From: Rhynchopus sp. YZ270_cl-10
Lineage: Eukaryota
Length of the DNA stretch: 64,000 nucleotides
Reading direction: 5' to 3'
NCBI GenBank assembly: GCA_964035575.1
Contig: OZ037840.1
Span: forward strand, 124,001-188,000
Shown here: one piece after another, positions 1 through 64,000 of the stretch
Layout of the letters: each line of letters begins with the position of its first letter
Numbering within the stretch: position 1 is the stretch's first letter
Program-made: the position numbers and the translations under genes
Notes under the pieces: generated by a model
Databases searched by the model: none
Seen by the model: the letters and a program-made list of their open reading frames with translations, nothing else
Told to the model about the DNA's origin: nothing

Positions 1-2805
1 GGAGTAGTCCCTGATACTCCGCAGCGGGTTGTGTGTATCCACATTGTGCCTCGCAGGCTTGTTCGTGTAGCTCATCGTCACTGTCTGGGTCAACCACCGC
101 CACGCGGTTCCATCGACCCACTGAAAGGTGTTCCTCTCTGCTGAGACGTACGATGTGTTTTTAGAGGGGTCCTCTCTGGACGCACCGATCCATACTGTGT
201 CGGTCACATTTTCTACCCAGAGGACATACATGGCAGCACGGTTCGCGCCGTCTGAAGCAAGCGCCACCATGTCCCCGCCACGCTCAGAACACTCCTCCCT
301 CGCGTACTCCCAGGTGGTCCGCAGGGGGATGTGGACAATCCCTGTACCTATGCTGCACTCCTCATGCCTGCCCTGCGCCATCCAGAAGCAGTCCCATTTG
401 TGCACCCAGGTGCCTCCGTTTGACAGCTTCTCGACACCAAGGCGCGCAGTGGAGAGGGTATGGTGGTTGGACTGAAAGACTTTGACACAACGGAGCTCGA
501 CTGACTCAGAGAAGACGAATGTGTATGACGCAACCTTGGGGCTGCAGCCAAGCCCGCTGGCGAACTCCCCACAGGAAACCGCAGCGCAGGTGCTGTCATC
601 GTTGTCGTTCGCGAGACTCGCATTCCCAAAGGTGTGCGCACGGAACGGAAACCCATGCACCTCCCAGGTGACACTCCCGTTCTGGTACACATCTTCGCTG
701 CAGGCGTCGTCGTAGTAGAAGGCCACCTCGCACACATGCCAACCAAACGTCACGTCGTCCAGGTTCGTTATGCGCCACACATTGTTCGGCGCAACAGACC
801 CCCTCCCCTCCCTGCGGAACCAACCCCCAAAGGTGAACCCCTCTGCACCTCCGAACACAGGGGTTCCCAGGTCCCCAGACCCTCCGGCACCGCCTAACGC
901 AGGTTCTGGGGTGCCGGTGGTGTTGTCTTCGTGATAGGAGACGAAGGGTGCGATGTTGAGCTTCTGGACGCCGATGGTGGCGCAATCCCCAGGGGAGGTC
1001 TCAGGCACGTCGATGTAGAAGGATGTGACGTTGCTGCAGCCGTTTGCACCGCAGTCGCGGTCGCTCACCTCCACCGCCTCAGAGCACGTTGCGAAGCAGC
1101 TGCAGCGGGATGTCGTGGTGTTCACATGGTGCGTTCCATACACCGCACCCTTGACCCCAGCGCACACATCCCTGCAGGCACAGAGTGACGAAGCTGTCAA
1201 CGCCATATCCACTGCTGCGACCAGCCCAGCCTCGGGGCATGTGTACCGCCTGACAGGGGTGTCCAAGCGGTGCGAGGAGGAGCCGTTCCCTACCGCTAGC
1301 GGGTGTGTGCAGGGTGTAGCGTGCAGAGCGCACAGCCCGGTCCACGCATAGTAGTCGATGCCTTCGCAGAGGGGTGTGCCCTCGCATCGGGATCTGCAGG
1401 TGTCAAGGCCGGCGCCGATCTCGCTGTTGACGGAGAAGGTGTCGAGGAGCGACCCCGTGCCGTTGGCGTTCTGCGCGCACGCCGCAGTGTCGCTTGTCAC
1501 CAACCAACGCCGTTCCGTGAAGAGCAGATGCGGGCACGGTGTGCACACCTCCCCGCTGTTCCCGCACGACACCGCGGTCACCGTCGCCGTCTCCTCCGCA
1601 TGGCATGCGCACACCCGGTAGCGTGTTTCGTTCCCTCCTGGGGGAGGCTCCGAGTCACACGTTGCGCCGGGTCCTGAGTGCAGGGCGTGACCATGCGAGC
1701 CCCAGACGCATCCAGACGCGTCTTCAGCCCCGATCGGTGTGACGCTGGTGTACGGCACGCCCAGACGTTGCATGGCCGCAGCGCAGGAGAGCCACGTGCT
1801 TGCGAGGGTCTCCATGGCCGCGTCGCACCCACCTCCGGTCAGACGCCTGCACGCATCCGAACAGACCTCATCACCCTCCGCAAGATACAGACACATCCCG
1901 CTGTGCGCAGCCCCGTGGTCGTTGCTCCCTGTTGCCAGGGCGACGTTGGGGAGCGAGACGCGCAGACACGCCTGGTCCATCGGTGCCTCCCGCAGCGCAA
2001 GCAACGTATGAGAATCAAGCGTCGCCGAGTACACCTGGAGAGCACGCACCGAACCACGAAACGGCGCATCCTGCACAACACTGTGCCCTATCGACAGATC
2101 TACATGGGACTGAGCAAACCCACCCTCTGCACGGGCCTGCACCACGCCATCCACTTCCAGCGTCATCTCCCCAGTCTCTGCTGCAAAGCTCAAGACCACC
2201 GACGCCCATGTATGCAACCTCGCGCGCGCACCCTTCAACGCAAAGGTGTGACTCCCATTCGCGATGTGCAGCTCCCAGGAGCTGTCGTGCAGCCATAGGC
2301 CGTACCCTGCGTCGTCGTTCTCTGTTGACAGCACTGCTTGATGCGAGGACGCAACCGGCCGCACTGCGACCACAACCGTCCAGGACGGACGCTGATACGT
2401 CGGGGAGTAAGCCACCACCCTGTAGTCCTCAGACATGCCACTGTACGACCGTTCCACGTTGTCCTCCAGCTCTGGGCTGAGCAAGCGATGATATGTCCCC
2501 GTAAAGTTCGCGCCCACACGAGGCATAAGGTGCCGCCCCAACACCGGGCATGCGGAGTACGACCAGCAGCTGCCCTCCTCGCGGAAGGTCACTGCCGAGC
2601 AGTTCCCTGTGCATGCAGTTGTGCAGGAGGCCAGCGTCGCACCGCTGCCTAGCGCGTTGATGAGGAAGCTGTCCCCGCAGGCCCACCCGCTTGCAACCTT
2701 CACAAACCCAGCCTCAGATGACACACAGCCAGCCGAGGAAAGCAGAAGCAGAAGCGACACTGCCACGGCATCGAACGGTGTGCATGAAGCACGTTCTCGC
2801 TGCAT
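1..2805 (-). CDS. Secreted/surface multidomain protein, 3'-truncated by the window edge: signal peptide, PAN/apple-like Cys modules, LamG/ConA-like domain, C-type-lectin-like domain
   Basis: Absent from the ORF track because it has no stop in the window. Manual translation from ATG 2805 is open to position 1 (935 codons). It begins MQRERASCTPFDAVAVSLLLLLSSAGCVSS and includes CTTACTGNCSAVTF...SCWSY and CRSRCEGTPLCEGIDYY...CAL (PAN-like), WASVVLSF...MTLEVDG...SIG...FRGSVRALQVYSATL (LamG-like) and TWEYAREECSERGGDMVAL...VWIGA...FQWVDGT (CTL-like). Confidence 0.8.
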   Translation of the reverse strand, partial: MQRERASCTPFDAVAVSLLLLLSSAGCVSSEAGFVKVASGWACGDSFLINALGSGATLASCTTACTGNCSAVTFREEGSCWSYSACPVLGRHLMPRVGANFTGTYHRLLSPELEDNVERSYSGMSEDYRVVAYSPTYQRPSWTVVVAVRPVASSHQAVLSTENDDAGYGLWLHDSSWELHIANGSHTFALKGARARLHTWASVVLSFAAETGEMTLEVDGVVQARAEGGFAQSHVDLSIGHSVVQDAPFRGSVRALQVYSATLDSHTLLALREAPMDQACLRVSLPNVALATGSNDHGAAHSGMCLYLAEGDEVCSDACRRLTGGGCDAAMETLASTWLSCAAAMQRLGVPYTSVTPIGAEDASGCVWGSHGHALHSGPGATCDSEPPPGGNETRYRVCACHAEETATVTAVSCGNSGEVCTPCPHLLFTERRWLVTSDTAACAQNANGTGSLLDTFSVNSEIGAGLDTCRSRCEGTPLCEGIDYYAWTGLCALHATPCTHPLAVGNGSSSHRLDTPVRRYTCPEAGLVAAVDMALTASSLCACRDVCAGVKGAVYGTHHVNTTTSRCSCFATCSEAVEVSDRDCGANGCSNVTSFYIDVPETSPGDCATIGVQKLNIAPFVSYHEDNTTGTPEPALGGAGGSGDLGTPVFGGAEGFTFGGWFRREGRGSVAPNNVWRITNLDDVTFGWHVCEVAFYYDDACSEDVYQNGSVTWEVHGFPFRAHTFGNASLANDNDDSTCAAVSCGEFASGLGCSPKVASYTFVFSESVELRCVKVFQSNHHTLSTARLGVEKLSNGGTWVHKWDCFWMAQGRHEECSIGTGIVHIPLRTTWEYAREECSERGGDMVALASDGANRAAMYVLWVENVTDTVWIGASREDPSKNTSYVSAERNTFQWVDGTAWRWLTQTVTMSYTNKPARHNVDTHNPLRSIRDYS

Positions 2806-5125
2806 AGGGAAGGGTACTGCACGCACCCCTAGTCAAATGGGGTGCCTGCAAAAAGGGGGCGCTGGTGAAGGAAGCGGGGGAAGGGGGAAACGGTGTGAGG
2901 GGGTGGAGGGTTGTCCTGTGGTGAGAGGTGAGAGAGAGGGGGAAGAAGATTTAGATTAATGATACAAAAAAAAGGAAACGAAAGTTTGTAAGATGAACGT
3001 CACGCATATCTATAAAAAAGAATCGATTTCAGTTCACAGAATTGAAAGTATTTGAGAGGGTCAACACAGTGCACCCTTTCTTTTGGAAGAGAAAGTATAC
3101 AAAAAGGATGTTCAAAAAACAACGATACATTCCTTCTAAAAACGGCAGCCAGCCCCATCGAGCAGAGACAACAACACCGCCGTCATGGCGGCGGGGTGAT
3201 AGCATGCGAATCACCACTGCCATCTACGGACAGATCCGAGAGACACACCCCGACTCCTCGCCATTCAGACGCTCTGCAGAAGAGCAATCAAAGCAGCCAC
3301 ATGACCATATCGTATCGATGCATATATGGAACCCTCCAGCATTCAATTCAAGGACCCAGGGTGGGTAGAGATGACGCTAGCGCCTCCCCAAAAAGGACGT
3401 CGTTGAGCAGCTGGCAAGCTCGGGGTTTGAGGAGGTTGAATAGCACACAGGGTTGTGCCCTCCTTCAAACTGGCCAGCTTTGATGAAGGGCAACGAGGCG
3501 AAGCACACTGCCCTGCAGAATGTCGGTTGCGCTTGCTGGAGTGGTGCTCAGTACTATCGGAGCGCAAAGGCAGATGGGGTCTGCTTTACAGAACCGAATC
3601 TCGTTGCGCGTCTGTGTTCCGTGAAAAAATGTGGACCCTGCAGCCACACACCGCGCTTGGGAGTCCACGCAGAAGAACAGCGGTCCCCTCATTCCATTGT
3701 GACTAGGGCCACCCTTTTCGACACGGCTGATAGCATGGGAGGTAGGCACACTGTGTCTGCTTGGCAGAAGGATTGCATAGGCAGACTTTTTTGTCTCCGG
3801 AAGCACATCTGGGACGCTCTCATTTTCCGTGATCAGACAACTGTGGCAACAACCAGGAGGAAACAGGGAAAGAATATAAAGGGAGAGGGGCTGTTGTTGA
3901 ACTCACATGACACATACGCACACTGTGATTGTTTTCTTATTTTATTTCATTTTCAGGAAGAGAGCTAAAACGAAAACATTCCCAGATGCACATAAGCCCG
4001 CTGTGGTGCTGTGCCATCTGCACCAATGGGAGTGTTTCCGCGTACACGTACCGGGGTGCCTGAGGGGGTGGGTCGGATATAGTCAAGGGTTCTGTCTCAA
4101 GAGATTGTGCAGAAGAAAAACAAAGGAACGTTGACAGATGCATAAACTACCACACAACGACAATACAGTAGTGCGGTGCATTAGTCATTTGTTTCATTCC
4201 TGAGGCACTATCTGAGTGGATACGTTACATTAAATAAAAGACAGGTTTAGTTAAGATGAACCCAAGTCTACAAAGCTTAGTCTGATTAGACTACTGGTTT
4301 GAACATTGGTTATTTCATCAATCTTTTTTTTTGTTGTATTTTTGGATGAGATGAACCAAGCCTACGGAGAGTGCTTAGCCACCTTACAAAATGGTAGCGA
4401 TTGACGCAGGCACCTTCCTACTGGGCCTATATGTACGATTAAGACACACAAAAACAATAACCCGCGGCTATTTGCCCACCAATTCTTAGGTAGTAAAAGG
4501 CACGGCTTCGATAAGAAGTCAAGATGACATAGGCGGGGAGGAGGGGGAGGGGAGGGAGGATCCTGCCTGGTACAGAGAGGGTGACTCGCAACACTCTCGA
4601 TACGGCGGCTGGGGAAGCCTTTTTTTTTTGTGCGTTGCACGCAAAATACGGACAATAAAATGCCACTCAGCTCAGGAAGATGTGCGACACAAAGAGGATA
4701 GGGTGAGGAATGCAAAAGTGGATCACGTTCCCTTCCAAGAGAAGACACAGCATTGAGAGTAGCGTAGAAAAGGGTTCTGGCCACACTTATGCTGTCTCCT
4801 TCACAGATGGATGTGCCTGGAGCACGCATCAAAAAAATAGAATATAAGAAATACACTCAAAGTACCTCAACAAAACCTTGGAGGACATGCGTAGTAGAAC
4901 ACCAGGCATCTGTCTAGGCGGGATTGATAAGCGTACCTGCTGTATGTATGACGAGAGTTTCACAAGTGCACAAAAATAAAATAGTAAGAGTTGAAAAGCA
5001 AATCCATAAGAAAAGGGAAAAGAGAAATCGTGGTGAGATGACTCCAAGCCTCTCGTGCTCAGTCTCACCTACAAATATACAATACGTCCACGGACATGCC
5101 ACTTCACACATCACACCACCCACAC

Positions 5126-6358
5126 CTACGCAAGCGTGAAGCGGTACATGCGGCTGTCGTGCTCTGTGATGGAGTCGGTGGTGAACTGGCCTGCCACCTT
5201 CACAAGGTCCTTCTGCTGGTACAGGTCACGCACAGACACAGTGTCCGTTGCTGCAAACCCAAAGTCGGTGAAGGTGAACGTCACAGTTGCAGCAGTCGTG
5301 GTGTTGCTAATGGCCAGTGCTGCCTGGTCCTTGTCACCAAGCACCTTCCCCCACACCTGGAACCCAGCAGGCTTCTCGTTCACAAGACGTCCCGGGTGGC
5401 CTGCCCACGTCTGCGACACAGACAGCACCTCCTTGTTGCTGATGATGTCCCACACACGGCTCACAATCGCGTCGTTCGTCACGTCAAAGCCAAGGATGAG
5501 CGGGCTCGAGGTGATCACCCAAGCAGAGAAGTGCGAGCGGTCCTCTGCGTAGTTCGCAAGGTTCCCCACCTCAAGCATGTCGGGGTACGCCCATGTGCCT
5601 GGGCGGGAGAGGGGAGGGTTGCCCTGGAACTTTGTTGTCGTCTGCAGGTTGCTGAAGATGCTTCTCCAGCTGCTTTGGATGTCTGTGGAGGAGCGGAAGA
5701 AGTTGTACGCACAGTCCGACACACCAGAGTCACCCTTGCAGGGCGCGTCTCCTGTCGTCTGCCCAGGCACGGTGCCTCCCCAGTGGCAGTTCTCAATCAT
5801 GATCGGGCGTCCTGTTGCGTTCAGCAGCTGTGCCCACTGTGTCAGGTTCCGGAACTGTCCACACCCATCCAGCTTCACACCGTCGAAGCCGTACTCCGCA
5901 ACTGCCTTCGCAGACTGCTCCATGTGCTTCTCGATGTAGCTCGCACCTGTGAACTTCTTCTCGGCACAGATGCAGTTGTTCATGTACCACCCCACCTTCA
6001 GGTTCTTGCTGTGGCCGTGGTCCGTCATCGCCTTCATGTCGGGGAACGTCGCCTTGTTGATGAGCGGGATGCCGTCAGCGTCGTGGAAGGAGCCGTTCAG
6101 CCCAGTGCCACACGCCTGCCAGTTGTCGTCAAGACCAATGTTCACGAACCCCAGGTCCGCAATGCTGGTGGGCTTCCCGTCAACGGTGTGCTTGCGAACA
6201 GACACTGCATCCATGACACCCTCCATCAGTGTCTGGTTCACCTTGGCATGGTAGCAGTTCCACGAGCGCCACCCCATAGGGGGCAGAAGACCTATCCCGT
6301 TGTCAACGGCAGACGCACTCCCGGCAAGCAGCAGCAGCAGCGACGAGGCGACACGCAT
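5126..6358 (-). CDS. Secreted alpha-galactosidase (glycoside hydrolase family 27), 410 aa
   Basis: Signal peptide MRVASSLLLLLAGSASA, then DNGIGLLPPMGWRSWN, IGLDDNW, GVKLDGC (nucleophile Asp), RSSTDI (acid/base Asp), YPDMLEVGN and a C-terminal beta domain. The ORF-track extension to 6898 runs through a MITE and is not credible. Confidence 0.93.
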   Translation of the reverse strand: MRVASSLLLLLAGSASAVDNGIGLLPPMGWRSWNCYHAKVNQTLMEGVMDAVSVRKHTVDGKPTSIADLGFVNIGLDDNWQACGTGLNGSFHDADGIPLINKATFPDMKAMTDHGHSKNLKVGWYMNNCICAEKKFTGASYIEKHMEQSAKAVAEYGFDGVKLDGCGQFRNLTQWAQLLNATGRPIMIENCHWGGTVPGQTTGDAPCKGDSGVSDCAYNFFRSSTDIQSSWRSIFSNLQTTTKFQGNPPLSRPGTWAYPDMLEVGNLANYAEDRSHFSAWVITSSPLILGFDVTNDAIVSRVWDIISNKEVLSVSQTWAGHPGRLVNEKPAGFQVWGKVLGDKDQAALAISNTTTAATVTFTFTDFGFAATDTVSVRDLYQQKDLVKVAGQFTTDSITEHDSRMYRFTLA

Positions 6359-6520
6359 CTTGTGTTGTTTGGTTTGGGTTAGCTTTTTGTGTTGTTTTGT
6401 CTGCAACAACTGTTGTGGTTGTGTCGGGGCGAGAGGGAATGGAGAAGGAACACAAGAACTTGCGGGGCATCTGGAGATTCTTGAACTCACATGACACATA
6501 AGCACACACTCCAACAATTT

Positions 6521-7161
6521 CAGGGTATTAGGGTGGTTAAAAAAACTGGTTTTGAAAACCAGTTTTTCCAAAAACTGGTTTTCAAAAAAAAAAAAAAAAA
6601 AAAACAGAGAAATCTGGAGGGGAAAAAAAAACCGACACTTTTCACCAGGCCTTTCTGTAAATGTCGTCCCCAGATTAGGGCGAACTCTATTTTTTTCCCC
6701 ACATCTTTTCCCCGCCTGGTAGAACCGTGGTTGAACCACGGGAGTGCCTTTGGGAAATGGCTGTTCCTTGATTTTTTTTTGCCTGCGGCGCCATTTTTTA
6801 TTTTTTGCTCCGCAAAAAAGGGTTCGTTTGAGTGGCTCTGTGGTGTAAAAAGCTAGATTTTGCAGCGTACCCTCAAAAATTTTCGCCTGCGGCGCCATAT
6901 TATATTATTTTTTTGCCCCGCAAAAAAAAAAGACAGTCCCTATGTTCCCAATGTCTACCCTGGGTCAGCAGCGCCGAAAAATATTTTGAAAGCTGGATTC
7001 CTGGATAAGACACTGACCCCACCCCCGAAAAACCCGAAAAAGGTGACTGTGTCCGTCAACGGTGGAGGTTTTCCCCGGAAACACTAGTTTTCGCCACCCA
7101 GGAGAGAAAACCAGAAAAACCAGTTTTTTCCGGAATTTTGGATTTTCACCCTAATACCCTG
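6521..7161. mobile_element. Non-autonomous hAT-type MITE
   Basis: TIR CAGGGTATTAGGGTG / CACCCTAATACCCTG with a perfect 8-bp TSD AACAATTT (6513-6520 and 7162-7169). Confidence 0.9.
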
Positions 7162-7505
7162 AACAATTTATCAAAAAAAAAAAAAAAAAGGGATTTTTGT
7201 TTCGGTGCCCATATTGTGTTGTGGCCCAGGTGAAGCAAGATGCAGAGGCACAAAAAGGAACTTCAAAAATTGGAGCTGGGGGTTTGTGTGCTGTTTTACA
7301 TTGTACTTTCGTTTCCCTGCCCGGTGCAACGGAAGTTGACCTTTGGGAGGAAGAGCGGGAGAGAGCAGTGGGGGGGAAGGAGGGTGAATTTGAAAAATAA
7401 AACAAAAAGTAAAAAACTTAAATCTGTTATCAATCCACCGATAATGCTGGGGGGAAAAAAAAGGAAAGCAGGGTTGTTTCTAGGGGGGTCGGGGGGGGGG
7501 GGTTA

Positions 7506-8700
7506 GGGGAGGGTCACTGCACGTTAAATCTCTCGATAAATGCGATTTTTCCGATTTTGATCCTCAGAACCGCAGAAGTCCCCGAAAACTATACCAAACC
7601 ACCTAGGGGACCCAAAAAACGCACCAGCGACCCAGTTTTGACACAGAAACACTCAGATGATGCCTGAAATGCAATTTTAAAAGAGTGCCTACAGAACTTG
7701 TACCTGCCCACCCCCGTAGACAGAGCAACTCACGCATCCATCACGCCTCAGTGTGGGCCAGGGGCCAGAAAAGCCCCCAAAGCCACATATTTTCACCCCA
7801 GAACCTATCCCGAGGGGTACCCAGGCTGTTTCGGGGTGTTTAGAGGGACTTGGTGGAACTTAGAACCATGTTTCAAAAAGGGTACAAGTACTGTGCCAAG
7901 GGTTTGCCCTCTCAAGGGACCAAGTACTTGTACCCTTTTTGAAACATGGTTCTAAGTTCCACCAAGTCCCTCTAAACACCCCGAAACAGCCTGGGTACCC
8001 CTCGGGATAGGTTCTGGGGTGAAAATATGTGGCTTTGGGGGCTTTTCTGGCCCCTGGCCCACACTGAGGCGTGATGGATGCGTGAGTTGCTCTATCTACA
8101 GGGGGGGTGGGCAAGGTACAAGTTGGTGGTCACTTTTAAAAAATGCAAAAAAGTCGCTCAGAAGTGGTCAAAAGTGCCCAAAACCGGGCGGAATTCGATT
8201 TTTGGGGTCCAAATGGGCCTATGGTGTGGTTTTTTTGACCTCAGGGGGTATTTTTTGATTTATTGCCTACTTCACGTTTTTTGACGGCTTCAGATACCTT
8301 AGGGTGGGAAAACCCTTGGTACCAGGTGCGTGACACTTTTTGAAACATAGTTCTAAGTTCCACCAAGTCCCTCTAAACACCCCGAAACAGCCTGGGTACC
8401 CCTCGGGATAGGTTCTGGGGTGAAAATATGTGGCTTTGGGGGCTTTTCTGGCCCCTGGCCCACACTGAGGCGTGATGAATGTGTGATTTGCTCTATCTAC
8501 GGGGGTGGGCAGGTACAAGTTCTGTAGGCATTTTTTTAAAATTGCATTTCAGGCATCATCTGAGTATTTCTGTGTCAAAACTGGGGCGCTGGTGCGTTTT
8601 TTGGGTCCCCTAGGTGGTTTGGTATAGTTTTCGGGGACTTCTGCGGTTCTGAGGATCAAAATCGGAAAAATCGCATTTATCGAGTACAGTGACCCTCCCC
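7506..8700. mobile_element. Long-TIR foldback-type element (family A, copy 1), TA-flanked
   Basis: Ends GGGGAGGGTCACTG / CAGTGACCCTCCCC, each flanked by TA. Inverted arms run for several hundred bp and there is an internal ~190-bp-arm palindrome (about 7697-8123). An inverted copy lies at 12137-13329. Confidence 0.85.
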
Positions 8701-8761
8701 TACGGGGGGGGGTCACTGACCCCCCCCAGATTCTGGGGGGTCAAATTGACCCCCCCCGGGG

Positions 8762-9238
8762 CATACCTTCGCAAATTTATGACGTAGCGCGTAGCGCGTA
8801 GCGGGGGGGGACGTAGCGGGGGGGAGATAAGGTAGCGTACATGACGTAACGTAACGTAGCGTACATAACGTAGCGTACATGACGTAGCGTACATGACGTA
8901 GCGCACATAACGTAGCGTACATGACATAGCGTACATAACGTAGCGTACATGACGTAGCGTACATGGCGTAGCGTTCATAACGTACATGACGTAGCGCACA
9001 TAGCGTGCGTACGTTCATCGCGGCCAGATTTGACGAAATTTAATGTGCCAAGAACTTGTCCAATTTTCGAAATTGACCCCACGGTGGAAAGATCAGTGAT
9101 CCGAAAATGCAAATAACAGCACTTTTGGCCACATTCTCCACACGGGTGTAACATTCCCTGTACAAAAGGCTCACGACCCCTATTCGCAAAAGGGGACGTA
9201 GCGCCACCCCAAAATCAGGGTCAATTTGCGAAGGTATG
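8762..9238. mobile_element. MITE with CATA..TATG ends and 8-bp TSD (P- or hAT-like), containing a minisatellite
   Basis: TIR CATACCTTCGCAAATT / AATTTGCGAAGGTATG; TSD CCCCGGGG on both sides. Confidence 0.8.
8779..9012. repeat. Minisatellite of ~15-bp ATGACGTAGCGTAC-like units
   Basis: Tandem degenerate (a)tgacgtagcgtac / ataacgtagcgtac units; these produce the spurious YVMYAT ORFs. Confidence 0.85.
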
Positions 9239-9260
9239 CCCCGGGGGGGGGGGGGGGGTA

Positions 9261-11272
9261 GGGGCGGTCAAATGGGTGATACAAACCCACTTTTTTCAGT
9301 TTTCGATAAAAACGCATTTCTAAGTGAATCTGACCCGAAAATGTGACACATATCGTGTGGAAAACTGTTTGTCGGTCGGTTTTGACCCATTTTTCGGGCC
9401 CAGGAGGTGCTAAAACGTGAAAATTGAAAAATTGCCCATGATTGGTACCCCACGTTAAGTCGTTAAGGATTTCCTTAACGATTTCCTTAACGATTTTCCA
9501 ATTTTTGACTATTTTTGCATATTTTCACACGGAACTGCCCAAAATTAGAGAGTTTTGCCCCGAAAACAGGGTATCGTCAATTTTTGAGCAAAAAAATCGC
9601 AAAAAAAAATGAAAAAAATCGGAATTTAATTCCTTAACCCTTTACGGACCACGACCGATTTTTTCGATTTGCTAGGATCTTCTCTCCCGTAGGTAAAATG
9701 TGATCTGATGCATATTTTTGATCGTACCTGGCCGCAATTGAAAGATTTTGAGCAGATCTTTCAAATGGAGCAGAAATCGAAATAAAATGAGAAAAATGGA
9801 AAATGGAAAATTGAGGAGAGCTGATATTTTTTTCTGAAAATTTTGAAGAAAAAAATTATTCCGGCTGCGCACCTGTTTTTTCGGTTTTCGAAAATGGCTT
9901 TATTTGAAAGATCGGTTCAAAATCTTTCAAAAGAAAAAAAAATCGATCAAAAAGTTCTAGTAGATAATGTCTCACTGCATGGAGAGAAGGTACCAACCAA
10001 CTACATATACCGTAATTGTACAGAGGTTGGACAGTACAAAAGTTGGGGCTTTTGGGACTTTTGGCCAACTTGGCATGGTGCTGAACAAAGGTGAACGCCG
10101 CATCCCACGCACATGTAATCTGTTTTCAGACGCCTGTTTCCCAAGCAAGAAGAAGTTGTCGACCAACACCCTCCTGCCAGTGTCTCTGTACCTTGACCGT
10201 GTTGATATAGATTTTGTACCCCTCCCTGTGGCTTTCCGTACCCTCCCGCCGAAATTTCGAAGGGACCCTCCGAAAAAAATTTTTTTGGTCGCGAAAATCG
10301 GTCCAAAAACGGTCTAGATTGCCCCATGCGTGGCATTCCGGGCAATTTGAGGGCAATTTGGCGTGCAAGAGCCATGTGTGGGGCACCATGTGCCCCCATG
10401 CTGCACCCCTTATACAGGGTTTTTACAGGCAAAAAATGAAAAACGACAGTCGGGCACAAAAAGCCACGGATCGGGGCACAAAGTTACATCCCACCCTCCC
10501 TTGGCCCTCGGGACTCCTTTCGGGAGGTCAGGGCTTCCCTCGGGCCTTCGGCCCTCGGGGAGCCCTGACCTCCCTCAAGGGTCCCTCGGGCTTTGGCGGG
10601 AGGGAGGGAAATAACCATTCTGTACAATGTTCCTCAAAAGACAAAATGCAATAAATACACGGAGAAGAGGCACATCCAGTTCAGGGTCAGGAACTGCAAC
10701 TACGCGTGTTACTTTGCCCAGTCGCGGGTATTTTCCATTATTTTAGTTTCGTTCTGAAGACCGTACAAAATGGTTCCCTGCACACCAAAGTTTGAATCCT
10801 CTGATGACTCAAGCGCGTCAGAATGGTACATTATTCCCCAAAAATGACCCAAAATACCCTATTATGTGATAATGCCGGGTGTGGATGAGAGGGGATGAGA
10901 GCGTCAAAAAAAATCGAATCTTGCGTCTTTTGAAAGATTTCGCACAAAATCTTCTCATTTAAAAAAAAAATCTTCAAAAAGTCCTAGTGGAAGCCAATTT
11001 AGGTGGTTGCGTGGACATATATGTCCCCTCTGGTCCTTAAAGGGTTAAGGAATTGGTGGGGCCGGTACCAGTCATGGGCAATTTTTTTTTTTTTTTGGAA
11101 TTTCACCATTTGGGGTGCATGTGATCCCCCTCTGGCGTGAAAACCACCCCCCACGATGTTTTTGAGAGGTTCTTGGTCAAAATTTCTACTCAATCATCCA
11201 AAATAATGCGTTTTTATCAAAAACTCGAAAAATGACGTTTGTATCGTTTTTTTAAGTGCATTTGACCCCCCC
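9261..11272. mobile_element. TA-flanked non-autonomous TIR element (family C) interrupted by a piggyBac
   Basis: Ends GGGGCGGTCAAATG / CATTTGACCCCCCC flanked by TA; internal inverted match ATTGCCCATGATTGGTACC / GGTACCAGTCATGGGCAAT. Confidence 0.7.
9638..11044 (-). mobile_element. Internally deleted piggyBac element retaining a transposase C-terminal Cys-rich domain remnant
   Basis: TTAA|CCCTTTACGGACCA ... TGGTCCTTAAAGGG|TTAA. The minus-strand peptide KTDYMCVGCGVHLCSAPC (about 10074-10127) matches the piggyBac CRD pattern. Confidence 0.85.
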
Positions 11273-11276
11273 TAGG

Positions 11277-12107
11277 CATACTGTGCGGGCGAGTAAAAAA
11301 AACTCGCCTACTCGCCAAAAACTCGCCTAAAACTCGCCCATTTTTGGGGGGCGAGTTTTGGCGAGTTTTTTTTTTTTGGTAGGGATTTTACCTTGGGAAA
11401 AGTGTACACACGAAAATATGAGGGAAATTTGAGTTTTGAAGAGAAAATTTTTTTCGTTCCACTTGAACAAGACCTCTACAGTTTGCTTTGTAGGCTTCCA
11501 CAACCAGTACCACCAGTCCAGCTGTAGCTTCTGCGGATCCATGAAGTTTGCACAGATGGGTGCGATGTAGTCGTGGTGGAATACCGCCAAGGGGTTGACT
11601 GCAGGGTTGCCATTTACCGGCATGGCGAGGACATTGTTGTATAGCGAGTGTAGCCCCGGCTCATGTCTTCGTCATCCTCCGGATTGTAGCACGTCTTGTC
11701 CCCCGGGATCTATGGCACGCTTGGATCTTCCCCTGGAGCAAATGTTTACATACATGCCTGTCAGCCACTGCCGTGACATGGTTGCCTTTAGACGTACAAG
11801 TGACACAATTTCAATTTTTTTGTGTGTTTTCGAGTGGCATGTTGTCATCAGTCACCCCCGCCCTCCATTTTCACATCCTGGTGCACATTTTCACCCCCAA
11901 GGTGCGTATGTGCACCAGGATTTGCACCCAAATGTGGGCGAGTTTAGGCGAGTTTAGGCGAGTTTTTGGCGAGTTTAGGCGAGTTTTGGCGAGTTTTTGG
12001 CGAGTAATAGGCGAGTAATGGGCGAGTAGGGCGAGTTTTTGGCGAGTTTTTCCTGAAAATCAGGAAAACGAAAAACTCGCCTAAAAACGGCTCGCCTGCA
12101 CAGTATG
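11277..12107. mobile_element. MITE family D (CATACTGTGC ends, 6-bp TSD), copy 1
   Basis: TIR CATACTGTGCGGGCGAG / CTCGCCTGCACAGTATG; TSD CCTAGG; subterminal arrays of GGCGAGT/ACTCGCC. Confidence 0.88.
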
Positions 12108-12136
12108 CCTAGGGGGGGGGGGGGGGGGGGGGGGTA

Positions 12137-13329
12137 GGGGAGGGTCACTGTACTCGATAAATGCGATTTTTCCGATTTTGATCCTCAGAACCGCAGAAGT
12201 CCCCGAAAACTATACCAAACCACCTAGGGGACCCAAAAAACGCACCAGCGCCCCAGTTTTGACACAGAAACACTCAGATGATGCCTGAAATGCAATTTTT
12301 AAAAAATGCCTACAGAACTTGTACCTGCCCACCCCCCGTAGATAGAGCAACTCACACATTCATCACGCCTCAGTGTGAGCCAGGGGCCAGAAAAGCCCCC
12401 AAAGCCACATATTTTCACCCCAGAACCTATCCCGAGGGGTACCCAGCCTGTTTCGGGGTGTTTAGAGGGACTTGGTGGAACTTAGAACCATGTTTCAAAA
12501 AGGGTACAAGTACTGTGCCAAGGGTTTTCCCACCCTAAGGTATCTGAAGCCGTCAAAAAGCGTGAAGTAGGCAATAAATCAAAAAATACCCCCTGAGGTC
12601 AAAAAAACCACACCATAGGCCCATTTGGACCCCAAAAATTGAATTCCGCCCGGTTTTGGGCACTTTTGACCACTTCTGAGCGACTTTTTTGCGTTTTTTA
12701 AAAGTGACCACCAACTTGTACCTGCCCACCCCCCCTGTAGATAGAGCAACTCACACATCCATCACGCCTCAGTGTGAGCCAGGGGCCAGAAAAGCCCCCA
12801 AAGCCACATATTTTCACCCCAGAACCTATCCGAGGGGTACCCAGGCTGTTTCGGGGTGTTTAGAGGGACTTGGTGGAACTTAGAACCATGTTTCAAAAAG
12901 GGTACAAGTACTGTGCCAAGGGTTTGCCCTCTCAAGGGACCAAGTACTTGTACCCTTTTTGAAACATGGTTCTAAGTTCCACCAAGTCCCTCTAAACACC
13001 CCGAAACAGGCTGGGTACCCCTCGGGATAGGTTCTGGGGTGAAAATATGTGGCTTTGGGGGCTTTTCTGGCCCCTGGCTCACACTGAGGCGTGATGGATG
13101 TGTGAGTTGCTCTATCTACAGGGGTGGGCAGGTACAAGTTCTGTAGGCACTCTTTTAAAATTGCATTTCAGGCATTATCTGATTGTTTCTGTGTCAAAAC
13201 TGGGGCGCTGGTGCGTTTTTTGGGTCCCCTAGGTGGTTTGGTATAGTTTTCGGGGACTTCTGCGGTTCTGAGGATCAAAATCGGAAAAATCGCATTTATC
13301 GAGAGATTTAACGTGCAGTGACCCTCCCC
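12137..13329. mobile_element. Long-TIR foldback-type element (family A, copy 2, inverted)
   Basis: Near-identical reverse complement of 7506-8700, TA-flanked, inserted in a G-run. Confidence 0.85.
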
Positions 13330-14495
13330 TAGGGGGGGGGGGGGGTCAATTTTACCCCCAGAATCTGGCACGGTGCGCTGGTCAGCCTCACCCCCCTGTA
13401 AAAAATTACATATTTTCCCCCGAACTACACGTTTTCCACCCACCACCAGTGTTGGCACTGGTGAAGAGCGACAACACCCGCACCGACTACACTACGTGGA
13501 ACGGTGATGGCAGTGAGGAAAAAGACTTGGCGAAAAGAATAAAAGTAGCGTACCGTGCGCCTGCGGCGCAAGCTTACATCACACCCTTCCCATGACATAG
13601 TTTGGCTGTACAATAGTGCAATTTTAGAAATGTTGCGTACCGTGGCTTCGCCAGGAACCTTTGGGTGCCATGGCCACCGTTTCTTGACCTGTTTCATACC
13701 CTCACAGAAGCTACATACCACCATGATATTCTGAAGCTTTGGGGTATGGGGTTTTCTTGGTGAGATCGAGGCTTCATCGAGAAAGCTCGGAATACACCCA
13801 AAAACCCTTGAAAGACATGTGATGACCTGATGTGGTGACATTTTTCCCGGCGGAAAAAAATTTTTTTTTGGGAAAAAATTGACCCCCCCCGAGAAAAAAA
13901 AACGAGATCCTAGAAACAACCCTGAAGGAAAGGTAAAAAAGAAAAGTAGTTTCGGCCCCTGCCCCTAGACTGTAAATACACACCGTGGGGGAGGCCCTGG
14001 GGGAGGGGAGGGGGATATGCAGATGCGCGGACTTCATGAGGGTCTCGCGCAGTTTGCCACATACGATGTGTTAACTCTTCCCCAGGGCAAGGGGAGTCCA
14101 ACTACAGGTCTTCGCATATTTTCTTTGTTGTTGCTTTTGTGTTTGGATCCATGACCAAATGGTCTTCAGGAATCTTTTTTCGTGTTTTTCAAAAGTAAAA
14201 GTAAGTGTTTTTATCATAAAATACCTAACAAATAACAACAATTGGTGTGGCCGACGACCCCAAAATAGCACAAAAATAGCACAAAAATAGCACCCCCTTT
14301 CAGCCACACCAACAATACAGACAACAAACCAAAAAAAAAAAAAACACACGCCCAAGATTTAAAATGCCACATCACCGAGAGAGTGTGAGACAGCAGTAAT
14401 TTGCACCTGGGCAGTGCAGTGTCTAGGTAAAGGAAACGTTAAGAGTGCGAACCGAATCCTAAGAGAGCTGGTCCGACTGCATGGGGTGGTGTAGT

Positions 14496-15302
14496 CATAC
14501 TGTGCAGGCGAGCCGTTTTTAGGCGAGTTTTTCGCCACCCCTGATTTTCAGGAAAAACTCGCCAAAAACTCGCCCTACTCGCCCATTACTCGCCCTATAC
14601 TCGCCTATTACTCGCCAAAAACTCGCCTAAACTCGCCTAAACTCGCCCAAATTTGGGTGCAAATCCTGGTGCACATACGCACCTTGGGGGTGAAAATGTG
14701 CACCAGGATGTGAAAATGGAGGGCGGGGGTGACTGATGACAACATGCCACTCGAAAACACACAAAAAAAATTGAAATTGTGTCACTTGTACGTCTAAAGG
14801 CAACCATGTCACGGCAGTGGCTGACAGGCATGTATGTAAACATTTGCTCCAGGGGAAGATCCAAGCGTGCCATAGATCCCGGGGGACAAGACGTGCTACA
14901 ATCCGGATCTTCGTCATGAGCCGGGGCTACACTCGCTATACAACAATGTCCTCGCCATGCCGGTAAATGGCAACCCTGCAGGCCACCCCTTGGCGGTATT
15001 CCCCCACGACTACATCGCACCCATCTGTGCAAGCTTCATGGATCCGCAGAAGCTACAGCTGGACTGGTGGTACTGGTTGTGGAAGCCTACAAAGCAAACT
15101 GTAGAGGTCTTGTTCAAGTGGAACGAAAAAAAATTTCTCTTCAAAACTCAAATTTCCCTCATATTTTCGTGTGTACACTTTTCCCAAGGTAAAATCCCTA
15201 CCAAAAAAAAAAACTCGCCAAAACTCGCCCCCCAAAAATGGGCGAGTTTTAGGCGAGTTTTTGGCGAGTAGGCGAGTTTTTTTTACTCGCCCGCACAGTA
15301 TG
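14496..15302. mobile_element. MITE family D, copy 2 (inverted)
   Basis: Same TIRs as 11277-12107; 6-bp TSD TGTAGT (14490-14495 and 15303-15308). Confidence 0.88.
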
Positions 15303-15334
15303 TGTAGTATAGGGCAGCGCTGTCCAGAGCGACG

Positions 15335-17149
15335 TCAGGGCAGGTGTTGGGGGTCGCACACCATGAGTGTGCTACTGGCAAGCTTCTTCACGTGCACAGA
15401 CACCTGCAGAACCTCGCACTGCGCAGGAATGTCAATAACGTTGTCGACTTCACTGTTCTTGTCACGCAACACTGCTGCCACGGCAGAGGCAGACAGCTCA
15501 CCCCGCAAGTACCCGCGTACAGCCGTGTTGTAGTCCTCCCACTGCTTGTCGCCTTTCAGCATGTACATCCACTCCGCTTGTGCAGGTGTCGCTGCCTCCT
15601 CCGGCACGACCAACTCAGCAACAACCTCCTCACGGGACTCACCAACTTCCACCTTGCAAGGAACCAGACGCAGTTGGTGTTCGCACTCAGATTCCTTGAA
15701 GCAGAGGCGGTTGCACAGCACACTGCACCCCAACACACGGCCGGCACGTTCTAGCACGTTCACGTCCCTCACCAGTGTGCCCACCATGCTGAAGCGGCGC
15801 ATCACTTCACACCCCATGTCACCACGCAGCACCTTCCCAGTCGCAACTCCCATGTTCACGTGTGGTGCAATGTTGTTGTCATCACCACACAGCAGCAATG
15901 TGGCAGCGTGCAGTGCTGAGGTTGCGTGTGACGCACACTGCTTCGACGTGTTGAACGAGCAGTGGATCCTGTCCCCAACAAAGACGTCCACCATCCCACG
16001 ACGCACTTCTGTTGCCTGCAACGTCTTCAGAAGAAGAGTTGTGAACAGGTCGGAGAAGCGTGCACTGTCCTCCTCCAAGCGGTGCAACGTGTCTTTGATG
16101 TTCAGTGTCAGCAACGTTGCACTCACAGAAGACAAGTCTAACGGCAAAGATGTCAAAGTTGCCATAGTAGGTAATAAAGAAGATGCCACTGAGCTGCAAG
16201 ACATCGTAGTGAGCTCATCTGTTGAGGGTACACGTGGAAAGACGGCCTTCCTAGGTGAGGCCAGTAGCTGATAGGTGGTCTTCCTACGTTCATAAGGCAG
16301 ACACGTCTGCGGGAGGTATGCCTTGTACACACGCAGGTTCTCCTCCAACTTCCGCAGTGCGTCCCTTATCCCCTCAGGCAGTTCAGCCTCGTGAACCGCT
16401 AGCAGTTCCGCCACCATCTCCACGTCGTACCCCGCAAGCAGCGACGCAATTTCTTGCACAGCGCTGATCGTCCGCTCCATTGATGCCTGCTCCTTCAGGA
16501 TATCGTGTGCAAACTTCCGTGTAGCGACAAAGTCTAACACGAAAACAGCAAGCGCCACTAGCAACTCATGACTCGAGTCACGTGCACAGGGCAGGTCTGT
16601 GCACCCTGTGAAGGAGTCAAAGTACGCTCTCCTCCCGTCTGCACCGCCCTGTGATGGTAGACCAGGCATGTCCAGAAGACCGAAGCGCACATATTCCTCT
16701 ATGCCCATTAGCAGTAGCCACGCAATCGTGCAGCAGACTACAGCTGCAGTGTAGCGTGCAGGTGTTTGCATCACAAGCAGCAGGTCCACCACCAGCACAA
16801 GTGTGTGTGCAGTGCCGCTGCCAAACGCACGTTTTGAGAAGTCGAAGCACAGTATGGCAACACCGTACAGCGACGCCACTGTGACGACGAAAGGCACACT
16901 CAGCGTTGTCTTCGTCAGCACGACTACTATACTCATACACGTTGTGCACATGAACAAGACACTCCCGATCATCTCAAGCGGCCTGTCCCCCACTGTACTG
17001 CTCACAGAGGCCAGAAACACCACAATGAACACAAACGATACCACATTCAGAGCCAAGAACAGTGTCCGCTTCTGCTGCTCCTTCTTGTCCAGCGTCCCGT
17101 CCAGCGACAGCACCGCTTCGAGCCATCGTGGAACCCTCAGATTCATCAT
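15335..17149 (-). CDS. Membrane-anchored class III cyclase-like protein, single degenerate domain (type I, copy 1)
   Basis: About 6 hydrophobic segments, a helical linker ending YKAYLP, then LLTLNIKD / VDVFVGDRIHCSFN / NMGVATGKVLRGDMG / RFSMVGTLV. Start MMNLRVPRW chosen by alignment with paralogs. Confidence 0.85.
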   Translation of the reverse strand: MMNLRVPRWLEAVLSLDGTLDKKEQQKRTLFLALNVVSFVFIVVFLASVSSTVGDRPLEMIGSVLFMCTTCMSIVVVLTKTTLSVPFVVTVASLYGVAILCFDFSKRAFGSGTAHTLVLVVDLLLVMQTPARYTAAVVCCTIAWLLLMGIEEYVRFGLLDMPGLPSQGGADGRRAYFDSFTGCTDLPCARDSSHELLVALAVFVLDFVATRKFAHDILKEQASMERTISAVQEIASLLAGYDVEMVAELLAVHEAELPEGIRDALRKLEENLRVYKAYLPQTCLPYERRKTTYQLLASPRKAVFPRVPSTDELTTMSCSSVASSLLPTMATLTSLPLDLSSVSATLLTLNIKDTLHRLEEDSARFSDLFTTLLLKTLQATEVRRGMVDVFVGDRIHCSFNTSKQCASHATSALHAATLLLCGDDNNIAPHVNMGVATGKVLRGDMGCEVMRRFSMVGTLVRDVNVLERAGRVLGCSVLCNRLCFKESECEHQLRLVPCKVEVGESREEVVAELVVPEEAATPAQAEWMYMLKGDKQWEDYNTAVRGYLRGELSASAVAAVLRDKNSEVDNVIDIPAQCEVLQVSVHVKKLASSTLMVCDPQHLP

Positions 17150-17379
17150 GTACAAGATACCCTGCTGTGTTGTGCAGGGTGGGGTGGGGACTGGATGGGG
17201 GTGGGGTGGAGGGTGCCATGAAGCAGAGTCGCTAGACGCAAGCACCCTCGTGGTAAAGACCTCATGCAAAAGCCTTCCTGTCGCTTGCTGCTGATGCACA
17301 ACGCACACACACACAGCTCTAATCGGCAGAACAGCAAACACCACTGCTTCGTTTTTTTTTTTTTTTTTGTTGATTTTGT

Positions 17380-17938
17380 CAGGGTTGTTTCTAGGATCTC
17401 GTTTTTTTTTCTCGGGGGGGGGGTCAATTTTTTTCCCAAAAAAAAATTTTTTTCCGCCGGGAAAAAATGGTCTTTCGAGGGTTTTTGGGTGTATTCCGAG
17501 CTTTCTCGACGAAGCCTCGATCTGACCAAGAAAACCCCATACCCCAAACCTTCAGAATATCATGGTGGTATGTAGCTTCTGTGAGGGTATGAAACAGGTA
17601 AAGAAACGGTGGCCATTGCACCCAAGGTTCCTGGCGAAGCCACGGTACGCAACATTTCTAAAATTGCGCTTAAAATTGCACTATTGTACAGCCAAACTAT
17701 GCCATGGGAAGGGTGTGATGTAAGCTTGCGCCGCAGGCGCACGGTACGCTACTTTTATTATTTTCGACAAATCTTTTTTCTCACTCCCATCACCGTTCCA
17801 CGTAGTGTAGTCGGTGCGGGTGTTGTCGCTCTTCACCAGTGCCAACACTGGTGGTGGGTGGAAAACGTGTAGTTCGGGGGAAAATATGTAATTTTTTACA
17901 GGGGGGTGAGGCTGACCAGCGCACCGTGCCAGATTCTG
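17380..17938. mobile_element. One-ended copy of the outer hAT-type element
   Basis: Begins CAGGGTTGTTTCTAGGATCTC and is the reverse complement of about 13358-13924; no matching second end seen. Confidence 0.8.
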
Positions 17939-17950
17939 GGCCACCGTGCG

Positions 17951-18143
17951 CTGGTCAGAGGTCTGACCAGGTAATACCTGGTCAGATTTATGACCAGGTA
18001 CACCTGGTCAGATCTGACCAGGTACACCTGGTCATGACCAGGTATACCTGGTCATGACCAGGTGTACCTGGTCAGATGACCAGGTACCTGGTCACATTTA
18101 CCCAGGTAAGTACCCAGGCGCCCAGGTGACCAGGTACCCAGGT
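17951..18143. repeat. Tandem array of palindromic TGACCAGGT(N)ACCTGGTCA units
   Basis: About six palindromic ~20-bp units plus degenerate CCAGGT copies; overlaps the 3' end of the ORF at 18052. Confidence 0.85.
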
Positions 18144-19908
18144 ACGGCAGCTTATCCGGGTGCACAGACAACTGCAGCACCTCGCACTGCGCAGGTAGGT
18201 CACAAAAACGATCCACAGTATTCGCGTTGTTCATGCTGTGTGAGGCTTGTGCCACTGCAGAGGCAGACAGCTCACCCCGCAAGTACCCACGTACAGCCGT
18301 GTTGTAGTCCTCCCACTGCTTGTTGCCTCGCAGCATGTACATCCACTCACCTTCAGCCGGTGCTTCGAGTGCCTCCTTCGGCACAACCAACTCAGCAACA
18401 ACCTCCGCATCACAGCCGGCAGCAAGCTCGATCTTGCAGGGGATCAGACGCAGTTCATGTTCGCACTCAGCATCGCTGAAGCAGAGACGGTTGCACAGCA
18501 CACTGCACCCCAACACACGGCCAGCACGTTCCAGCACGTTCACGTCACGAGCAAGTGTGCCCACCATGCTGAAGCGGCGCATCACTTCACACCCCATGTC
18601 ACCACGCAGCACCTTCCCAGTCGCAACTCCCATGTTCACATGTGGTGCAATGTTGTTGTCATCACCACACAGCAGCAATGTGGCAGCGTGCAGTGCTGAG
18701 GTTGCGTGTGGTGCACACTGCTTCGACGTGTTGAACGAGCAGTGGATCCTGTCCCCAACAAAGACGTCCACCATCCCACGACGCACTTCTGTTGCCTGCA
18801 ACGTCTTCAGAAGAAGAGTTGTGAACAGGTCTGAGAAGCGTGCACTGTCCTCCTCCAAGCGGTGCAACGTGTCTTTGATGTTCAGTGTCAGCAGTGTTGC
18901 GTTCCGAGGCGACAAGCCCAATGACTGTGCTACTCCCCCACCCCCCTCGCTCGCAACAGTGGACCTTATGCTAGTGGCTATGCTGGACGACCCCTGCTCA
19001 CTTGCCTGGGGGAAGTGTCGACTTCGTTCATCGTCCTTCATATCCTCGTCATCAAACGGCAGACACGTCTGCGGGAGGTATGCCTTGTACTTCCGCAGGT
19101 TCTCCTCTATACTCTGCAGTGCGTCCCTCATCCCCTCAGGCAGCGCAGCCTCGTGAACCTTCAGCATCTCCGCAACCCCCTCCACGTCGTACCCCGCAAG
19201 CAGCGACGCAATCTCCTGCACAGTGCTGATCGTCCGCTTCATTGTTGCCTGCTCCTTCAGGATGTCTGTGGCAAACTGGCGGGTTGCGAAGAAGTCTATT
19301 GCGAAGACTGACAGCGAATGCAGAAGCAACGAACTCGAGTCACGTGCACAGGGCAAATCCATGCACCCTGTGTAGGAATCGAAATACGCCCTTCTTCCAC
19401 CTGCACCGCCCTGTGGCGCCAGACCAGGAATGTCCAGCAGACCAAAGCGCATACGTTCTTCCAAAGCCATCACTATCAGCCAGACAAACGTCAGGAGGAC
19501 TACAGACACAGTGTATCTGGCCGGCATTTGCATCACAAGAAGAAAGTCGACGACCAGCACGTTGGTGGCCCAGACACTGCCGCCCAGTGAGCGCAACGAG
19601 AGGTCAAAGGCGAGGATCGCACCTACGTATATGTACGAGATAGTGACGACCAGAGGCGTGCTCAGCTGCGCCCTGCAGAACACGGCCACCATGCCTGCAC
19701 ACGAAGCTGCCTGGAAGAGAGCGGCGCCAAGGACGTCGATCGGCCTGTCGTGCAACGTCGTGATCAGGGTTGCCACAAACAACCCAGAGAAGACGGACGA
19801 CAGCGCGTTAAAGGCGAAGAACAACGTCCGCTTCTGCTGCTCCCCTGCGTTCAGCGTGCCGTCCAGAGACAGCATGTCCTCGAACCATCGTGGCACCTTC
19901 AGTCTCAT
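18052..19908 (-). CDS. Type I cyclase-like protein, copy 2 (C-terminus derived from repeat)
   Basis: Same architecture as copy 1; the last ~30 codons are read from the palindromic repeat. Confidence 0.82.
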   Translation of the reverse strand: MRLKVPRWFEDMLSLDGTLNAGEQQKRTLFFAFNALSSVFSGLFVATLITTLHDRPIDVLGAALFQAASCAGMVAVFCRAQLSTPLVVTISYIYVGAILAFDLSLRSLGGSVWATNVLVVDFLLVMQMPARYTVSVVLLTFVWLIVMALEERMRFGLLDIPGLAPQGGAGGRRAYFDSYTGCMDLPCARDSSSLLLHSLSVFAIDFFATRQFATDILKEQATMKRTISTVQEIASLLAGYDVEGVAEMLKVHEAALPEGMRDALQSIEENLRKYKAYLPQTCLPFDDEDMKDDERSRHFPQASEQGSSSIATSIRSTVASEGGGGVAQSLGLSPRNATLLTLNIKDTLHRLEEDSARFSDLFTTLLLKTLQATEVRRGMVDVFVGDRIHCSFNTSKQCAPHATSALHAATLLLCGDDNNIAPHVNMGVATGKVLRGDMGCEVMRRFSMVGTLARDVNVLERAGRVLGCSVLCNRLCFSDAECEHELRLIPCKIELAAGCDAEVVAELVVPKEALEAPAEGEWMYMLRGNKQWEDYNTAVRGYLRGELSASAVAQASHSMNNANTVDRFCDLPAQCEVLQLSVHPDKLPYLGTWSPGRLGTYLGKCDQVPGHLTRYTWS

Positions 19909-20309
19909 GGGTCAGGCGAGATGCCCAAAAGGCGTGTATCTTCCTGTGTGTTGTGATGCTAGTGGACACGATGGGGGTTTTTCGAGTAAAATGAAGTTCT
20001 TTTTATTTTAAACAAAGGGACAACTTCGTATCAACAGAGGGGATGTCTGGGGAGGGAAGGAGGGGGAGGGGGAGGGGCGTGTTTTGGTGTCAACTGTGTG
20101 TTTAGCGGAAAGATTTTTGGTTGAGTTACAGGAACTTTGTGTCCGCTGCTTTTTTTTTGAAAATGAGGCAGAAATGCCGCAACTAATCTCAAAAAAAAAA
20201 TATGGATCCGTGAAGTATGAGACCTCATACACGGGAAAGGTGTGGGTTACAACCCGTACAGTGGGGCTCGCTACGTTGTTTTGTAGAAAACACACAACGC
20301 AAAAAATAA

Positions 20310-20730
20310 AACGTCTTCAGAAGAAGAGTTGTGAACAGGTCGGAGAAGCGTGCACTGTCCTCCTCCAAGCGGTGCAACGTGTCTTTGATGTTCAGTGTCA
20401 GCAGTGTTGCCCTCGTTGAGGACAGACCCAGTGGCTGCACATATGTCACCAGTAAAGCGGCCCTTGAGCTGTTCTGTGACACTGTTGTGTCGGAGTCACA
20501 CTCATAATCATCCTTCACATCGTCTTTGTCAAATGGCGGTTGCTAGAAAGTCCATGAAGACGCACAGCGAAAACAACACACGGCTCGAGTCACGTGCACA
20601 GGGCAGGTCTGTGCACTGTGAAGGAGTCAAAGTATGCTCTGTGATGGTAGACCAGGCATGTCCAGCAGACCGAAGCGCACACGTTCCTCTTCCAGCGCTA
20701 AGACCACCTGCCATACAGCGATGAAACCTA
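20310..20730 (-). pseudogene. Internally deleted type I cyclase-like gene fragments
   Basis: 20310-20535 encodes TVSQNSSRAALLVTYVQPLGLSSTRATLLTLNIKDTLHRLEEDSARFSDLFTTLLLKT. 20535-20730 matches the RFGLLDMPGLPSQ..CTDLPCARDSS membrane-region segment. Intervening and flanking coding parts are missing. Confidence 0.8.
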
Positions 20731-21062
20731 CAAGAGCAACGAACTCGGCACCTTGCTTGACTGCCCACAAGGGTGCGTGCCACTTGAGATGGTGAAAATA
20801 GCGTAAATTTTGATTTTAGAACATTCGGACACCTCGTGGATGCAACAGACCGTCCCGAGTGAGTGCAGTTCTCTCTAACCATTATGGCACCGCAAGGGGT
20901 GAAAAAGAGACAGTGACAAATAGAAAACAATGTTAAAAACTAATTCTCGGAACAGGAATAAATACAACACACAAAATGTGAATTAGTTCAGTATTGCATA
21001 ATTCATGAGGGAGGCTCAGGACACGTGTACCATGTGTAAATTTAAGAATCTGGAACTACGGA

Positions 21063-22817
21063 TCAGCCCACCAAATTATCAGCGCAAACGAAAGCCTTCT
21101 TTGTCGAATATCTCTTCTGTACGTAGAGTTTCAAAACATCACAGCCCCCAGAAGACGCAGACACGTTCACAGGTGTGTGTGCTGGTCCGTGCCTCTCAGC
21201 TGCCGCAACATCTTCTGCAGAGCACTCTCCCCTCATGAAGCTGCGCACTGCTGTGTTGTAGTCCTCCCAGTCCTTCTTCCCGCCAACCACGTACATCCAC
21301 TCATTGAGTGTAGATGTGAACCTGGCGCCTTTCGGCACAACCACCTCGGCAACAACCTCCGCGTCACAGCCGGCAGCAAGCTCGATCTTGCAGGGGATCA
21401 GACGCAGTTCATGCTCGCATTCACCTTCGCTGAAGCAGAGGCGGTTGCACAGCACACTGCACCCCAACACACGGCCGGCACGTTCAATGAGGTGCACGTC
21501 ACGCACAAGTGTGCCCACCATGCTGAAGCGGCGTATAACTTCACACCCCATGTCACCACGCAGCACCTTCCCAGTCGCAACTCCCATGTTCACATGTGGT
21601 GCAGTGTCATCATCACCACACAGCAGCAATGTGGCAGCGTGCAGTGCTGAGGTTGCGTGTGACGCACATATTTTCGACGTGTTGAACGAGCAGTGGATCC
21701 TGTCCCCAACAAAGACGTCCACCATCCCACGACGCACTTCTGTTGCCTGCAACGTCTTCAGAAGAAGAGTTGTGAACAGGTCAGAGAAGCTTGTACTGTC
21801 CTCCTCCACGAGGTGCAACGTGTCTTTGATGTTCAGTGTCAGCAGTGTTGCCCTTGTTGAGGACAGACCCAGTGGCTGTGCACGTATCGTCATCAGATTG
21901 GTCCTTGACCCTTGACTGGAAACTGTTGTAGCACCCAAAGAAGTCATGGACTCCTCCCACTCTTCGTCCTTGTCAAACGGCAGACACGTCTGCGGGAGGT
22001 ATGCCTTGTACTTCCGCAGGTTCTCCTCTATACTCTGCAGTGCGTCCCTCATCCCCTCAGGCAGCGCAGCCTCGTGAACCTTCAGCATCTCCGCAACCCC
22101 CTCCACGTCGTACCCCGCAAGCAGCGACGCAATCTCCTGCACAGTGCTGATCGTCCGCTCCATTGTTGACTGCTCCTCCAGGATCGACCTTGCAAACCCT
22201 CTCGTTGCGATGAAGTCAATAAGAAAGACACATGCCGCTCCTAGGTTGAGTGATGTCGTGTCGCTCGAACATGGGGGTGTGGCGCAGTCACTCAAATTCC
22301 TAAAAAATTGTTTCCTCCCCAACTCACCCTCCTGCGGCACAAGACCAGGTAGGTCCAGAAGGCCAAACCTGAAGTACTCCTCCACACACATGAGAGCCAA
22401 CCATGCAAGCACGAACACGACCAACCCAAGCGTGTAACGGATGGGCACCTGCATCACAAGCAGCAGGTCGACGACGAGAACGAGGGGCGACCAGAAGGTC
22501 TCCGCACGCCCACGCGATATCAGATCAGACAACAGGACGGAAACGGCGTACGAGTACGCTATACTGATGACAAGCAGAGTGCGCAACGGGAACTTGAATA
22601 GGATGAGCACCAACGCGATCACGCACGTCACCATCGCCAGCACCACCAGCCACATGCGCACACCACTATGCTGAAAACTCTCCGGCGAAAACGACACCAA
22701 AAACAACAACGCTGCAAGGTTCATCGCAAAGAACAGCTCACGCTTCTTCCTCTCCTTTGTGTCAAGCGTGCCATCCAACGACAGCGCCGCTTCAAGCCAA
22801 CGTGGCAACTTCATCAT
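21063..22817 (-). CDS. Type I cyclase-like protein, copy 3
   Basis: MMKLPRW start; same TM region and degenerate cyclase motifs. Confidence 0.85.
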   Translation of the reverse strand: MMKLPRWLEAALSLDGTLDTKERKKRELFFAMNLAALLFLVSFSPESFQHSGVRMWLVVLAMVTCVIALVLILFKFPLRTLLVISIAYSYAVSVLLSDLISRGRAETFWSPLVLVVDLLLVMQVPIRYTLGLVVFVLAWLALMCVEEYFRFGLLDLPGLVPQEGELGRKQFFRNLSDCATPPCSSDTTSLNLGAACVFLIDFIATRGFARSILEEQSTMERTISTVQEIASLLAGYDVEGVAEMLKVHEAALPEGMRDALQSIEENLRKYKAYLPQTCLPFDKDEEWEESMTSLGATTVSSQGSRTNLMTIRAQPLGLSSTRATLLTLNIKDTLHLVEEDSTSFSDLFTTLLLKTLQATEVRRGMVDVFVGDRIHCSFNTSKICASHATSALHAATLLLCGDDDTAPHVNMGVATGKVLRGDMGCEVIRRFSMVGTLVRDVHLIERAGRVLGCSVLCNRLCFSEGECEHELRLIPCKIELAAGCDAEVVAEVVVPKGARFTSTLNEWMYVVGGKKDWEDYNTAVRSFMRGECSAEDVAAAERHGPAHTPVNVSASSGGCDVLKLYVQKRYSTKKAFVCADNLVG

Positions 22818-23698
22818 AACTGCACCAGAACGGGCCACGCTATTTCTACCGTTACGCTAGTCTCAATATGTGTGTCTGGTGATTGCAGTGTTGTGTGGTG
22901 TGGAAGAGAGTGTTATGAAATAATAAAAACCCCGTTCGTCCTTTTAGTTGGTACGCTACCCACGGTTTTTTTCTTTTTTTTCTTTTTTTTTTTTTTCTTC
23001 AAAAAGCCCAAAAATGGATGACTGAAGTACAGAAATGCAATGAGTACATAATAGAAGGGGAAGGGAATGAACTAACAGTCTCAGACGTTTGAATCTTTTG
23101 AGATTCTGTCTTTTTCAATTCGTTTTCTTTGCCCTGCAGCGCTGCCTCCAATCTTTTTAGAATTGTCAACAAGTTGGTTTATCAAAAAAAAAGTGAAGTT
23201 ATTAATGCAGGCACCTCCGACTGACCCACGTACGATGCCAGCCATCCGGATGAAAGCACAAGTACCCTGCGGCCAACAACAGAAGATGTAAAAAGGAAAC
23301 CTAATGACTGGCCCGTACCGTAAGAGAACGAGGGCGGTTCACAACCGCTCGACAGCCGGCGGCCCACCTTCCGTTGAAGAGTTGTGAGCTTACAGGTACT
23401 GCAGTTCGCTGCACCCAACGCTTGATGCACGATAGTCTACACAAGAGAGCAGAAACCCAAAAACACAAAAAGGGGTGGGCGGGGGGGTCACAACATCTCT
23501 CTCTTGGCGCCCCATGCTGTACCGACAGTTGGGCCTCACCCTTTCTCTTAGGGATATACATGGACGTCCTTACAGGCAGCACACCGTAACCCAAAGGCGT
23601 GGCAGAGAGACTCCGTAGAGCGACTCTGGCCTGACCGCTAAAAAAAAAAAAAACGTTGTGCCTGGGAAAAGCTACTCCGCGCAAAAAAAGTGCAATTA

Positions 23699-24618
23699 CT
23701 GGGGGGGGGGCTAATACAAGTACCCCTGCAAATACAAGTACCCCCCGGGTTTTTCGATTTAGATTAATTTATACTTTTAATACAAGTACCCCCCACTTTT
23801 GTGTACGTTTTTCTTAGTAGGTGGTGCCAAAGAAAATTTCCCAGCAATTTTTACCCACAAAAATCGAGAATTTTTTTTTTCTATTTCGGTGCCAGGCTTT
23901 GCGCTAATTGTTGGCCCTTGGCCCGGGATTTTTGGATATTTTTGTGGTGCGTTTTTTGCAAACCGGGGTTTCTTTACCAAAACCAGAGAATCTCATATTT
24001 CATAGTAAGGGTACTTTAGAGCGTTTTTGTACCCACATGTGACCCCACCGTGGAGAGCAATCAGCTCGCGCAATCAAAAGAAACCAGAGAAAAGAAAAAA
24101 CGAAAAAAGTTGGGTACCGTGCACCTGCGGCGCTACCTGTTCCCAGTACAATGTCATCTGAAATTGGGTTTTCAGACTGAAAATGCCCTTGTTTAGGAGT
24201 CTGGGTTCATATTTTGTGAAATTTAAGTCACTAAAATTTTGTCCATTTTCCCGAATATGCCCCACCACAGCGCGGGATTGTCTCAGAAATGCCTCAAAAC
24301 ACTGTTTTTTCACCCCAGACGTTACCCGTCGCAACTATTTGAGGTGCGTTTTTTTGGGTTCGAAACATGATTTTTCAGATTTTTTCTAAAAGTTAGCGCG
24401 AAGCCTGCTTCACACCTTTTCTCTTTTCTCGATTTTTCGGATTTTTGCTAAGGCGTTGTCCCATACAAAAAAAATTATTTTCCCCCCATACAAAATGTAC
24501 AGGGAAAAAGTTTTTAATACAAGTACCCCCATCACCTTTTTTATTTTTGAAAAACCCGGATCTATTAGTTTTGCCCGCTCAATACAAGTACCCGGTACTT
24601 GTATTAGCTCCCCCCCAG
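23699..24618. mobile_element. Tc1/mariner-type (TA TSD) non-autonomous element
   Basis: TA|CTGGGGGGGGGGCTAATACAAGTACC ... GGTACTTGTATTAGCTCCCCCCCAG|TA; repeated AATACAAGTACCC subterminal motifs. Confidence 0.82.
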
Positions 24619-24716
24619 TAAAAAACGAAACTCTGTACTGAAAACTTCAGCGACAAATGTAAATTTGCTACTATTAAAATGCTTTCCAAAAATAATTTAT
24701 CCACATATCTATCTAC

Positions 24717-26483
24717 CTAAACAGAATTATCAACAAAGATAGAAGCCTTCTTGCGTTGTCCCCTCGTGCTAAAAGGCAAGTACAGAACATCACAGCCCCC
24801 AGAAGACGCAACCACGTTCACAGGTGTGTATGCTGGTCCCTTCCTCTCAGCTGCCGCAACATCTTCTGCAGAGCACTCTCCCCTCATGAAGCTGCGCACT
24901 GCCAAGTTGTAGTCCTCCCAGTCCTTCTTCCCGCCAACCACGTACATCCACTCCTCCACTGGTGATGTGGTCGTGGCGCCTTTTGGAACAACCAACTCAG
25001 CAACAACCTCCACATCACAGCCGGCAGCAAGCTCGATCTTGCAGGGGATCAGACGCAGTTCATGTTCGCACTCAGCATCGCTGAAGCAGAGACGGTTGCA
25101 CAGCACACTGCACCCCAACACACGGCCAGCACGTTCCAGCACGTTCACGTCCCTCACCAGTGTGCCCACCATGCTGAAGCGGCGCATCACTTCACACCCC
25201 ATGTCACCACGCAGCACCTTCCCAGTCGCAACTCCCATGTTCACGTGTGGTGCAATGTCATCATCATCACGTAGCAACAATGTGGCAGCGTGCAGTGCTG
25301 AGGTTGCGTGTGACGCACATGTTTTCGACGTGTTGAACGAGCAGTGGATCCTGTCCCCAACAAAGACGTCCACCATCCCACGACGCACTTCTGTTGCCTG
25401 CAACGTCTTCAGAAGAAGAGTTGTGAACAGGTCGGAGAAGCGTGCACTGTCCTCCTCCAAGCGGTGCAACGTGTCTTTGATGTTCAGTGTCAGCAGTGTT
25501 GCCCTTGTTGAGGACAGGCCCAGTGGCTGTGCACACACGAACGGGAGTGTGTTGGTCCGTAGGAAGTCACTCGGCATTGCTGCACCCTCGTCTGAGGATA
25601 TGCTCTCTTCCAACGCTTCAACTCCGTCCTCCTTGTCAAACGGCAGACACGTCTGCGGGAGGTATGCCTTGTACTTCCGCAGGTTCTCCTCTATACTCTG
25701 CAGTGCGTCCCTCATCCCCTCAGGCAGCGCAGCCTCGTGAACCTTCAGCATCTCCGCAACCCCCTCCACGTCGTACCCCGCAAGCAGCGACGCAATCTCC
25801 TGCACAGTGCTGATCGTCCGCTTCATTGTTGCTTGCTCCTTCAGGATCGCCCTTGCAAACCCTCTCGTTGCGATGAAGTCAACAACGAACACCAACAGAG
25901 ATATTATCGTACCTGCGGCTGTGTTCCTTGGACACGGAAGTGTCTCACACTGTCTCAGCTTGTCTGATACAGCCCTCCTCCCCAACTCACCATCCTGCGG
26001 CACAAGACCAGGTAGGTCGAAGATGCCAAACCTGAAGGACTCCTCCAGCCACATGAGCAACAACCACGCTAGGACAACACCCACCAGTGCACGGGTATAC
26101 CGTGAGGGCACTTGCATCACAAGCAGCAGGTCCACCACCAGCACGAGCGGCGTCCATAAATCATCGGAGTTGCAGCGAGCAAGCAGATCCCCAACCAGGA
26201 TGATTGCTGAGTGCGAGTAGCCAACTCCAACGACAATGGGAGTCGTCAACTTGAACCTGCCGAAGATAAATATATAACCCATGACCGTTGTCAGCATTGA
26301 AAGCAGTATGGCCCAGACACGCAACCCACCATACTTCATGGACACAAGCATGAAGACGATCAGAAACACAAACGCCGCTGTGTTCATCACAAGGAACAGC
26401 TCCCGCTTCCTCCTCTCCTTTGCGTCAAGTGTGCCATCCAGCGTCAGTGCACCCTCAACACAACGTGGCCACCGCAGCTTCAT
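24717..26483 (-). CDS. Type I cyclase-like protein, copy 4
   Basis: MKLRWPRC start; same motifs as paralogs. Confidence 0.85.
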   Translation of the reverse strand: MKLRWPRCVEGALTLDGTLDAKERRKRELFLVMNTAAFVFLIVFMLVSMKYGGLRVWAILLSMLTTVMGYIFIFGRFKLTTPIVVGVGYSHSAIILVGDLLARCNSDDLWTPLVLVVDLLLVMQVPSRYTRALVGVVLAWLLLMWLEESFRFGIFDLPGLVPQDGELGRRAVSDKLRQCETLPCPRNTAAGTIISLLVFVVDFIATRGFARAILKEQATMKRTISTVQEIASLLAGYDVEGVAEMLKVHEAALPEGMRDALQSIEENLRKYKAYLPQTCLPFDKEDGVEALEESISSDEGAAMPSDFLRTNTLPFVCAQPLGLSSTRATLLTLNIKDTLHRLEEDSARFSDLFTTLLLKTLQATEVRRGMVDVFVGDRIHCSFNTSKTCASHATSALHAATLLLRDDDDIAPHVNMGVATGKVLRGDMGCEVMRRFSMVGTLVRDVNVLERAGRVLGCSVLCNRLCFSDAECEHELRLIPCKIELAAGCDVEVVAELVVPKGATTTSPVEEWMYVVGGKKDWEDYNLAVRSFMRGECSAEDVAAAERKGPAYTPVNVVASSGGCDVLYLPFSTRGQRKKASIFVDNSV

Positions 26484-26924
26484 TGCGACAACCCCAGCTG
26501 TATGTGATACTGTACACTCCTGCGCGTAGGTCCGTTCAGAAAACACGACAATGTGTATTGGTGATGCCTGTTAGTAGTCGTGTGGACTGCAGAAGAGCAG
26601 ACCAGAAAAGGTGGTTTGTGCCGTTCACACCGAAAAACAAAATAGCAGAGGCGATTTGCATAATATTAGTGAACAGATATTTACTTGACCCCTCCCCCGC
26701 TCTCCTCGTTGTATGCGAGTGCAAATGGAAATTTGCAGGCAGGCACGTTGAAGAGGGCCCAAACACATATTTTCTTCTTTTTTTTACAAAAATGCATTTC
26801 AAAGTGATGCTGACCACATATTCCCACCCACACCTAAAAAAATACCCGACCCTTTTTTGGCCCCAAAGTGGACCAACTGAAAAAGTGGCAAGGACCTGGT
26901 ACCTTGCGTTGGCAAACCGAAGTA

Positions 26925-27145
26925 CCAGATCCTGGCACCCTTTTTGAAACATGGTTCTAAGTTGCACCAGTACTTCTAAACACCCCGAAACCGCCTGGGT
27001 ACCCCTCTAGATAGGTTATGGGGTGAAAATATGTGGCTTTGGGGGCTTTTCTGACCCTCATTGGGTCAGGAAAGCCGGTAACGCCACATATTTTCACCCC
27101 ATAACCTATCCCGAGGGGTACCCAGGCGGTTTCGGGGTGTTTATC
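26925..27145. repeat. Decayed fragment of the family A foldback element
   Basis: Matches the CCCTTTTTGAAACATGGTTCTAAGTT...GGGGTGAAAATATGTGGCTTTGGGGGC module of 7506-8700. Confidence 0.75.
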
Positions 27146-27163
27146 CACCTAAGCACACGTACT

Positions 27164-27237
27164 CATACTTCGTGGTCCGCCTGAGTCCGCCTGAGTCCGT
27201 CTCAGGTCGTCTCAACTCAGGCGGATCACGAAGTATG
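27164..27237. mobile_element. 74-bp mini-MITE with CATA..TATG ends
   Basis: CATACTTCGTGGTCCGCCTGAGT / ACTCAGGCGGATCACGAAGTATG; flanks CGTACT and CATACT (6-bp TSD, one mismatch). Confidence 0.7.
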
Positions 27238-27278
27238 CATACTTATTTATATTGTGTTGATTTCTTGAGAATATGGCA

Positions 27279-29054
27279 CTACACACTTTCCAAAAAAGTA
27301 TTATCAACAAAGATAGAAGCCTTCTTGCGTTGTCCCCTCGTGCTAAAAGGCAAGTACAGAACATCACAGCCCCCAGAAGACGCAACCACGTGCACAGGTG
27401 TGTATGCTGGTCCCTTCCTCTCAGCTGCCGCAACATCTTCTGCAGAGCACTCTCCCCTCATGAAGCTGCGCACTGCCAAGTTGTAGTCCTCCCAGTCCTT
27501 CTTCCCGCCAACCACGTACATCCACTCGTCCACCACTGAGGCAGCCCTGGCTCCTTTTGGAACAACCAACTCAGCAACAACCTCCGCATCACAGCCGGCA
27601 GCAAGCTCGATCTTGCAGGGGATCAGACGCAGTTCATGTTCGCACTCAGCATCACTGAAGCAGAGGCGGTTGCACAGCACACTGCACCCCAACACACGGC
27701 CAGCACGTTCCAGCACGTTCACGTCACGAGCAAGTGTGCCCACCATGCTGAAGCGGCGCATCACTTCACACCCCATGTCACCACGCAGCACCTTCCCAGT
27801 CGCAACTCCCATGTTCACATGTGGTGCAATGTTGTTGTCATCACCACACAGCAACAATGTGGCAGCGTGCAGTGCTGAGGTTGCGTGTGACGCACATGCT
27901 TTCGACGTGTTGAACGAGCAGTGGATCCTGTCCCCAACAAAGACGTCCACCATCCCACGACGCATTTCTGTTGCCTGCAACGTCTTCAGAAGAAGAGTTG
28001 TGAACAGGTCGGAGAAGCGTGCACTGTCCTCCTCCACGAGGTGCAACGTGTCCTTGATGTTCAGTGTCAGCAGGGTTGCCTTTATGGAGGCCAGACCCAG
28101 TGGCTGAACAGATGTCGACAGTAAAGCGACCCTTGAGCTGTTCTGTGACATTGTTGCGCCAGAATCAGACATGTCGGAATGTTCCTGTGTTTCCTTCACC
28201 TCCTCCTCAAACGGCAGACACGTCTGCGGGAGGTATGCCTTGTACTTCCGCAGGTTCTCCTCTATACTCTGCAGTGCGTCCCTCATCCCCTCAGGCAGCG
28301 CAGCCTCGTGAACCTTCAGCATCTCCGCAACCCCCTCCACGTCGTACCCCGCAAGCAGCGACGCAATCTCCTGCACAGTGCTGATCGTCCGCTTCATTGT
28401 TGCCTGCTCCTTCAGGATGTCACGTGCAAACCCTCTCGTTGCGAGGAAGTCGATCACGAAGATGACTGATGCTGTCAGTGTCTCCCCTACTGTACTCTTC
28501 GCACAGGGAAGAGTCTCGCATTGGGTGAGTTCCTGCATCACAACCTTCCTCCCCAACTCACCCTCCTGCGGCACAAGACCAGGTAGGTCAAACAGGCCAA
28601 ACCTGAAGTACTCCTCTGCACACATGAGAGTCAACCACACAAGCGCGAAGCTGACAAAACCAATAGTGTACCGTGAGGGCACCTGCATGATCAGCAACAT
28701 GTCTGCAAGTAACACAAAGGGCACCCAGGACTGCTGGCCGTAACACCGAGCAAGCAGATCAGACAAGAGCAACGAAAAGGCAAACGAAGCAGCAATGCCC
28801 ACGACAATAGTAGACGACAGCCTAAACCTGCACAAGATCAAGACAAAACCAACCAACGACGTCACCCGCAGCTGGATCAATGAGATGAGACGCACCCACG
28901 TCGGGTTGTACGGCGTCATCGTGAACGCAAGCATAAACACAAACGACGTAACATTCAAAGTAAAAAACAGCTCCCGCTTCCTCCTCTCCTTTGCGTCAAG
29001 TGTACCATCCAGCGTCAGTGCACCCTCTATGCAACGTGGCCACTGCAGCTTCAT
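27279..29054 (-). CDS. Type I cyclase-like protein, copy 5
   Basis: MKLQWPRC start; same motifs as paralogs. Confidence 0.85.
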   Translation of the reverse strand: MKLQWPRCIEGALTLDGTLDAKERRKRELFFTLNVTSFVFMLAFTMTPYNPTWVRLISLIQLRVTSLVGFVLILCRFRLSSTIVVGIAASFAFSLLLSDLLARCYGQQSWVPFVLLADMLLIMQVPSRYTIGFVSFALVWLTLMCAEEYFRFGLFDLPGLVPQEGELGRKVVMQELTQCETLPCAKSTVGETLTASVIFVIDFLATRGFARDILKEQATMKRTISTVQEIASLLAGYDVEGVAEMLKVHEAALPEGMRDALQSIEENLRKYKAYLPQTCLPFEEEVKETQEHSDMSDSGATMSQNSSRVALLSTSVQPLGLASIKATLLTLNIKDTLHLVEEDSARFSDLFTTLLLKTLQATEMRRGMVDVFVGDRIHCSFNTSKACASHATSALHAATLLLCGDDNNIAPHVNMGVATGKVLRGDMGCEVMRRFSMVGTLARDVNVLERAGRVLGCSVLCNRLCFSDAECEHELRLIPCKIELAAGCDAEVVAELVVPKGARAASVVDEWMYVVGGKKDWEDYNLAVRSFMRGECSAEDVAAAERKGPAYTPVHVVASSGGCDVLYLPFSTRGQRKKASIFVDNTFLESV

Positions 29055-30761
29055 TGCAAACAATCGTTTGTTTTCTGCACAATAGGCGAGATAATCTATC
29101 AGGTCTCGGAGTCTGCTCACTACTTGCTTTTGTGTAGTCTGTTCGGGGCATGTGATGTGGGAGGAGGGCTACAGAAAAATGAACTTGGCACAACTGTGCT
29201 GTGTCACAGACACAAGGGTTTTTTTCTACTCAAAATATTGAAAATGAAAACTCACACAATGAGAAAGGAAGCTTTCAGAAAGCGCGAAAAGAGTATTTCT
29301 TTTTTTTTCTTCTTCTTTTCTTTTGCACTGAGCACACGTTCAAAAGCATTGTTTTGCCATCAAGAATTTACTTTATTTTGAAGCACACACGCACATCTGG
29401 GCAATGCCCCACTTTTCGGAACTACCCACAACCGCTGTCAGCTCACACACACACATTGGGGCCATATTCTGAGCAAGAATTACCCCTAGTTATCAAACAC
29501 ACACACACCTGCAAAGCAGGCACACAGCCACACGAAATAGAACATACACCACTTCGCCACGCTCCGCTGTCCACCAGCCCATATAATGAAGCAGGCACAA
29601 GAAACATTTTGGGATGTTTCGTTCTGTAGTATCCAAACCACACGACGCAATACGGCAATTAAAAACTGTAGTTATTAATGCACCTCCGACGGACCCACTG
29701 GACGATGCCAGCCATCCGGATGAAAGCACAATTTAAAAAAAAAAAGGGGGGGGCGACTTTGAAGTGCAAAGCCCCTCTAGCAACAGTGTACCTTTTGGTA
29801 TGAGACCACAACACACCGGGTGGAGCAGCAAGGATGACACTACCGTACATCCATTTTAGAGCAGTCTCACCATGTCTTGGCAGGCACGTGAACCGAAAGG
29901 TTAGACAACGTTGGTATTTCAACATATGCAATCAATAAATTGGTGTAGGAGGAGGGATAAAAACCCATCTTTTCTTTTACAAAGTTTAAAAAAAAGAAAC
30001 AAAACGAAAAACAAAAATCGCGCGTGCGGCCGTTGTTCATTTTTTTTAAACTAGATTGCATGCACCCTACCACCTCCTCACTCCCCCTGAAACTATTGTA
30101 CATCGGCCGGCGCCACCTCAAGATATTTCTTCTGTGCTTCTGGAAGAGAGCTTTTGACCGTCAAACCACAGGCAGTGCGCAGGGAACGGCACTGTGGACT
30201 GGAGCTTCGAATGCATAGGTGACCTGATAGAGAGCGTTGTAGGGTGCATGCTTCCAAAGAGGAAAACAGGAGTTGGTTTTTTTATTTTTATTTTGAAAAC
30301 TTAGTTTGTATTAGTGAAGACACCCCGAGGATGAGCTCCACACCGCTTTTTATTAATTTGAGTAAATTGCAAACGACAAAAAAAAAAAAAGGTGAAGTTG
30401 ATAGTGCAAACAAACGGGGACGCAGGCACTGACACTCCGTGGGTTATCGAACCCCCACGGAGCGTCAGTGCCCCACAAAAATTATTACGCACGGATGCTG
30501 CGCACCCAGAAAAAACTCGGGTATGCGACTATAGGAATATATAGGAAAAAACTCCCCCCTTTTATTTTTCCTTCCTTCAAAACTACACACACAACGCTTT
30601 TGGTTTTTGGGAGACACACAAGGTGCCAGGTTCTATGATAAGCACGGAACCACCCTGCACCTGTTTGTCATATTGTTTCCCGTGCAATACATGGAGAAAC
30701 GTTTCGCACTCGAAACAAGGGTAAAAGATAAAAGAAACGCGAGCTTATTGTTTTATCTTGT

Positions 30762-33630
30762 TCAATCCCCTACATACTTGTCAGGCTTTGCCACCATCAT
30801 GAGGGGCCGCCCTTCGGTCACGTGAGAGTCCACGAAGTCAGCAAAGCGTGCGGTAAGACGCTGCATCGAGAGTGAGTGGCGGTCCATCATCTCGCGCGAG
30901 AAGGTGTTCCGCGCGACAAGGCGGAGAATGAGATTGCGTGTCAGCGTCGGGTCGAAGAGAGGCACACCGAAGTACAGAGAACATGGCGTCACCGTCACGT
31001 CAGCGTCATCGATGTGTGGTGTGTCTGCAGCTCTGGGCGACGGGGAAGGTGAAGGGGTGGCAGTTGTGGCGGGCGATGGCGCAGACGAGCTCGCACCGTC
31101 CCCCCACAACCCATCCAGCACCTTCGTGTACTCCGTCTTGCGCGCCGCAGCGAGCGCGACACTCCGCGGCACTGCGGGATGGACGGTCTTCTTTTTAGGG
31201 CGGTCGATTACCTGCAGAAGAGGTTGGGGTGGGGGGGGTGTGTGAGGGGTGTGTGGGGGGAAGAGAATTGCTAATAGCCGACGGCAAAGTAAATGAATTT
31301 GACTTGAAATACAACCTTCACATGATAATTGATTGATTTTACTTAAGGCAACGGTGAAATCACCGTGGAGGTTAAGGGGATTTAGCATATTTTCAAAAAT
31401 GTCAAAAATATGCATTTTTTTTTGTATTATCTTGGCAGTACTGTTATGTCCATCCCCTTCCTTACATTACACATCCCCATACCATTTTGAGGTGCCCCAC
31501 TGACGCCCCTAGGTCGAATGTCTCCATCGCCGTCTGCACATAACCATTCACAACCCCCTGCAGACGCGCACTGAGCACCCCAGCACCACCCGCACCACCA
31601 CCACCACCACCCTCACTATAGCTCGGACTCTCTCTGCCTCCATCCTCCTCCTCCCCCTCCCCCTCTTCCCCCTCCTCCGCTTTTGCCTCCTCCTCCTGCG
31701 GCGGCGGGAACGGAACGTGAATGACTTCAAGCTCCCGCCCTACTCTCTCGTGCGCGACCAACATGACCGGTTGCCATTGAAGTTCTTCGTTGACACGCAA
31801 CAGCGCGTTTGATGCATGCAATACCGTAGGATGAGAGTCAAGCGACCACGGGTACAACAACACCGATGCAACGTGAGGAGGTGACAACACCGCAGGCAAC
31901 CTTTTCAACACGGTTCCTCGAGTAAAAACAAACATTTTCGGACCGACCCCAATCTCGGAGGCAGAAAACAAAAAAAACCAAGCACTTGCCATTAGACTAA
32001 CAGGGTTGCCATAATAACCTCTAAGATGCCCGGTCAAGCTTAGCGGCGAAGCGAGAGGAGACATAGAAAGGATGCAAGCATAATTTTTGTTCAAAATGCG
32101 AATTCGTGTGTCTGGGTCAAGAGAATTGAGGGATTCGGCCCGGATTAGATCGAGCCGACCGTCGCAGTCTTCAATACCGAGGCTACTGTTGTGGCGGAGG
32201 TGCACCAATAGCTCCCGCAACGCAAGCGCATGGTCGAAGTACTTCCGCACCTCCCCTTCCTTTGAGGAGGAGTCGATCCCTAAGAGCTGTTCTGTAAGAA
32301 GTCCGAGAAGTTCGTCGGTCATCTTGCCTGCTTCGAACAATGTGACAGCATGCTGTTTCATGACCCCAAGGTTGCCCATCATGAGGTACGCAGTCAGTTC
32401 AGAATCAAACACAAACCCGATTCGCTTCTTCTCATATGAGTCCTGAAGAGAGACGGAAGAAGCATCCTGCGTTGTGCTGTGTTGTGCCTGCGAGGGGGAG
32501 TTCTGGCTTTGTGGAGACGATGTAGTGCTGACCTCAAATTTTGCCAAAGATGCACGCCATGTGTGATGCAAAGCTCCCCGCTTCTCAGCCTTATCTAAAA
32601 GGCCGCGTGCAGTGCGTTTAAACGCCATCCCCGTTCTGCAATAAATCGCAACAGCGTTCGCGACCTCGGATATATCTTTTTCGAGCATCACCGCCAACTC
32701 CGATACGGTCGTTCTTGAGTCAATTGAAACAAGAATGTCGTACAGCAGCTTCTCAAACGGGTCTGATGAGGTGCGGTTCATCACAAAATTCTGCAAAGGG
32801 GGGACCACGATTTGGTCGTTTTCTGCGATGATGATGTGGGGCTGCAGGATTTCCTTTTGGAAGAGAAACTCCAACGATGCCTTGGGATACGAGCACGCCA
32901 GCGGAATGGTATACCTGAAGGGCCGTGCAGGAGAGTTAAGCACCGCCTTTGCATCAGCCCCTCCGCTGCCCCCTTCAGCATGCGCAATAATCGTATCAAT
33001 CAAATCTGCTATGTTGCTTGGCAGTTCTTTGTAGTATTTGTCCAACTTCTCTGACACAACGTGCAGCCCCCACCAAGGTTCCAATTCTGCCTCTTTGATA
33101 ATCTGTTCTGGAAGCGCGCCTGCAACATTTGTAGCCCCAATTGCCTTGCCAATTTGCTGCATGAGGGACCCTTTCTTCACCTTCGAGCCGTTCATGATGT
33201 GGATGTATTGGTTGCGGCCTACCCCGGTCAACCGCATGCAATCGATTGCAGTGAAGTTGGGCATAGAATCGTATGACTTCTCTGCCTTGAGCATATCGTT
33301 GAGGACGGTACGGTAGTGGCCGAAGGGCGTTGTTTTGCAGTAGGTCATGATGGATGTTTCGAATTTGTACGGATAGAGGAGCCGTCGTTCTCGGCAGTCG
33401 TGCATCATTTTCGTGTAGTACTCCTTTTCGCCGAGGGGGATGTCCCAAGTGCCGCATTGCTCATAAGACCATTGGTTAGCAAGCGCAAACCCAAGCAGCT
33501 CCGCAGAATGTTCTCTCGCATTGGTCGTCCGCCTCACCGCGGCAGGCAGCTTCTCAAAGGAGACCCCCTGGCTGATCAGCTCCTTCAGCTTTGGAACACC
33601 TCCGGAGAAGTTTTCCATGTCGAGGCTCAT
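30762..33630 (-). CDS. FAM91A1: FAM91A1-like protein, two exons: 33630-31483 and 31211-30762
   Basis: Motifs LLYPY, TPFGHY..EKSYDSMPNFTAIDCMRLTGVGRNQYI, VPPLQNFVMNR..DPFEKLLY, KRIGFVFDSELTAYLMMGNL and LYFGVPLFD. A phase-0 GT..CAG intron (31482-31212) joins HLKM|VIDR in frame. Confidence 0.88.
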
Positions 33631-33872
33631 TGGGGTTGTATTGGGGGAAAAGGCGGAGGGGAGGGGGGAGGAGAAGAAGGGTGTGTCAAGTGGTATCCTC
33701 TACTCTCTGTGTGGGGGGTTTGATGATGTGTGGGGAAGGGGGCGGATCGTCCTTTGGGTTCAAGTAAAAGAAATAGAATGTAGCAGGATATGAAATCCAG
33801 AGAGGAAGGTGGCTCGTGTGTAGATGGTCCAGGGGGTCCTTGTATCCCGTAGGGTCAAAAAAAAACAAAATA

Positions 33873-34253
33873 CAGTCATCCAACAAACGTTGGTGGGTAA
33901 AAACGTTGGTGGATTTGGGGTCTCGAAAAAATTGGTGGGTTTTTTGGATTAGAACTGCATGTTTGAGTTTCCTTTACGTGGACCCCTATGCCCCTATGTC
34001 CCTCCTCCCCTCCCCCACTTCCACCCAAACCCGGTCCAGATTGAAAAAATAATACCGCAAAAGTAAAAAAAGATGCCCCCATATACAAAACCTACCACAG
34101 GTTTACACCGTCAATGTTGCACTTTTGGGTTTGCGGGTACATGGTAAACACAGGTTAGAAACCACTAAGGTTGGTGGGTAAAAACGTTGGTGGGTTTGGG
34201 GTCTCAAAAAATTTTGGTGGGTTTTTACCCCACCAACCTTTGTTGGATGACTG
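33873..34253. mobile_element. Tc1/mariner (pogo-like) MITE
   Basis: TA|CAGTCATCCAACAAACGTTGGTGGG ... CCCACCAACCTTTGTTGGATGACTG|TA. Confidence 0.85.
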
Positions 34254-34294
34254 TACCTAGAAAAAACCCTGCGTTAAAAGCAAATGGAAATTTG

Positions 34295-36089
34295 CTACAT
34301 GCTCTCCAAAGCAGAACTATCATCAGCGACAAAGACTGCATCCTTCTTGCGTTGTCTCCTGGTGCTAAAAGGCAAGTACAGAACATCACAGCCCCCAGAA
34401 GACGCAACCACGTTCACAGGTGTGTATGCTGGTCCCTTCCTCTCAGCTGCCGCAACATCTTCTGCAGAGCACTCTCCCCTCAAGAAGCTGCGCACTGCCA
34501 AGTTGTAGTCCTCCCAGTCCTTCTTCCCGCCAACCACGTACATCCACTCGTCCACTGGTGATGTGGTTGTGGCGCCTTTTGGAACAACCAACTCAGCAAC
34601 AACCTCCGCATCACAGCCGGCAGCAAGCTCGATCTTGCAGGGGATCAGACGCAGTTCATGTTCGCACTCAGCATCACTGAAGCAGAGGCGGTTGCACAGC
34701 ACACTGCACCCCAACACACGGCCAGCACGTTCCAGCACGTTCACGTCACGAGCAAGTGTGCCCACCATGCTGAAGCGGCGCATCACTCCACACCCCATGT
34801 CACCACGCAGCACCTTCCCAGTCGCAACTCCCATGTTCACGTGTGGTGCAATGTTGTTGTCATCATCACACAGCAACACTGTGGCAGCGTGCAGTGCTGA
34901 GGTTGCGTGTGACGCACATGTTTTCGACGTGTTGAACGAGCAGTGGATCCTGTCCCCAACAAAGACGTCCACCATCCCACGACGCACTTCTGTTGCCTGC
35001 AACGTCTTCAGAAGAAGAGTTGTGAACAGGTCGGAGAAGCGTGCACTGTCCTCCTCCAAGCGGTGCAACGTGTCTTTGATGTTCAGTGTCAGCAGTGTTG
35101 CCCTTGTTGAGGACAGGCCCAGTGGCTGTGCACACACGAACGGGAGTGTGTTGGTCCGTAGGAAGTCACTCGGCATTGCTGCACCCTCGTCTGAGGATAT
35201 GCTCTCTTCCAACGCTTCAACTCCGTCCTCCTTGTCAAACGGCAGACACGTCTGCGGGAGGTATGCCTTGTACTTCCGCAGGTTCTCCTCTATACTCTGC
35301 AGTGCGTCCCTCATCCCCTCAGGCAGCGCAGCCTCGTGAACCTTCAGCATCTCCGCAACCCCCTCCACGTCGTACCCCGCAAGCAGCGACGCAATCTCCT
35401 GCACAGTGCTGATCGTCCGCTTCATTGTTGCTTGCTCCTTCAGGATCGCCCTTGCAAACCCTCTCGTTGCGATGAAGTCAACAACGAACACCAGCACTGC
35501 ACCCAAGGTGAGCGACACAGAAGGCGTTGCACACGGCAGCGTATCACAGTTGGTCCTATCGTATGCAGCCGCCCTCCTCCCGAACTCACCATCCTGCGGC
35601 ACAAGACCAGGTAGGTCGAAGATGCCAAACCTGAAGGACTCCTCCAAACACATGACAACCAACCACACAAGCACAACACCCATCAAACCAGCAGTGTAAC
35701 GTGTGGGCACTTGCATCACGAGCAACATGTCCACAATGAGCACGAGCGGTGCCCAAAACATGGCACTTTTGCAACGAGCAACCAAATCAGCACAAAATAT
35801 ACACAGCGCAATCATGTAAGCAACACCAACCACGAAAGGTGTCGTCAACTTCTTCTTGCACAAGATGTGCACCACCGAGAGCAGTGACGTGACTGCCACT
35901 GCTATTGCGGACCACCTACGCAGCCCATCGTACTTAAGCGCACTAAGCGAGGTCAACACGTTGAATACAAGCGATGTGCAGTTGATCCCAAAGAACAGCT
36001 CCCCCTTCCTCCTCTCCTTTGCGTCAAGTGTACCATCCAGCGTCAGTGCACCCTCAACACAACATGTGTTGTGGCCACTGCAGCTTCAT
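34295..36089 (-). pseudogene. Type I cyclase-like gene, copy 6, frameshifted near the start
   Basis: The paralog-type ATG at 36089 is out of frame with the body because of a 7-bp insertion (ATGTGTT, 36064-36070). The rest of the gene (35959-34295) is open. Confidence 0.78.
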
Positions 36090-36309
36090 TGCAACAACCC
36101 CAGCTGTCTGTGTCAAGAATGCGACACCCGCTTGGTCGACCTTTTTCCTTTCTTCTGGTGTACAAACTGTGTAAAAACTGTGGGTGCAGTGTGGTGACAA
36201 AGTGTACTACCAAGTTCTGACCCAAAAAGTGTATGGGAGGGAGGGGTTCGGTTTTTGAAAATACAGTCCCCAAAGGTCGTTGTGCAAAGCGTACTGACAC
36301 TGTTGCCAC

Positions 36310-36552
36310 CAATGCGCACAGTCAGTCCACCCCAAAGTGGTCCCTGTTCAGCACAGATGGATACATCTTCGAGGAGTGAGGCAGGCCATGAAGCACCACG
36401 CAGGAGTTCGTGCACACTCAGGCCAAAGTTCACTCCGTCCTGTGTTGACGTGAAGGCGACCATGAAGGCGTCGCCGATGGTTTTGACTTCGTACCCTCCG
36501 AACATCCCCATCACCTCACGCATCACAGTGTTGTGTATCTTCAGTCCAGCAA
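36310..36552 (-). pseudogene. Fragment of the catalytic (type II) adenylyl cyclase domain
   Basis: Encodes AGLKIHNTVMREVMGMFGGYEVKTIGDAFMVAF...LWGGLTVRIG, matching the type II genes, with no TM region. Confidence 0.85.
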
Positions 36553-36633
36553 AATTCATAAAAAAAGACTTCAAGTGTAAATAAAAAAGGCAACGCTGTG
36601 TCAAAAACTTCACCTCTGGCAAATGAAAATTTG

Positions 36634-38415
36634 CTACATGCTTTGCAAAGAAGAATTATCAACAAAGACTGCATCCTTCTTGCGCTGTCCCCTGGTGCTA
36701 AAAGGCAAGTACAGAACATCACAGCCCCCAGAAGACGCAACCACGTTCACAGGTGTGTATGCTGGTCCCTTCCTCTCAGCTGCCGCAACATCTTCTGCAG
36801 AGCACTCTCCCCTCATGAAGCTGCGCACTGCCAAGTTGTAGTCCTCCCAGTCCTTCTTCCCGCCAACCACGTACATCCATTCGTCCACCACTGAGGCAGC
36901 CCTGGCTCCTTTTGGAACAACCAACTCAGCAACAACCTCCGCGTCACAGCCGGCAGCAAGCTCGATCTTGCAGGGGATCAGACGCAGTTGGTGTTCGCAC
37001 TCAGCATCGCTGAAGCAGAGGCGGTTGCACAGCACACTGCACCCCAACACACGGCCAGCACGTTCCAGCACGTTCACGTCACGAGCAAGTGTGCCCACCA
37101 TGCTGAAGCGGCGCATCACTTCACACCCCATGTCACCACGCAGCACCTTCCCAGTCGCAACTCCCATGTTCACATGTGGTGCAATGGTGTTGTCATCACC
37201 ACGCAGCAGCAATGTGGCAGCGTGCAGTGCTGAGGTTGCGTGTGACGCACATGCTTTCGACGTGTTGAACGAGCAGTGGATCCTGTCCCCAACAAAGACG
37301 TCCACCATCCCACGACGCACTTCTGTTGCCTGCAACGTCTTCAGAAGAAGAGTTGTGAACAGGTCGGAGAAGCGTGCACTGTCCTCCTCCAAGCGGTGCA
37401 ACGTGTCTTTGATGTTCAGTGTCAGCAGTGTTGCCCTTGTTGAGGACAGATCCAGTGGCTGAACCAATGTCGAGAATAAAGCGAGCCTTGAGCTGTTCTG
37501 TGACACTGTTGATTTGTCAGAGTCACACACGCGAGCATCTTCATTCACCTCCTTCACGTCCTCCTTGTCAAACGGCAGACACGTCTGCGGGAGGTATGCC
37601 TTGTACTTCCGCAGGTTCTCCTCTATACTCTGCAGTGCGTCCCTCATCCCCTCAGGCAGCGCAGCCTCGTGAACCTTCAGCATCTCCGCAACCCCCTCCA
37701 CGTCGTACCCCGCAAGCAGCGACGCAATCTCCTGCACAGTGCTGATCGTCCGCTGCATTGTGTCTTGCTCCTTCAGGATGTCACGTGCAAACCCTCTCGT
37801 CGCGAGGAAGTCGATCACGAACACCAGCACTGCACCCAAGGTGAGCGTCACAGCAGGTTTGGCACACGGGAGCTTATCACAGTTGGCCTTATCTCCAAGG
37901 TAAGTCCTCCTCCCGAACTCACCATCCTGCGGCACAAGACCAGGTAGGTCCAGAAGGCCAAACCTGAAAGACTCTTCCGCAGCCATGACAGCCATCCATG
38001 CAAGCACAACACACACCAACCCAGCAGTGTAACGTGTGGGCACCTGCAACACAAGCAACATGTCCACAATGAGTACCATTGGTGCCCAAAACATGTCACC
38101 ATTACAGCGAGCAATCAGATCGCCAGAAAATACACACGACGCAAACATGTAAGAAACACCAACCACGAAAGGTGTCGTCAACTTCTTCTTGCACAAGATG
38201 TACACCACTGTGAGCAGTGACACGACCACCCCCGCTATCGTGGACCAGCGACGCAGCCCACCATACTGCAACGCAATAAGCAAGAACAACACGTTGAACA
38301 CAAGCGTTGTACAGTTGATCGCAAAGAACAGCCCACGTTTCCTCCTCTCCTTTGCGTCAAGTGTGCCATCCAGCGTCAGTGCACCCTCAATGCAACGTGG
38401 CCACTGCAGCTTCAT
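36634..38415 (-). CDS. Type I cyclase-like protein, copy 7
   Basis: MKLQWPRC start; same motifs as paralogs. Confidence 0.85.
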   Translation of the reverse strand: MKLQWPRCIEGALTLDGTLDAKERRKRGLFFAINCTTLVFNVLFLLIALQYGGLRRWSTIAGVVVSLLTVVYILCKKKLTTPFVVGVSYMFASCVFSGDLIARCNGDMFWAPMVLIVDMLLVLQVPTRYTAGLVCVVLAWMAVMAAEESFRFGLLDLPGLVPQDGEFGRRTYLGDKANCDKLPCAKPAVTLTLGAVLVFVIDFLATRGFARDILKEQDTMQRTISTVQEIASLLAGYDVEGVAEMLKVHEAALPEGMRDALQSIEENLRKYKAYLPQTCLPFDKEDVKEVNEDARVCDSDKSTVSQNSSRLALFSTLVQPLDLSSTRATLLTLNIKDTLHRLEEDSARFSDLFTTLLLKTLQATEVRRGMVDVFVGDRIHCSFNTSKACASHATSALHAATLLLRGDDNTIAPHVNMGVATGKVLRGDMGCEVMRRFSMVGTLARDVNVLERAGRVLGCSVLCNRLCFSDAECEHQLRLIPCKIELAAGCDAEVVAELVVPKGARAASVVDEWMYVVGGKKDWEDYNLAVRSFMRGECSAEDVAAAERKGPAYTPVNVVASSGGCDVLYLPFSTRGQRKKDAVFVDNSSLQSM

Positions 38416-38544
38416 TGCGACAACCCCAGCTGTATGTGATCGTTTTCCTCTTCCTCTCTTCAAGTGTACAAACTGTGTAAAAAACTGTGGGTGTAGTGTG
38501 GTGACAAAGTGTACTGCCAAGTTCTGACCCAAAAAGTGTATGGT

Positions 38545-39706
38545 ACCCAGGTGCCCAACAATGCAATTCAGTCTGGTTTGGACACTTTTGAGCATGTGAA
38601 ATGTGAACAGGTAGGCACGGCTTGAGACGCTGTTCTCAGCAAGAACGGGGCGGAAGCAAAGGAACGGAAGTGCGCATGTGTCTGGTATTGAGTCCATCCT
38701 CATGGTGTTCCACTACTCGACGATGTGGGTGAAGCCTCAAGAGGCAGCACCGATGTGCAGTAAGCAAACTGGAGGACTTCAAACCAGCTGCCAACAACTG
38801 TTACAACTAACTAATAATGGAATGGCTGAAGGGAATCAACTATACTCTGTGTCTCGAAGGACTTGTCCGGTACTGGGAGAAGAGAGACATTGACCACTAA
38901 GGTGACTATACAAAGGCGTCTGCAACTTCTGCACGATGAAAACGGAAATGCACCTGCCTTGTCGACCTATCCACGCCTCGTCAAGGGAGTGTAGATACAT
39001 GGGTTGGGGATGTGGTTGGGAGTGAGAAGTTCTCAGAACGCAGCATTTATTGGTTCAGGTGGAAAAATAGTATAGCCCGTACTGGATTTTTGGGCATTTT
39101 ACGGAATACTTTCTTTTTGTAAACTCATTCACATATTTTGGAAAAAATACAACACCGTCGTTTGTTAGCTATTTCATCGAACTATGATTCATCAGTTGGC
39201 AGATGTACAGACGTGCAGCAAATGTTGGTGGGTTGCCCCATTTGCTCTACGTCTGTAGTTCTGTTTCTGAAAACAATTGTTGTGAGTGAGTACCAGCAAG
39301 AATGCTGACACAACACTTCACATGCCATGCTTCGTTTCAAGCTGTATCGCCCATTGCTTTCGTGAAGAACGCGTCTTTTACGTGCTGCCTGGACAATGGG
39401 ATGGGTTGCAGGAGGCGACTGCTGTGGTTCAATCGGATAGCGGTTGCAGCCAAAAGCATGCTACTGTCAATGGGAGCCTCCTCTGGCACCGAGGGGGTGT
39501 GGCTGTGGTACCTCGGCAGGCGGTGTATATTGCAATACCCTCGCTTTGGCCTGCACTGTCACGTTCACAGGGTATATTGGTCAGGTCATAGTCAGCTCCA
39601 TCGACGAGGCTCTGTTCTGCGCGGGCAGCCTTCGTATCGCACCGGCGTCTGCAAAGGGAGACGTCGGAGACGTACAGGACGAAGTCGTAGAAGTCCTTGA
39701 GCATGG
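38545..39706. repeat. Duplicated intergenic spacer of the cyclase array
   Basis: Near-identical to about 41985-42982, with partial copies at about 44925-45310 and 52710-52790. Confidence 0.8.
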
Positions 39707-41485
39707 CTACATGTCTTCCAAAGAAGAATTATCATCAGGGACAAAGACTGAATCCTTCTTGCGTTGTCTCCTGCAGGTCACAGGCAAGTACAGAACATCA
39801 CAGCCCCCAGAAGACGCAACCACGTTCACAGGTGTGTGTGCTGGTCCCTTCCTCTCAGCTGCCGCAACATCTTCTGCAGAGCACTCTCCCCTCATGAAGC
39901 TGCGCACTGCCAAGTTGTAGTCCTCCCAGTCCTTCTTCCCGCCAACCACGTACATCCACTCGTCCACTGGTGATGTGGTCGTGGCGCCTTTTGGAACAAC
40001 CAACTCAGCAACAACCTCCGCATCACAGCCGGCAGCAAGCTCGATCTTGCAGGGGATCAGACGCAGTTGGTGTTCGCATTCACCGTCACTAAAGCAGAGG
40101 CGGTTGCACAGCACACTGCACCCCAACACACGGCCAGCACGTTCCAGCACGTTCACGTCACGAGCAAGTGTGCCCACCATGCTGAAGCGGCGCATCACTT
40201 CACACCCCATGTCACCACGCAGCACCTTCCCAGTCGCAACTCCCATGTTCACGTGTGGTGCAATGTCATCACCTCCACGCACCAACAATGTGGCAGCGTG
40301 CAGTGCTGAGGTTGCGTGTGACGCACATGATTTCGACGTGTTGAACGAGCAGTGGATCCTGTCCCCAACAAAGACGTCCACCATCCCACGACGCACTTCT
40401 GTTGCCTGCAACGTCTTCAGAAGAAGAGTTGTGAACAGGTCGGAGAAGCGTGCACTGTCCTCCTCCAAGCGGTGCAACGTGTCTTTGATGTTCAGTGTCA
40501 GCAGTGTTGCCTTTGTTGAGGACAGATCCAGTGGCTGCACATATGTCACCAGTAAAGCGGCCCTTGAGCTGTTCTGTGACACTGTTGACTGATACGAAGT
40601 CACAGACTCTTTCCTCACCTCCTTCACGTCCTCCTTGTCAAACGGCAGACACGTCTGCGGGAGGTATGCCTTGTACTTCCGCAGGTTCTCCTCTATACTC
40701 TGCAGTGCGTCCCTCATCCCCTCAGGCAGCGCAGCCTCGTGAACCTTCAGCATCTCCGCAACCCCCTCCACGTCGTACCCCGCAAGCAGCGACGCAATCT
40801 CCTGCACAGTGCTGATCGTCCGCTCCATTGTTGCCTGCTCCTTCAGGATCGCCCTTGCAAACCCTCTCGTTGCGATGAAGTCAACAACGAACACCAGCAC
40901 TGCACCCAAGGTGAGCGACACAGAAGGCGTTGCACACGGCAGCGTATCACAGTTGGTCCTATCGTATGCAGCCGCCCTCCTCCCCAACTCACCATCCTGC
41001 GGCACAAGACCAGGTAGGTCGAAGATGCCAAACCTGAAGGACTCCTCCAAACACATGACAACCAACCACACAAGCACAACACCCATCAAACCAGCAGTGT
41101 AACGTGTGGGCACTTGCATCACGAGCAACAAGTCCACAATGAGCACGAGTGGCGCCCAAAACATGGCACTTTTGCAGCGAGCAACCAAATCAGCACAAAA
41201 TACACACAACGCAAACATGTAAGCAACACCAACCACGAAAGGTGTCGTCAACTTCTTCTTGCACAAGATGTACACCACTGTGAGCAGTGACGTGACTGCC
41301 GTTGCTATTGCGGACCACCTACGCAGCCCATCGTACTTAAGCGCACTAAGCGAGGTCAACACGTTGAATACAAGCGATGTGCAGTTGATCGCGAAGAACA
41401 GCTCCCGCTTCCTCCTCTCCTTTGCGTCAAGTGTGCCATCCAGCGTCAGTGCACCCTCAACACAACGTGGCCACTGCAGCTTCAT
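39707..41485 (-). CDS. Type I cyclase-like protein, copy 8
   Basis: MKLQWPRC start; same motifs as paralogs. Confidence 0.85.
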   Translation of the reverse strand: MKLQWPRCVEGALTLDGTLDAKERRKRELFFAINCTSLVFNVLTSLSALKYDGLRRWSAIATAVTSLLTVVYILCKKKLTTPFVVGVAYMFALCVFCADLVARCKSAMFWAPLVLIVDLLLVMQVPTRYTAGLMGVVLVWLVVMCLEESFRFGIFDLPGLVPQDGELGRRAAAYDRTNCDTLPCATPSVSLTLGAVLVFVVDFIATRGFARAILKEQATMERTISTVQEIASLLAGYDVEGVAEMLKVHEAALPEGMRDALQSIEENLRKYKAYLPQTCLPFDKEDVKEVRKESVTSYQSTVSQNSSRAALLVTYVQPLDLSSTKATLLTLNIKDTLHRLEEDSARFSDLFTTLLLKTLQATEVRRGMVDVFVGDRIHCSFNTSKSCASHATSALHAATLLVRGGDDIAPHVNMGVATGKVLRGDMGCEVMRRFSMVGTLARDVNVLERAGRVLGCSVLCNRLCFSDGECEHQLRLIPCKIELAAGCDAEVVAELVVPKGATTTSPVDEWMYVVGGKKDWEDYNLAVRSFMRGECSAEDVAAAERKGPAHTPVNVVASSGGCDVLYLPVTCRRQRKKDSVFVPDDNSSLEDM

Positions 41486-42982
41486 TGCAACAACCCCAGC
41501 TGTCTGTGTCAAGAATGCGACAGCCGCTTGGTCGACCTTTTCCCTTTCTTCAAGTGTAAAAACTGTGGGTGCAGTGTGGTGACAAAGTGTACTACCAAGT
41601 TGTGACCCTTTTATAGTCCCTTTTGTAAACCACATTGTTTTGTTCTTCCTTTTTGCTTTCAACCTTTTTTATTCATTTACTTTTTTGTTGTTTGGGAGAC
41701 ACGCCCCACGTGTCGGTTCTGTGGAAAGACCAGCACGGAACCACCTGTGTGCTGCCCCTTTTCATGTCTATCCATGAAAACTGAATCACGAGTGATACCG
41801 GGAAAAAAAGTTTGTAAATTGCGGAAGACGCAAAACAAACTCGCGAACGAAAAAAGAGTTTTTTCTGCGTAGCGGTGGTAATGGGGAGAATAAAACATTA
41901 CGAAAAAACCTCCACTCTCATTTCGCAAGCTTCATTTCCGTTTTGGTTTTCTCCTCACAAAAAAAAAAATATCGTCCCCTGGACCCCAGGTGCCCAAAAA
42001 TGCAATTCAGTCTGGTTTGGACACTTTTGAGCATGTGAAATGTGAACAGGTAGGCACGGCTTGAGACGCTGTTCTCAGCAAGAACGGGGCGGAAGCAAAG
42101 GAACGGAAGTGCGCATGTGTCTGGTATTGAGTCCATCCTCATGGTGTTCCGCTCGCGAGGAGAGAGACATGGATCATTTAGGTGAAGACGACACGGAAGG
42201 CGTCTGCAACTTCTGCACGATGAAAACGGAAATGCACCTGACCTTGTCGACCTATCCACGCCTAGTCAAGGGAGTGTAGATACATGGGTTGGGGATGGGG
42301 TTGGGAGTGAGAAGTTCTCAGAACGCAGCTTCTATTAGTTCAGGTGGAAAAATAGTATAGCCCGTACAGGATTTTTGTGCACTTTACGGGATACTTTCTT
42401 TTTGTAAACTCATTCACATATTTTGGAAAAAATACAACACCGTCGTTTGTTAGCTATTTCATCGAACTATGATTCATCAGTTGGCAGATGTACAGACGTG
42501 CAGCAAATGTTGGTGGGTTGCCCCATTTGCTCTACGTCTGTAGTTCTGTTTCTGAAAATAATTGTTGTGAGTGAGTACCAGCAGGAATGCTGACACAACA
42601 CTTCACATGCCATGCTTCGTTTCAAGCTGTATCGCCCATTGCTTTCGTGAAGAACGCGTCTTGTACGTGCTGCCTGGACAATGGGATGGGTTGCAGGAGG
42701 CGACTGCTGTGGTTCAATCGGATAGCGGTTGCAGCCAAAAGCATGCTACTGTCAATGGGAGCCTCCTCTGGCACCGAGGGGGTGTGGCTGTGGTACCTCG
42801 GCAGGCGGGGTAAATTGCAATACCCTCGCTTTGGCCTGCACTGTCACGTTCACAGGGTATATTGGTCATGTCATAGCCAGCTCCATCGACGAGGCTCTGC
42901 TCTGCGCGGGCAGCCTTCGTATCGCACCGGCGTCTGCAAAGGGAGACGTACAGGACGAAGTCGTAGAAGTCCTTGAGCATGG

Positions 42983-44767
42983 CTACATGTCTTCCAAAGA
43001 AGAATTATCAACAAAGATTGAATCCTTCTTGCGTTGTCTCCTGCAGGTCACAGGCAAGTACAGAACATCACAGCCCCCAGAAGACGCAACCACGTTCACA
43101 GGTGTGTGTGCTGGTCCCTTCCTCTCAGCTGCCGCAACATCTTCTGCAGAGCACTCTCCCCTCAAGAAGCTGCGCACTGCCAAGTTGTAGTCCTCCCAGT
43201 CCTTCTTCCCGCCAACCACGTACATCCACTCCTCCACTGGTGATGTGGTCGTGGCGCCTTTTGGAACAACCAACTCAGCAACAACCTCCGCATCACAGCC
43301 GGCAGCAAGCTCGATCTTGCAGGGGATCAGACGCAGTTCATGTTCGCATTCTCCTTCGCTGAAGCAGAGGCGGTTGCACAGCACACTGCACCCCAACACA
43401 CGGCCAGCACGTTCCAGCACGTTCACGTCACGAGCAAGTGTGCCCATCATGCTGAAGCGGCGCATCACTTCACACCCCATGTCACCACGCAGCACCTTCC
43501 CAGTCGCAACTCCCATGTTCACATGTGGTGCAATGTCATCATCATCACGTAGCAGCAATGTGGCAGCGTGCAGTGCTGAGGTTGCGTGTGACGCACATGT
43601 TTTCGACGTGTTGAACGAGCAGTGGATCCTGTCCCCAACAAAGACGTCCACCATCCCACGAAACACTTCTGTTGCCTGCAACGTCTTCAGAAGAAGAGTT
43701 GTGAACAGGTCGGAGAAGCGTGCACTGTCCTCCTCCAAGCGGTGCAACGTGTCTTTGATGTTCAGTGTCAGCAGTGTTGCCTTTGTTGAGGACAGACCCA
43801 GTGGCTGTGCACGCATTGCTGTCACCGGCAATGCAGTGCCCCGTGAGCTTGTATCATGTGACACTGTTGACTGATACGAAGTCACAGACTCCTTCCTCAC
43901 CTCCTTCGCAACCTCCTTGTCAAACGGCAGACACGTCTGCGGGAGGTATGCCTTGTACTTCCGCAGGTTCTCCTCTATACTCTGCAGTGCGTCCCTCATC
44001 CCCTCAGGCAGCGCAGCCTCGTGAACCTTCAGCATCTCCGCAACCCCCTCCACGTCGTACCCCGCAAGCAGCGACGCAATCTCCTGCACAGTGCTGATCG
44101 TCCGCTCCATTGTTGCCTGCTCCTTCAGGATGTCACGTGCAAACCCTCTCGTTGCGATGAAGTCAGCAACGAACACCAGCACTGCACCCAAAGTGCGCGA
44201 CACAGTGGTTGTGGCACACGGGAGCGTATCACAGTTGGTCCTATCGTATGCAGCCGCCCTCCTCCCGAACTCACCATCCTGCGGCACAAGACCAGGTAGG
44301 TCGAAGATGCCAAACCTGAAGGACTGCTCCGTGGACATGAGAGCCAACCACACAAGCACAACACACACCAACCCAGCAGTGTAACGTGTGGGCACCTGCA
44401 TCACGAGCAACATGTCCACAACGAGCACGAGCGGTGCCCAATACATGGTACCATTGCAGCGAGCAAGCAGATCGGCACAAAATATAAACAACGCAAACAT
44501 GTAACAAACACCAACCACGACAGGTGTCGTCAACTTCTTCTTGCACAAGATGTGCACCACCGTGAGCAGTGACGTGACTCCCGCTGATATCGTGGTCCAC
44601 CTGCGCAGCCCACCGTGCTTAAACCCAATAAACGAGAACAACACGTTAAATACAAGCCACGCACAGTTGATCGCAAGGAACAACCCACGTTTCCTCCTCT
44701 CCTTCCTGTCAAGTGTGCCATCCAGCGTCAGTGCACCCTCAATGCAACGTGGCCACTGCAGCTTCAT
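42983..44767 (-). CDS. Type I cyclase-like protein, copy 9
   Basis: MKLQWPRC start; same motifs as paralogs. Confidence 0.85.
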   Translation of the reverse strand: MKLQWPRCIEGALTLDGTLDRKERRKRGLFLAINCAWLVFNVLFSFIGFKHGGLRRWTTISAGVTSLLTVVHILCKKKLTTPVVVGVCYMFALFIFCADLLARCNGTMYWAPLVLVVDMLLVMQVPTRYTAGLVCVVLVWLALMSTEQSFRFGIFDLPGLVPQDGEFGRRAAAYDRTNCDTLPCATTTVSRTLGAVLVFVADFIATRGFARDILKEQATMERTISTVQEIASLLAGYDVEGVAEMLKVHEAALPEGMRDALQSIEENLRKYKAYLPQTCLPFDKEVAKEVRKESVTSYQSTVSHDTSSRGTALPVTAMRAQPLGLSSTKATLLTLNIKDTLHRLEEDSARFSDLFTTLLLKTLQATEVFRGMVDVFVGDRIHCSFNTSKTCASHATSALHAATLLLRDDDDIAPHVNMGVATGKVLRGDMGCEVMRRFSMMGTLARDVNVLERAGRVLGCSVLCNRLCFSEGECEHELRLIPCKIELAAGCDAEVVAELVVPKGATTTSPVEEWMYVVGGKKDWEDYNLAVRSFLRGECSAEDVAAAERKGPAHTPVNVVASSGGCDVLYLPVTCRRQRKKDSIFVDNSSLEDM

Positions 44768-45589
44768 TGCAACAACCCCAACTGTCTGTGTCAAGAATGC
44801 GACACCCGCTTGGTCGACCTTTTCCCTTTCTTCAAGTGTAGAAACTGTGGTGCAGTGTGGTGACAAAGTGTACTGCCAAGTTCTGACCCAAAAAAAATAG
44901 GGGCACGGACATTCTGGTACCATTTAGGTGAAGACGACACGGAAGGCGTCTGCAACTTCTGCACGATGAAAACGGAAATGCACCTGACCTTGTCGACCTA
45001 TCCACGCCTAGTCAAGGGAGTGTAGATACATGGGTTGGGGATGGGGTTCGGAGTGAGAAGTTCTCAGAACGCAGCATTTATTGGTTAGGTGGAAAAATAG
45101 TATAGCCTGTAATGGATTTTTGGGCATTTTACGGAATACTTTCTTTTTGTAAACTCACTCACATATTTTGGAAAAAATACAACACCGTCGTTTGTTAGCA
45201 ATTTCATCGAACTATGATTCATCAGTTGGCAGATGTACAGACGTGCAGCAAACGTTGGTGGGTTGCCCGATCTGCTCTACGTCTGTAGTTATGTTTTTGA
45301 AAACAATTTTTATTTTTGACTCCGTGGTTAACCTCGTATGTGGTTGCGCGGAGTTCGCAGTCGGCCCAGGGAGCCATCGTAACAAGGCTTGACGGCCACA
45401 GACAAACATGACAACGCTAACCACGACTGCACGGCAGAGCGGGGTGCCTTACGGTTCACTAGGGGGGGATCCACATAGATAAAGAAAACAAAAATAACGA
45501 AAGCAAGGAAGAAAACCAGTATATAAAAAAAAAAAAAAGGAAAAAATAATATTGTGAGTGAGTACCAGCAGGAATGCTGACACAACACT

Positions 45590-47746
45590 TCACATGTCAT
45601 GCTTCGTTTCAAACAAGCCGTACTCTCGTTGCGGCAGGACCTGGTACAACCCATCACGTCCTTTGCCCTCAGCCTTCAGCGAAGACTTCAGCGCAGCAGG
45701 AAGCACAGTCCCCAACGGAGGTTCGTACAAACACTGCTTGCCCTCCCGTGCCGTGTCGCACAGCGCCCAGCTTCGGTACACAGTCTGTCCCATCACAGTC
45801 ACAAAGCGTTGCTTACGAGCACCAACATCTCCGAGCCGCACTGCACCCGTCACAAGCCCTGCACCAGACAGCACTGCAGTTCTCAAAAGGCGTTGTGCAA
45901 ACCGCACTGCGTTCTCCATGTGTGCAGGTGCTGGGCGGGTCAGGTTCCACCCAACACACACACGGCTCCCGAGCAGCGTCACCAAGGTCCCACCGTTCTG
46001 GTCCAGTACGACTGTGAGTGTGGAGAGGCCCACACTCAGGTTGCGGAGTGACGTATGATCGCAGTCCTCGTCTCCAGCAAGATGCACAGTGCCCACAGTT
46101 GCGTCAAAGGGAATAGACCAAGCATCCCCGAAACCAGACGGGGCTTCATCGCACACTGGGCTTGATTTCAAACTGAGGGAAGAGTCGTGCTTATGAAGGG
46201 ACGTCCCCTGCTTCAGTGCGACAGGTTCTTTGAGGGGAGTCTGCCTTCGTCCCGCAAGTGACAAAGGCCACACGCAGCAAATGAACGTTAGCCCTGACAC
46301 ACCCTTCAAGTCCAGTGCCTCCGCATCCCCAACAACAGCAGAGCAAGACATGCACTCGGCTGTGTACAGGTTAGAAGGCACAGCCACAGCACCAGGCTTG
46401 CATGCGCTCTCAAGGCGGGCAGCAACGTTCACCGTGTGGCCAAAGTAGTCTGTCCGTCCCGTCAGTGCGTTCTCTTCCACAGTCACAGGGCCGCTGTTCA
46501 CACCAATGCGCACAGTCAGTCCACCCCAAAGTGGTCCCTGTTCAGCACAGATGGATACATCTTCGAGGAGTGAGGCAGGCCATGAAGCACCACGCAGGAG
46601 TTCGTGCACACTCAGGCCAAAGTTCACTCCGTCCTGTGTTGACGTGAAGGCAACCATGAAGGCGTCGCCGATTGTCTTCACTTCGTACCCTCCGAACATC
46701 CCCATCACCTCACGCATCACAGTGTTGTGTATCTTCAGTCCAGCACGCATCCCATCAGGTGCGTGCTCCCAGATAGATGTTGACGAACGTATGTCTGTGA
46801 ACGCAAGGGTTGCTGTCTCGCTCGTTAGTCCCGGTGCCTCCACACACAACCGTTGCAGTACACTCCGCTGGTCCCTGTCACCGTCCTCCTCCATCTCCAT
46901 CTCCTCAAACAGCGCAGCAGGAAGGTAGGGCTTGTACTTCCGCAGGTTCTCCTCCATTGTCTGCAGCGTCTCGTACATCTCCTCAGGCAGCTCTGAGCCG
47001 CGTGCCGCAAGCATCCGTGCCACACCTTCCACGTCGTACTTCGCAAGCAGCGACGCAATCTCCTGCACAGTGCTGATCGTCCGCTCCATTGTTGCCTGCT
47101 CCTTCACAATCGCCCTTGCAAACCCTCTCGTTGCGATGAAGTCAGCAACGAACACCAGCACTGCACCCACGGTCATGGTCGCAGCAGGTTTGGCACACGG
47201 GAGCTTCTCACAATTGCTCCTCTCCTCGAGGTGAGTCCTCCTCCCGAACTCACCATCCTGCGGCACAAGACCAGGTAGGTCGAAGATGCCAAACCTGAAG
47301 GAATCTTCCGCAGCCATGAGAGCCAACCACACAAGCACAACACACACCAACCCAGCAGTGTAACGTGTGGGCACCTGCATTACGAGCAACATGTCTAAAA
47401 CGAGCACGAGTGGTGCCCAGTATGTATCACCGTTGCAGCGAGCAATCAGATCAGCACAAAATACTATCAACGCAACGACATAACAAACACCAACCACGAA
47501 AGGTGTCGTCAACTTCTTCTTGCACAAGATGTACACCACCGTGAGCAGTGACGTGACCACCCCTGTTATCGCGAACCAGCGACGCAGCCCATCGTAGTGA
47601 TACAGAGTAGACAGGATCACCAACATGAATACAAGCGATGTAAAGTTGATCGCAAAGAACATCTCCCGCTTCCTCCTATCCTTCCTGTCAAGTGTGCCAT
47701 CCAGCGTCAGTGCATCCTCAACACAACGTGGCCACTGCAGCTTCAT
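45590..47746 (-). CDS. Membrane-anchored adenylyl cyclase with an intact plus a degenerate class III domain (type II, copy 1)
   Basis: Same TM region as type I. First domain has FTDIRSST, YEVKTIGDAFM, VRIGVNSG and TDYFGHTVNVAARLES (both metal Asp, Lys/Asp ATP specifiers, Asn/Arg). Second domain (LVTLLGSRVCVGWN..GLVTGAVRLGDVG..FVTVMGQTV) is degenerate. Confidence 0.9.
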   Translation of the reverse strand: MKLQWPRCVEDALTLDGTLDRKDRRKREMFFAINFTSLVFMLVILSTLYHYDGLRRWFAITGVVTSLLTVVYILCKKKLTTPFVVGVCYVVALIVFCADLIARCNGDTYWAPLVLVLDMLLVMQVPTRYTAGLVCVVLVWLALMAAEDSFRFGIFDLPGLVPQDGEFGRRTHLEERSNCEKLPCAKPAATMTVGAVLVFVADFIATRGFARAIVKEQATMERTISTVQEIASLLAKYDVEGVARMLAARGSELPEEMYETLQTMEENLRKYKPYLPAALFEEMEMEEDGDRDQRSVLQRLCVEAPGLTSETATLAFTDIRSSTSIWEHAPDGMRAGLKIHNTVMREVMGMFGGYEVKTIGDAFMVAFTSTQDGVNFGLSVHELLRGASWPASLLEDVSICAEQGPLWGGLTVRIGVNSGPVTVEENALTGRTDYFGHTVNVAARLESACKPGAVAVPSNLYTAECMSCSAVVGDAEALDLKGVSGLTFICCVWPLSLAGRRQTPLKEPVALKQGTSLHKHDSSLSLKSSPVCDEAPSGFGDAWSIPFDATVGTVHLAGDEDCDHTSLRNLSVGLSTLTVVLDQNGGTLVTLLGSRVCVGWNLTRPAPAHMENAVRFAQRLLRTAVLSGAGLVTGAVRLGDVGARKQRFVTVMGQTVYRSWALCDTAREGKQCLYEPPLGTVLPAALKSSLKAEGKGRDGLYQVLPQREYGLFETKHDM

Positions 47747-48004
47747 TGCAACAACCCCAGCTGTCTGTGTCAAGAATGTGAAAGCCGCTTGCCGCTTCTT
47801 CCGTCTAGTGTAGAAACTGTGTGAAAACTGTGGATGCGGTGTGGTGACAAAGTGTACTACCAAGTTCTGACCCAAAAAAAATAGGGGCAAGGACATTCTG
47901 GTACCCCCAAGTGTGACTTTTGGAAAAGTGTATGGGAGGGAGGGGTTCGGTTTTTGAAAATAATTGTTGTGAGTGAGTACCAGCAGGAATGCTGACACAA
48001 CACT

Positions 48005-50167
48005 TCACATGTCATGCTTCGTTTCAAACAAGCCGTACTCTCGTTGCGGCAGGACCTGGTACAACCCATCACGTCCTTTGCCCTCAGCCTTCAGCGAAGA
48101 CTTCAGCGCAGCAGGAAGCACAGTCCCCAACGGAGGTTCGTACAAACACTGCTTGCCCTCCCGTGCCGTGTCGCACAGCGCCCAGCTTCGGTACACAGTC
48201 TGTCCCATCACAGTCACAAAGCGTTGCTTACGAGCACCAACATCTCCGAGCCGCACTGCACCCGTCACAAGCCCTGCACCAGACAGCACTGCAGTTCCCA
48301 AAAGGCGTTGTGCAAACCGCACTGCGTTCTCCATGTGTGCAGGTGCTGGGCGGGTCAGGTTCCACCCAACACACACACGGCTCCCGAGCAGCGTCACCAA
48401 GGTCCCACCGTTCTGGTCCAGTACGACTGTGAGTGTGGAGAGGCCCACACTCAGGTTGCGGAGTGACGTATGATCGCAGTCCTCGTCTCCAGCAAGATGC
48501 ACAGTGCCCACAGTTGCGTCGATGGGAAGTATCGGGGCGTTGCCGTGACCTGACATGGCGTTATCCGCAACGGAACTTGTGTTGGATTTCAAACTGAGGG
48601 AAGAGTCGTGCTTATGAAGGGACGTCCCCTGCTTCAGTGCGACAGGTTCTTTGAGGGGAGTCTGCCTTCGTCCCGCAAGTGACAAAGGCCACACGCAGCA
48701 AATGAACGTTAGCCCTGACACACCCTTCAAGTCCAGTGCCTCCGCATCCCCAACAACAGCAGAGCAAGACATGCACTCGGCTGTGTACAGGTTAGAAGGC
48801 ACAGCCACAGCACCAGGCTTGCATGCGCTCTCAAGGCGGGCAGCAACGTTCACCGTGTGGCCAAAGTAGTCTGTCCGTCCCGTCAGTGCGTTCTCTTCCA
48901 CAGTCACAGGGCCGCTGTTCACACCAATGCGCACAGTCAGTCCACCCCAAAGTGGTCCCTGTTCAGCACAGATGGATACATCTTCGAGGAGTGAGGCAGG
49001 CCATGAAGCACCACGCAGGAGTTCGTGCACACTCAGGCCAAAGTTCACTCCGTCCTGTGTTGACGTGAAGGCAACCATGAAGGCGTCGCCGATTGTCTTC
49101 ACTTCGTACCCTCCGAACATCCCCATCACCTCACGCATCACAGTGTTGTGTATCTTCAGTCCAGCACGCATCCCATCAGGTGCGTGCTCCCAGATAGATG
49201 TTGACGAACGTATGTCTGTGAACGCAAGGGTTGCTGTCTCGCTCGTTAGTCCCGGTGCCTCCACACACAACCGTTGCAGTACACTCCGCTGGTCCCTGTC
49301 ACCGTCCTCCTCCATCTCCATCTCCTCAAACAGCGCAGCAGGAAGGTAGGGTTTGTACTTCCGCAGGTTCTCCTCCATTGTCTGCAGCGTCTCGTACATC
49401 TCCTCAGGCAGCTCTGAGCCGCGTGCCGCAAGCATCCGTGCCACACCTTCCACGTCGTACTTCGCAAGCAGCGACGCAATCTCCTGCACAGTGCTGATCG
49501 TCCGCTCCATTGTTGCCTGCTCCTTCACAATCGCCCTTGCAAACCCTCTCGTTGCGATGAAGTCAGCAACGAACACCAGCACTGCACCCACGGTCATGGT
49601 CGCAGCAGGTTTGGCACACGGGAGCTTCTCACAATTGCTCCTCTCCTCGAGGTGAGTCCTCCTCCCGAACTCACCATCCTGCGGCACAAGACCAGGTAGG
49701 TCGAAGATGCCAAACCTGAAGGACTCCTCCACAGCCATGAGAGCCAACCACACAAGCACAACAAACACCAACCCAGCAGTGTAACGTGTGGGCACCTGCA
49801 TCACGAGCAACATGTCTAAAACGAGCACCAGTGTCGCCCAGTACATGTCACCGTTGCAGCGAGCAACCAGATCGCCAGAAAATACACACAACGCAAACAT
49901 GTAAGAAACACAAACCACGACAGGTGTCGTCAACTTCTTCTTGCACAAGATGAGCACCACCGAGAGCAGTGACGTGACTGCCGCTGTAATTGTTAACCAG
50001 CGCCGCAACCCTTCGTATTGGTAAACAGTAGACAAGATCACCAACATGAATACAAACACAGTACAGTTGATCGCAAAGAACATCTCACGCATCCTCCTCT
50101 CTTTCCTGTCAAGTGTGCCATCCAGCGTCAGTGCACCCTCAACACAACGTGGCCACTGCAGCTTCAT
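48005..50167 (-). CDS. Type II adenylyl cyclase, copy 2
   Basis: Same motifs as type II copy 1; tandem period about 2.4 kb. Confidence 0.9.
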   Translation of the reverse strand: MKLQWPRCVEGALTLDGTLDRKERRMREMFFAINCTVFVFMLVILSTVYQYEGLRRWLTITAAVTSLLSVVLILCKKKLTTPVVVCVSYMFALCVFSGDLVARCNGDMYWATLVLVLDMLLVMQVPTRYTAGLVFVVLVWLALMAVEESFRFGIFDLPGLVPQDGEFGRRTHLEERSNCEKLPCAKPAATMTVGAVLVFVADFIATRGFARAIVKEQATMERTISTVQEIASLLAKYDVEGVARMLAARGSELPEEMYETLQTMEENLRKYKPYLPAALFEEMEMEEDGDRDQRSVLQRLCVEAPGLTSETATLAFTDIRSSTSIWEHAPDGMRAGLKIHNTVMREVMGMFGGYEVKTIGDAFMVAFTSTQDGVNFGLSVHELLRGASWPASLLEDVSICAEQGPLWGGLTVRIGVNSGPVTVEENALTGRTDYFGHTVNVAARLESACKPGAVAVPSNLYTAECMSCSAVVGDAEALDLKGVSGLTFICCVWPLSLAGRRQTPLKEPVALKQGTSLHKHDSSLSLKSNTSSVADNAMSGHGNAPILPIDATVGTVHLAGDEDCDHTSLRNLSVGLSTLTVVLDQNGGTLVTLLGSRVCVGWNLTRPAPAHMENAVRFAQRLLGTAVLSGAGLVTGAVRLGDVGARKQRFVTVMGQTVYRSWALCDTAREGKQCLYEPPLGTVLPAALKSSLKAEGKGRDGLYQVLPQREYGLFETKHDM

Positions 50168-50370
50168 TGCAACAACCCCAGCTGTCTGTGTCAAGAATAC
50201 GACAGCCGCTTGGTCGACCTTTTCCCTCTTCAAGTGTAAAAACTGTGGGTGCAGTGTGGTGACAAAGTGTACTGCCAAGTTCTGACCTCAAAAGTGTATG
50301 GGGGGGAGGGGTTCGGTTTTTGAAAATAATTGTTGTGAGTGAGTACCAGCAGGAATGCTGACACAACACT

Positions 50371-52533
50371 TCACATGTCATGCTTCGTTTCAAACAAGCC
50401 GTACTCTCGTTGCGGCAGGACCTGGTACAACCCATCACGTCCTTTGCCCTCAGCCTTCAGCGAAGACTTCAGCGCAGCAGGAAGCACAGTCCCCAACGGA
50501 GGTTCGTACAAACACTGCTTGCCCTCCCGTGCCGTGTCGCACAGCGCCCAGCTTCGGTACACAGTCTGTCCCATCACAGTCACAAAGCGTTGCTTACGAG
50601 CACCAACATCTCCGAGCCGCACTGCACCCGTCACAAGCCCTGCACCAGACAGCACTGCAGTTCCCAAAAGGCGTTGTGCAAACCGCACTGCGTTCTCCAT
50701 GTGTGCAGGTGCTGGGCGGGTCAGGTTCCACCCAACACACACACGGCTCCCGAGCAGCGTCACCAAGGTCCCACCGTTCTGGTCCAGTACGACTGTGAGT
50801 GTGGAGAGGCCCACACTCAGGTTGCGGAGTGACGTATGGTCGCAGTCCTCGTCTCCAGCAAGATGCACAGTGCCCACAGTTGCGTCGATGGGAAGTATCG
50901 GGGCGTTGCCGTGACCTGACATGCTGTTCTCCACAACGGAACCTGAGTTGGATTTCAAACTGAGGGAAGAGTCGCACTTATGAAGGGACGTCCCCTGCTT
51001 CAGTGCAACAGGTTCTTTGAGGGGAGTCTGCCTTCGTCCCGCAAGTGACAAAGGCCACACGCAGCAAATGAACGTTAGCCCTGACACACCCTTCAAGTCC
51101 AGTGCCTCCGCATCCCCAACAACAGCAGAGCAAGACATGCACTCGGCTGTGTACAGGTCAGAGGGGATTGCAACAGCACCAGGCTTGCATGCGCTCTCAA
51201 GGCGGGCAGCAACGTTCACCGTGTGGCCAAAGTAGTCTGTCCGTCCCGTCAGTGCGTTCTCTTCCACAGTCACAGGGCCGCTGTTCACACCAATGCGCAC
51301 AGTCAGTCCGCCCCAAAGTGGTCCCTGTTCAGCACAGATGGATACATCTTCGAGGAGTGAGGCAGGCCATGAAGCACCACGCAGGAGTTCGTGCACACTC
51401 AGGCCAAAGTTCACTCCGTCCTGTGTTGACGTGAAGGCAATCATGAAGGCGTCGCCGATGGTTTTGACTTCGTACCCTCCGAACATCCCCATCACCTCAC
51501 GCATCACAGTGTTGTGTATCTTCAGTCCAGCACGCATCCCATCAGGTGCGTGCTCCCAGATAGATGTTGACGAACGTATGTCTGTGAACGCAAGGGTTGC
51601 TGTCTCGCTCGTTAGCCCGGGTGCCTCCACACACAACCGTTGCAGTACACTCCGCTGGTCCCTGTCACCGTCCTCCTCCATCTCCATCTCCTCAAACAGC
51701 GCAGCAGGAAGGTAGGGTTTGTACTTCCGCAGGTTCTCCTCCATTGTCTGCAGCGTCTCGTACATCTCCTCAGGCAGCTCTGAGCCGCGTGCCGCAAGCA
51801 TCCGTGCCACACCTTCCACGTCGTACTTCGCAAGCAGCGACGCAATCTCCTGCACAGTGCTGATCGTCCGCTCCATTGTTGCCTGCTCCTTCAGGATGTC
51901 ACGTGCAAACCCTCGTGTTGCGATGAAGTCAACAACAAACACCAATACTGCACCCAAGGTAATGGTCACAGCGGGAGCGCCACACGGGAGCGTATCACAG
52001 CTGGCCTTATCTTCAAGGTAAGCCCTCCTCCCCAACTCACCATCCTGCGGCACAAGACCAGGTAGGTCGAAGATGCCAAACCTGAAGGACTCCTCCAAAG
52101 CCATGAGAGTCAACCACACAAGCACAACAAACACCAACCCAGCAGTGTAACGTGTGGGCACCTGCATGATCAGCAACATGTCTAAAACGAGCACGAGTGG
52201 TGTCCAATACATGTCACCGTTGCAGCGAGCAAGCAGATCGGCACAAAATATACATGCCACGTACGCATAACAAACACCAACCACGACAGGTGTCGTCAAC
52301 TTCTTCTTGCACAAGATGTGCACCGCCGAAAGCAGTGACATGACCACCCCTGCTAGCGTGAACCAGCGACGCAGCCCGCCGTATTCGTAACTGGTGGCAG
52401 AGAACACCAACAGAAACAGAAGCGATGTACAGTTGATCCCAAAGAACATCTCCCGCTTCCTCCTCTCCTTTGCGTCAAGTGTGCCATCCAGCGTCAGTGC
52501 ACCCTCAACACAACGTGGCCACTGCAGCTTCAT
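50371..52533 (-). CDS. Type II adenylyl cyclase, copy 3
   Basis: Same motifs as type II copy 1. Confidence 0.9.
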   Translation of the reverse strand: MKLQWPRCVEGALTLDGTLDAKERRKREMFFGINCTSLLFLLVFSATSYEYGGLRRWFTLAGVVMSLLSAVHILCKKKLTTPVVVGVCYAYVACIFCADLLARCNGDMYWTPLVLVLDMLLIMQVPTRYTAGLVFVVLVWLTLMALEESFRFGIFDLPGLVPQDGELGRRAYLEDKASCDTLPCGAPAVTITLGAVLVFVVDFIATRGFARDILKEQATMERTISTVQEIASLLAKYDVEGVARMLAARGSELPEEMYETLQTMEENLRKYKPYLPAALFEEMEMEEDGDRDQRSVLQRLCVEAPGLTSETATLAFTDIRSSTSIWEHAPDGMRAGLKIHNTVMREVMGMFGGYEVKTIGDAFMIAFTSTQDGVNFGLSVHELLRGASWPASLLEDVSICAEQGPLWGGLTVRIGVNSGPVTVEENALTGRTDYFGHTVNVAARLESACKPGAVAIPSDLYTAECMSCSAVVGDAEALDLKGVSGLTFICCVWPLSLAGRRQTPLKEPVALKQGTSLHKCDSSLSLKSNSGSVVENSMSGHGNAPILPIDATVGTVHLAGDEDCDHTSLRNLSVGLSTLTVVLDQNGGTLVTLLGSRVCVGWNLTRPAPAHMENAVRFAQRLLGTAVLSGAGLVTGAVRLGDVGARKQRFVTVMGQTVYRSWALCDTAREGKQCLYEPPLGTVLPAALKSSLKAEGKGRDGLYQVLPQREYGLFETKHDM

Positions 52534-53233
52534 TGCAACAACCCCAGCTGTCTGTGTCAAGACTGCAACTCAAATTGGTCGACCTTTTTCCTTTCTGGTG
52601 TACAAACTGTGTAAAAACTGTGGGTGCAGTGTGGTGACAAAGTGCACTGCCAAGTTCTGACCTAAAAAGTGTATGGTGCCGAGGTGACCAAAAATTAGAT
52701 TCATCACCAAAAATGCAATTCAGTCTGTTTGGACACTTTTGAACATGCGAGATGTGAACAGGTTAGCATGGCTTGAGACGCTGTTCTAACTTGTCATCGT
52801 GGCGTCCCCAAAAACTCGCGATAGGTCACGTTGAGCCATGAGACATGCTACGGTACTCTGGGTCTCAGGAACATGCAAGCTATGAGGGTTCGTGTACGGT
52901 TGTATGGTTTAGTCTTAAGGGTGTGCACTGTACGTAGGGGGTGTCTGACAATACCGTACTAGGAACTATTCTGGGTTGTAACTGTTTTTGGGACAAAATA
53001 GAAACTAACTTCAGGTTCTGAATAAAAAGAAAACAATGAAAAACAACTTTTTCGTTTATCGCTCCGTAAGCTTGTTGTGTTTTTTCGCTGAAGTGTGTGT
53101 TGTATGAGAGAGAAAAAATAATGAGTGAGAAAACACAAGCTGGCGGGCACGCACCTTCCGTCGTTTCTATTTCCTATTGTCAACCTTGCACGGTGCAGTC
53201 TGTCGTGCTTAGAGTGTGTCGAAAACAGACTTA

Positions 53234-53462
53234 CCCCCTGAGTCCGACAGTCGGACCCCCTGAGTCCGACAGTCGGACTCAGGGGTCCGACAGTCGGACT
53301 CTGGAGTCCGACAGACGGACTCTGGGGGTCCGACTGTCGGACTCTGGAGTCCGACAGTCGGACTCTGGGGTCCGACAGTCGGACCCAAAAAAAAAAAATT
53401 TTTTTTTTGGGCCGAAAAAAAAATTTTTTTTTTCGGCCAAAAAAATTTTTTTGGCCGAAAAT
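53234..53462. repeat. Tandem palindromic satellite (GAGTCCGACAGTCGGACTC, ~21-bp period) followed by An/Tn palindromes
   Basis: About 7 units seen directly. Confidence 0.85.
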
Positions 53463-53763
53463 CGCCTTGTATAGTCACTACAGTACACATGCTATAACCA
53501 AAATAGCCGTATTTTGACTGAAAATTTGACTTGAAAATTTTTTTCCTTGTTTGGTCAATCTGAGGTTTTCTTTGGATTTTTTGGGCCATTTTATGACCTA
53601 CCACGCCCAATTTTTTTGGGAGGGGGAAATTATTTTTTGGTCAAAAAATGGCCTTGTTGCCTACTACTGGGTATAGGCTTGTTCAGAGATGTGTGTATTT
53701 GGTGTACCCGGACATGGTCAAAACACATGATTTTTGCACATCATTTTTTTGGTGTGGGGGGGG

Positions 53764-55547
53764 AACAGACTAGCATGACAACACGAGCCCCGACTGCCGG
53801 TCAAGGGGGTTTTAATGGATTTTAAGCGAAAACTTCATTAAAACTCATTTTCTTTGGGGGGGGGTTTTTTTTTTTTTGTTGGTCCAAACCAGGGCGATCG
53901 GTAAGAGATATGATGGTTTTTGGGGGATAAAAGAAAGAACAAGAAAGCAACAAAAGGATACCAGTAAAAAAAAGAACAATAATGTATTCCGCAAACCCGT
54001 AAACCCGCAAGGGTTTACGGGTTTGCGGAATACAGTACGGTTGCGTATACCCCGGCGGGATGGGAAAGTGATTTTTTTTGCCTCTTTGGGAAGGCTCGTT
54101 TTTTCATTTATTGTTACAAAGTAACAATTGTTACTGTAACAATAAATGGAAAAACGAGCCTTCCCTTTTTTGCTTTTGTGTCTGTCTCCCATTTCCTTTT
54201 CTCAGACTCAAACACATCAAAAAATGGCACCCAAAACCAAAGCGGCACCCAAACCGGCAGCCAAAGCGGCACCGACTGCGTCTGGAAAAAGGAAAAGGGA
54301 GGACCAGAATGGACAACCACAACCGGCAAAGGCGAATACACCGGAGACTGACTTTATCACTGCGTACACCCAGTCGCAAGCAGGGAACGTGATGGTGCTC
54401 TCGCATCTAAAACTTTTATATGCGAGAATCACCGGCGCCACTGTGCACCCCAACTCCCCCACCATGATGAACGCATTGGTGAACGTGTACCCGGGACTGG
54501 ACACGAAGCTCAGCGTGACCCAACACGACGCCGCGACTGAAGACAAAAGGTTGCCATCATACTTTAAGGTATGCTCCCTTATTTGGTATTACACTATGCT
54601 ACTACATTCATTTGTATACATAGGTCGCCAAGAGGGCAACAGACGGCAAGCACCTTGTGCAGCTGTATGGTGTGTGTCTTCGTTCTTTCATGATCACTGG
54701 GTGGAAAGCAGAAACCTCTGCCAAGAACAAACTCTACGTGCGAGTGAGGGAGAGCATCCTCCCTAAGTACAGGGACTGTGATATGTGCTCGCTCTACTCA
54801 GCGAAGCCTAAGGCGCAGCTGTCGACTCTGCAGGAGAAGACTTTCCCCACCCTCACCCCTCTTCCTGTCGAAAACGACACGCACACAATGCGCATCGAAG
54901 GGTGCTTTGTCGACATCGCATACCTTGTGAATGCGAATAAGGTTGACCTGCAGTGTACGCGCAGAGTGCCCGAAGGCTCAACCCATCCCTCGGGTGTGTA
55001 CAGGGTGGATTACTTCTTGCCCCGCCCATCCCGTGAGGACAAGGCCATTTCCTGCGCTCCTGTTGACGGGCAGATTGCCTTGTGGGAGGTAAAGGTGTGT
55101 TACTTGGTAGCTTTTCCTGCAACTTTTTGACTGTTATCCAATAATAACTACACAGATTGTTATGGAGCAGGTGAAGGAGAGCAGGCAGGGGCTGGGCAAG
55201 GTGGACCGCCAGAAGTACATCGATCTGATGGGGGTGGACCTCGGGGAAGGGGAAGAGGAGGAGGAGGAGGAGGAGGAGGGTGAGGGTGAGTCGATGTTAC
55301 CATCGGCCGGTGTCACCGTCCTTTCACAGGATGCTTTTTCCGGAAACCCGCAAACCCAGGTTGTTGAAAACCTCTGATTTTTTTTTCAAATTTTTACTGG
55401 TATCCTTTGTTGTTTTCTTGTTATCTATTTTCCCTGAGGACCTCCCCCCCCAGTGAACCGTTTATACGGTTCACTGGGGGTCGGTACTGCATTTGGGACC
55501 CCGTTCTGCGTTGGCAGTCGTATCTAGCGTTGTCATGTTAGTCTGTT
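53764..55547. mobile_element. Putative long-TIR (Mutator-like?) element carrying a spliced gene
   Basis: AACAGACTAGCATGACAAC..CGACTGCC is inverted as GGCAGTCG..GTTGTCATGTTAGTCTGTT. Subterminal CAACAAAAGGATACCAGTAAAAA is inverted near 55391. A related end lies at about 45397-45530. No TSD found. Confidence 0.55.
54224..55377 (+). CDS. Hypothetical, probably nuclear protein; three exons (54224-54568, 54624-55094, 55156-55377)
   Basis: Polypyrimidine-AG just upstream; N-terminus MAPKTKAAPKPAAK..GKRKRE. Two short GT-AG introns join three ORF-track pieces in frame (second donor could be 55089). Acidic C-terminal tract. Confidence 0.7.
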
Positions 55548-55865
55548 TCACACAATAAGATAAGATGGAGTCCCTTACATGTGATTTCCCCCCCTCTTTT
55601 TGCTTTCGTACCATGCATCATGATCAAGTGAGAATCCAAAAGAAAAAAAAAAAGAGGGAGGGTTTTTTTTTTTTTTTTTTGGTGAACAACATTTTGACCT
55701 TCACAGTGGGCTCGTAAGGACATTACGGGAGTGATGCCGTCGTAATTACGGCATCATGACGAGGGCACACTTCGTCATGCTGTCGTAATTACAACGAACG
55801 TCGCCAACATGATGACGTCATCATGACGTCATCATGACGAGGGGGTGCGTTCCTTGATGACCTCA

Positions 55866-55954
55866 ACGATGGTGAAGTAAATGACTTGACTTGTGGTTTC
55901 ACCGTTGTAAGCCAACGGTGAAACCACAAGTCAAGTCATTTACTTCACCATCGT
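55866..55954. repeat. Perfect 42-bp inverted repeat with a 5-nt loop
   Basis: Arms 55866-55907 and 55913-55954; loop TAAGC. Confidence 0.92.
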
Positions 55955-57719
55955 GTCCCCAGCCCGACTTTGGGAAAAAACAAACAAAAATCTTAACGTA
56001 CACTCTCTGTTGATTCTAAAACGGGGGAGGGTAAAAAAGGCGTGAAAGGTAAATTGGGGAAGAGGTTGAAAAGTTGGAACGCTTCCTCACCCCAGATCAC
56101 ACTACAATACAAAGGTTTGGGTTTGAATAGGGTGGGTTCTTCTGACGATGAAACCTACTCCCTTCTAAACTTTCTTTTTTTTTTTTTTTTTTTTGAAAAA
56201 TAAATAAAACTCCTCTCGAAATTGTTCAAGATTGAACTGAGAGAAAGAAGAAACCCCAAACCCTCCCAGACCAAACGGTCTAACCTGTTGTATTGACATA
56301 GTGTGGGGAGAATGAGGAGCACAAGAATCGTCTTCGCGCATACTAAAAGATTTCCTACGATATGTCACAAGTGTCATGTCACCGAAAAATCTTAACGTAC
56401 ACTCTCTGTTGATTCTAAAACGGGGGAGGGTAAAAAAGGCGTGAAAGGTAAATTGGGGAAGAGGTTGAAAAGTTGGAACGCTTCCTCACCCCAGATCACA
56501 CCCAGGACCCTTGGGACCCTCAAGGGACGCTACGCGAAAAAACTTCTTCAGCGAAACGGGATGATCCATCCAGGAGCGCGGGAGGAGATCTGGCCCGAAA
56601 TTGTTCTGTGTGGCTGCAAATAAATAGAGTAACTGCGTAACTGTCTCCAACGATGCAGGGATTGAGATAAAAATGATATATGATGGCCCGAAGTCTCGCG
56701 TGCTTCGTCACTTTCCTTAGATACGTTCTTGCAACGCAGCAGCTGCGTAGGATACCACAAAGGCATTGTTCCGATGATGAAAATCCCCCAACAGTAATTT
56801 AGGCACGCACGTTGTAGTGTTCACGTAATGAGCATGGTGTAGACCGGGTGCGTGAGAGATTGGACGATGGTCGTATTCACGAGTCTGGGTGCGGCAAAAG
56901 GATCGGCCCTGCAAAACAAGTGAACTTCTAACGGTCACCAGTTGTCTCTCTTGGAAAACAACAGTCCAGGTTGCCTCAACATCGCTAGCTGTGGTTTAGA
57001 AGCTTGCCTATATTTTGCAATCGGCGTCGAGTAATCGCTGTCGTGCGTCGGAAATCGCTTCGTCTACTATTTCGATGTTCCTGCACAACGGAGCGGAGGC
57101 TCTCTCTCTCGACTTCTTGTTGCTGCCTGCTCATTTTTGGTGTTGTACAGTGTCGGGGCACTCCGCGAAAACGCCAGCTTCGACATCTACTACGAATCAT
57201 GACGTTATTCCTGGTGTGGACTTGCGATTTCGTGTCCATGAAAATGAGGCTGTACAAGGTCACCCCACGCGTTGTACCCTCTGATTTCGTCAGTTTTGTC
57301 GAACTTGGTCGCTTGCTCCCAAGGAAGCTTGTTGTTGTATGCCCGCACGTAGTATTTCCACGTGTCATCTCCCATCACGAGGGCCGGCTGAATCGGTAAC
57401 GCCCGTGTTTCTGAGAAGTGAAACTGCCCAGGTGTTCTCTGCAGCATCAACGTCCATTGTTCTTTGTTCTGTTGTCTTCCACCTCACCATGCGTATCAAT
57501 CTTCAGGGCTTCAGCAATGGAAACCTCTCTCGGAGGGCTTACAGTAAACTTTGCTGAGTACTTCACCTCTTAAACGAGAACCCTCAAAAGTTGCCTACTC
57601 CGGAGGACTTCGGTCGACAAAAGGTTTCCTCATCTTGAGGACTGCCGAATAGTGGCCTCCTCTAGGGGATTTCAGTCAAACAAAATACAGCATCGGCAGT
57701 AAGGTCACCACAAGTAAGT

Positions 57720-58680
57720 ACTCCGCATTTCATGTAAACGAACTTGTATCCTCACGGGGAAGTCCTCGAAGGCGTCGGTCGTGGTCGCGAGCAGGTTGAC
57801 GTCTCTCTGAAGCAGGTGGGCTTCTGTGGAGCTGTTGCTGCTGGTATGCACGGAAGCAGATAAGCGGCCCCCGCAGCTGGGTGGGAAGGTGTAGTGCCTG
57901 GTAAGTTCTTGTTGCAGACATCCTTCGGAGTGCTCACCCCGTCGTCCGTGAGTCTGTGTAGTAATGGTAGTAGTTGTCTCCAAGGAGCGCTCCCCTGCAG
58001 AAAAGATGGGTGTGCTTGTTCGTCAGACACTTCGGTGATGGTCTCACGAAACGACGCAACGGCTCGTAGATCTTCCACTTGACACAGTCATGTAGTCCTC
58101 CTGAAGATCCTTCAGACAGATATCAAAGCGAAGCTCTCCCGCTCCGGCGATGGTGTGTTCTCCCGACTCCTCAATCGAGCACTGCATAAGCGGGTCGGAC
58201 TTCGGCAGACGCTTCAGTCCCTCAACAAGCTTGGGCAGGTCGGCGGGGGAGGAGCACTCCACAGCGACACGCACAGCGGGCGATACAGTGTACTTCATGT
58301 CCTTCAGGGGGTAGCACTCGCTCTCCTTCTCGTCAGTTGGTCGCAGTCTTCACAAATGTTACCACAGGGCACGTCCTCAACACGGCCTCCTGGTAACGCT
58401 CCATTCTGAGCAGGGTACAATCACTGCGGCGCTGGATGTTCTTCACAGCCATGTCCTTCTTGGTTTCGGATTTGTAGTTGGGACCCCTGGTGCGTGCCTT
58501 CTGTCCGTCCTTGATCTTCCCAGAGAAAGACACGACCGAAACGCGGTGAAATGTGTCTTGTCTGCCGCGGAAACATCTTCGACACGTACATGAATAGGGC
58601 GGAGGGTGATCAGTGCGACGGGGTCGTAGTTCTGCAGTCCCTGGAAATAGTTGACTGCACGGTAGAAGGTGCAGAAACTT
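57720..58680 (-). pseudogene. EEF2: Decayed partial copy of eukaryotic elongation factor 2 (domains II-IV)
   Basis: Pieces in shifting frames: [96 protein letters not shown] and SFRETI. Confidence 0.88.
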
Positions 58681-59582
58681 TTCGACATCCGCACACCCCT
58701 TTTGGACTTCGGTGCATGTGGCACAGGCTCCAAAAAACCGCTTGCCATCATAGTTGAAAGTATGATGAGGCACACTGTCTCGTGAAGTCGATGTTGTAGT
58801 TTGGCAGGAAACGTAACTTTTTTGAATCCTGTCGTCTGTGTCGAGGACCTTAATCGACGGTACGAAGGAAAATGCCTGGACATCCTTGTGTTGAAACCAT
58901 CTGGGCAGTAAAGCCTGTTGATGTCTGACACCGGTGGCCACGCAGGGCAGTCTGAGAGGATGCCGCCTTGGAAGTCGAGGGCGGTTCCTTCACAGGTCGC
59001 CGTTTGCGAGTGTCGCGCTCTGTGCACTTGAGTGGGCTTGGGTGGTCAGATGGGGTGGTCGGAGAAGGGAGCTGGCTGCCACCTCTAGGTACTGCGAGAC
59101 AAACTTCTCTGGGGTGCGGGTGATTGTAAATGTACTGTGTCCGTGTTGGCAGATCTGGACAGCACATCCGGGAATCTCCACGTAACTGCTGTCCTCTGTG
59201 TATATCCCAGCCTTTGAAGGCCTTTCGAAATTAATGCCAAACCCCGTAGGCCGGATGATGTCGTCAAAAAACGCTGACTGAACCCCTAAAGCTGACTCTG
59301 GGCTGCGCGCAAAACAGCGTCGTAGAGCACGTTTTTCGCATACGCAGCGCGTGTGGGTGTTGTAACTGGCAGCATCTTCACAGACCAAAACTCCAAAGGG
59401 TGCCCTTCTTATAGGGACTTGAAACCCAAGTCAGCAGAGTGACCTTCCTTTTAGGGACTAGAACACGGCAGACCGGCGAGGGGTGCCCTTCTTATAGGGA
59501 CATTTGTCGGAGCGGCGAAAGAATGTAGAATCAGGGGTTCCGCTACCGTATAAGATTCAATTTGGTTGAGGGTCGAAGGTGT

Positions 59583-60232
59583 GGAAATAAACAACAAATG
59601 GTTCTCATACCAAAGTTGTTGTGGCGGCGTAGGTGTATAAAATAAACAACAAGAGGTTCTTATACCTAGTTGTTGTGGCGGCGTAAGTGTTGAAAATAAA
59701 CAACAAGAGGTTCTTATACCTAGTTGTTGTGGCGGCGTAAGTGTTGAAAATAAACAACAAGAGGTTCTTATACCTAGTTGTTGTGGCGGCGTAAGTGTAT
59801 AAAATAAACAACAAGAGGTTCTTATACCTAGTTGTTGCAGCGGTGCATGTGTAGAAAAATAAACAACAAGAGGTTCTTATACCTAGTTGTTGTGGCGGCG
59901 TAAGTGTATAAAATAAACAACAAGAGGCTCTTATACCTAGTTGTTGTGGCGGCGTAAGTGTTGAAAATAAACAACAAGAGGTTCTTATACCTAGTTGTTG
60001 CAGCGGTGCATGTGTAGAAAAATAAACAACAAGAGGTTCTTATACCTTGTTGTTGTGGCGGCGTAAGTGTTGAAAATAAACAACAAGAGGTTCTTATACC
60101 TAGTTGTTGTAGCGGTGCATGTGTATAAAATAAACAACAAGAGGTTCTTATACCTAGTTGTTGTGGCGGCGTAGGTGTAGAAAATAAACAACAAATGGTT
60201 CTTATACCAAAGTTGTTGTGGCGGCGCAGGTG
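59583..60232. repeat. Minisatellite, 12 units of 54-55 bp, each with an internal hairpin
   Basis: Consensus AAAATAAACAACAAGAGGTTCTTATACCTAGTTGTTGTGGCGGCGTAAGTGTTG. Confidence 0.92.
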
Positions 60233-60736
60233 TCCTCGTACGACGGAGAAGCGTCATGACAGTGAGAATACCTCACTTGTTCACATGTTCTGTACTTCTT
60301 TTTTCTTTTTTTTTTTTTTTTTTTTTGAAAAATAAATAAAACTCCTCTCGAAATTGTTCAAGATTGAACTGAGAGAAAGAAGAAACCCCAAACCCTCCCA
60401 GACCAAACGGTCTAACCTGTTGTATTGACATAGTGTGGGGAGAATGAGGAGCACAAGAATCGTCTTCGCGCATACTAAAAGATTTCCTACGATATGTCAC
60501 AAGTGTCATGTCACCGAAAAAAAAAAAAAATGGGTCAAAAAATCGACTTGTCTTTGGTAAAACAACGAAAATTTGGGTATGACGTCGTCATAACGTGGGG
60601 GTGCCCCCGTCATGACGACGTAGCGCGCGTATTTTCACCCCGTTTCTGCCCCCATCACTCGTCACGTAATGTCATTCCGAAGTCCACCGTGTATTTGTAC
60701 ACATTTTCTTATCACATTTATCCTCCAGTGCCCAGT

Positions 60737-62656
60737 ATGTCACAAAATGATCAGTCACGGCAAGGTCAGAGTTTCCCCGAAACGCTGGAGGCCATGCACC
60801 TAGAAGGCGAGGGCCCGTCCCGGCGGTGGTTCGGCAAGGCGAACAAGCGTCATCGTGAGGAAACGGGGGAATCCGCGGGGTTGAGCCCGAAACGCATGCG
60901 TGTCATAGAGGAGCCGCAGCGCGAAGAGACGAGGGAGAGGCTGCACAGGGGGTTGCTTGGTACATGCGAGTACTTGGAGGAAGAGTTTGTCGCTCTTGGC
61001 CACATCAGGTCGTCAGCTGCGCTGGCCTTGGTGCTGTACAGTGATGGCTACACCCCATTCGGCATGAAACCGAGTAATGCACGCACGCGCTTCTCCGTGG
61101 GCATCATAGACCCCCTCTCCGGCTTATCAACCAGGGGATTGACGGTGGTTGACCTGAAGAAGGCGGAGTATGCGGTGTGGGAGCACGGCACCCTCATTGA
61201 CGATATTGCACTCGTGCACAGGTCAAGTGTCATGAGGAACGTGGAGCGAAAGGGCAAACCGCGGACTCTCGTGAGCCGGTTCTTCGTGCTGAAGATCACT
61301 GGTGACCACCTTGACCAGTGGTGTAAGGTGAAGGGTTGCGGGGGGAGGGGCCACAAGTGTACCATGTGTGCCATCCCAATGTCGCAGTGGCTGCTGATGA
61401 CGCACCGCTTTCCCCACCTCTCCTTGCAAGAGATGTCGGATGCCGGCTTTCCTTCTTTCCTCGCAGGAGTAGCCCCAAACGCTCACTTCGTCAGCCCCCC
61501 CCTGCACGACCTCAAGGGTATGGCTGAGTGTTTGCGCGATGTCATGAAGCCCCAGACCACTGGTGTCTTCGACAGTGTGTGCCGACACTTCAGGTACGAC
61601 CTGAGCGGGGGGAACTCCAAAGGGAGCCAAATGCGGGACGTGATCCGCAAAATGGCTGAACTGGCGGATTACCCCCTCGTCGACAGACTCATGTTCATTT
61701 CTTTGAGTGAGCTGTCGAACTTCAGGTACGGCGACGTCCCTTGGAGGCACCATGCGAAGGCTGAGCCCGCGGCTCTCTTCCCCTTTCTTCGCGCACGCAT
61801 CGCAGGCCACGTTTTCTTGTGCCTCATGGAAACCGTCTCCCCCAAGAGCACCCTCAGCACCTACTGCCACAGCATGCAGCACTGGTGGAGTCCGCTAGAT
61901 GCTGTTCCTCTCCTCAACAACGACGAGCCAGAGGAACAGGAGAACGGACAGAGGAAGCGTGGTGCGAGTAACACGAGTGTCGCCACCTACGAAGAAATTC
62001 AGGCAACCTCAGAGGTGGCGAGGAGGGCGAGGCAGACCCCGTGGAAGGTAGCGGACCTATCTGATGAAGGGCTAAAGGGGAAAAAGGACATCATCCTCTG
62101 TCCCTGCATCAGTAGCACGCATGCGATGGTACTCGCGACGTACGTTTTGTGCACGCAACTCAGTGAGAAAAAAAGTGGTTTTGTTTTTTTTTCGGGGGGA
62201 TACTGTCTTTTTCGTTTTCCAAAAGGGAGAGGACGCGCAAAAGTGTGCCTCTGTTCTACAGACCCTCCATCTGATGAAAAATTTGAGCTTTTTGTAGCCA
62301 GTGATAACAAATTCAATGAGTTTGAAGCTGCTGCAATTGCAGAGTGTGACGAGGAGAACGGTTCACAAGGGAATGAGGAACCGGAGGGAGACGGCACTGC
62401 GGCGTGTGATTTTTGTGAGAAGCCAATGGCCGCAAATTCTCTTGCGGTTCACATTGACAACACACATCGCAGGAAAGACAGCAGTCTCAGTGCTGTTTGT
62501 CCCATATCTCCGTGTAGCAAAACAGTCAAATCTTTGACTAGGCACATGGAGTTGAAACATCCAGATTTTTTTTTTGAAGAGAACAGATGCAAATTATGTT
62601 TTTTGTTGTTTCAATCTTCTGAAGAATGGGTAGCACATTGTGAAGGTCATGCGTAG
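60737..62656 (+). CDS. RAG1/Transib-like DDE transposase with C-terminal C2H2 zinc fingers (639 aa from ATG 60737)
   Basis: Motifs in RAG1-core order: YSDG..RFS, TGD, CTMC, GV..PPLHDLKG, TYCHSMQH, DEPEEQENG. C-terminal CDFC..H..H, CPISPC..H..H and CKLC..H..H. The ATG follows a pyrimidine-rich AG. Confidence 0.75.
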   Translation: MSQNDQSRQGQSFPETLEAMHLEGEGPSRRWFGKANKRHREETGESAGLSPKRMRVIEEPQREETRERLHRGLLGTCEYLEEEFVALGHIRSSAALALVLYSDGYTPFGMKPSNARTRFSVGIIDPLSGLSTRGLTVVDLKKAEYAVWEHGTLIDDIALVHRSSVMRNVERKGKPRTLVSRFFVLKITGDHLDQWCKVKGCGGRGHKCTMCAIPMSQWLLMTHRFPHLSLQEMSDAGFPSFLAGVAPNAHFVSPPLHDLKGMAECLRDVMKPQTTGVFDSVCRHFRYDLSGGNSKGSQMRDVIRKMAELADYPLVDRLMFISLSELSNFRYGDVPWRHHAKAEPAALFPFLRARIAGHVFLCLMETVSPKSTLSTYCHSMQHWWSPLDAVPLLNNDEPEEQENGQRKRGASNTSVATYEEIQATSEVARRARQTPWKVADLSDEGLKGKKDIILCPCISSTHAMVLATYVLCTQLSEKKSGFVFFSGGYCLFRFPKGRGRAKVCLCSTDPPSDEKFELFVASDNKFNEFEAAAIAECDEENGSQGNEEPEGDGTAACDFCEKPMAANSLAVHIDNTHRRKDSSLSAVCPISPCSKTVKSLTRHMELKHPDFFFEENRCKLCFLLFQSSEEWVAHCEGHA

Positions 62657-64000
62657 TATCAGATCAGGTACAGTGGGTGAGGGCGAGGATCATGCATTTT
62701 GTTTTTTTGTTTTTGAAAAGTTGGTTGTATTAGTGTAGCCACCCTAGAGTGTGCTCCACTAATATTTTTTTGTTTTTTTTTCATTTGGGTATTCACTCTT
62801 TTTTTTTGTTGTTCACTTCATAATCTCATCATGAAATGCTTGCCCCACCCTTTTTTTTTCACCCACCCACACCCACACCTCCCCACCATCCCTCAACAGG
62901 ATTACACCAAAACAATGAAAATTGGGTTTTAAGTACCCTATTTCTCTCAGAAGTCAGTCACTGCTATTGCCATTTAACCCAGGGAGCATAGCTAGTGCAA
63001 GAAATTCGACCTTTGGAAACTTTCCGGAAAGTCTGTCCTCTGCTCGCGGAGGACTAGACACAAGAAAATATTGCGTTCCCCCAGAAAACCAGTGCACAAT
63101 TCACACTCCTTGTGGGTGGTCTTGTTGCCTTTTCGTCATAGTAATTTTGGCCCAGGCATGTTCTTGAAGCATGACAATTTAGTGTGTATGGGGCAGGGTG
63201 TTGTTTTGTTCTGAATTCTCTTTGTTATAACATCTAAGTCAATTGCGGGTGGTGGTTTGTGTAGCGTGAGGCACTCTTTTTAACAAACTTCCTGCAGTTG
63301 CTATGCACTGTTATTTCTTCGGATTTATCATCATACAGCGTAACATAGTGGATTCGCCTGGTCGACACAACCTTTGATAGATATGGGATAACCAACCCCC
63401 TTCGACCCCTCGTGGGTTCACTAAACAAGCCCTCGTGGTAGTTAAACGCGATTGACATTTACATTCCTAGAGATGAAAGAACAAGACAACACTTCTGTAC
63501 CCGCGCATCAAAATTGTGGAAAACTTTGCACCCCAAACACCCTCAACAACGCCCGCCAAAAGGCGCCCCTTGTTGCTGGGAGTTGGTTCTCATGTTTGAT
63601 ACCTGCACAGCGGGAATTCCTCTGAGTCCAACGCATGTTTGGCCTGTCTGCGGCGTTGCACTTCAGGTGCACGAAGACAGGGTCTGGTGGTAAATTTTGC
63701 GTAGTACTGCGACGTGGTACTGCGTGGGTCTGGGAATATGGGTACCTGGGTACAGGATATTGGTTGTGTAAGACATCTTCCACCATGCATTGAGGAGGGT
63801 AAGACAGTGTTCGCAGTTTCTACCTGATAGCATTACAACATTTAACTTCTCCACGGGGGTCTTGGGCCGTTCACTCGGTTATACCTTGACTACCGGAAGA
63901 TATTCTTGAGGCCTTTTTGGTCTCTAGAATATCCGGTCTTCCCGAACGGAGGCACACTTTGTGTGTTACTACGACCTGGCAATTTCCAGCAGTAGGTTAA

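What the first reader, a model, noticed from the sequence alone, without database searches (positions are those of the whole stretch)
55702..60691. RSS-heptamer-like inverted ends delimit a 5-kb cargo, with the transposase gene just outside
Seen: the left end begins with the exact RSS heptamer CACAGTG and the right end with CACGGTG. Each is followed after 10 or 11 nt by a shared GACATTACG box and then GAGTGATG, a bipartite heptamer-spacer-box layout. The transposase ATG is 45 bp outside the right end and there is no TSD. Inference: either a nested or rearranged Transib-like element, or a cassette the neighbouring enzyme could excise or invert, changing its own upstream region.
Basis: partly seen in the sequence, partly recalled or inferred. 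Interest (0 to 1): 0.75.

Follow-up and report, generated by a model that had tools for sequence, protein, structure and literature searches.

The report
Nested transposon relic beside RAG1-fold transposase
The two matching CAC-starting ends are real, but they likely belong to a small, gene-less jumping-DNA element of about 360 bases that two later insertions swelled to 5 kb; the more notable part is the gene next door, whose protein is predicted to fold like the antibody-gene recombinase RAG1 and belongs to an apparently uncatalogued transposase family whose named members come from diplonemid protists.

Summary
The ends are real and extend further than reported: about 110 nt of imperfect inverted similarity (score 68 against 34±5 in shuffles, 0 of 500). 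They are not RSSs: there is no nonamer at 12 or 23 nt, no 12/23 asymmetry and no 5-bp TSD. Of the 4,990 bp, 4,536 are a decayed multi-copy element with split direct repeats (VIPER/Ngaro layout, carrying an eEF2 fragment), and 91 are a high-copy CAC-ended hairpin MITE. That leaves about 363 bp. That MITE family mostly abuts TA, and the cassette's flanks (TT/TA) are one change from a TA duplication. Contigs from three studies cross the right end into the transposase gene without a break; no empty or inverted form was listed. The neighbour (639 aa) keeps a DDE triad and CMCT-type Cys/His motifs, has no Pfam core match, and its model (pLDDT 94) best matches RAG1 (Z 18), then HzTransib (16). It has 35 relatives; the named ones come from diplonemids, and some are recorded on many contigs. 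Verdict: likely a nested non-autonomous CAC-ended transposon beside a new diplonemid lineage of CMCT-type transposases. A V(D)J-like cassette is unsupported (about 5%).

The parts
55702..55811 (+). Left end of the CAC-ended element: CACAGTGG, GACATTACG box, GAGTGATG, first palindromic subterminal unit (55738-55796)
   Evidence: one unbranched X1 contig 55693-55895
55810..55863 (.). Second palindromic subterminal unit (TCATGACG/TGACGTCA motifs; 11-bp tandem at 55812-55839)
55865..55955 (.). Hairpin MITE of a separate high-copy family (42-bp perfect arms; family end CACGATGG; first base altered here; flanked TC/TC)
   Evidence: I3; 65 X1 contigs end at 55955/55956 and run on into unlike flanks
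55986..60521 (-). Decayed multi-copy element with split direct repeats (likely VIPER/Ngaro-type retroelement), 4,536 bp
   Evidence: repeat layout; multi-copy depth; VIPER layout; RT/YR not detected
60307..60521 (-). Repeat A1 (215 bp, identical to 56175-56389)
56385..56501 (-). Repeat B1 (117 bp, identical to 55986-56102)
56175..56389 (-). Repeat A2
55986..56102 (-). Repeat B2 (72-bp spacer 56103-56174 between A2 and B2)
59585..60226 (.). 54-bp tandem array, 11.8 copies, near the 5' end of the nested element
58047..58349 (-). Captured, broken eEF2 fragment (EFG_III domain); flanking frames look like more of eEF2 by eye
   Evidence: Pfam PF14492 E 6.7e-11; eEF2 chains E 8e-33
60572..60691 (-). 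Right end: CACGGTGG, GACATTACG box, GAGTGATG, palindromic subterminal unit (60566-60622); outer flank TA
   Evidence: crossed by contigs in X1, X4, X6
60692..60736 (+). 45-nt pyrimidine-rich leader ending in AG motifs before the ATG (possible splice acceptor; inferred)
   Evidence: sequence
60737..62656 (+). Open 639-aa DDE transposase gene, predicted RAG1/Transib fold: D103, D190, E400; C208/C211, H378/H382; C-terminal Cys/His zinc-finger region
54224..55377 (+). Gene A: orphan three-exon ORF (343-345 aa, acidic tail), same strand, upstream; link to the transposase unproven

Best explanation
The interval is likely a small non-autonomous cut-and-paste transposon (about 360 bp, CAC...GTG ends with palindromic subterminal units) that a CMCT-type transposase probably inserted at a TA site 45 bp upstream of a predicted RAG1-fold transposase gene, and that was likely enlarged later by a hairpin MITE and a 4.5-kb split-direct-repeat retroelement. 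Shown: the ends, the two nested repeats, their multi-copy depth, the unbranched right junction, and the conserved DDE motifs. Inferred: the 2-bp TA duplication (left copy changed to TT), the order of insertions, the retroelement class, and cleavage at the CAC termini. Not known: whether this gene's own enzyme or one of its relatives in the genome moved the element. The RSS look is the generic CA..TG terminus of the CMCT clade, and the element now appears fixed.
For: End similarity of about 110 nt, 0 of 500 shuffles reach it. Length budget 4,990 = 4,536 + 91 + 363. The A1..B1 A2 B2 repeat order matches VIPER. The nested parts are multi-copy: about 700-800 depth for X1 internal contigs and about 30,000 in bins over the A/B repeats and MITE, against about 330 for the ends and the gene. 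In the MITE family the base after GTG is T in 48 of 65 (X1), 41 of 58 (X3) and 43 of 56 (X4) listed contigs, and the next consensus base is A; the copy here has TC/TC flanks. Flanks within one change of TA/TA arise by chance about 4% of the time. The subterminal motif 55735-55768 is shared with a multi-copy family elsewhere in the runs. CMCT elements share CA..TG ends and 2-5-bp TSDs (PMC12730594 passages). The transposase family is mobile: near-identical proteins are recorded at 22 contig places (P0020 cluster) and on 6 contigs (P0054), and decayed 92% and 86% fragments exist. The window holds other long inverted-repeat pairs that bracket host genes.
Against: The 2-bp duplication is not intact (TT vs TA), and no family copy was seen with both flanks except the MITE here. 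No second full copy of these ends was shown: none in the window, and the rows that would give exact ends elsewhere were cut. Landing 45 bp from a transposase ATG by chance is unlikely unless the hop was local, and no ends were found for the transposase gene itself, which is what rival 1 predicts. RT, RNase H and recombinase remnants gave no Pfam match. The left junction is not formally bridged (9 laid letters outside).
Confidence: 0.6

Rival explanations
1. The ends are this transposase's own, and the layout is a rearranged autonomous element. For example, a non-autonomous derivative hopped into the parent's 5' region and the duplicated left parts collapsed, or the right end deleted adjacent DNA up to a TA site just before the ATG. 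The gene's other end would lie beyond the very high-copy repeat that starts near 62750.
For: Precise CAC ends without a matching TSD; CAC ends fit a CMCT/RAG1-fold enzyme; no other ends found for the gene upstream or downstream in the window; slight extra depth over both ends suggests a few diverged copies elsewhere (weak).
Against: No end-like sequence in 62657-64000 or 52600-55701 above shuffle level. The cassette interior shows no similarity to the gene's flanks.
Confidence: 0.27
2. A functional RSS-like cassette: a fixed, domesticated RAG1-fold enzyme excises or inverts 55702-60691 in some cells and so changes its own upstream region.
For: Open ORF with the DDE motif residues kept; database variants differ by one residue each; relatives are in diplonemid transcriptome assemblies; both heptamers and boxes are intact although two insertions lie inside; the ends face the way RSSs face in deletional joining.
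Against: No nonamer and no 12/23 asymmetry. Contigs cross the right junction unbranched in X1, X4 and X6 (three studies, one possibly the window's source), and none of the 15 listed joints (of 68) joins 55701 to 60692 or changes strand there. The family behaves as mobile elements. The interior is decayed repeat DNA.
Confidence: 0.05
3. Gene A and the transposase form one two-gene element (as AanRAG2L lies upstream of AanRAG1L in the same direction), with the CAC cassette inserted between them.
For: Same strand and the same depth (about 310-340 in X1, about 3 times the seven listed MITE-bearing contigs from other loci); gene A has an acidic tail; faint WD40-type Atlas neighbours (0.82); precedent in PMC9435367.
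Against: An Atlas score of 0.82 is at shuffle level; no homolog was found; no enclosing end pair was found; gene A sits inside its own degenerate inverted repeats; depth is no copy number.
Confidence: 0.05
4. The two ends are unrelated fragments brought together by chance in a repeat-rich nest.
For: The region is dense with repeats, and the subterminal motifs occur in a multi-copy family.
Against: Both ends start in register at CAC, face each other, and share the GACATTACG box found nowhere else in 64 kb; 0 of 500 shuffles reach the score.
Confidence: 0.03

Closest known systems
CMCT clade of DDE transposons (EnSpm/CACTA, Mirage, Chapaev, Transib, Plavaka, ESTA, Lanisha; PMC12730594, passages)
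   Same: [quoted passage not shown] ESTA was likewise linked to RAG1 by HHpred and makes TA duplications.
   Different: No Pfam match for the core in the query or among the 25 of 37 families shown for 20 aligned members; first Cys of C(2)C is Ser in 13 of 19 rows; C-terminal zinc fingers; host group not mentioned in the passages read. Not placed on a tree with known lineages.
Transib (HzTransib, PDB 6pqx/6pqn; PMC1131882 passages)
   Same: Predicted fold (Z 16.2, rmsd 4.8, 390 aligned); single gene of similar size; CAC ends with a second conserved box; non-autonomous partners.
   Different: No A-rich nonamer at 23 nt, no 5-bp TSD, about 10% sequence identity, and the gene lies outside the ends.
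RAG1 / ProtoRAG / AanRAGL (PDB 6xnx, 6b40; PMC9435367 whole text; PMC10462144 passages)
   Same: Best structural match (RAG1 Z 18.2, rmsd 4.2, 400 aligned; BbRAG1L 14.5); one end carries the exact heptamer; asymmetric bipartite ends.
   Different: No demonstrated RAG2-like partner, no 12/23 pair, no 5-bp TSD; 11-13% identity. RAG1 and HzTransib are the only CMCT-type structures among the listed matches, so the match does not place it in the RAG1 lineage.
VIPER/Ngaro tyrosine-recombinase retrotransposons (PMC6681497 passages)
   Same: Split direct repeats in the order A1..B1 A2 B2, identical copies, similar sizes (T. cruzi VIPER 173/219 bp; here 215/117 bp).
   Different: 72-bp spacer between A2 and B2, a 54-bp tandem array, a captured eEF2 piece, and no detectable gag, YR or RT domains.

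Membership tests
Transib | RAG1-core-like transposase fold | tested here: met
   Model pLDDT 94; HzTransib Z 16.2, RAG1 Z 18.2; Foldseek E 3.7e-4 and 6.9e-7. Predicted model only.
Transib | Ends begin with CAC | tested here: met
Transib | Heptamer + 23 (or 12) nt + A-rich nonamer with AA at positions 5-6 | tested here: not met
   At most 4 of 9 matches at spacings 11-13 and 22-24, none with AA at positions 5-6; definition from PMC1131882
Transib | 5-bp TSD | tested here: not met
   ACCTT vs TATTT; one copy only, so decay cannot be excluded
Transib | Transposase gene enclosed by the TIRs | tested here: not met
   Gene is 45 bp outside; no enclosing pair in the window
Transib | Groups with Transib in a transposase tree | not tested
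   No Transib, Chapaev or ESTA protein sequences were returned by the tools; the tree holds only this family (20 of 57 proteins)
RAG/RAGL | 12/23 asymmetric signal pair | tested here: not met
   Spacers 10 and 11 nt to the first box; total asymmetry 4 nt
RAG/RAGL | Linked RAG2-like kelch propeller gene | tested here: inconclusive
   Gene A exon 2 only: no Pfam family, no homolog, Atlas WD40 0.82 at chance level
RAG/RAGL | Programmed deletion or inversion at the signals | tested here: inconclusive
   Contigs show only the joined form at the right end; contigs drop rare variants; no raw reads were offered
CMCT clade | DDE triad | tested here: met
   D103 in 16 of 16, D190 in 19 of 19, E400 in 17 of 17 rows that cover the column, of 20 aligned; assigned by alignment and fold, not assayed
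CMCT clade | C(2)C and H(3-4)H between second D and E | tested here: met
   C208/C211 and H378/H382 in the window's protein; H378 and H382 17 of 17, C211 19 of 19, position 208 Ser in 13 of 19
CMCT clade | 5'-CA..TG-3' termini | tested here: met
   the link between these ends and this enzyme is inferred
CMCT clade | 2-5-bp TSD | tested here: inconclusive
   TT/TA for the cassette, TC/TC for the nested MITE, family flank mostly TA
ESTA (CMCT, TA TSD) | TA TSD and sequence affinity to ESTA transposases | tested here: inconclusive
   TA flank suggestive; no sequence comparison with ESTA was made; the paper's supplement was not opened
VIPER/Ngaro retrotransposons (nested element) | Split direct repeats A1..B1 A2 B2 | tested here: met
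   vs PMC6681497; 72-bp spacer extra
VIPER/Ngaro retrotransposons (nested element) | gag, tyrosine recombinase and RT/RNase H ORFs | tested here: inconclusive
   Frames are broken; Pfam finds only EFG_III in 16 stop-free pieces and in three frames read with X at stops

The most novel reading that the evidence does not exclude
A diplonemid-type protist has fixed a RAG1-fold transposase next to its own pair of heptamer-ended signals, and the enzyme excises or flips the intervening 5 kb in some cells: an independent, V(D)J-like self-editing locus far from animals. A milder form, which I put at about 0.6, is that this is an undescribed CMCT lineage with a RAG1-like fold, C-terminal zinc fingers and 2-bp TA duplications that is still mobile in diplonemids.
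Probability: 0.05. Interest if true: 0.85.

Novelty: new variant of a known kind. Interest (0 to 1): 0.4.

Why it matters
The cassette itself is probably ordinary transposon debris. The neighbouring enzyme family matters more. RAG1/Transib-fold transposases are the source of antibody-gene recombination, and I found no report of them in diplonemids or other Euglenozoa (searches; text of the PMC9435367 supplement; the D. papillatum genome paper passages list TATE, MULE and Helitron; Repbase could not be searched). A divergent, still-mobile branch with heptamer-like ends but a likely 2-bp duplication would add an outgroup for how heptamer recognition and 5-bp target capture arose, and could supply a native transposon tool for diplonemids. 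If the cassette were really excised, it would be a second origin of RAG-style programmed rearrangement.

Tried and rejected
No whole genome is held, so the genome-wide motif count could not be run. Idea that gene A's exons splice in frame into the transposase, putting the cassette in an intron: dropped, because full-length relatives of 500-700 aa start at the equivalent of ATG 60737 and gene A exon 2 matches none of 56 fetched proteins. No RNA holder listed. Single-sequence fold failed (pLDDT 34). Word-index protein searches found only the protein's own cluster and P0022. No loci with ends from relatives: viral 0, metagenome 0 then one 1,026-bp fragment without ends, L001, prokaryote genomes 0. 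Sequence search of solved structures found only zinc-finger matches among the rows shown; the viral fold library gave one hAT-like match. No Rfam match in 52000-64000. No enclosing end pair for the transposase: best 25 of 9,870 CA/TG pairs against 36 for the cassette; no second transposase remnant in the window. X4 and X6 do not cover the interior of the left end; this is a hole, not absence. A complex prediction of the transposase with gene A exon 2 was not run, so binding is untested. Earlier-findings look-ups by sequence and place were empty.
Full report
Observation. The left end at 55702 reads CACAGTGG and the right end at 60691 (minus strand) CACGGTGG; GACATTACG follows after 10 and 11 nt and GAGTGATG after a further 1 and 4 nt. 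The ATG is 45 nt outside and no repeat of 2-10 nt flanks the pair. The heptamers alone mean little (34 and 17 copies in the window), but the box occurs only at these two places. The end regions align with score 68 against 34.2±5.4 for 500 shuffles, none reaching it. The similarity runs about 110 nt, through palindromic subterminal units present twice on the left and once on the right.

They are not RSSs. At spacings 11-13 and 22-24 the best match to the nonamer is 4 of 9 and the key AA is absent; Transib ends keep that AA and make 5-bp duplications (PMC1131882 passages). CA..TG ends with 2-5-bp duplications are common to the CMCT clade, and one lineage, ESTA, resembles RAG1 and duplicates TA (PMC12730594 passages).

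What the cargo is. Of 4,990 bp, 4,536 lie between split direct repeats: 215 bp at 60307-60521 = 56175-56389 and 117 bp at 56385-56501 = 55986-56102. On the minus strand this is A1..B1 A2 B2, the order reported for VIPER and Ngaro (PMC6681497 passages). It holds a 54-bp array and an eEF2 fragment; no RT or recombinase domain was detected, so the class rests on the repeat layout. A further 91 bp is a perfect hairpin belonging to a high-copy family whose copies end at ...CATCGTG and run on into unlike flanks. About 363 bp remain: the size of a non-autonomous element.

Target duplication. In the hairpin family the base after GTG is T in 48 of 65, 41 of 58 and 43 of 56 listed contigs (X1, X3, X4), with A as the next consensus base (280 loose-end rows were not shown). 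The copy here has TC on both sides (chance about 7%). The cassette has TT and TA, one change from TA/TA (chance about 4%). This is suggestive only: I saw both flanks for no other copy, and the two families need not share an enzyme.

Is it excised or inverted? No genome is held and only contigs were offered. Single contigs cross the right end with more than 150 letters on each side in X1 (60533-60904), X4 (60517-60870) and X6 (60518-60904), from three studies, one of which may be the window's source. None of the 15 listed joints, of 68, links 55701 to 60692. At the left end one X1 contig runs 55693-55895 at the same depth as the gene, but only 9 laid letters lie outside, below the tool's bridging rule; X4 and X6 leave a hole there. 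Contigs drop rare variants, so rare somatic products are not excluded. Extra depth over 55710-55770 shows related subterminal sequence at other loci; the rows giving their ends were cut. The whole region (gene A, both ends, transposase) lies at about 330 in X1 and 310 in X4, about three times the MITE-bearing contigs listed from other loci (103 and 109; 1.7 times in X3). That may be ploidy or near-identical copies; depth is no copy number.

The neighbour. The ORF 60737-62656 gives 639 aa. Pfam finds only a zinc finger just below cut-off. An exhaustive search found 35 relatives at 27-92% identity. I looked up clusters for 20 of them; three records carry names, from Lacrimia lanifica and Rhynchopus euleeides transcriptome assemblies, so the host is likely a diplonemid (inferred). 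D103, D190 and E400 are invariant in all rows that cover them, as are C211, H378 and H382; position 208 is Ser in 13 of 19. A 36-row alignment gave a model with pLDDT 94 whose best matches are RAG1 (Z 18.2, rmsd 4.2, 400 aligned), HzTransib (16.2), P element (14.6) and BbRAG1L (14.5) (Foldseek E 7e-7 for RAG1; wide search). The family is mobile: the P0020 cluster is recorded at 22 contig places with three members 99.4-99.6% identical to the representative, and P0054 on 6 contigs, the longest of the same length as the contig holding a split variant of this gene. A 92%-identical fragment matches a stretch where depth rises in X1 and X4. No ends for this gene were found in the window; from about 62750 a repeat of very high depth takes over.

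Mechanism. Most likely (0.6) a gene-less CAC-ended element was cut at its termini by a CMCT-type enzyme and inserted at TA in the gene's leader; a MITE and a retroelement then landed inside; all is now fixed. Next (0.27) the ends are the gene's own and the layout comes from self-insertion or adjacent deletion, known behaviours of cut-and-paste elements (recalled, not from a call). A working RSS-like cassette (0.05) and a two-gene element with gene A (0.05) are not excluded.

Novelty. Searches for Diplonema with Transib (0 papers), Transib with Euglenozoa (1, not relevant on its passages) and diplonemid with transposase (6 listed, none relevant by title and abstract start) found no report. PMC9435367 (whole text) names no euglenozoan, and six host terms were absent from its supplement text, though picture figures there could not be read. 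PMC10161547 passages list TATE, MULE and Helitron. PMC10462144 was read in passages; other papers were seen only in listings. Repbase and subscription journals were not searched. I rate the cassette as ordinary and the enzyme family as a new variant of the CMCT kind; it works like Transib/RAG1 in fold but fails Transib membership on TSD and nonamer. Interest 0.4.

Noticed in passing
window 54224-55377 (+): Orphan three-exon gene (343-345 aa, GT-AG introns of 55 and 61 or 67 nt, acidic tail) inside degenerate inverted repeats (53764-53798/55513-55547, 53929-53970/55391-55431); no homolog found for exon 2.
   Followed up: partly
window 55865-55955: Member of a high-copy CAC-ended hairpin MITE family (about 90 bp) with a likely 2-bp TA-type duplication; a shorter look-alike hairpin lies near 31345-31367.
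   Followed up: partly
window 57950-58600 (-): Broken eEF2 fragment captured inside the multi-copy split-repeat element; X6 and X7 contigs match 58105-58145 and run on unlike, possibly the source gene.
   Followed up: partly
window 11277-12111/14492-15302 and 13357-13925/17379-17940: Two interleaved long inverted-repeat pairs (94% and 91% alike); the second brackets a 669-aa host-type ORF (15335-17344). A third family of nested foldbacks spans 7483-13341, with a short copy at 26880-27143.
   Followed up: partly
window about 62750-64000: Repeat with summed depth over 1,000 times that of the neighbouring gene in X1 and X4; no long ORF.
   Followed up: no
window 53233-53384: 21-bp palindromic tandem array (GTCCGACAGTCGGAC core) within a high-copy repeat; CACTACAG begins nearby at about 53476, reminiscent of a CACTA end (recalled).
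   Followed up: no
window 15335-52560 (-): Tandem array of more than ten membrane proteins with nucleotide-cyclase-like domains (motif recalled, not searched), two architectures.
   Followed up: no
window 17960-18135: Array of short palindromic CCAGGTACCTGG-type repeats next to a foldback end.
   Followed up: no
proteins P0020/P0047-P0053, P0054, P0003/P0040-P0043: Multi-copy, near-identical relatives of the transposase on megabase contigs: the best candidates for defining true ends and TSD of this family.
   Followed up: partly

Follow-up and report, generated by a model that had tools for sequence, protein, structure and literature searches.

An uninterrupted reading frame in the DNA of Rhynchopus raises the question of whether diplonemids, an abundant marine group, host an intact transposase with the fold of RAG1, the enzyme behind antibody gene assembly, and, if so, where such an enzyme belongs within the CMCT clade, the group formed by EnSpm, Chapaev, Transib and RAG1. 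Debate over how Transib and RAG first evolved still draws on sequences from animals, fungi, algae and bacteria. The window is the whole stretch of 64,000 nucleotides in which the frame lies, and all coordinates refer to it.

Reading frame and predicted catalytic residues

60737..62656, plus strand: transposase ORF, single exon, uninterrupted, 639 aa

The frame was predicted to be intact and proved stop-free over its whole length; relatives align with it end to end, their start methionines falling at approximately the same place. Its base composition is uneven, since GC3 falls at codon 474 (345/473 before, 59/166 after) and the 3' third is AT-rich, with T-runs. The possibility that the zinc-finger tail derives from an intron or from read-through was rejected, as relatives align with it residue by residue despite these features, and the full-length alignment indicates that the 3' third is coding. 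None of 11 runs is recorded as RNA for this copy, a result with no bearing on expression.

Conservation was read from an alignment of 44 rows, comprising the query and 43 relatives (some of them near-duplicates), picked by similarity to the query or from clusters of those matches. In each count, the denominator is the number of rows with a residue at that position.

61043..61045, plus strand: D103, first predicted catalytic Asp, first RNase H strand; Asp in 29/29 rows
61304..61306, plus strand: D190, second predicted catalytic Asp, at a strand end; Asp in 33/33 rows
61358..61369, plus strand: C208-x2-C211, predicted zinc ligands, the C(2)C motif of CMCT; C211 in 36/36 rows
61505..61507, plus strand: H257 of the PPLHD motif; His in 37/37 rows
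61868..61882, plus strand: H378-x3-H382, predicted zinc ligands, the H(3-4)H motif of CMCT; each in 35/35 rows
61934..61936, plus strand: E400, predicted catalytic Glu, last RNase H helix; Glu in 34/34 rows

The motifs cited in the original prediction were all recovered where it had placed them (D103 at 61043, D190 at 61304, C208/C211, H257 of PPLHD, H378/H382 and E400 at 61934), and they go beyond chance because, C208 excepted, the residues are invariant wherever they are aligned. Its claim of a complete set of DDE residues and zinc ligands holds for D103, D190, E400, C211, H378 and H382, but not family-wide for C208, which is a Cys in 9/34 rows and Ser/Thr in the other 25, a departure from the CMCT pattern. 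Those 25 rows have a Cys 17 residues further on, and one zinc ligand has apparently shifted within the family, to judge from the alignment. The His pair was likewise present as claimed, with its spacing corrected to H-x3-H; the interval is three residues in all 26 rows that retain both D190 and E400.

According to PMC12730594, C(2)C after the second Asp and H(3-4)H before the Glu are common to all CMCT lineages; the query has both, and for this reason they do not single out RAG1 or Transib. The distance from the second Asp to the Glu is 210 in the query and 196-213 across 26 family rows, compared with 206-214 in Transib and 253 in RAG1 (PMC1131882).

Predicted core fold and C-terminal tail

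60764..62038, plus strand: RAG1-fold core, residues 10-434 (AlphaFold model and VIA alignment to mouse RAG1)
62099..62254, plus strand: additional alpha/beta domain, C-x-C ... C-x-C (C455, C457, C504, C506), pLDDT ~86-91
62306..62395, plus strand: acidic linker, low model confidence
62405..62650, plus strand: three C2H2 zinc fingers (C557-H577, C588-H608, C618-H638)

The AlphaFold model of the core (pLDDT 90.5) is predicted to comprise equivalents of the DDBD, pre-RNase H, RNase H, zinc-binding insertion and CTD, with no NBD. Foldseek returned RAG1 in all its top rows (E 4.7e-7, TM ~0.47), and an independent search also ranked RAG1 first (Z 17.1). With VIA, residues 1-425 of the model (10-434 of the protein) lay over residues 460-1001 of mouse RAG1 (Z 18.9, rmsd 4.2, 403 aligned), followed by HzTransib (Z 16.4, rmsd 4.8, 392 aligned), P element transposase (Z 14.9, rmsd 5.5, 336 aligned), ProtoRAG (Z 14.5, rmsd 4.7, 393 aligned), ISCth4 (Z 10.7) and Hermes (Z 8.7). 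The best matches in Foldseek and VIA were thus RAG1 and then HzTransib, as the original prediction implied, in lists whose CMCT members are RAG and Transib only and whose lack of any EnSpm, Chapaev or Plavaka chain means that the ranking does not exclude those families. The expected convergence of the triad is also borne out by the model, in which secondary structure and the whole-core alignment would put the three acidic residues at canonical RNase H positions. The protein is accordingly predicted, from its modelled structure, to work like a RAG1/Transib transposase. A viral structure library gave two weak matches, a Pandoravirus protein labelled hAT (E 4.5e-4, rmsd 17.6) and one from a bracovirus (E 0.11).

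In comparison with the RAG1 core (mouse, zebrafish; PDB 6XNZ, 4WWX, 6DBW) and RAG1L (ProtoRAG, PDB 6B40; AanRAGL, PMC9435367), the query has the same predicted fold from DDBD to CTD, a span of ~400 residues (Z up to 18.9), together with the D/D/E triad, C(2)C and His-pair motifs, at ~11% identity. It differs in lacking the N-terminal zinc/RING region, the NBD and the CTT1 motif. Only nine residues precede the DDBD equivalent, and the non-core region of RAG1L (C1-C3, ZDD RING) is absent; relatives start at about the same place. CTT1 reads Cx2Cx3GHx4C (PMC7204232), and the relative P0013 has a comparable knuckle at its end, in which Ala replaces Gly. The query in turn adds the four-Cys domain and the three fingers. 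A RAG2-like partner was not found among the ORFs scanned, in agreement with the original remark that no kelch gene is visible: Pfam reported none in 18 translated ORFs, almost all of which lie at 50-64 kb.

Transib (HzTransib, PDB 6PQX and 6PQN; subgroups I and II of PMC9435367) resembles the query in being a single gene of 600-700 aa at low copy number, in its Asp-Glu spacing and in its predicted fold. The query departs from it in the lack of any sequence-level match, in H-x3-H and in its C-terminus. Both Transib subgroups are reported with an NBD-equivalent region and a GRP motif (PMC9435367), whereas the query has no equivalent: its N-terminus contains no GRP, and residue 10 already aligns to RAG1 residue 460.

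The tail, composed of four-Cys domain, acidic linker and three fingers, is common to ten relative clusters, so the C2H2 array noticed in this protein is a family trait. Among solved structures, the family profile hits C2H2 arrays, for example that of CTCF (E 1.5e-7). Within the four-Cys domain, Cys is conserved at C455 in 30/33 rows, C457 in 33/33, and C504 and C506 in 32/32 each, and the domain is likely zinc-binding. Its C-terminal model gave no Foldseek hit at E 0.001 and a best VIA Z of 3.8, which does not make the fold new.

Family, copies and element ends

Relatives of the protein number 35 among 1.84 billion representatives. Those with a species name are all diplonemid (Diplonema papillatum, Rhynchopus euleeides and Lacrimia lanifica); the D. 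papillatum members DIPPA_24690 and DIPPA_18572 are annotated as hypothetical proteins, and full-length relatives are present in Rhynchopus and Lacrimia transcriptome assemblies. Because most family members are metagenome or assembly records without a species name, the family may have hosts other than diplonemids. A tree holding family members only contains many divergent subfamilies.

Among the matches listed, searches with phmmer, Pfam, a word index and the PDB gave none outside the family in the core. Word-index searches returned 1, 4 and 4 family proteins and nothing else; in the PDB, the protein matched only in its finger region, and the same region alone was covered by the best 60 of 72 and the best 60 of 105 matches of the family profiles. 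Pfam found no RAG1-domain, Transposase_21, Plavaka or DUF1280 in the query (E 1) or in 23 relatives (E 0.1). The alignment is too diverse to offer a stretch conserved enough for scanning DNA, and no relatives appeared in scans of metagenome, viral and prokaryote contigs or in plasmid tblastn.

No Transib/RAG1-type transposase from diplonemids was found in the published literature, Repbase and subscription papers lying outside the scope, and the supplement text of PMC9435367, figures aside, does not mention Diplonem, Euglen, Discoba, Rhynchopus, Naegleria or Excavata. The DNA transposons reported for D. papillatum are TATE, MULE and Helitron, and 'Transib' is absent from the main text of that study (PMC10161547); they share with the present element its host group and a repeat-rich setting between gene clusters.

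The evidence on copies points to recent mobility. The 90% cluster includes one copy that differs by a single residue and sits on a contig of different length, as well as a copy in two parts (100% and 99.7%) on a third contig; fragments at 92% and 86% occur on two further contigs. Among the relatives, identical proteins are found on 6 contigs (P0047, P0053) and on 9 (P0046). One contig of run X1 departs from the window at 62738 and continues with 538 other letters. The near-identical copies could also represent one locus in different assemblies or haplotypes. In runs X2 and X5, the ORF is covered to a depth (~340-560) near that of a neighbouring stretch (307-477), which marks the ORF as low-copy. 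It lies inside an 11-kb repeat cluster with an EF2 gene fragment rather than a gene array, and the 1.3 kb downstream of it in the window are mostly high-copy repeat.

60302..60521, strand not assigned: poly(T)-headed repeat of 220 nt, directly upstream of the ORF, with a second copy at 56171-56389
62728..62764, strand not assigned: hairpin 72 nt past the stop (z -4.2), its left arm reading CACTAATA on the minus strand

CMCT elements end in 5'-CA..TG-3' and duplicate 2-5 bp of target; in EnSpm/CACTA the ends read CAC(TA) and the duplication is 3 bp. No TIR pair or TSD was found around the ORF when 52600-60736 was compared with 62657-64000 for inverted matches of 14 nt with up to 2 mismatches: 39 non-low-complexity matches were obtained, none near both ORF ends with a 5-bp duplication and none forming a CAC-heptamer, RSS-like TIR pair as in Transib. 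Local alignment of the two flanks yielded no convincing match. Other repeats fill the left side, and the poly(T)-headed repeat is probably a separate insertion masking the left end. On the right, contigs from three runs either stop or diverge from the window at 62738-62750, and the hairpin is a candidate for the right end (62735), unless it begins the following repeat. Between 52 and 64 kb, every Rfam match fell short of its gathering score and lay on a hairpin.

Placement, mechanism and significance

We consider it probable that the frame encodes a DDE transposase of the CMCT clade, predicted to be catalytically intact, from a cut-and-paste element that was likely mobile until recently and that likely belongs to a lineage of its own, shared with diplonemids. 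Within the broad RAG1/Transib/EnSpm group, it likely forms its own branch rather than a direct RAG ancestor. A separate lineage is suggested by the lack of sequence matches outside the family, the diplonemid origin of all named members and a tail unlike that of RAG1L or Transib; it is weakened in that its basis is absent sequence matches, and a true Transib, Nozomi, is also without domain hits (bioRxiv 10.64898/2026.08.26.747230). The original proposal of a divergent RAG1-like or Transib lineage is therefore retained as far as fold ranking and the spacing of 210 go, but the motifs are CMCT-wide and the hallmarks of RAG1L were absent or not found. Its statement that such transposases are described mostly in animals was overstated, an active RAGL transposon being known in the alga Aureococcus and Transib-like proteins in bacteria, fungi and plants (PMC9435367).

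The family might instead belong to the Transib superfamily proper as a highly divergent branch, either as sister to the Transib/RAG1L clans or nested in them, which we regard as unlikely. The Asp-Glu spacing fits Transib and not RAG1, the whole core aligns to RAG1 and HzTransib, and TIRs and TSDs vary among Transib elements. In language-model features, RAG1 clusters come first among named families (0.94 for the query, 0.96 for a distant relative), and an arthropod cluster in which 38% of members carry PF26100 (0.94) exceeds Transposase_21 (0.92, 141 shared features) and Plavaka (0.91); a DUF1280 cluster of Chapaev type, however, equals it at 0.94 for a relative, the family occurring on 16% of that cluster's members. 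The missing NBD equivalent, CTT1 motif and Pfam RAG1-domain also speak against Transib. The His pair is H-x3-H, the spacing typical of EnSpm and Plavaka, and not the H-x4-H of RAG1. This spacing, the CACTA read in the candidate end and the feature scores for Transposase_21, Plavaka and DUF1280 would suit a place on the CMC side (EnSpm/CACTA, Chapaev, Plavaka, ESTA), with RAG1 on top only since the structure lists show no chain of those families. Chapaev carries an N-terminal Chapa zinc domain, whereas the query has no Cys-rich N-terminus. ESTA, an EnSpm-like fungal group, is likewise recognised by HHpred only via RAG1 (PMC12730594). We nevertheless hold the CMC side to be quite improbable: the query has no Pfam or sequence match to any named CMCT lineage of that study (EnSpm/CACTA, Mirage, Chapaev, Transib, Plavaka, ESTA, Lanisha), no EnSpm or Plavaka clusters are among the feature matches listed for P0053, and the CACTA string (62728-62735) is one hairpin arm, unpaired upstream in the window.

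A host gene that was domesticated from such a transposase and no longer moves, with a DNA-rearranging or DNA-binding role in diplonemids, would agree with the low copy number, the lack of detected ends, the transcriptome records and fingers resembling those of transcription factors. Selfish elements, however, typically show what is seen here: many divergent subfamilies, near-copies that are split or fragmentary, and proteins repeated unchanged on 6-9 contigs. In addition, the repeat-cluster neighbourhood is not a gene array, leaving domestication very little probability. A closer kinship with P-element-type transposases than with CMCT is scarcely credible: their Z of 14.7-14.9 is level with ProtoRAG, but over 336-340 residues against ~400, at higher rmsd and 2-4 Z units under the best RAG1 rows, while no THAP domain was matched in Pfam and C(2)C and H(3)H are CMCT marks (PMC12730594).

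By analogy with RAG, ProtoRAG and HzTransib, the protein would dimerise through its N-terminal helices and hold two metal ions at D103/D190/E400. Each transposon end would be nicked and then released via a hairpin on the flanking DNA, and the ends would be inserted into the target with a short (2-5 bp) duplication and without a RAG2 partner. In place of the missing nonamer-binding domain, the C2H2 array, tethered by the acidic linker, is proposed as the end reader and would contact subterminal element DNA. More speculatively, and in our view doubtfully, the family could be the deepest-branching sister of Transib and RAG1, a still-active Discoba transposon lineage with the full RAG1 core, no NBD and C2H2 end reading; it would then offer a living outgroup for the origin of RAG end recognition and a RAG-type enzyme that could be retargeted to other ends by finger swaps.

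The RAG origin story is not changed by this family alone, protist RAG-like elements having already been published (Aureococcus, PMC9435367). What is added to diplonemids is an unannotated, apparently intact, multi-copy RAG1-fold transposase lineage, likely undescribed before, within the known CMCT clade. A Discoba lineage with another DNA-binding solution (no NBD, a new four-Cys domain, three C2H2 fingers and an apparent ligand shift) would be a useful outgroup, and a diplonemid transposase would give a simple single-protein system for biochemistry.

Predicted catalytic residues and fold

The transposase is encoded by 639 open codons on the + strand (60737-62656), and the translation of the window bears out the ORF and motif positions of the original prediction, with D103 at 61043, D190 at 61304 and E400 at 61934. 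C208/C211, H257 and H378/H382 are situated between D103 and E400, and the three predicted C2H2 fingers are present at residues 557-638. Pfam returned a sub-threshold zf-Di19 match at the fingers and otherwise only a weak SNF2 match, which has no other support. A single-sequence PDB search with the transposase gave matches at the finger region only, and none of 23 relatives matched a Pfam core family at E 0.1.

Residues 10-510 were modelled with AlphaFold2 using alignment A2 (the query and its relatives; 44 rows picked by similarity, near-duplicates included), reaching a pLDDT of 90.5 and a pTM of 0.88. In the predicted model the three acidic residues occupy the usual places of a DDE triad: the first RNase H strand (D103), the end of a strand (D190) and the last long helix (E400). 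RAG1 chains were the top Foldseek matches (E 4.7e-7), followed by ISCth4 (8.6e-4) and HzTransib (4.3e-3). VIA-align superposed model residues 1-425 on RAG1 460-1001 (Z 18.9, rmsd 4.2, 403 aligned), with lower Z for HzTransib (16.4), P element (14.9), ProtoRAG (14.5), ISCth4 (10.7) and Hermes (8.7); a wide structure search agreed, giving RAG1 a Z of 17.1 and unrelated folds 5 or below. The ESM Atlas, which counts as one independent source, ranked RAG1 clusters top among named families for the transposase (0.94, 166 shared features; Transposase_21 0.92, Plavaka 0.91) and top again for its relative P0053 (0.96, 188 shared features; DUF1280 and a Transib-like arthropod cluster both 0.94).

Family, zinc site and C-terminal tail

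A full phmmer search with residues 60-440 as query, covering 1.84 billion representatives, found 35 proteins at E <= 0.001, with identities of 27-52% save for two near-copies at 92% and 85%. Among 30 family proteins looked up in cluster tables, all species-named members are diplonemid: Rhynchopus euleeides and Lacrimia lanifica (Trinity transcript assemblies from EukProt), and Diplonema papillatum (DIPPA_24690 and DIPPA_18572, labelled hypothetical). The Lacrimia protein has 35% identity across 479 columns and a D. papillatum relative 39% across 142 residues. Most members carry no species name, and the host range may be broader than diplonemids. Judged by these relatives, the host of the window is presumably diplonemid-like too. 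A tree of 19 members contains two well-supported groups, the transposase of the window falling with the relatives P0003, P0004 and P0006 and the Lacrimia protein.

D103, D190, C211, H257, H378, H382, E400 and N403 are invariant in the A2 rows with a residue there (29-37 rows). In 25 of 34 rows Ser or Thr takes the place of the first Cys of the C(2)C motif (position 208), and all of these rows carry Cys at 225, where the protein of the window has Phe; no row misses Cys at both positions. This alignment pattern, which maps to 61358-61411 of the window, looks like a moved zinc ligand, and the exchange may have been a single event on the tree.

The cysteine pairs C455-x-C457 and C504-x-C506, kept in 30-33 of 32-33 A2 rows, belong to a small alpha/beta domain that follows the core; it is modelled with confidence, and structure searches gave no fold match for it. 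Then come an acidic linker and the three C2H2 fingers. In A5, a second family alignment, the three-finger tail occurs in 13 of 24 rows, from 10 clusters, and other members have a single finger there, a CCHC knuckle (P0013) or neither, so the tail is modular. Third-position GC falls sharply at codon 474, from 73% to 36% (Fisher p 3e-17, the change point being picked to maximise the difference). The drop spans 62156-62653, inside the ORF, and suggests from base composition that the gene is a mosaic; the AT-rich 3' stretch is coding, and we infer that it may have been acquired by recombination with an AT-richer relative.

Placement among known transposases and proposed mechanism

It is very probable that the protein acts like a RAG1/Transib transposase, and by the protein features tested it is a member of CMCT, the clade of EnSpm, Chapaev, Transib and RAG1 transposases. 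The RAG1/Transib-like reading of the original prediction is partly supported, by the predicted fold and the CMCT features; the protein is assigned to neither Transib nor RAG1L (RAG1-like transposases). The top structure match to RAG1 cannot pick among CMCT lineages, because RAG and Transib are the sole members of the clade in the structure lists. The D-E spacing, compared with the Transib range in an excerpt of PMC1131882, and the ESM Atlas ranking do favour Transib, and excerpts of a recent preprint allow true Transib without domain matches and describe variable terminal inverted repeats (TIRs) and duplication lengths within that group (bioRxiv 10.64898/2026.08.26.747230). Against both assignments, the RAG1 match does not reach N-terminally beyond the dimerisation domain, and the nonamer-binding domain (NBD) and the N-terminal non-core region are accordingly lacking (PMC9435367; PMC7204232, in excerpt), the C-terminal motif CTT1 is absent and no RAG2-like protein was found among the ORF translations scanned (PMC7204232, in excerpt; PMC9435367). 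The description that fits the transposase best is that of a diplonemid lineage not described before, distinguished by a C-terminal architecture of its own.

An active RAG1L-RAG2L transposon has been published from Aureococcus (PMC9435367), so that finding such an enzyme in a protist has a precedent. The elements named in the consulted part of the D. papillatum genome paper are TATE, MULE and Helitron (PMC10161547), a trypanosomatid survey reports low element diversity (PMC12278014), and a broad DDE survey (bioRxiv 10.1101/2021.09.26.461848, in excerpt) found 35 Transib transposases and puts the expected share of Excavata among hosts at <1%. Searches of one literature collection listed no paper on this family, and within that collection a RAG1-fold transposase appears unreported for diplonemids.

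RAG, ProtoRAG and HzTransib have nick-and-hairpin cleavage in common (PMC10462144, in excerpt). By analogy with them, the predicted RAG1 fold and the intact triad suggest a cut-and-paste mechanism, in which the transposase would dimerise, its DDE site would cut both element ends, leaving the donor flanks as hairpins, and the cut ends would be inserted into a target. We propose that the C2H2 fingers, in a putative role, would read subterminal DNA in place of the absent NBD.

Flanks, copies and neighbouring features

Features of the window outside the transposase ORF
7483-13331: large palindromes, formed by a 0.4-1.2 kb repeat present in several inverted copies
15335-52569, - strand: about 11 membrane-protein paralogues in tandem, adenylate/guanylate cyclase type
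53225-53461: high-copy palindromic array, 21-bp unit, then A/T palindromes
53764-55547: 1.8-kb unit with imperfect inverted repeats of 35 nt at its ends, further nested inverted arms
55866-55954 and 54088-54165: near-perfect long hairpins in the repeat cluster, 42-nt and 31-nt arms
56171-56389 and 60302-60521: near-identical pair of a 220-nt repeat, long T run at the head
58047-58349, - strand: elongation factor 2/G gene fragment (EFG_III, E 6.7e-11), located in the repeat cluster
59585-60233: tandem array, 11.9 copies of a 54-bp unit, internal inverted repeat in each
62728-62764: hairpin, z -4.2, arms CACTAATA
About 62740-64000: repeat downstream of the ORF, summed depth about a thousand times that of the ORF in sequencing runs X2 and X5

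Inverted-match and flank alignment searches found no TIR pair or target duplication around the ORF. Directly upstream lie a poly(T)-headed 220-nt repeat and the 54-bp tandem array; the T-headed repeats resemble the 3' end of a retroposed element, and the copy at 56171-56389 is bordered by identical 117-nt direct repeats (55986-56102 and 56385-56501). Reads from other loci link 53613-like sequence to 60538-like sequence, a hint that the 5' flank of the transposase may be related to the repeat family of 53225-53461.

Downstream, contigs of X1, X2 and X5 stop or depart from the window at 62738-62750, one X1 contig continuing with 538 other letters, and CACTAATA strings occur four times in the window against 0.55 expected. 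The contig breaks and the hairpin fit a right end near 62735 and, no less well, the beginning of the next repeat. That repeat is also present in X1 and X7, extends beyond the window end and has short ORFs without Pfam matches.

Contigs of different lengths carry a copy with a single residue changed, a split copy and two decayed fragments, and identical relatives of the transposase were found on 6 to 9 contigs. These protein-level copies support mobility of the putative element; in part they could reflect one locus assembled more than once. Read depth suggests few copies of the ORF, and few copies are usual for autonomous Transib elements (PMC4411706, in excerpt).

The 53764-55547 unit is possibly another mobile element, its cargo being an apparently intron-split gene (about 54224-55377) without Pfam match; a solo copy of one unit end lies at 45398-45448. 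The elongation factor fragment is apparently a pseudogene or captured piece, and Rfam matches of the repeat-cluster hairpins were all under gathering scores. In the cyclase-type array, Guanylate_cyc (E 9.5e-24) was matched in the last paralogue; the eight upstream of it have a different C-terminal domain.
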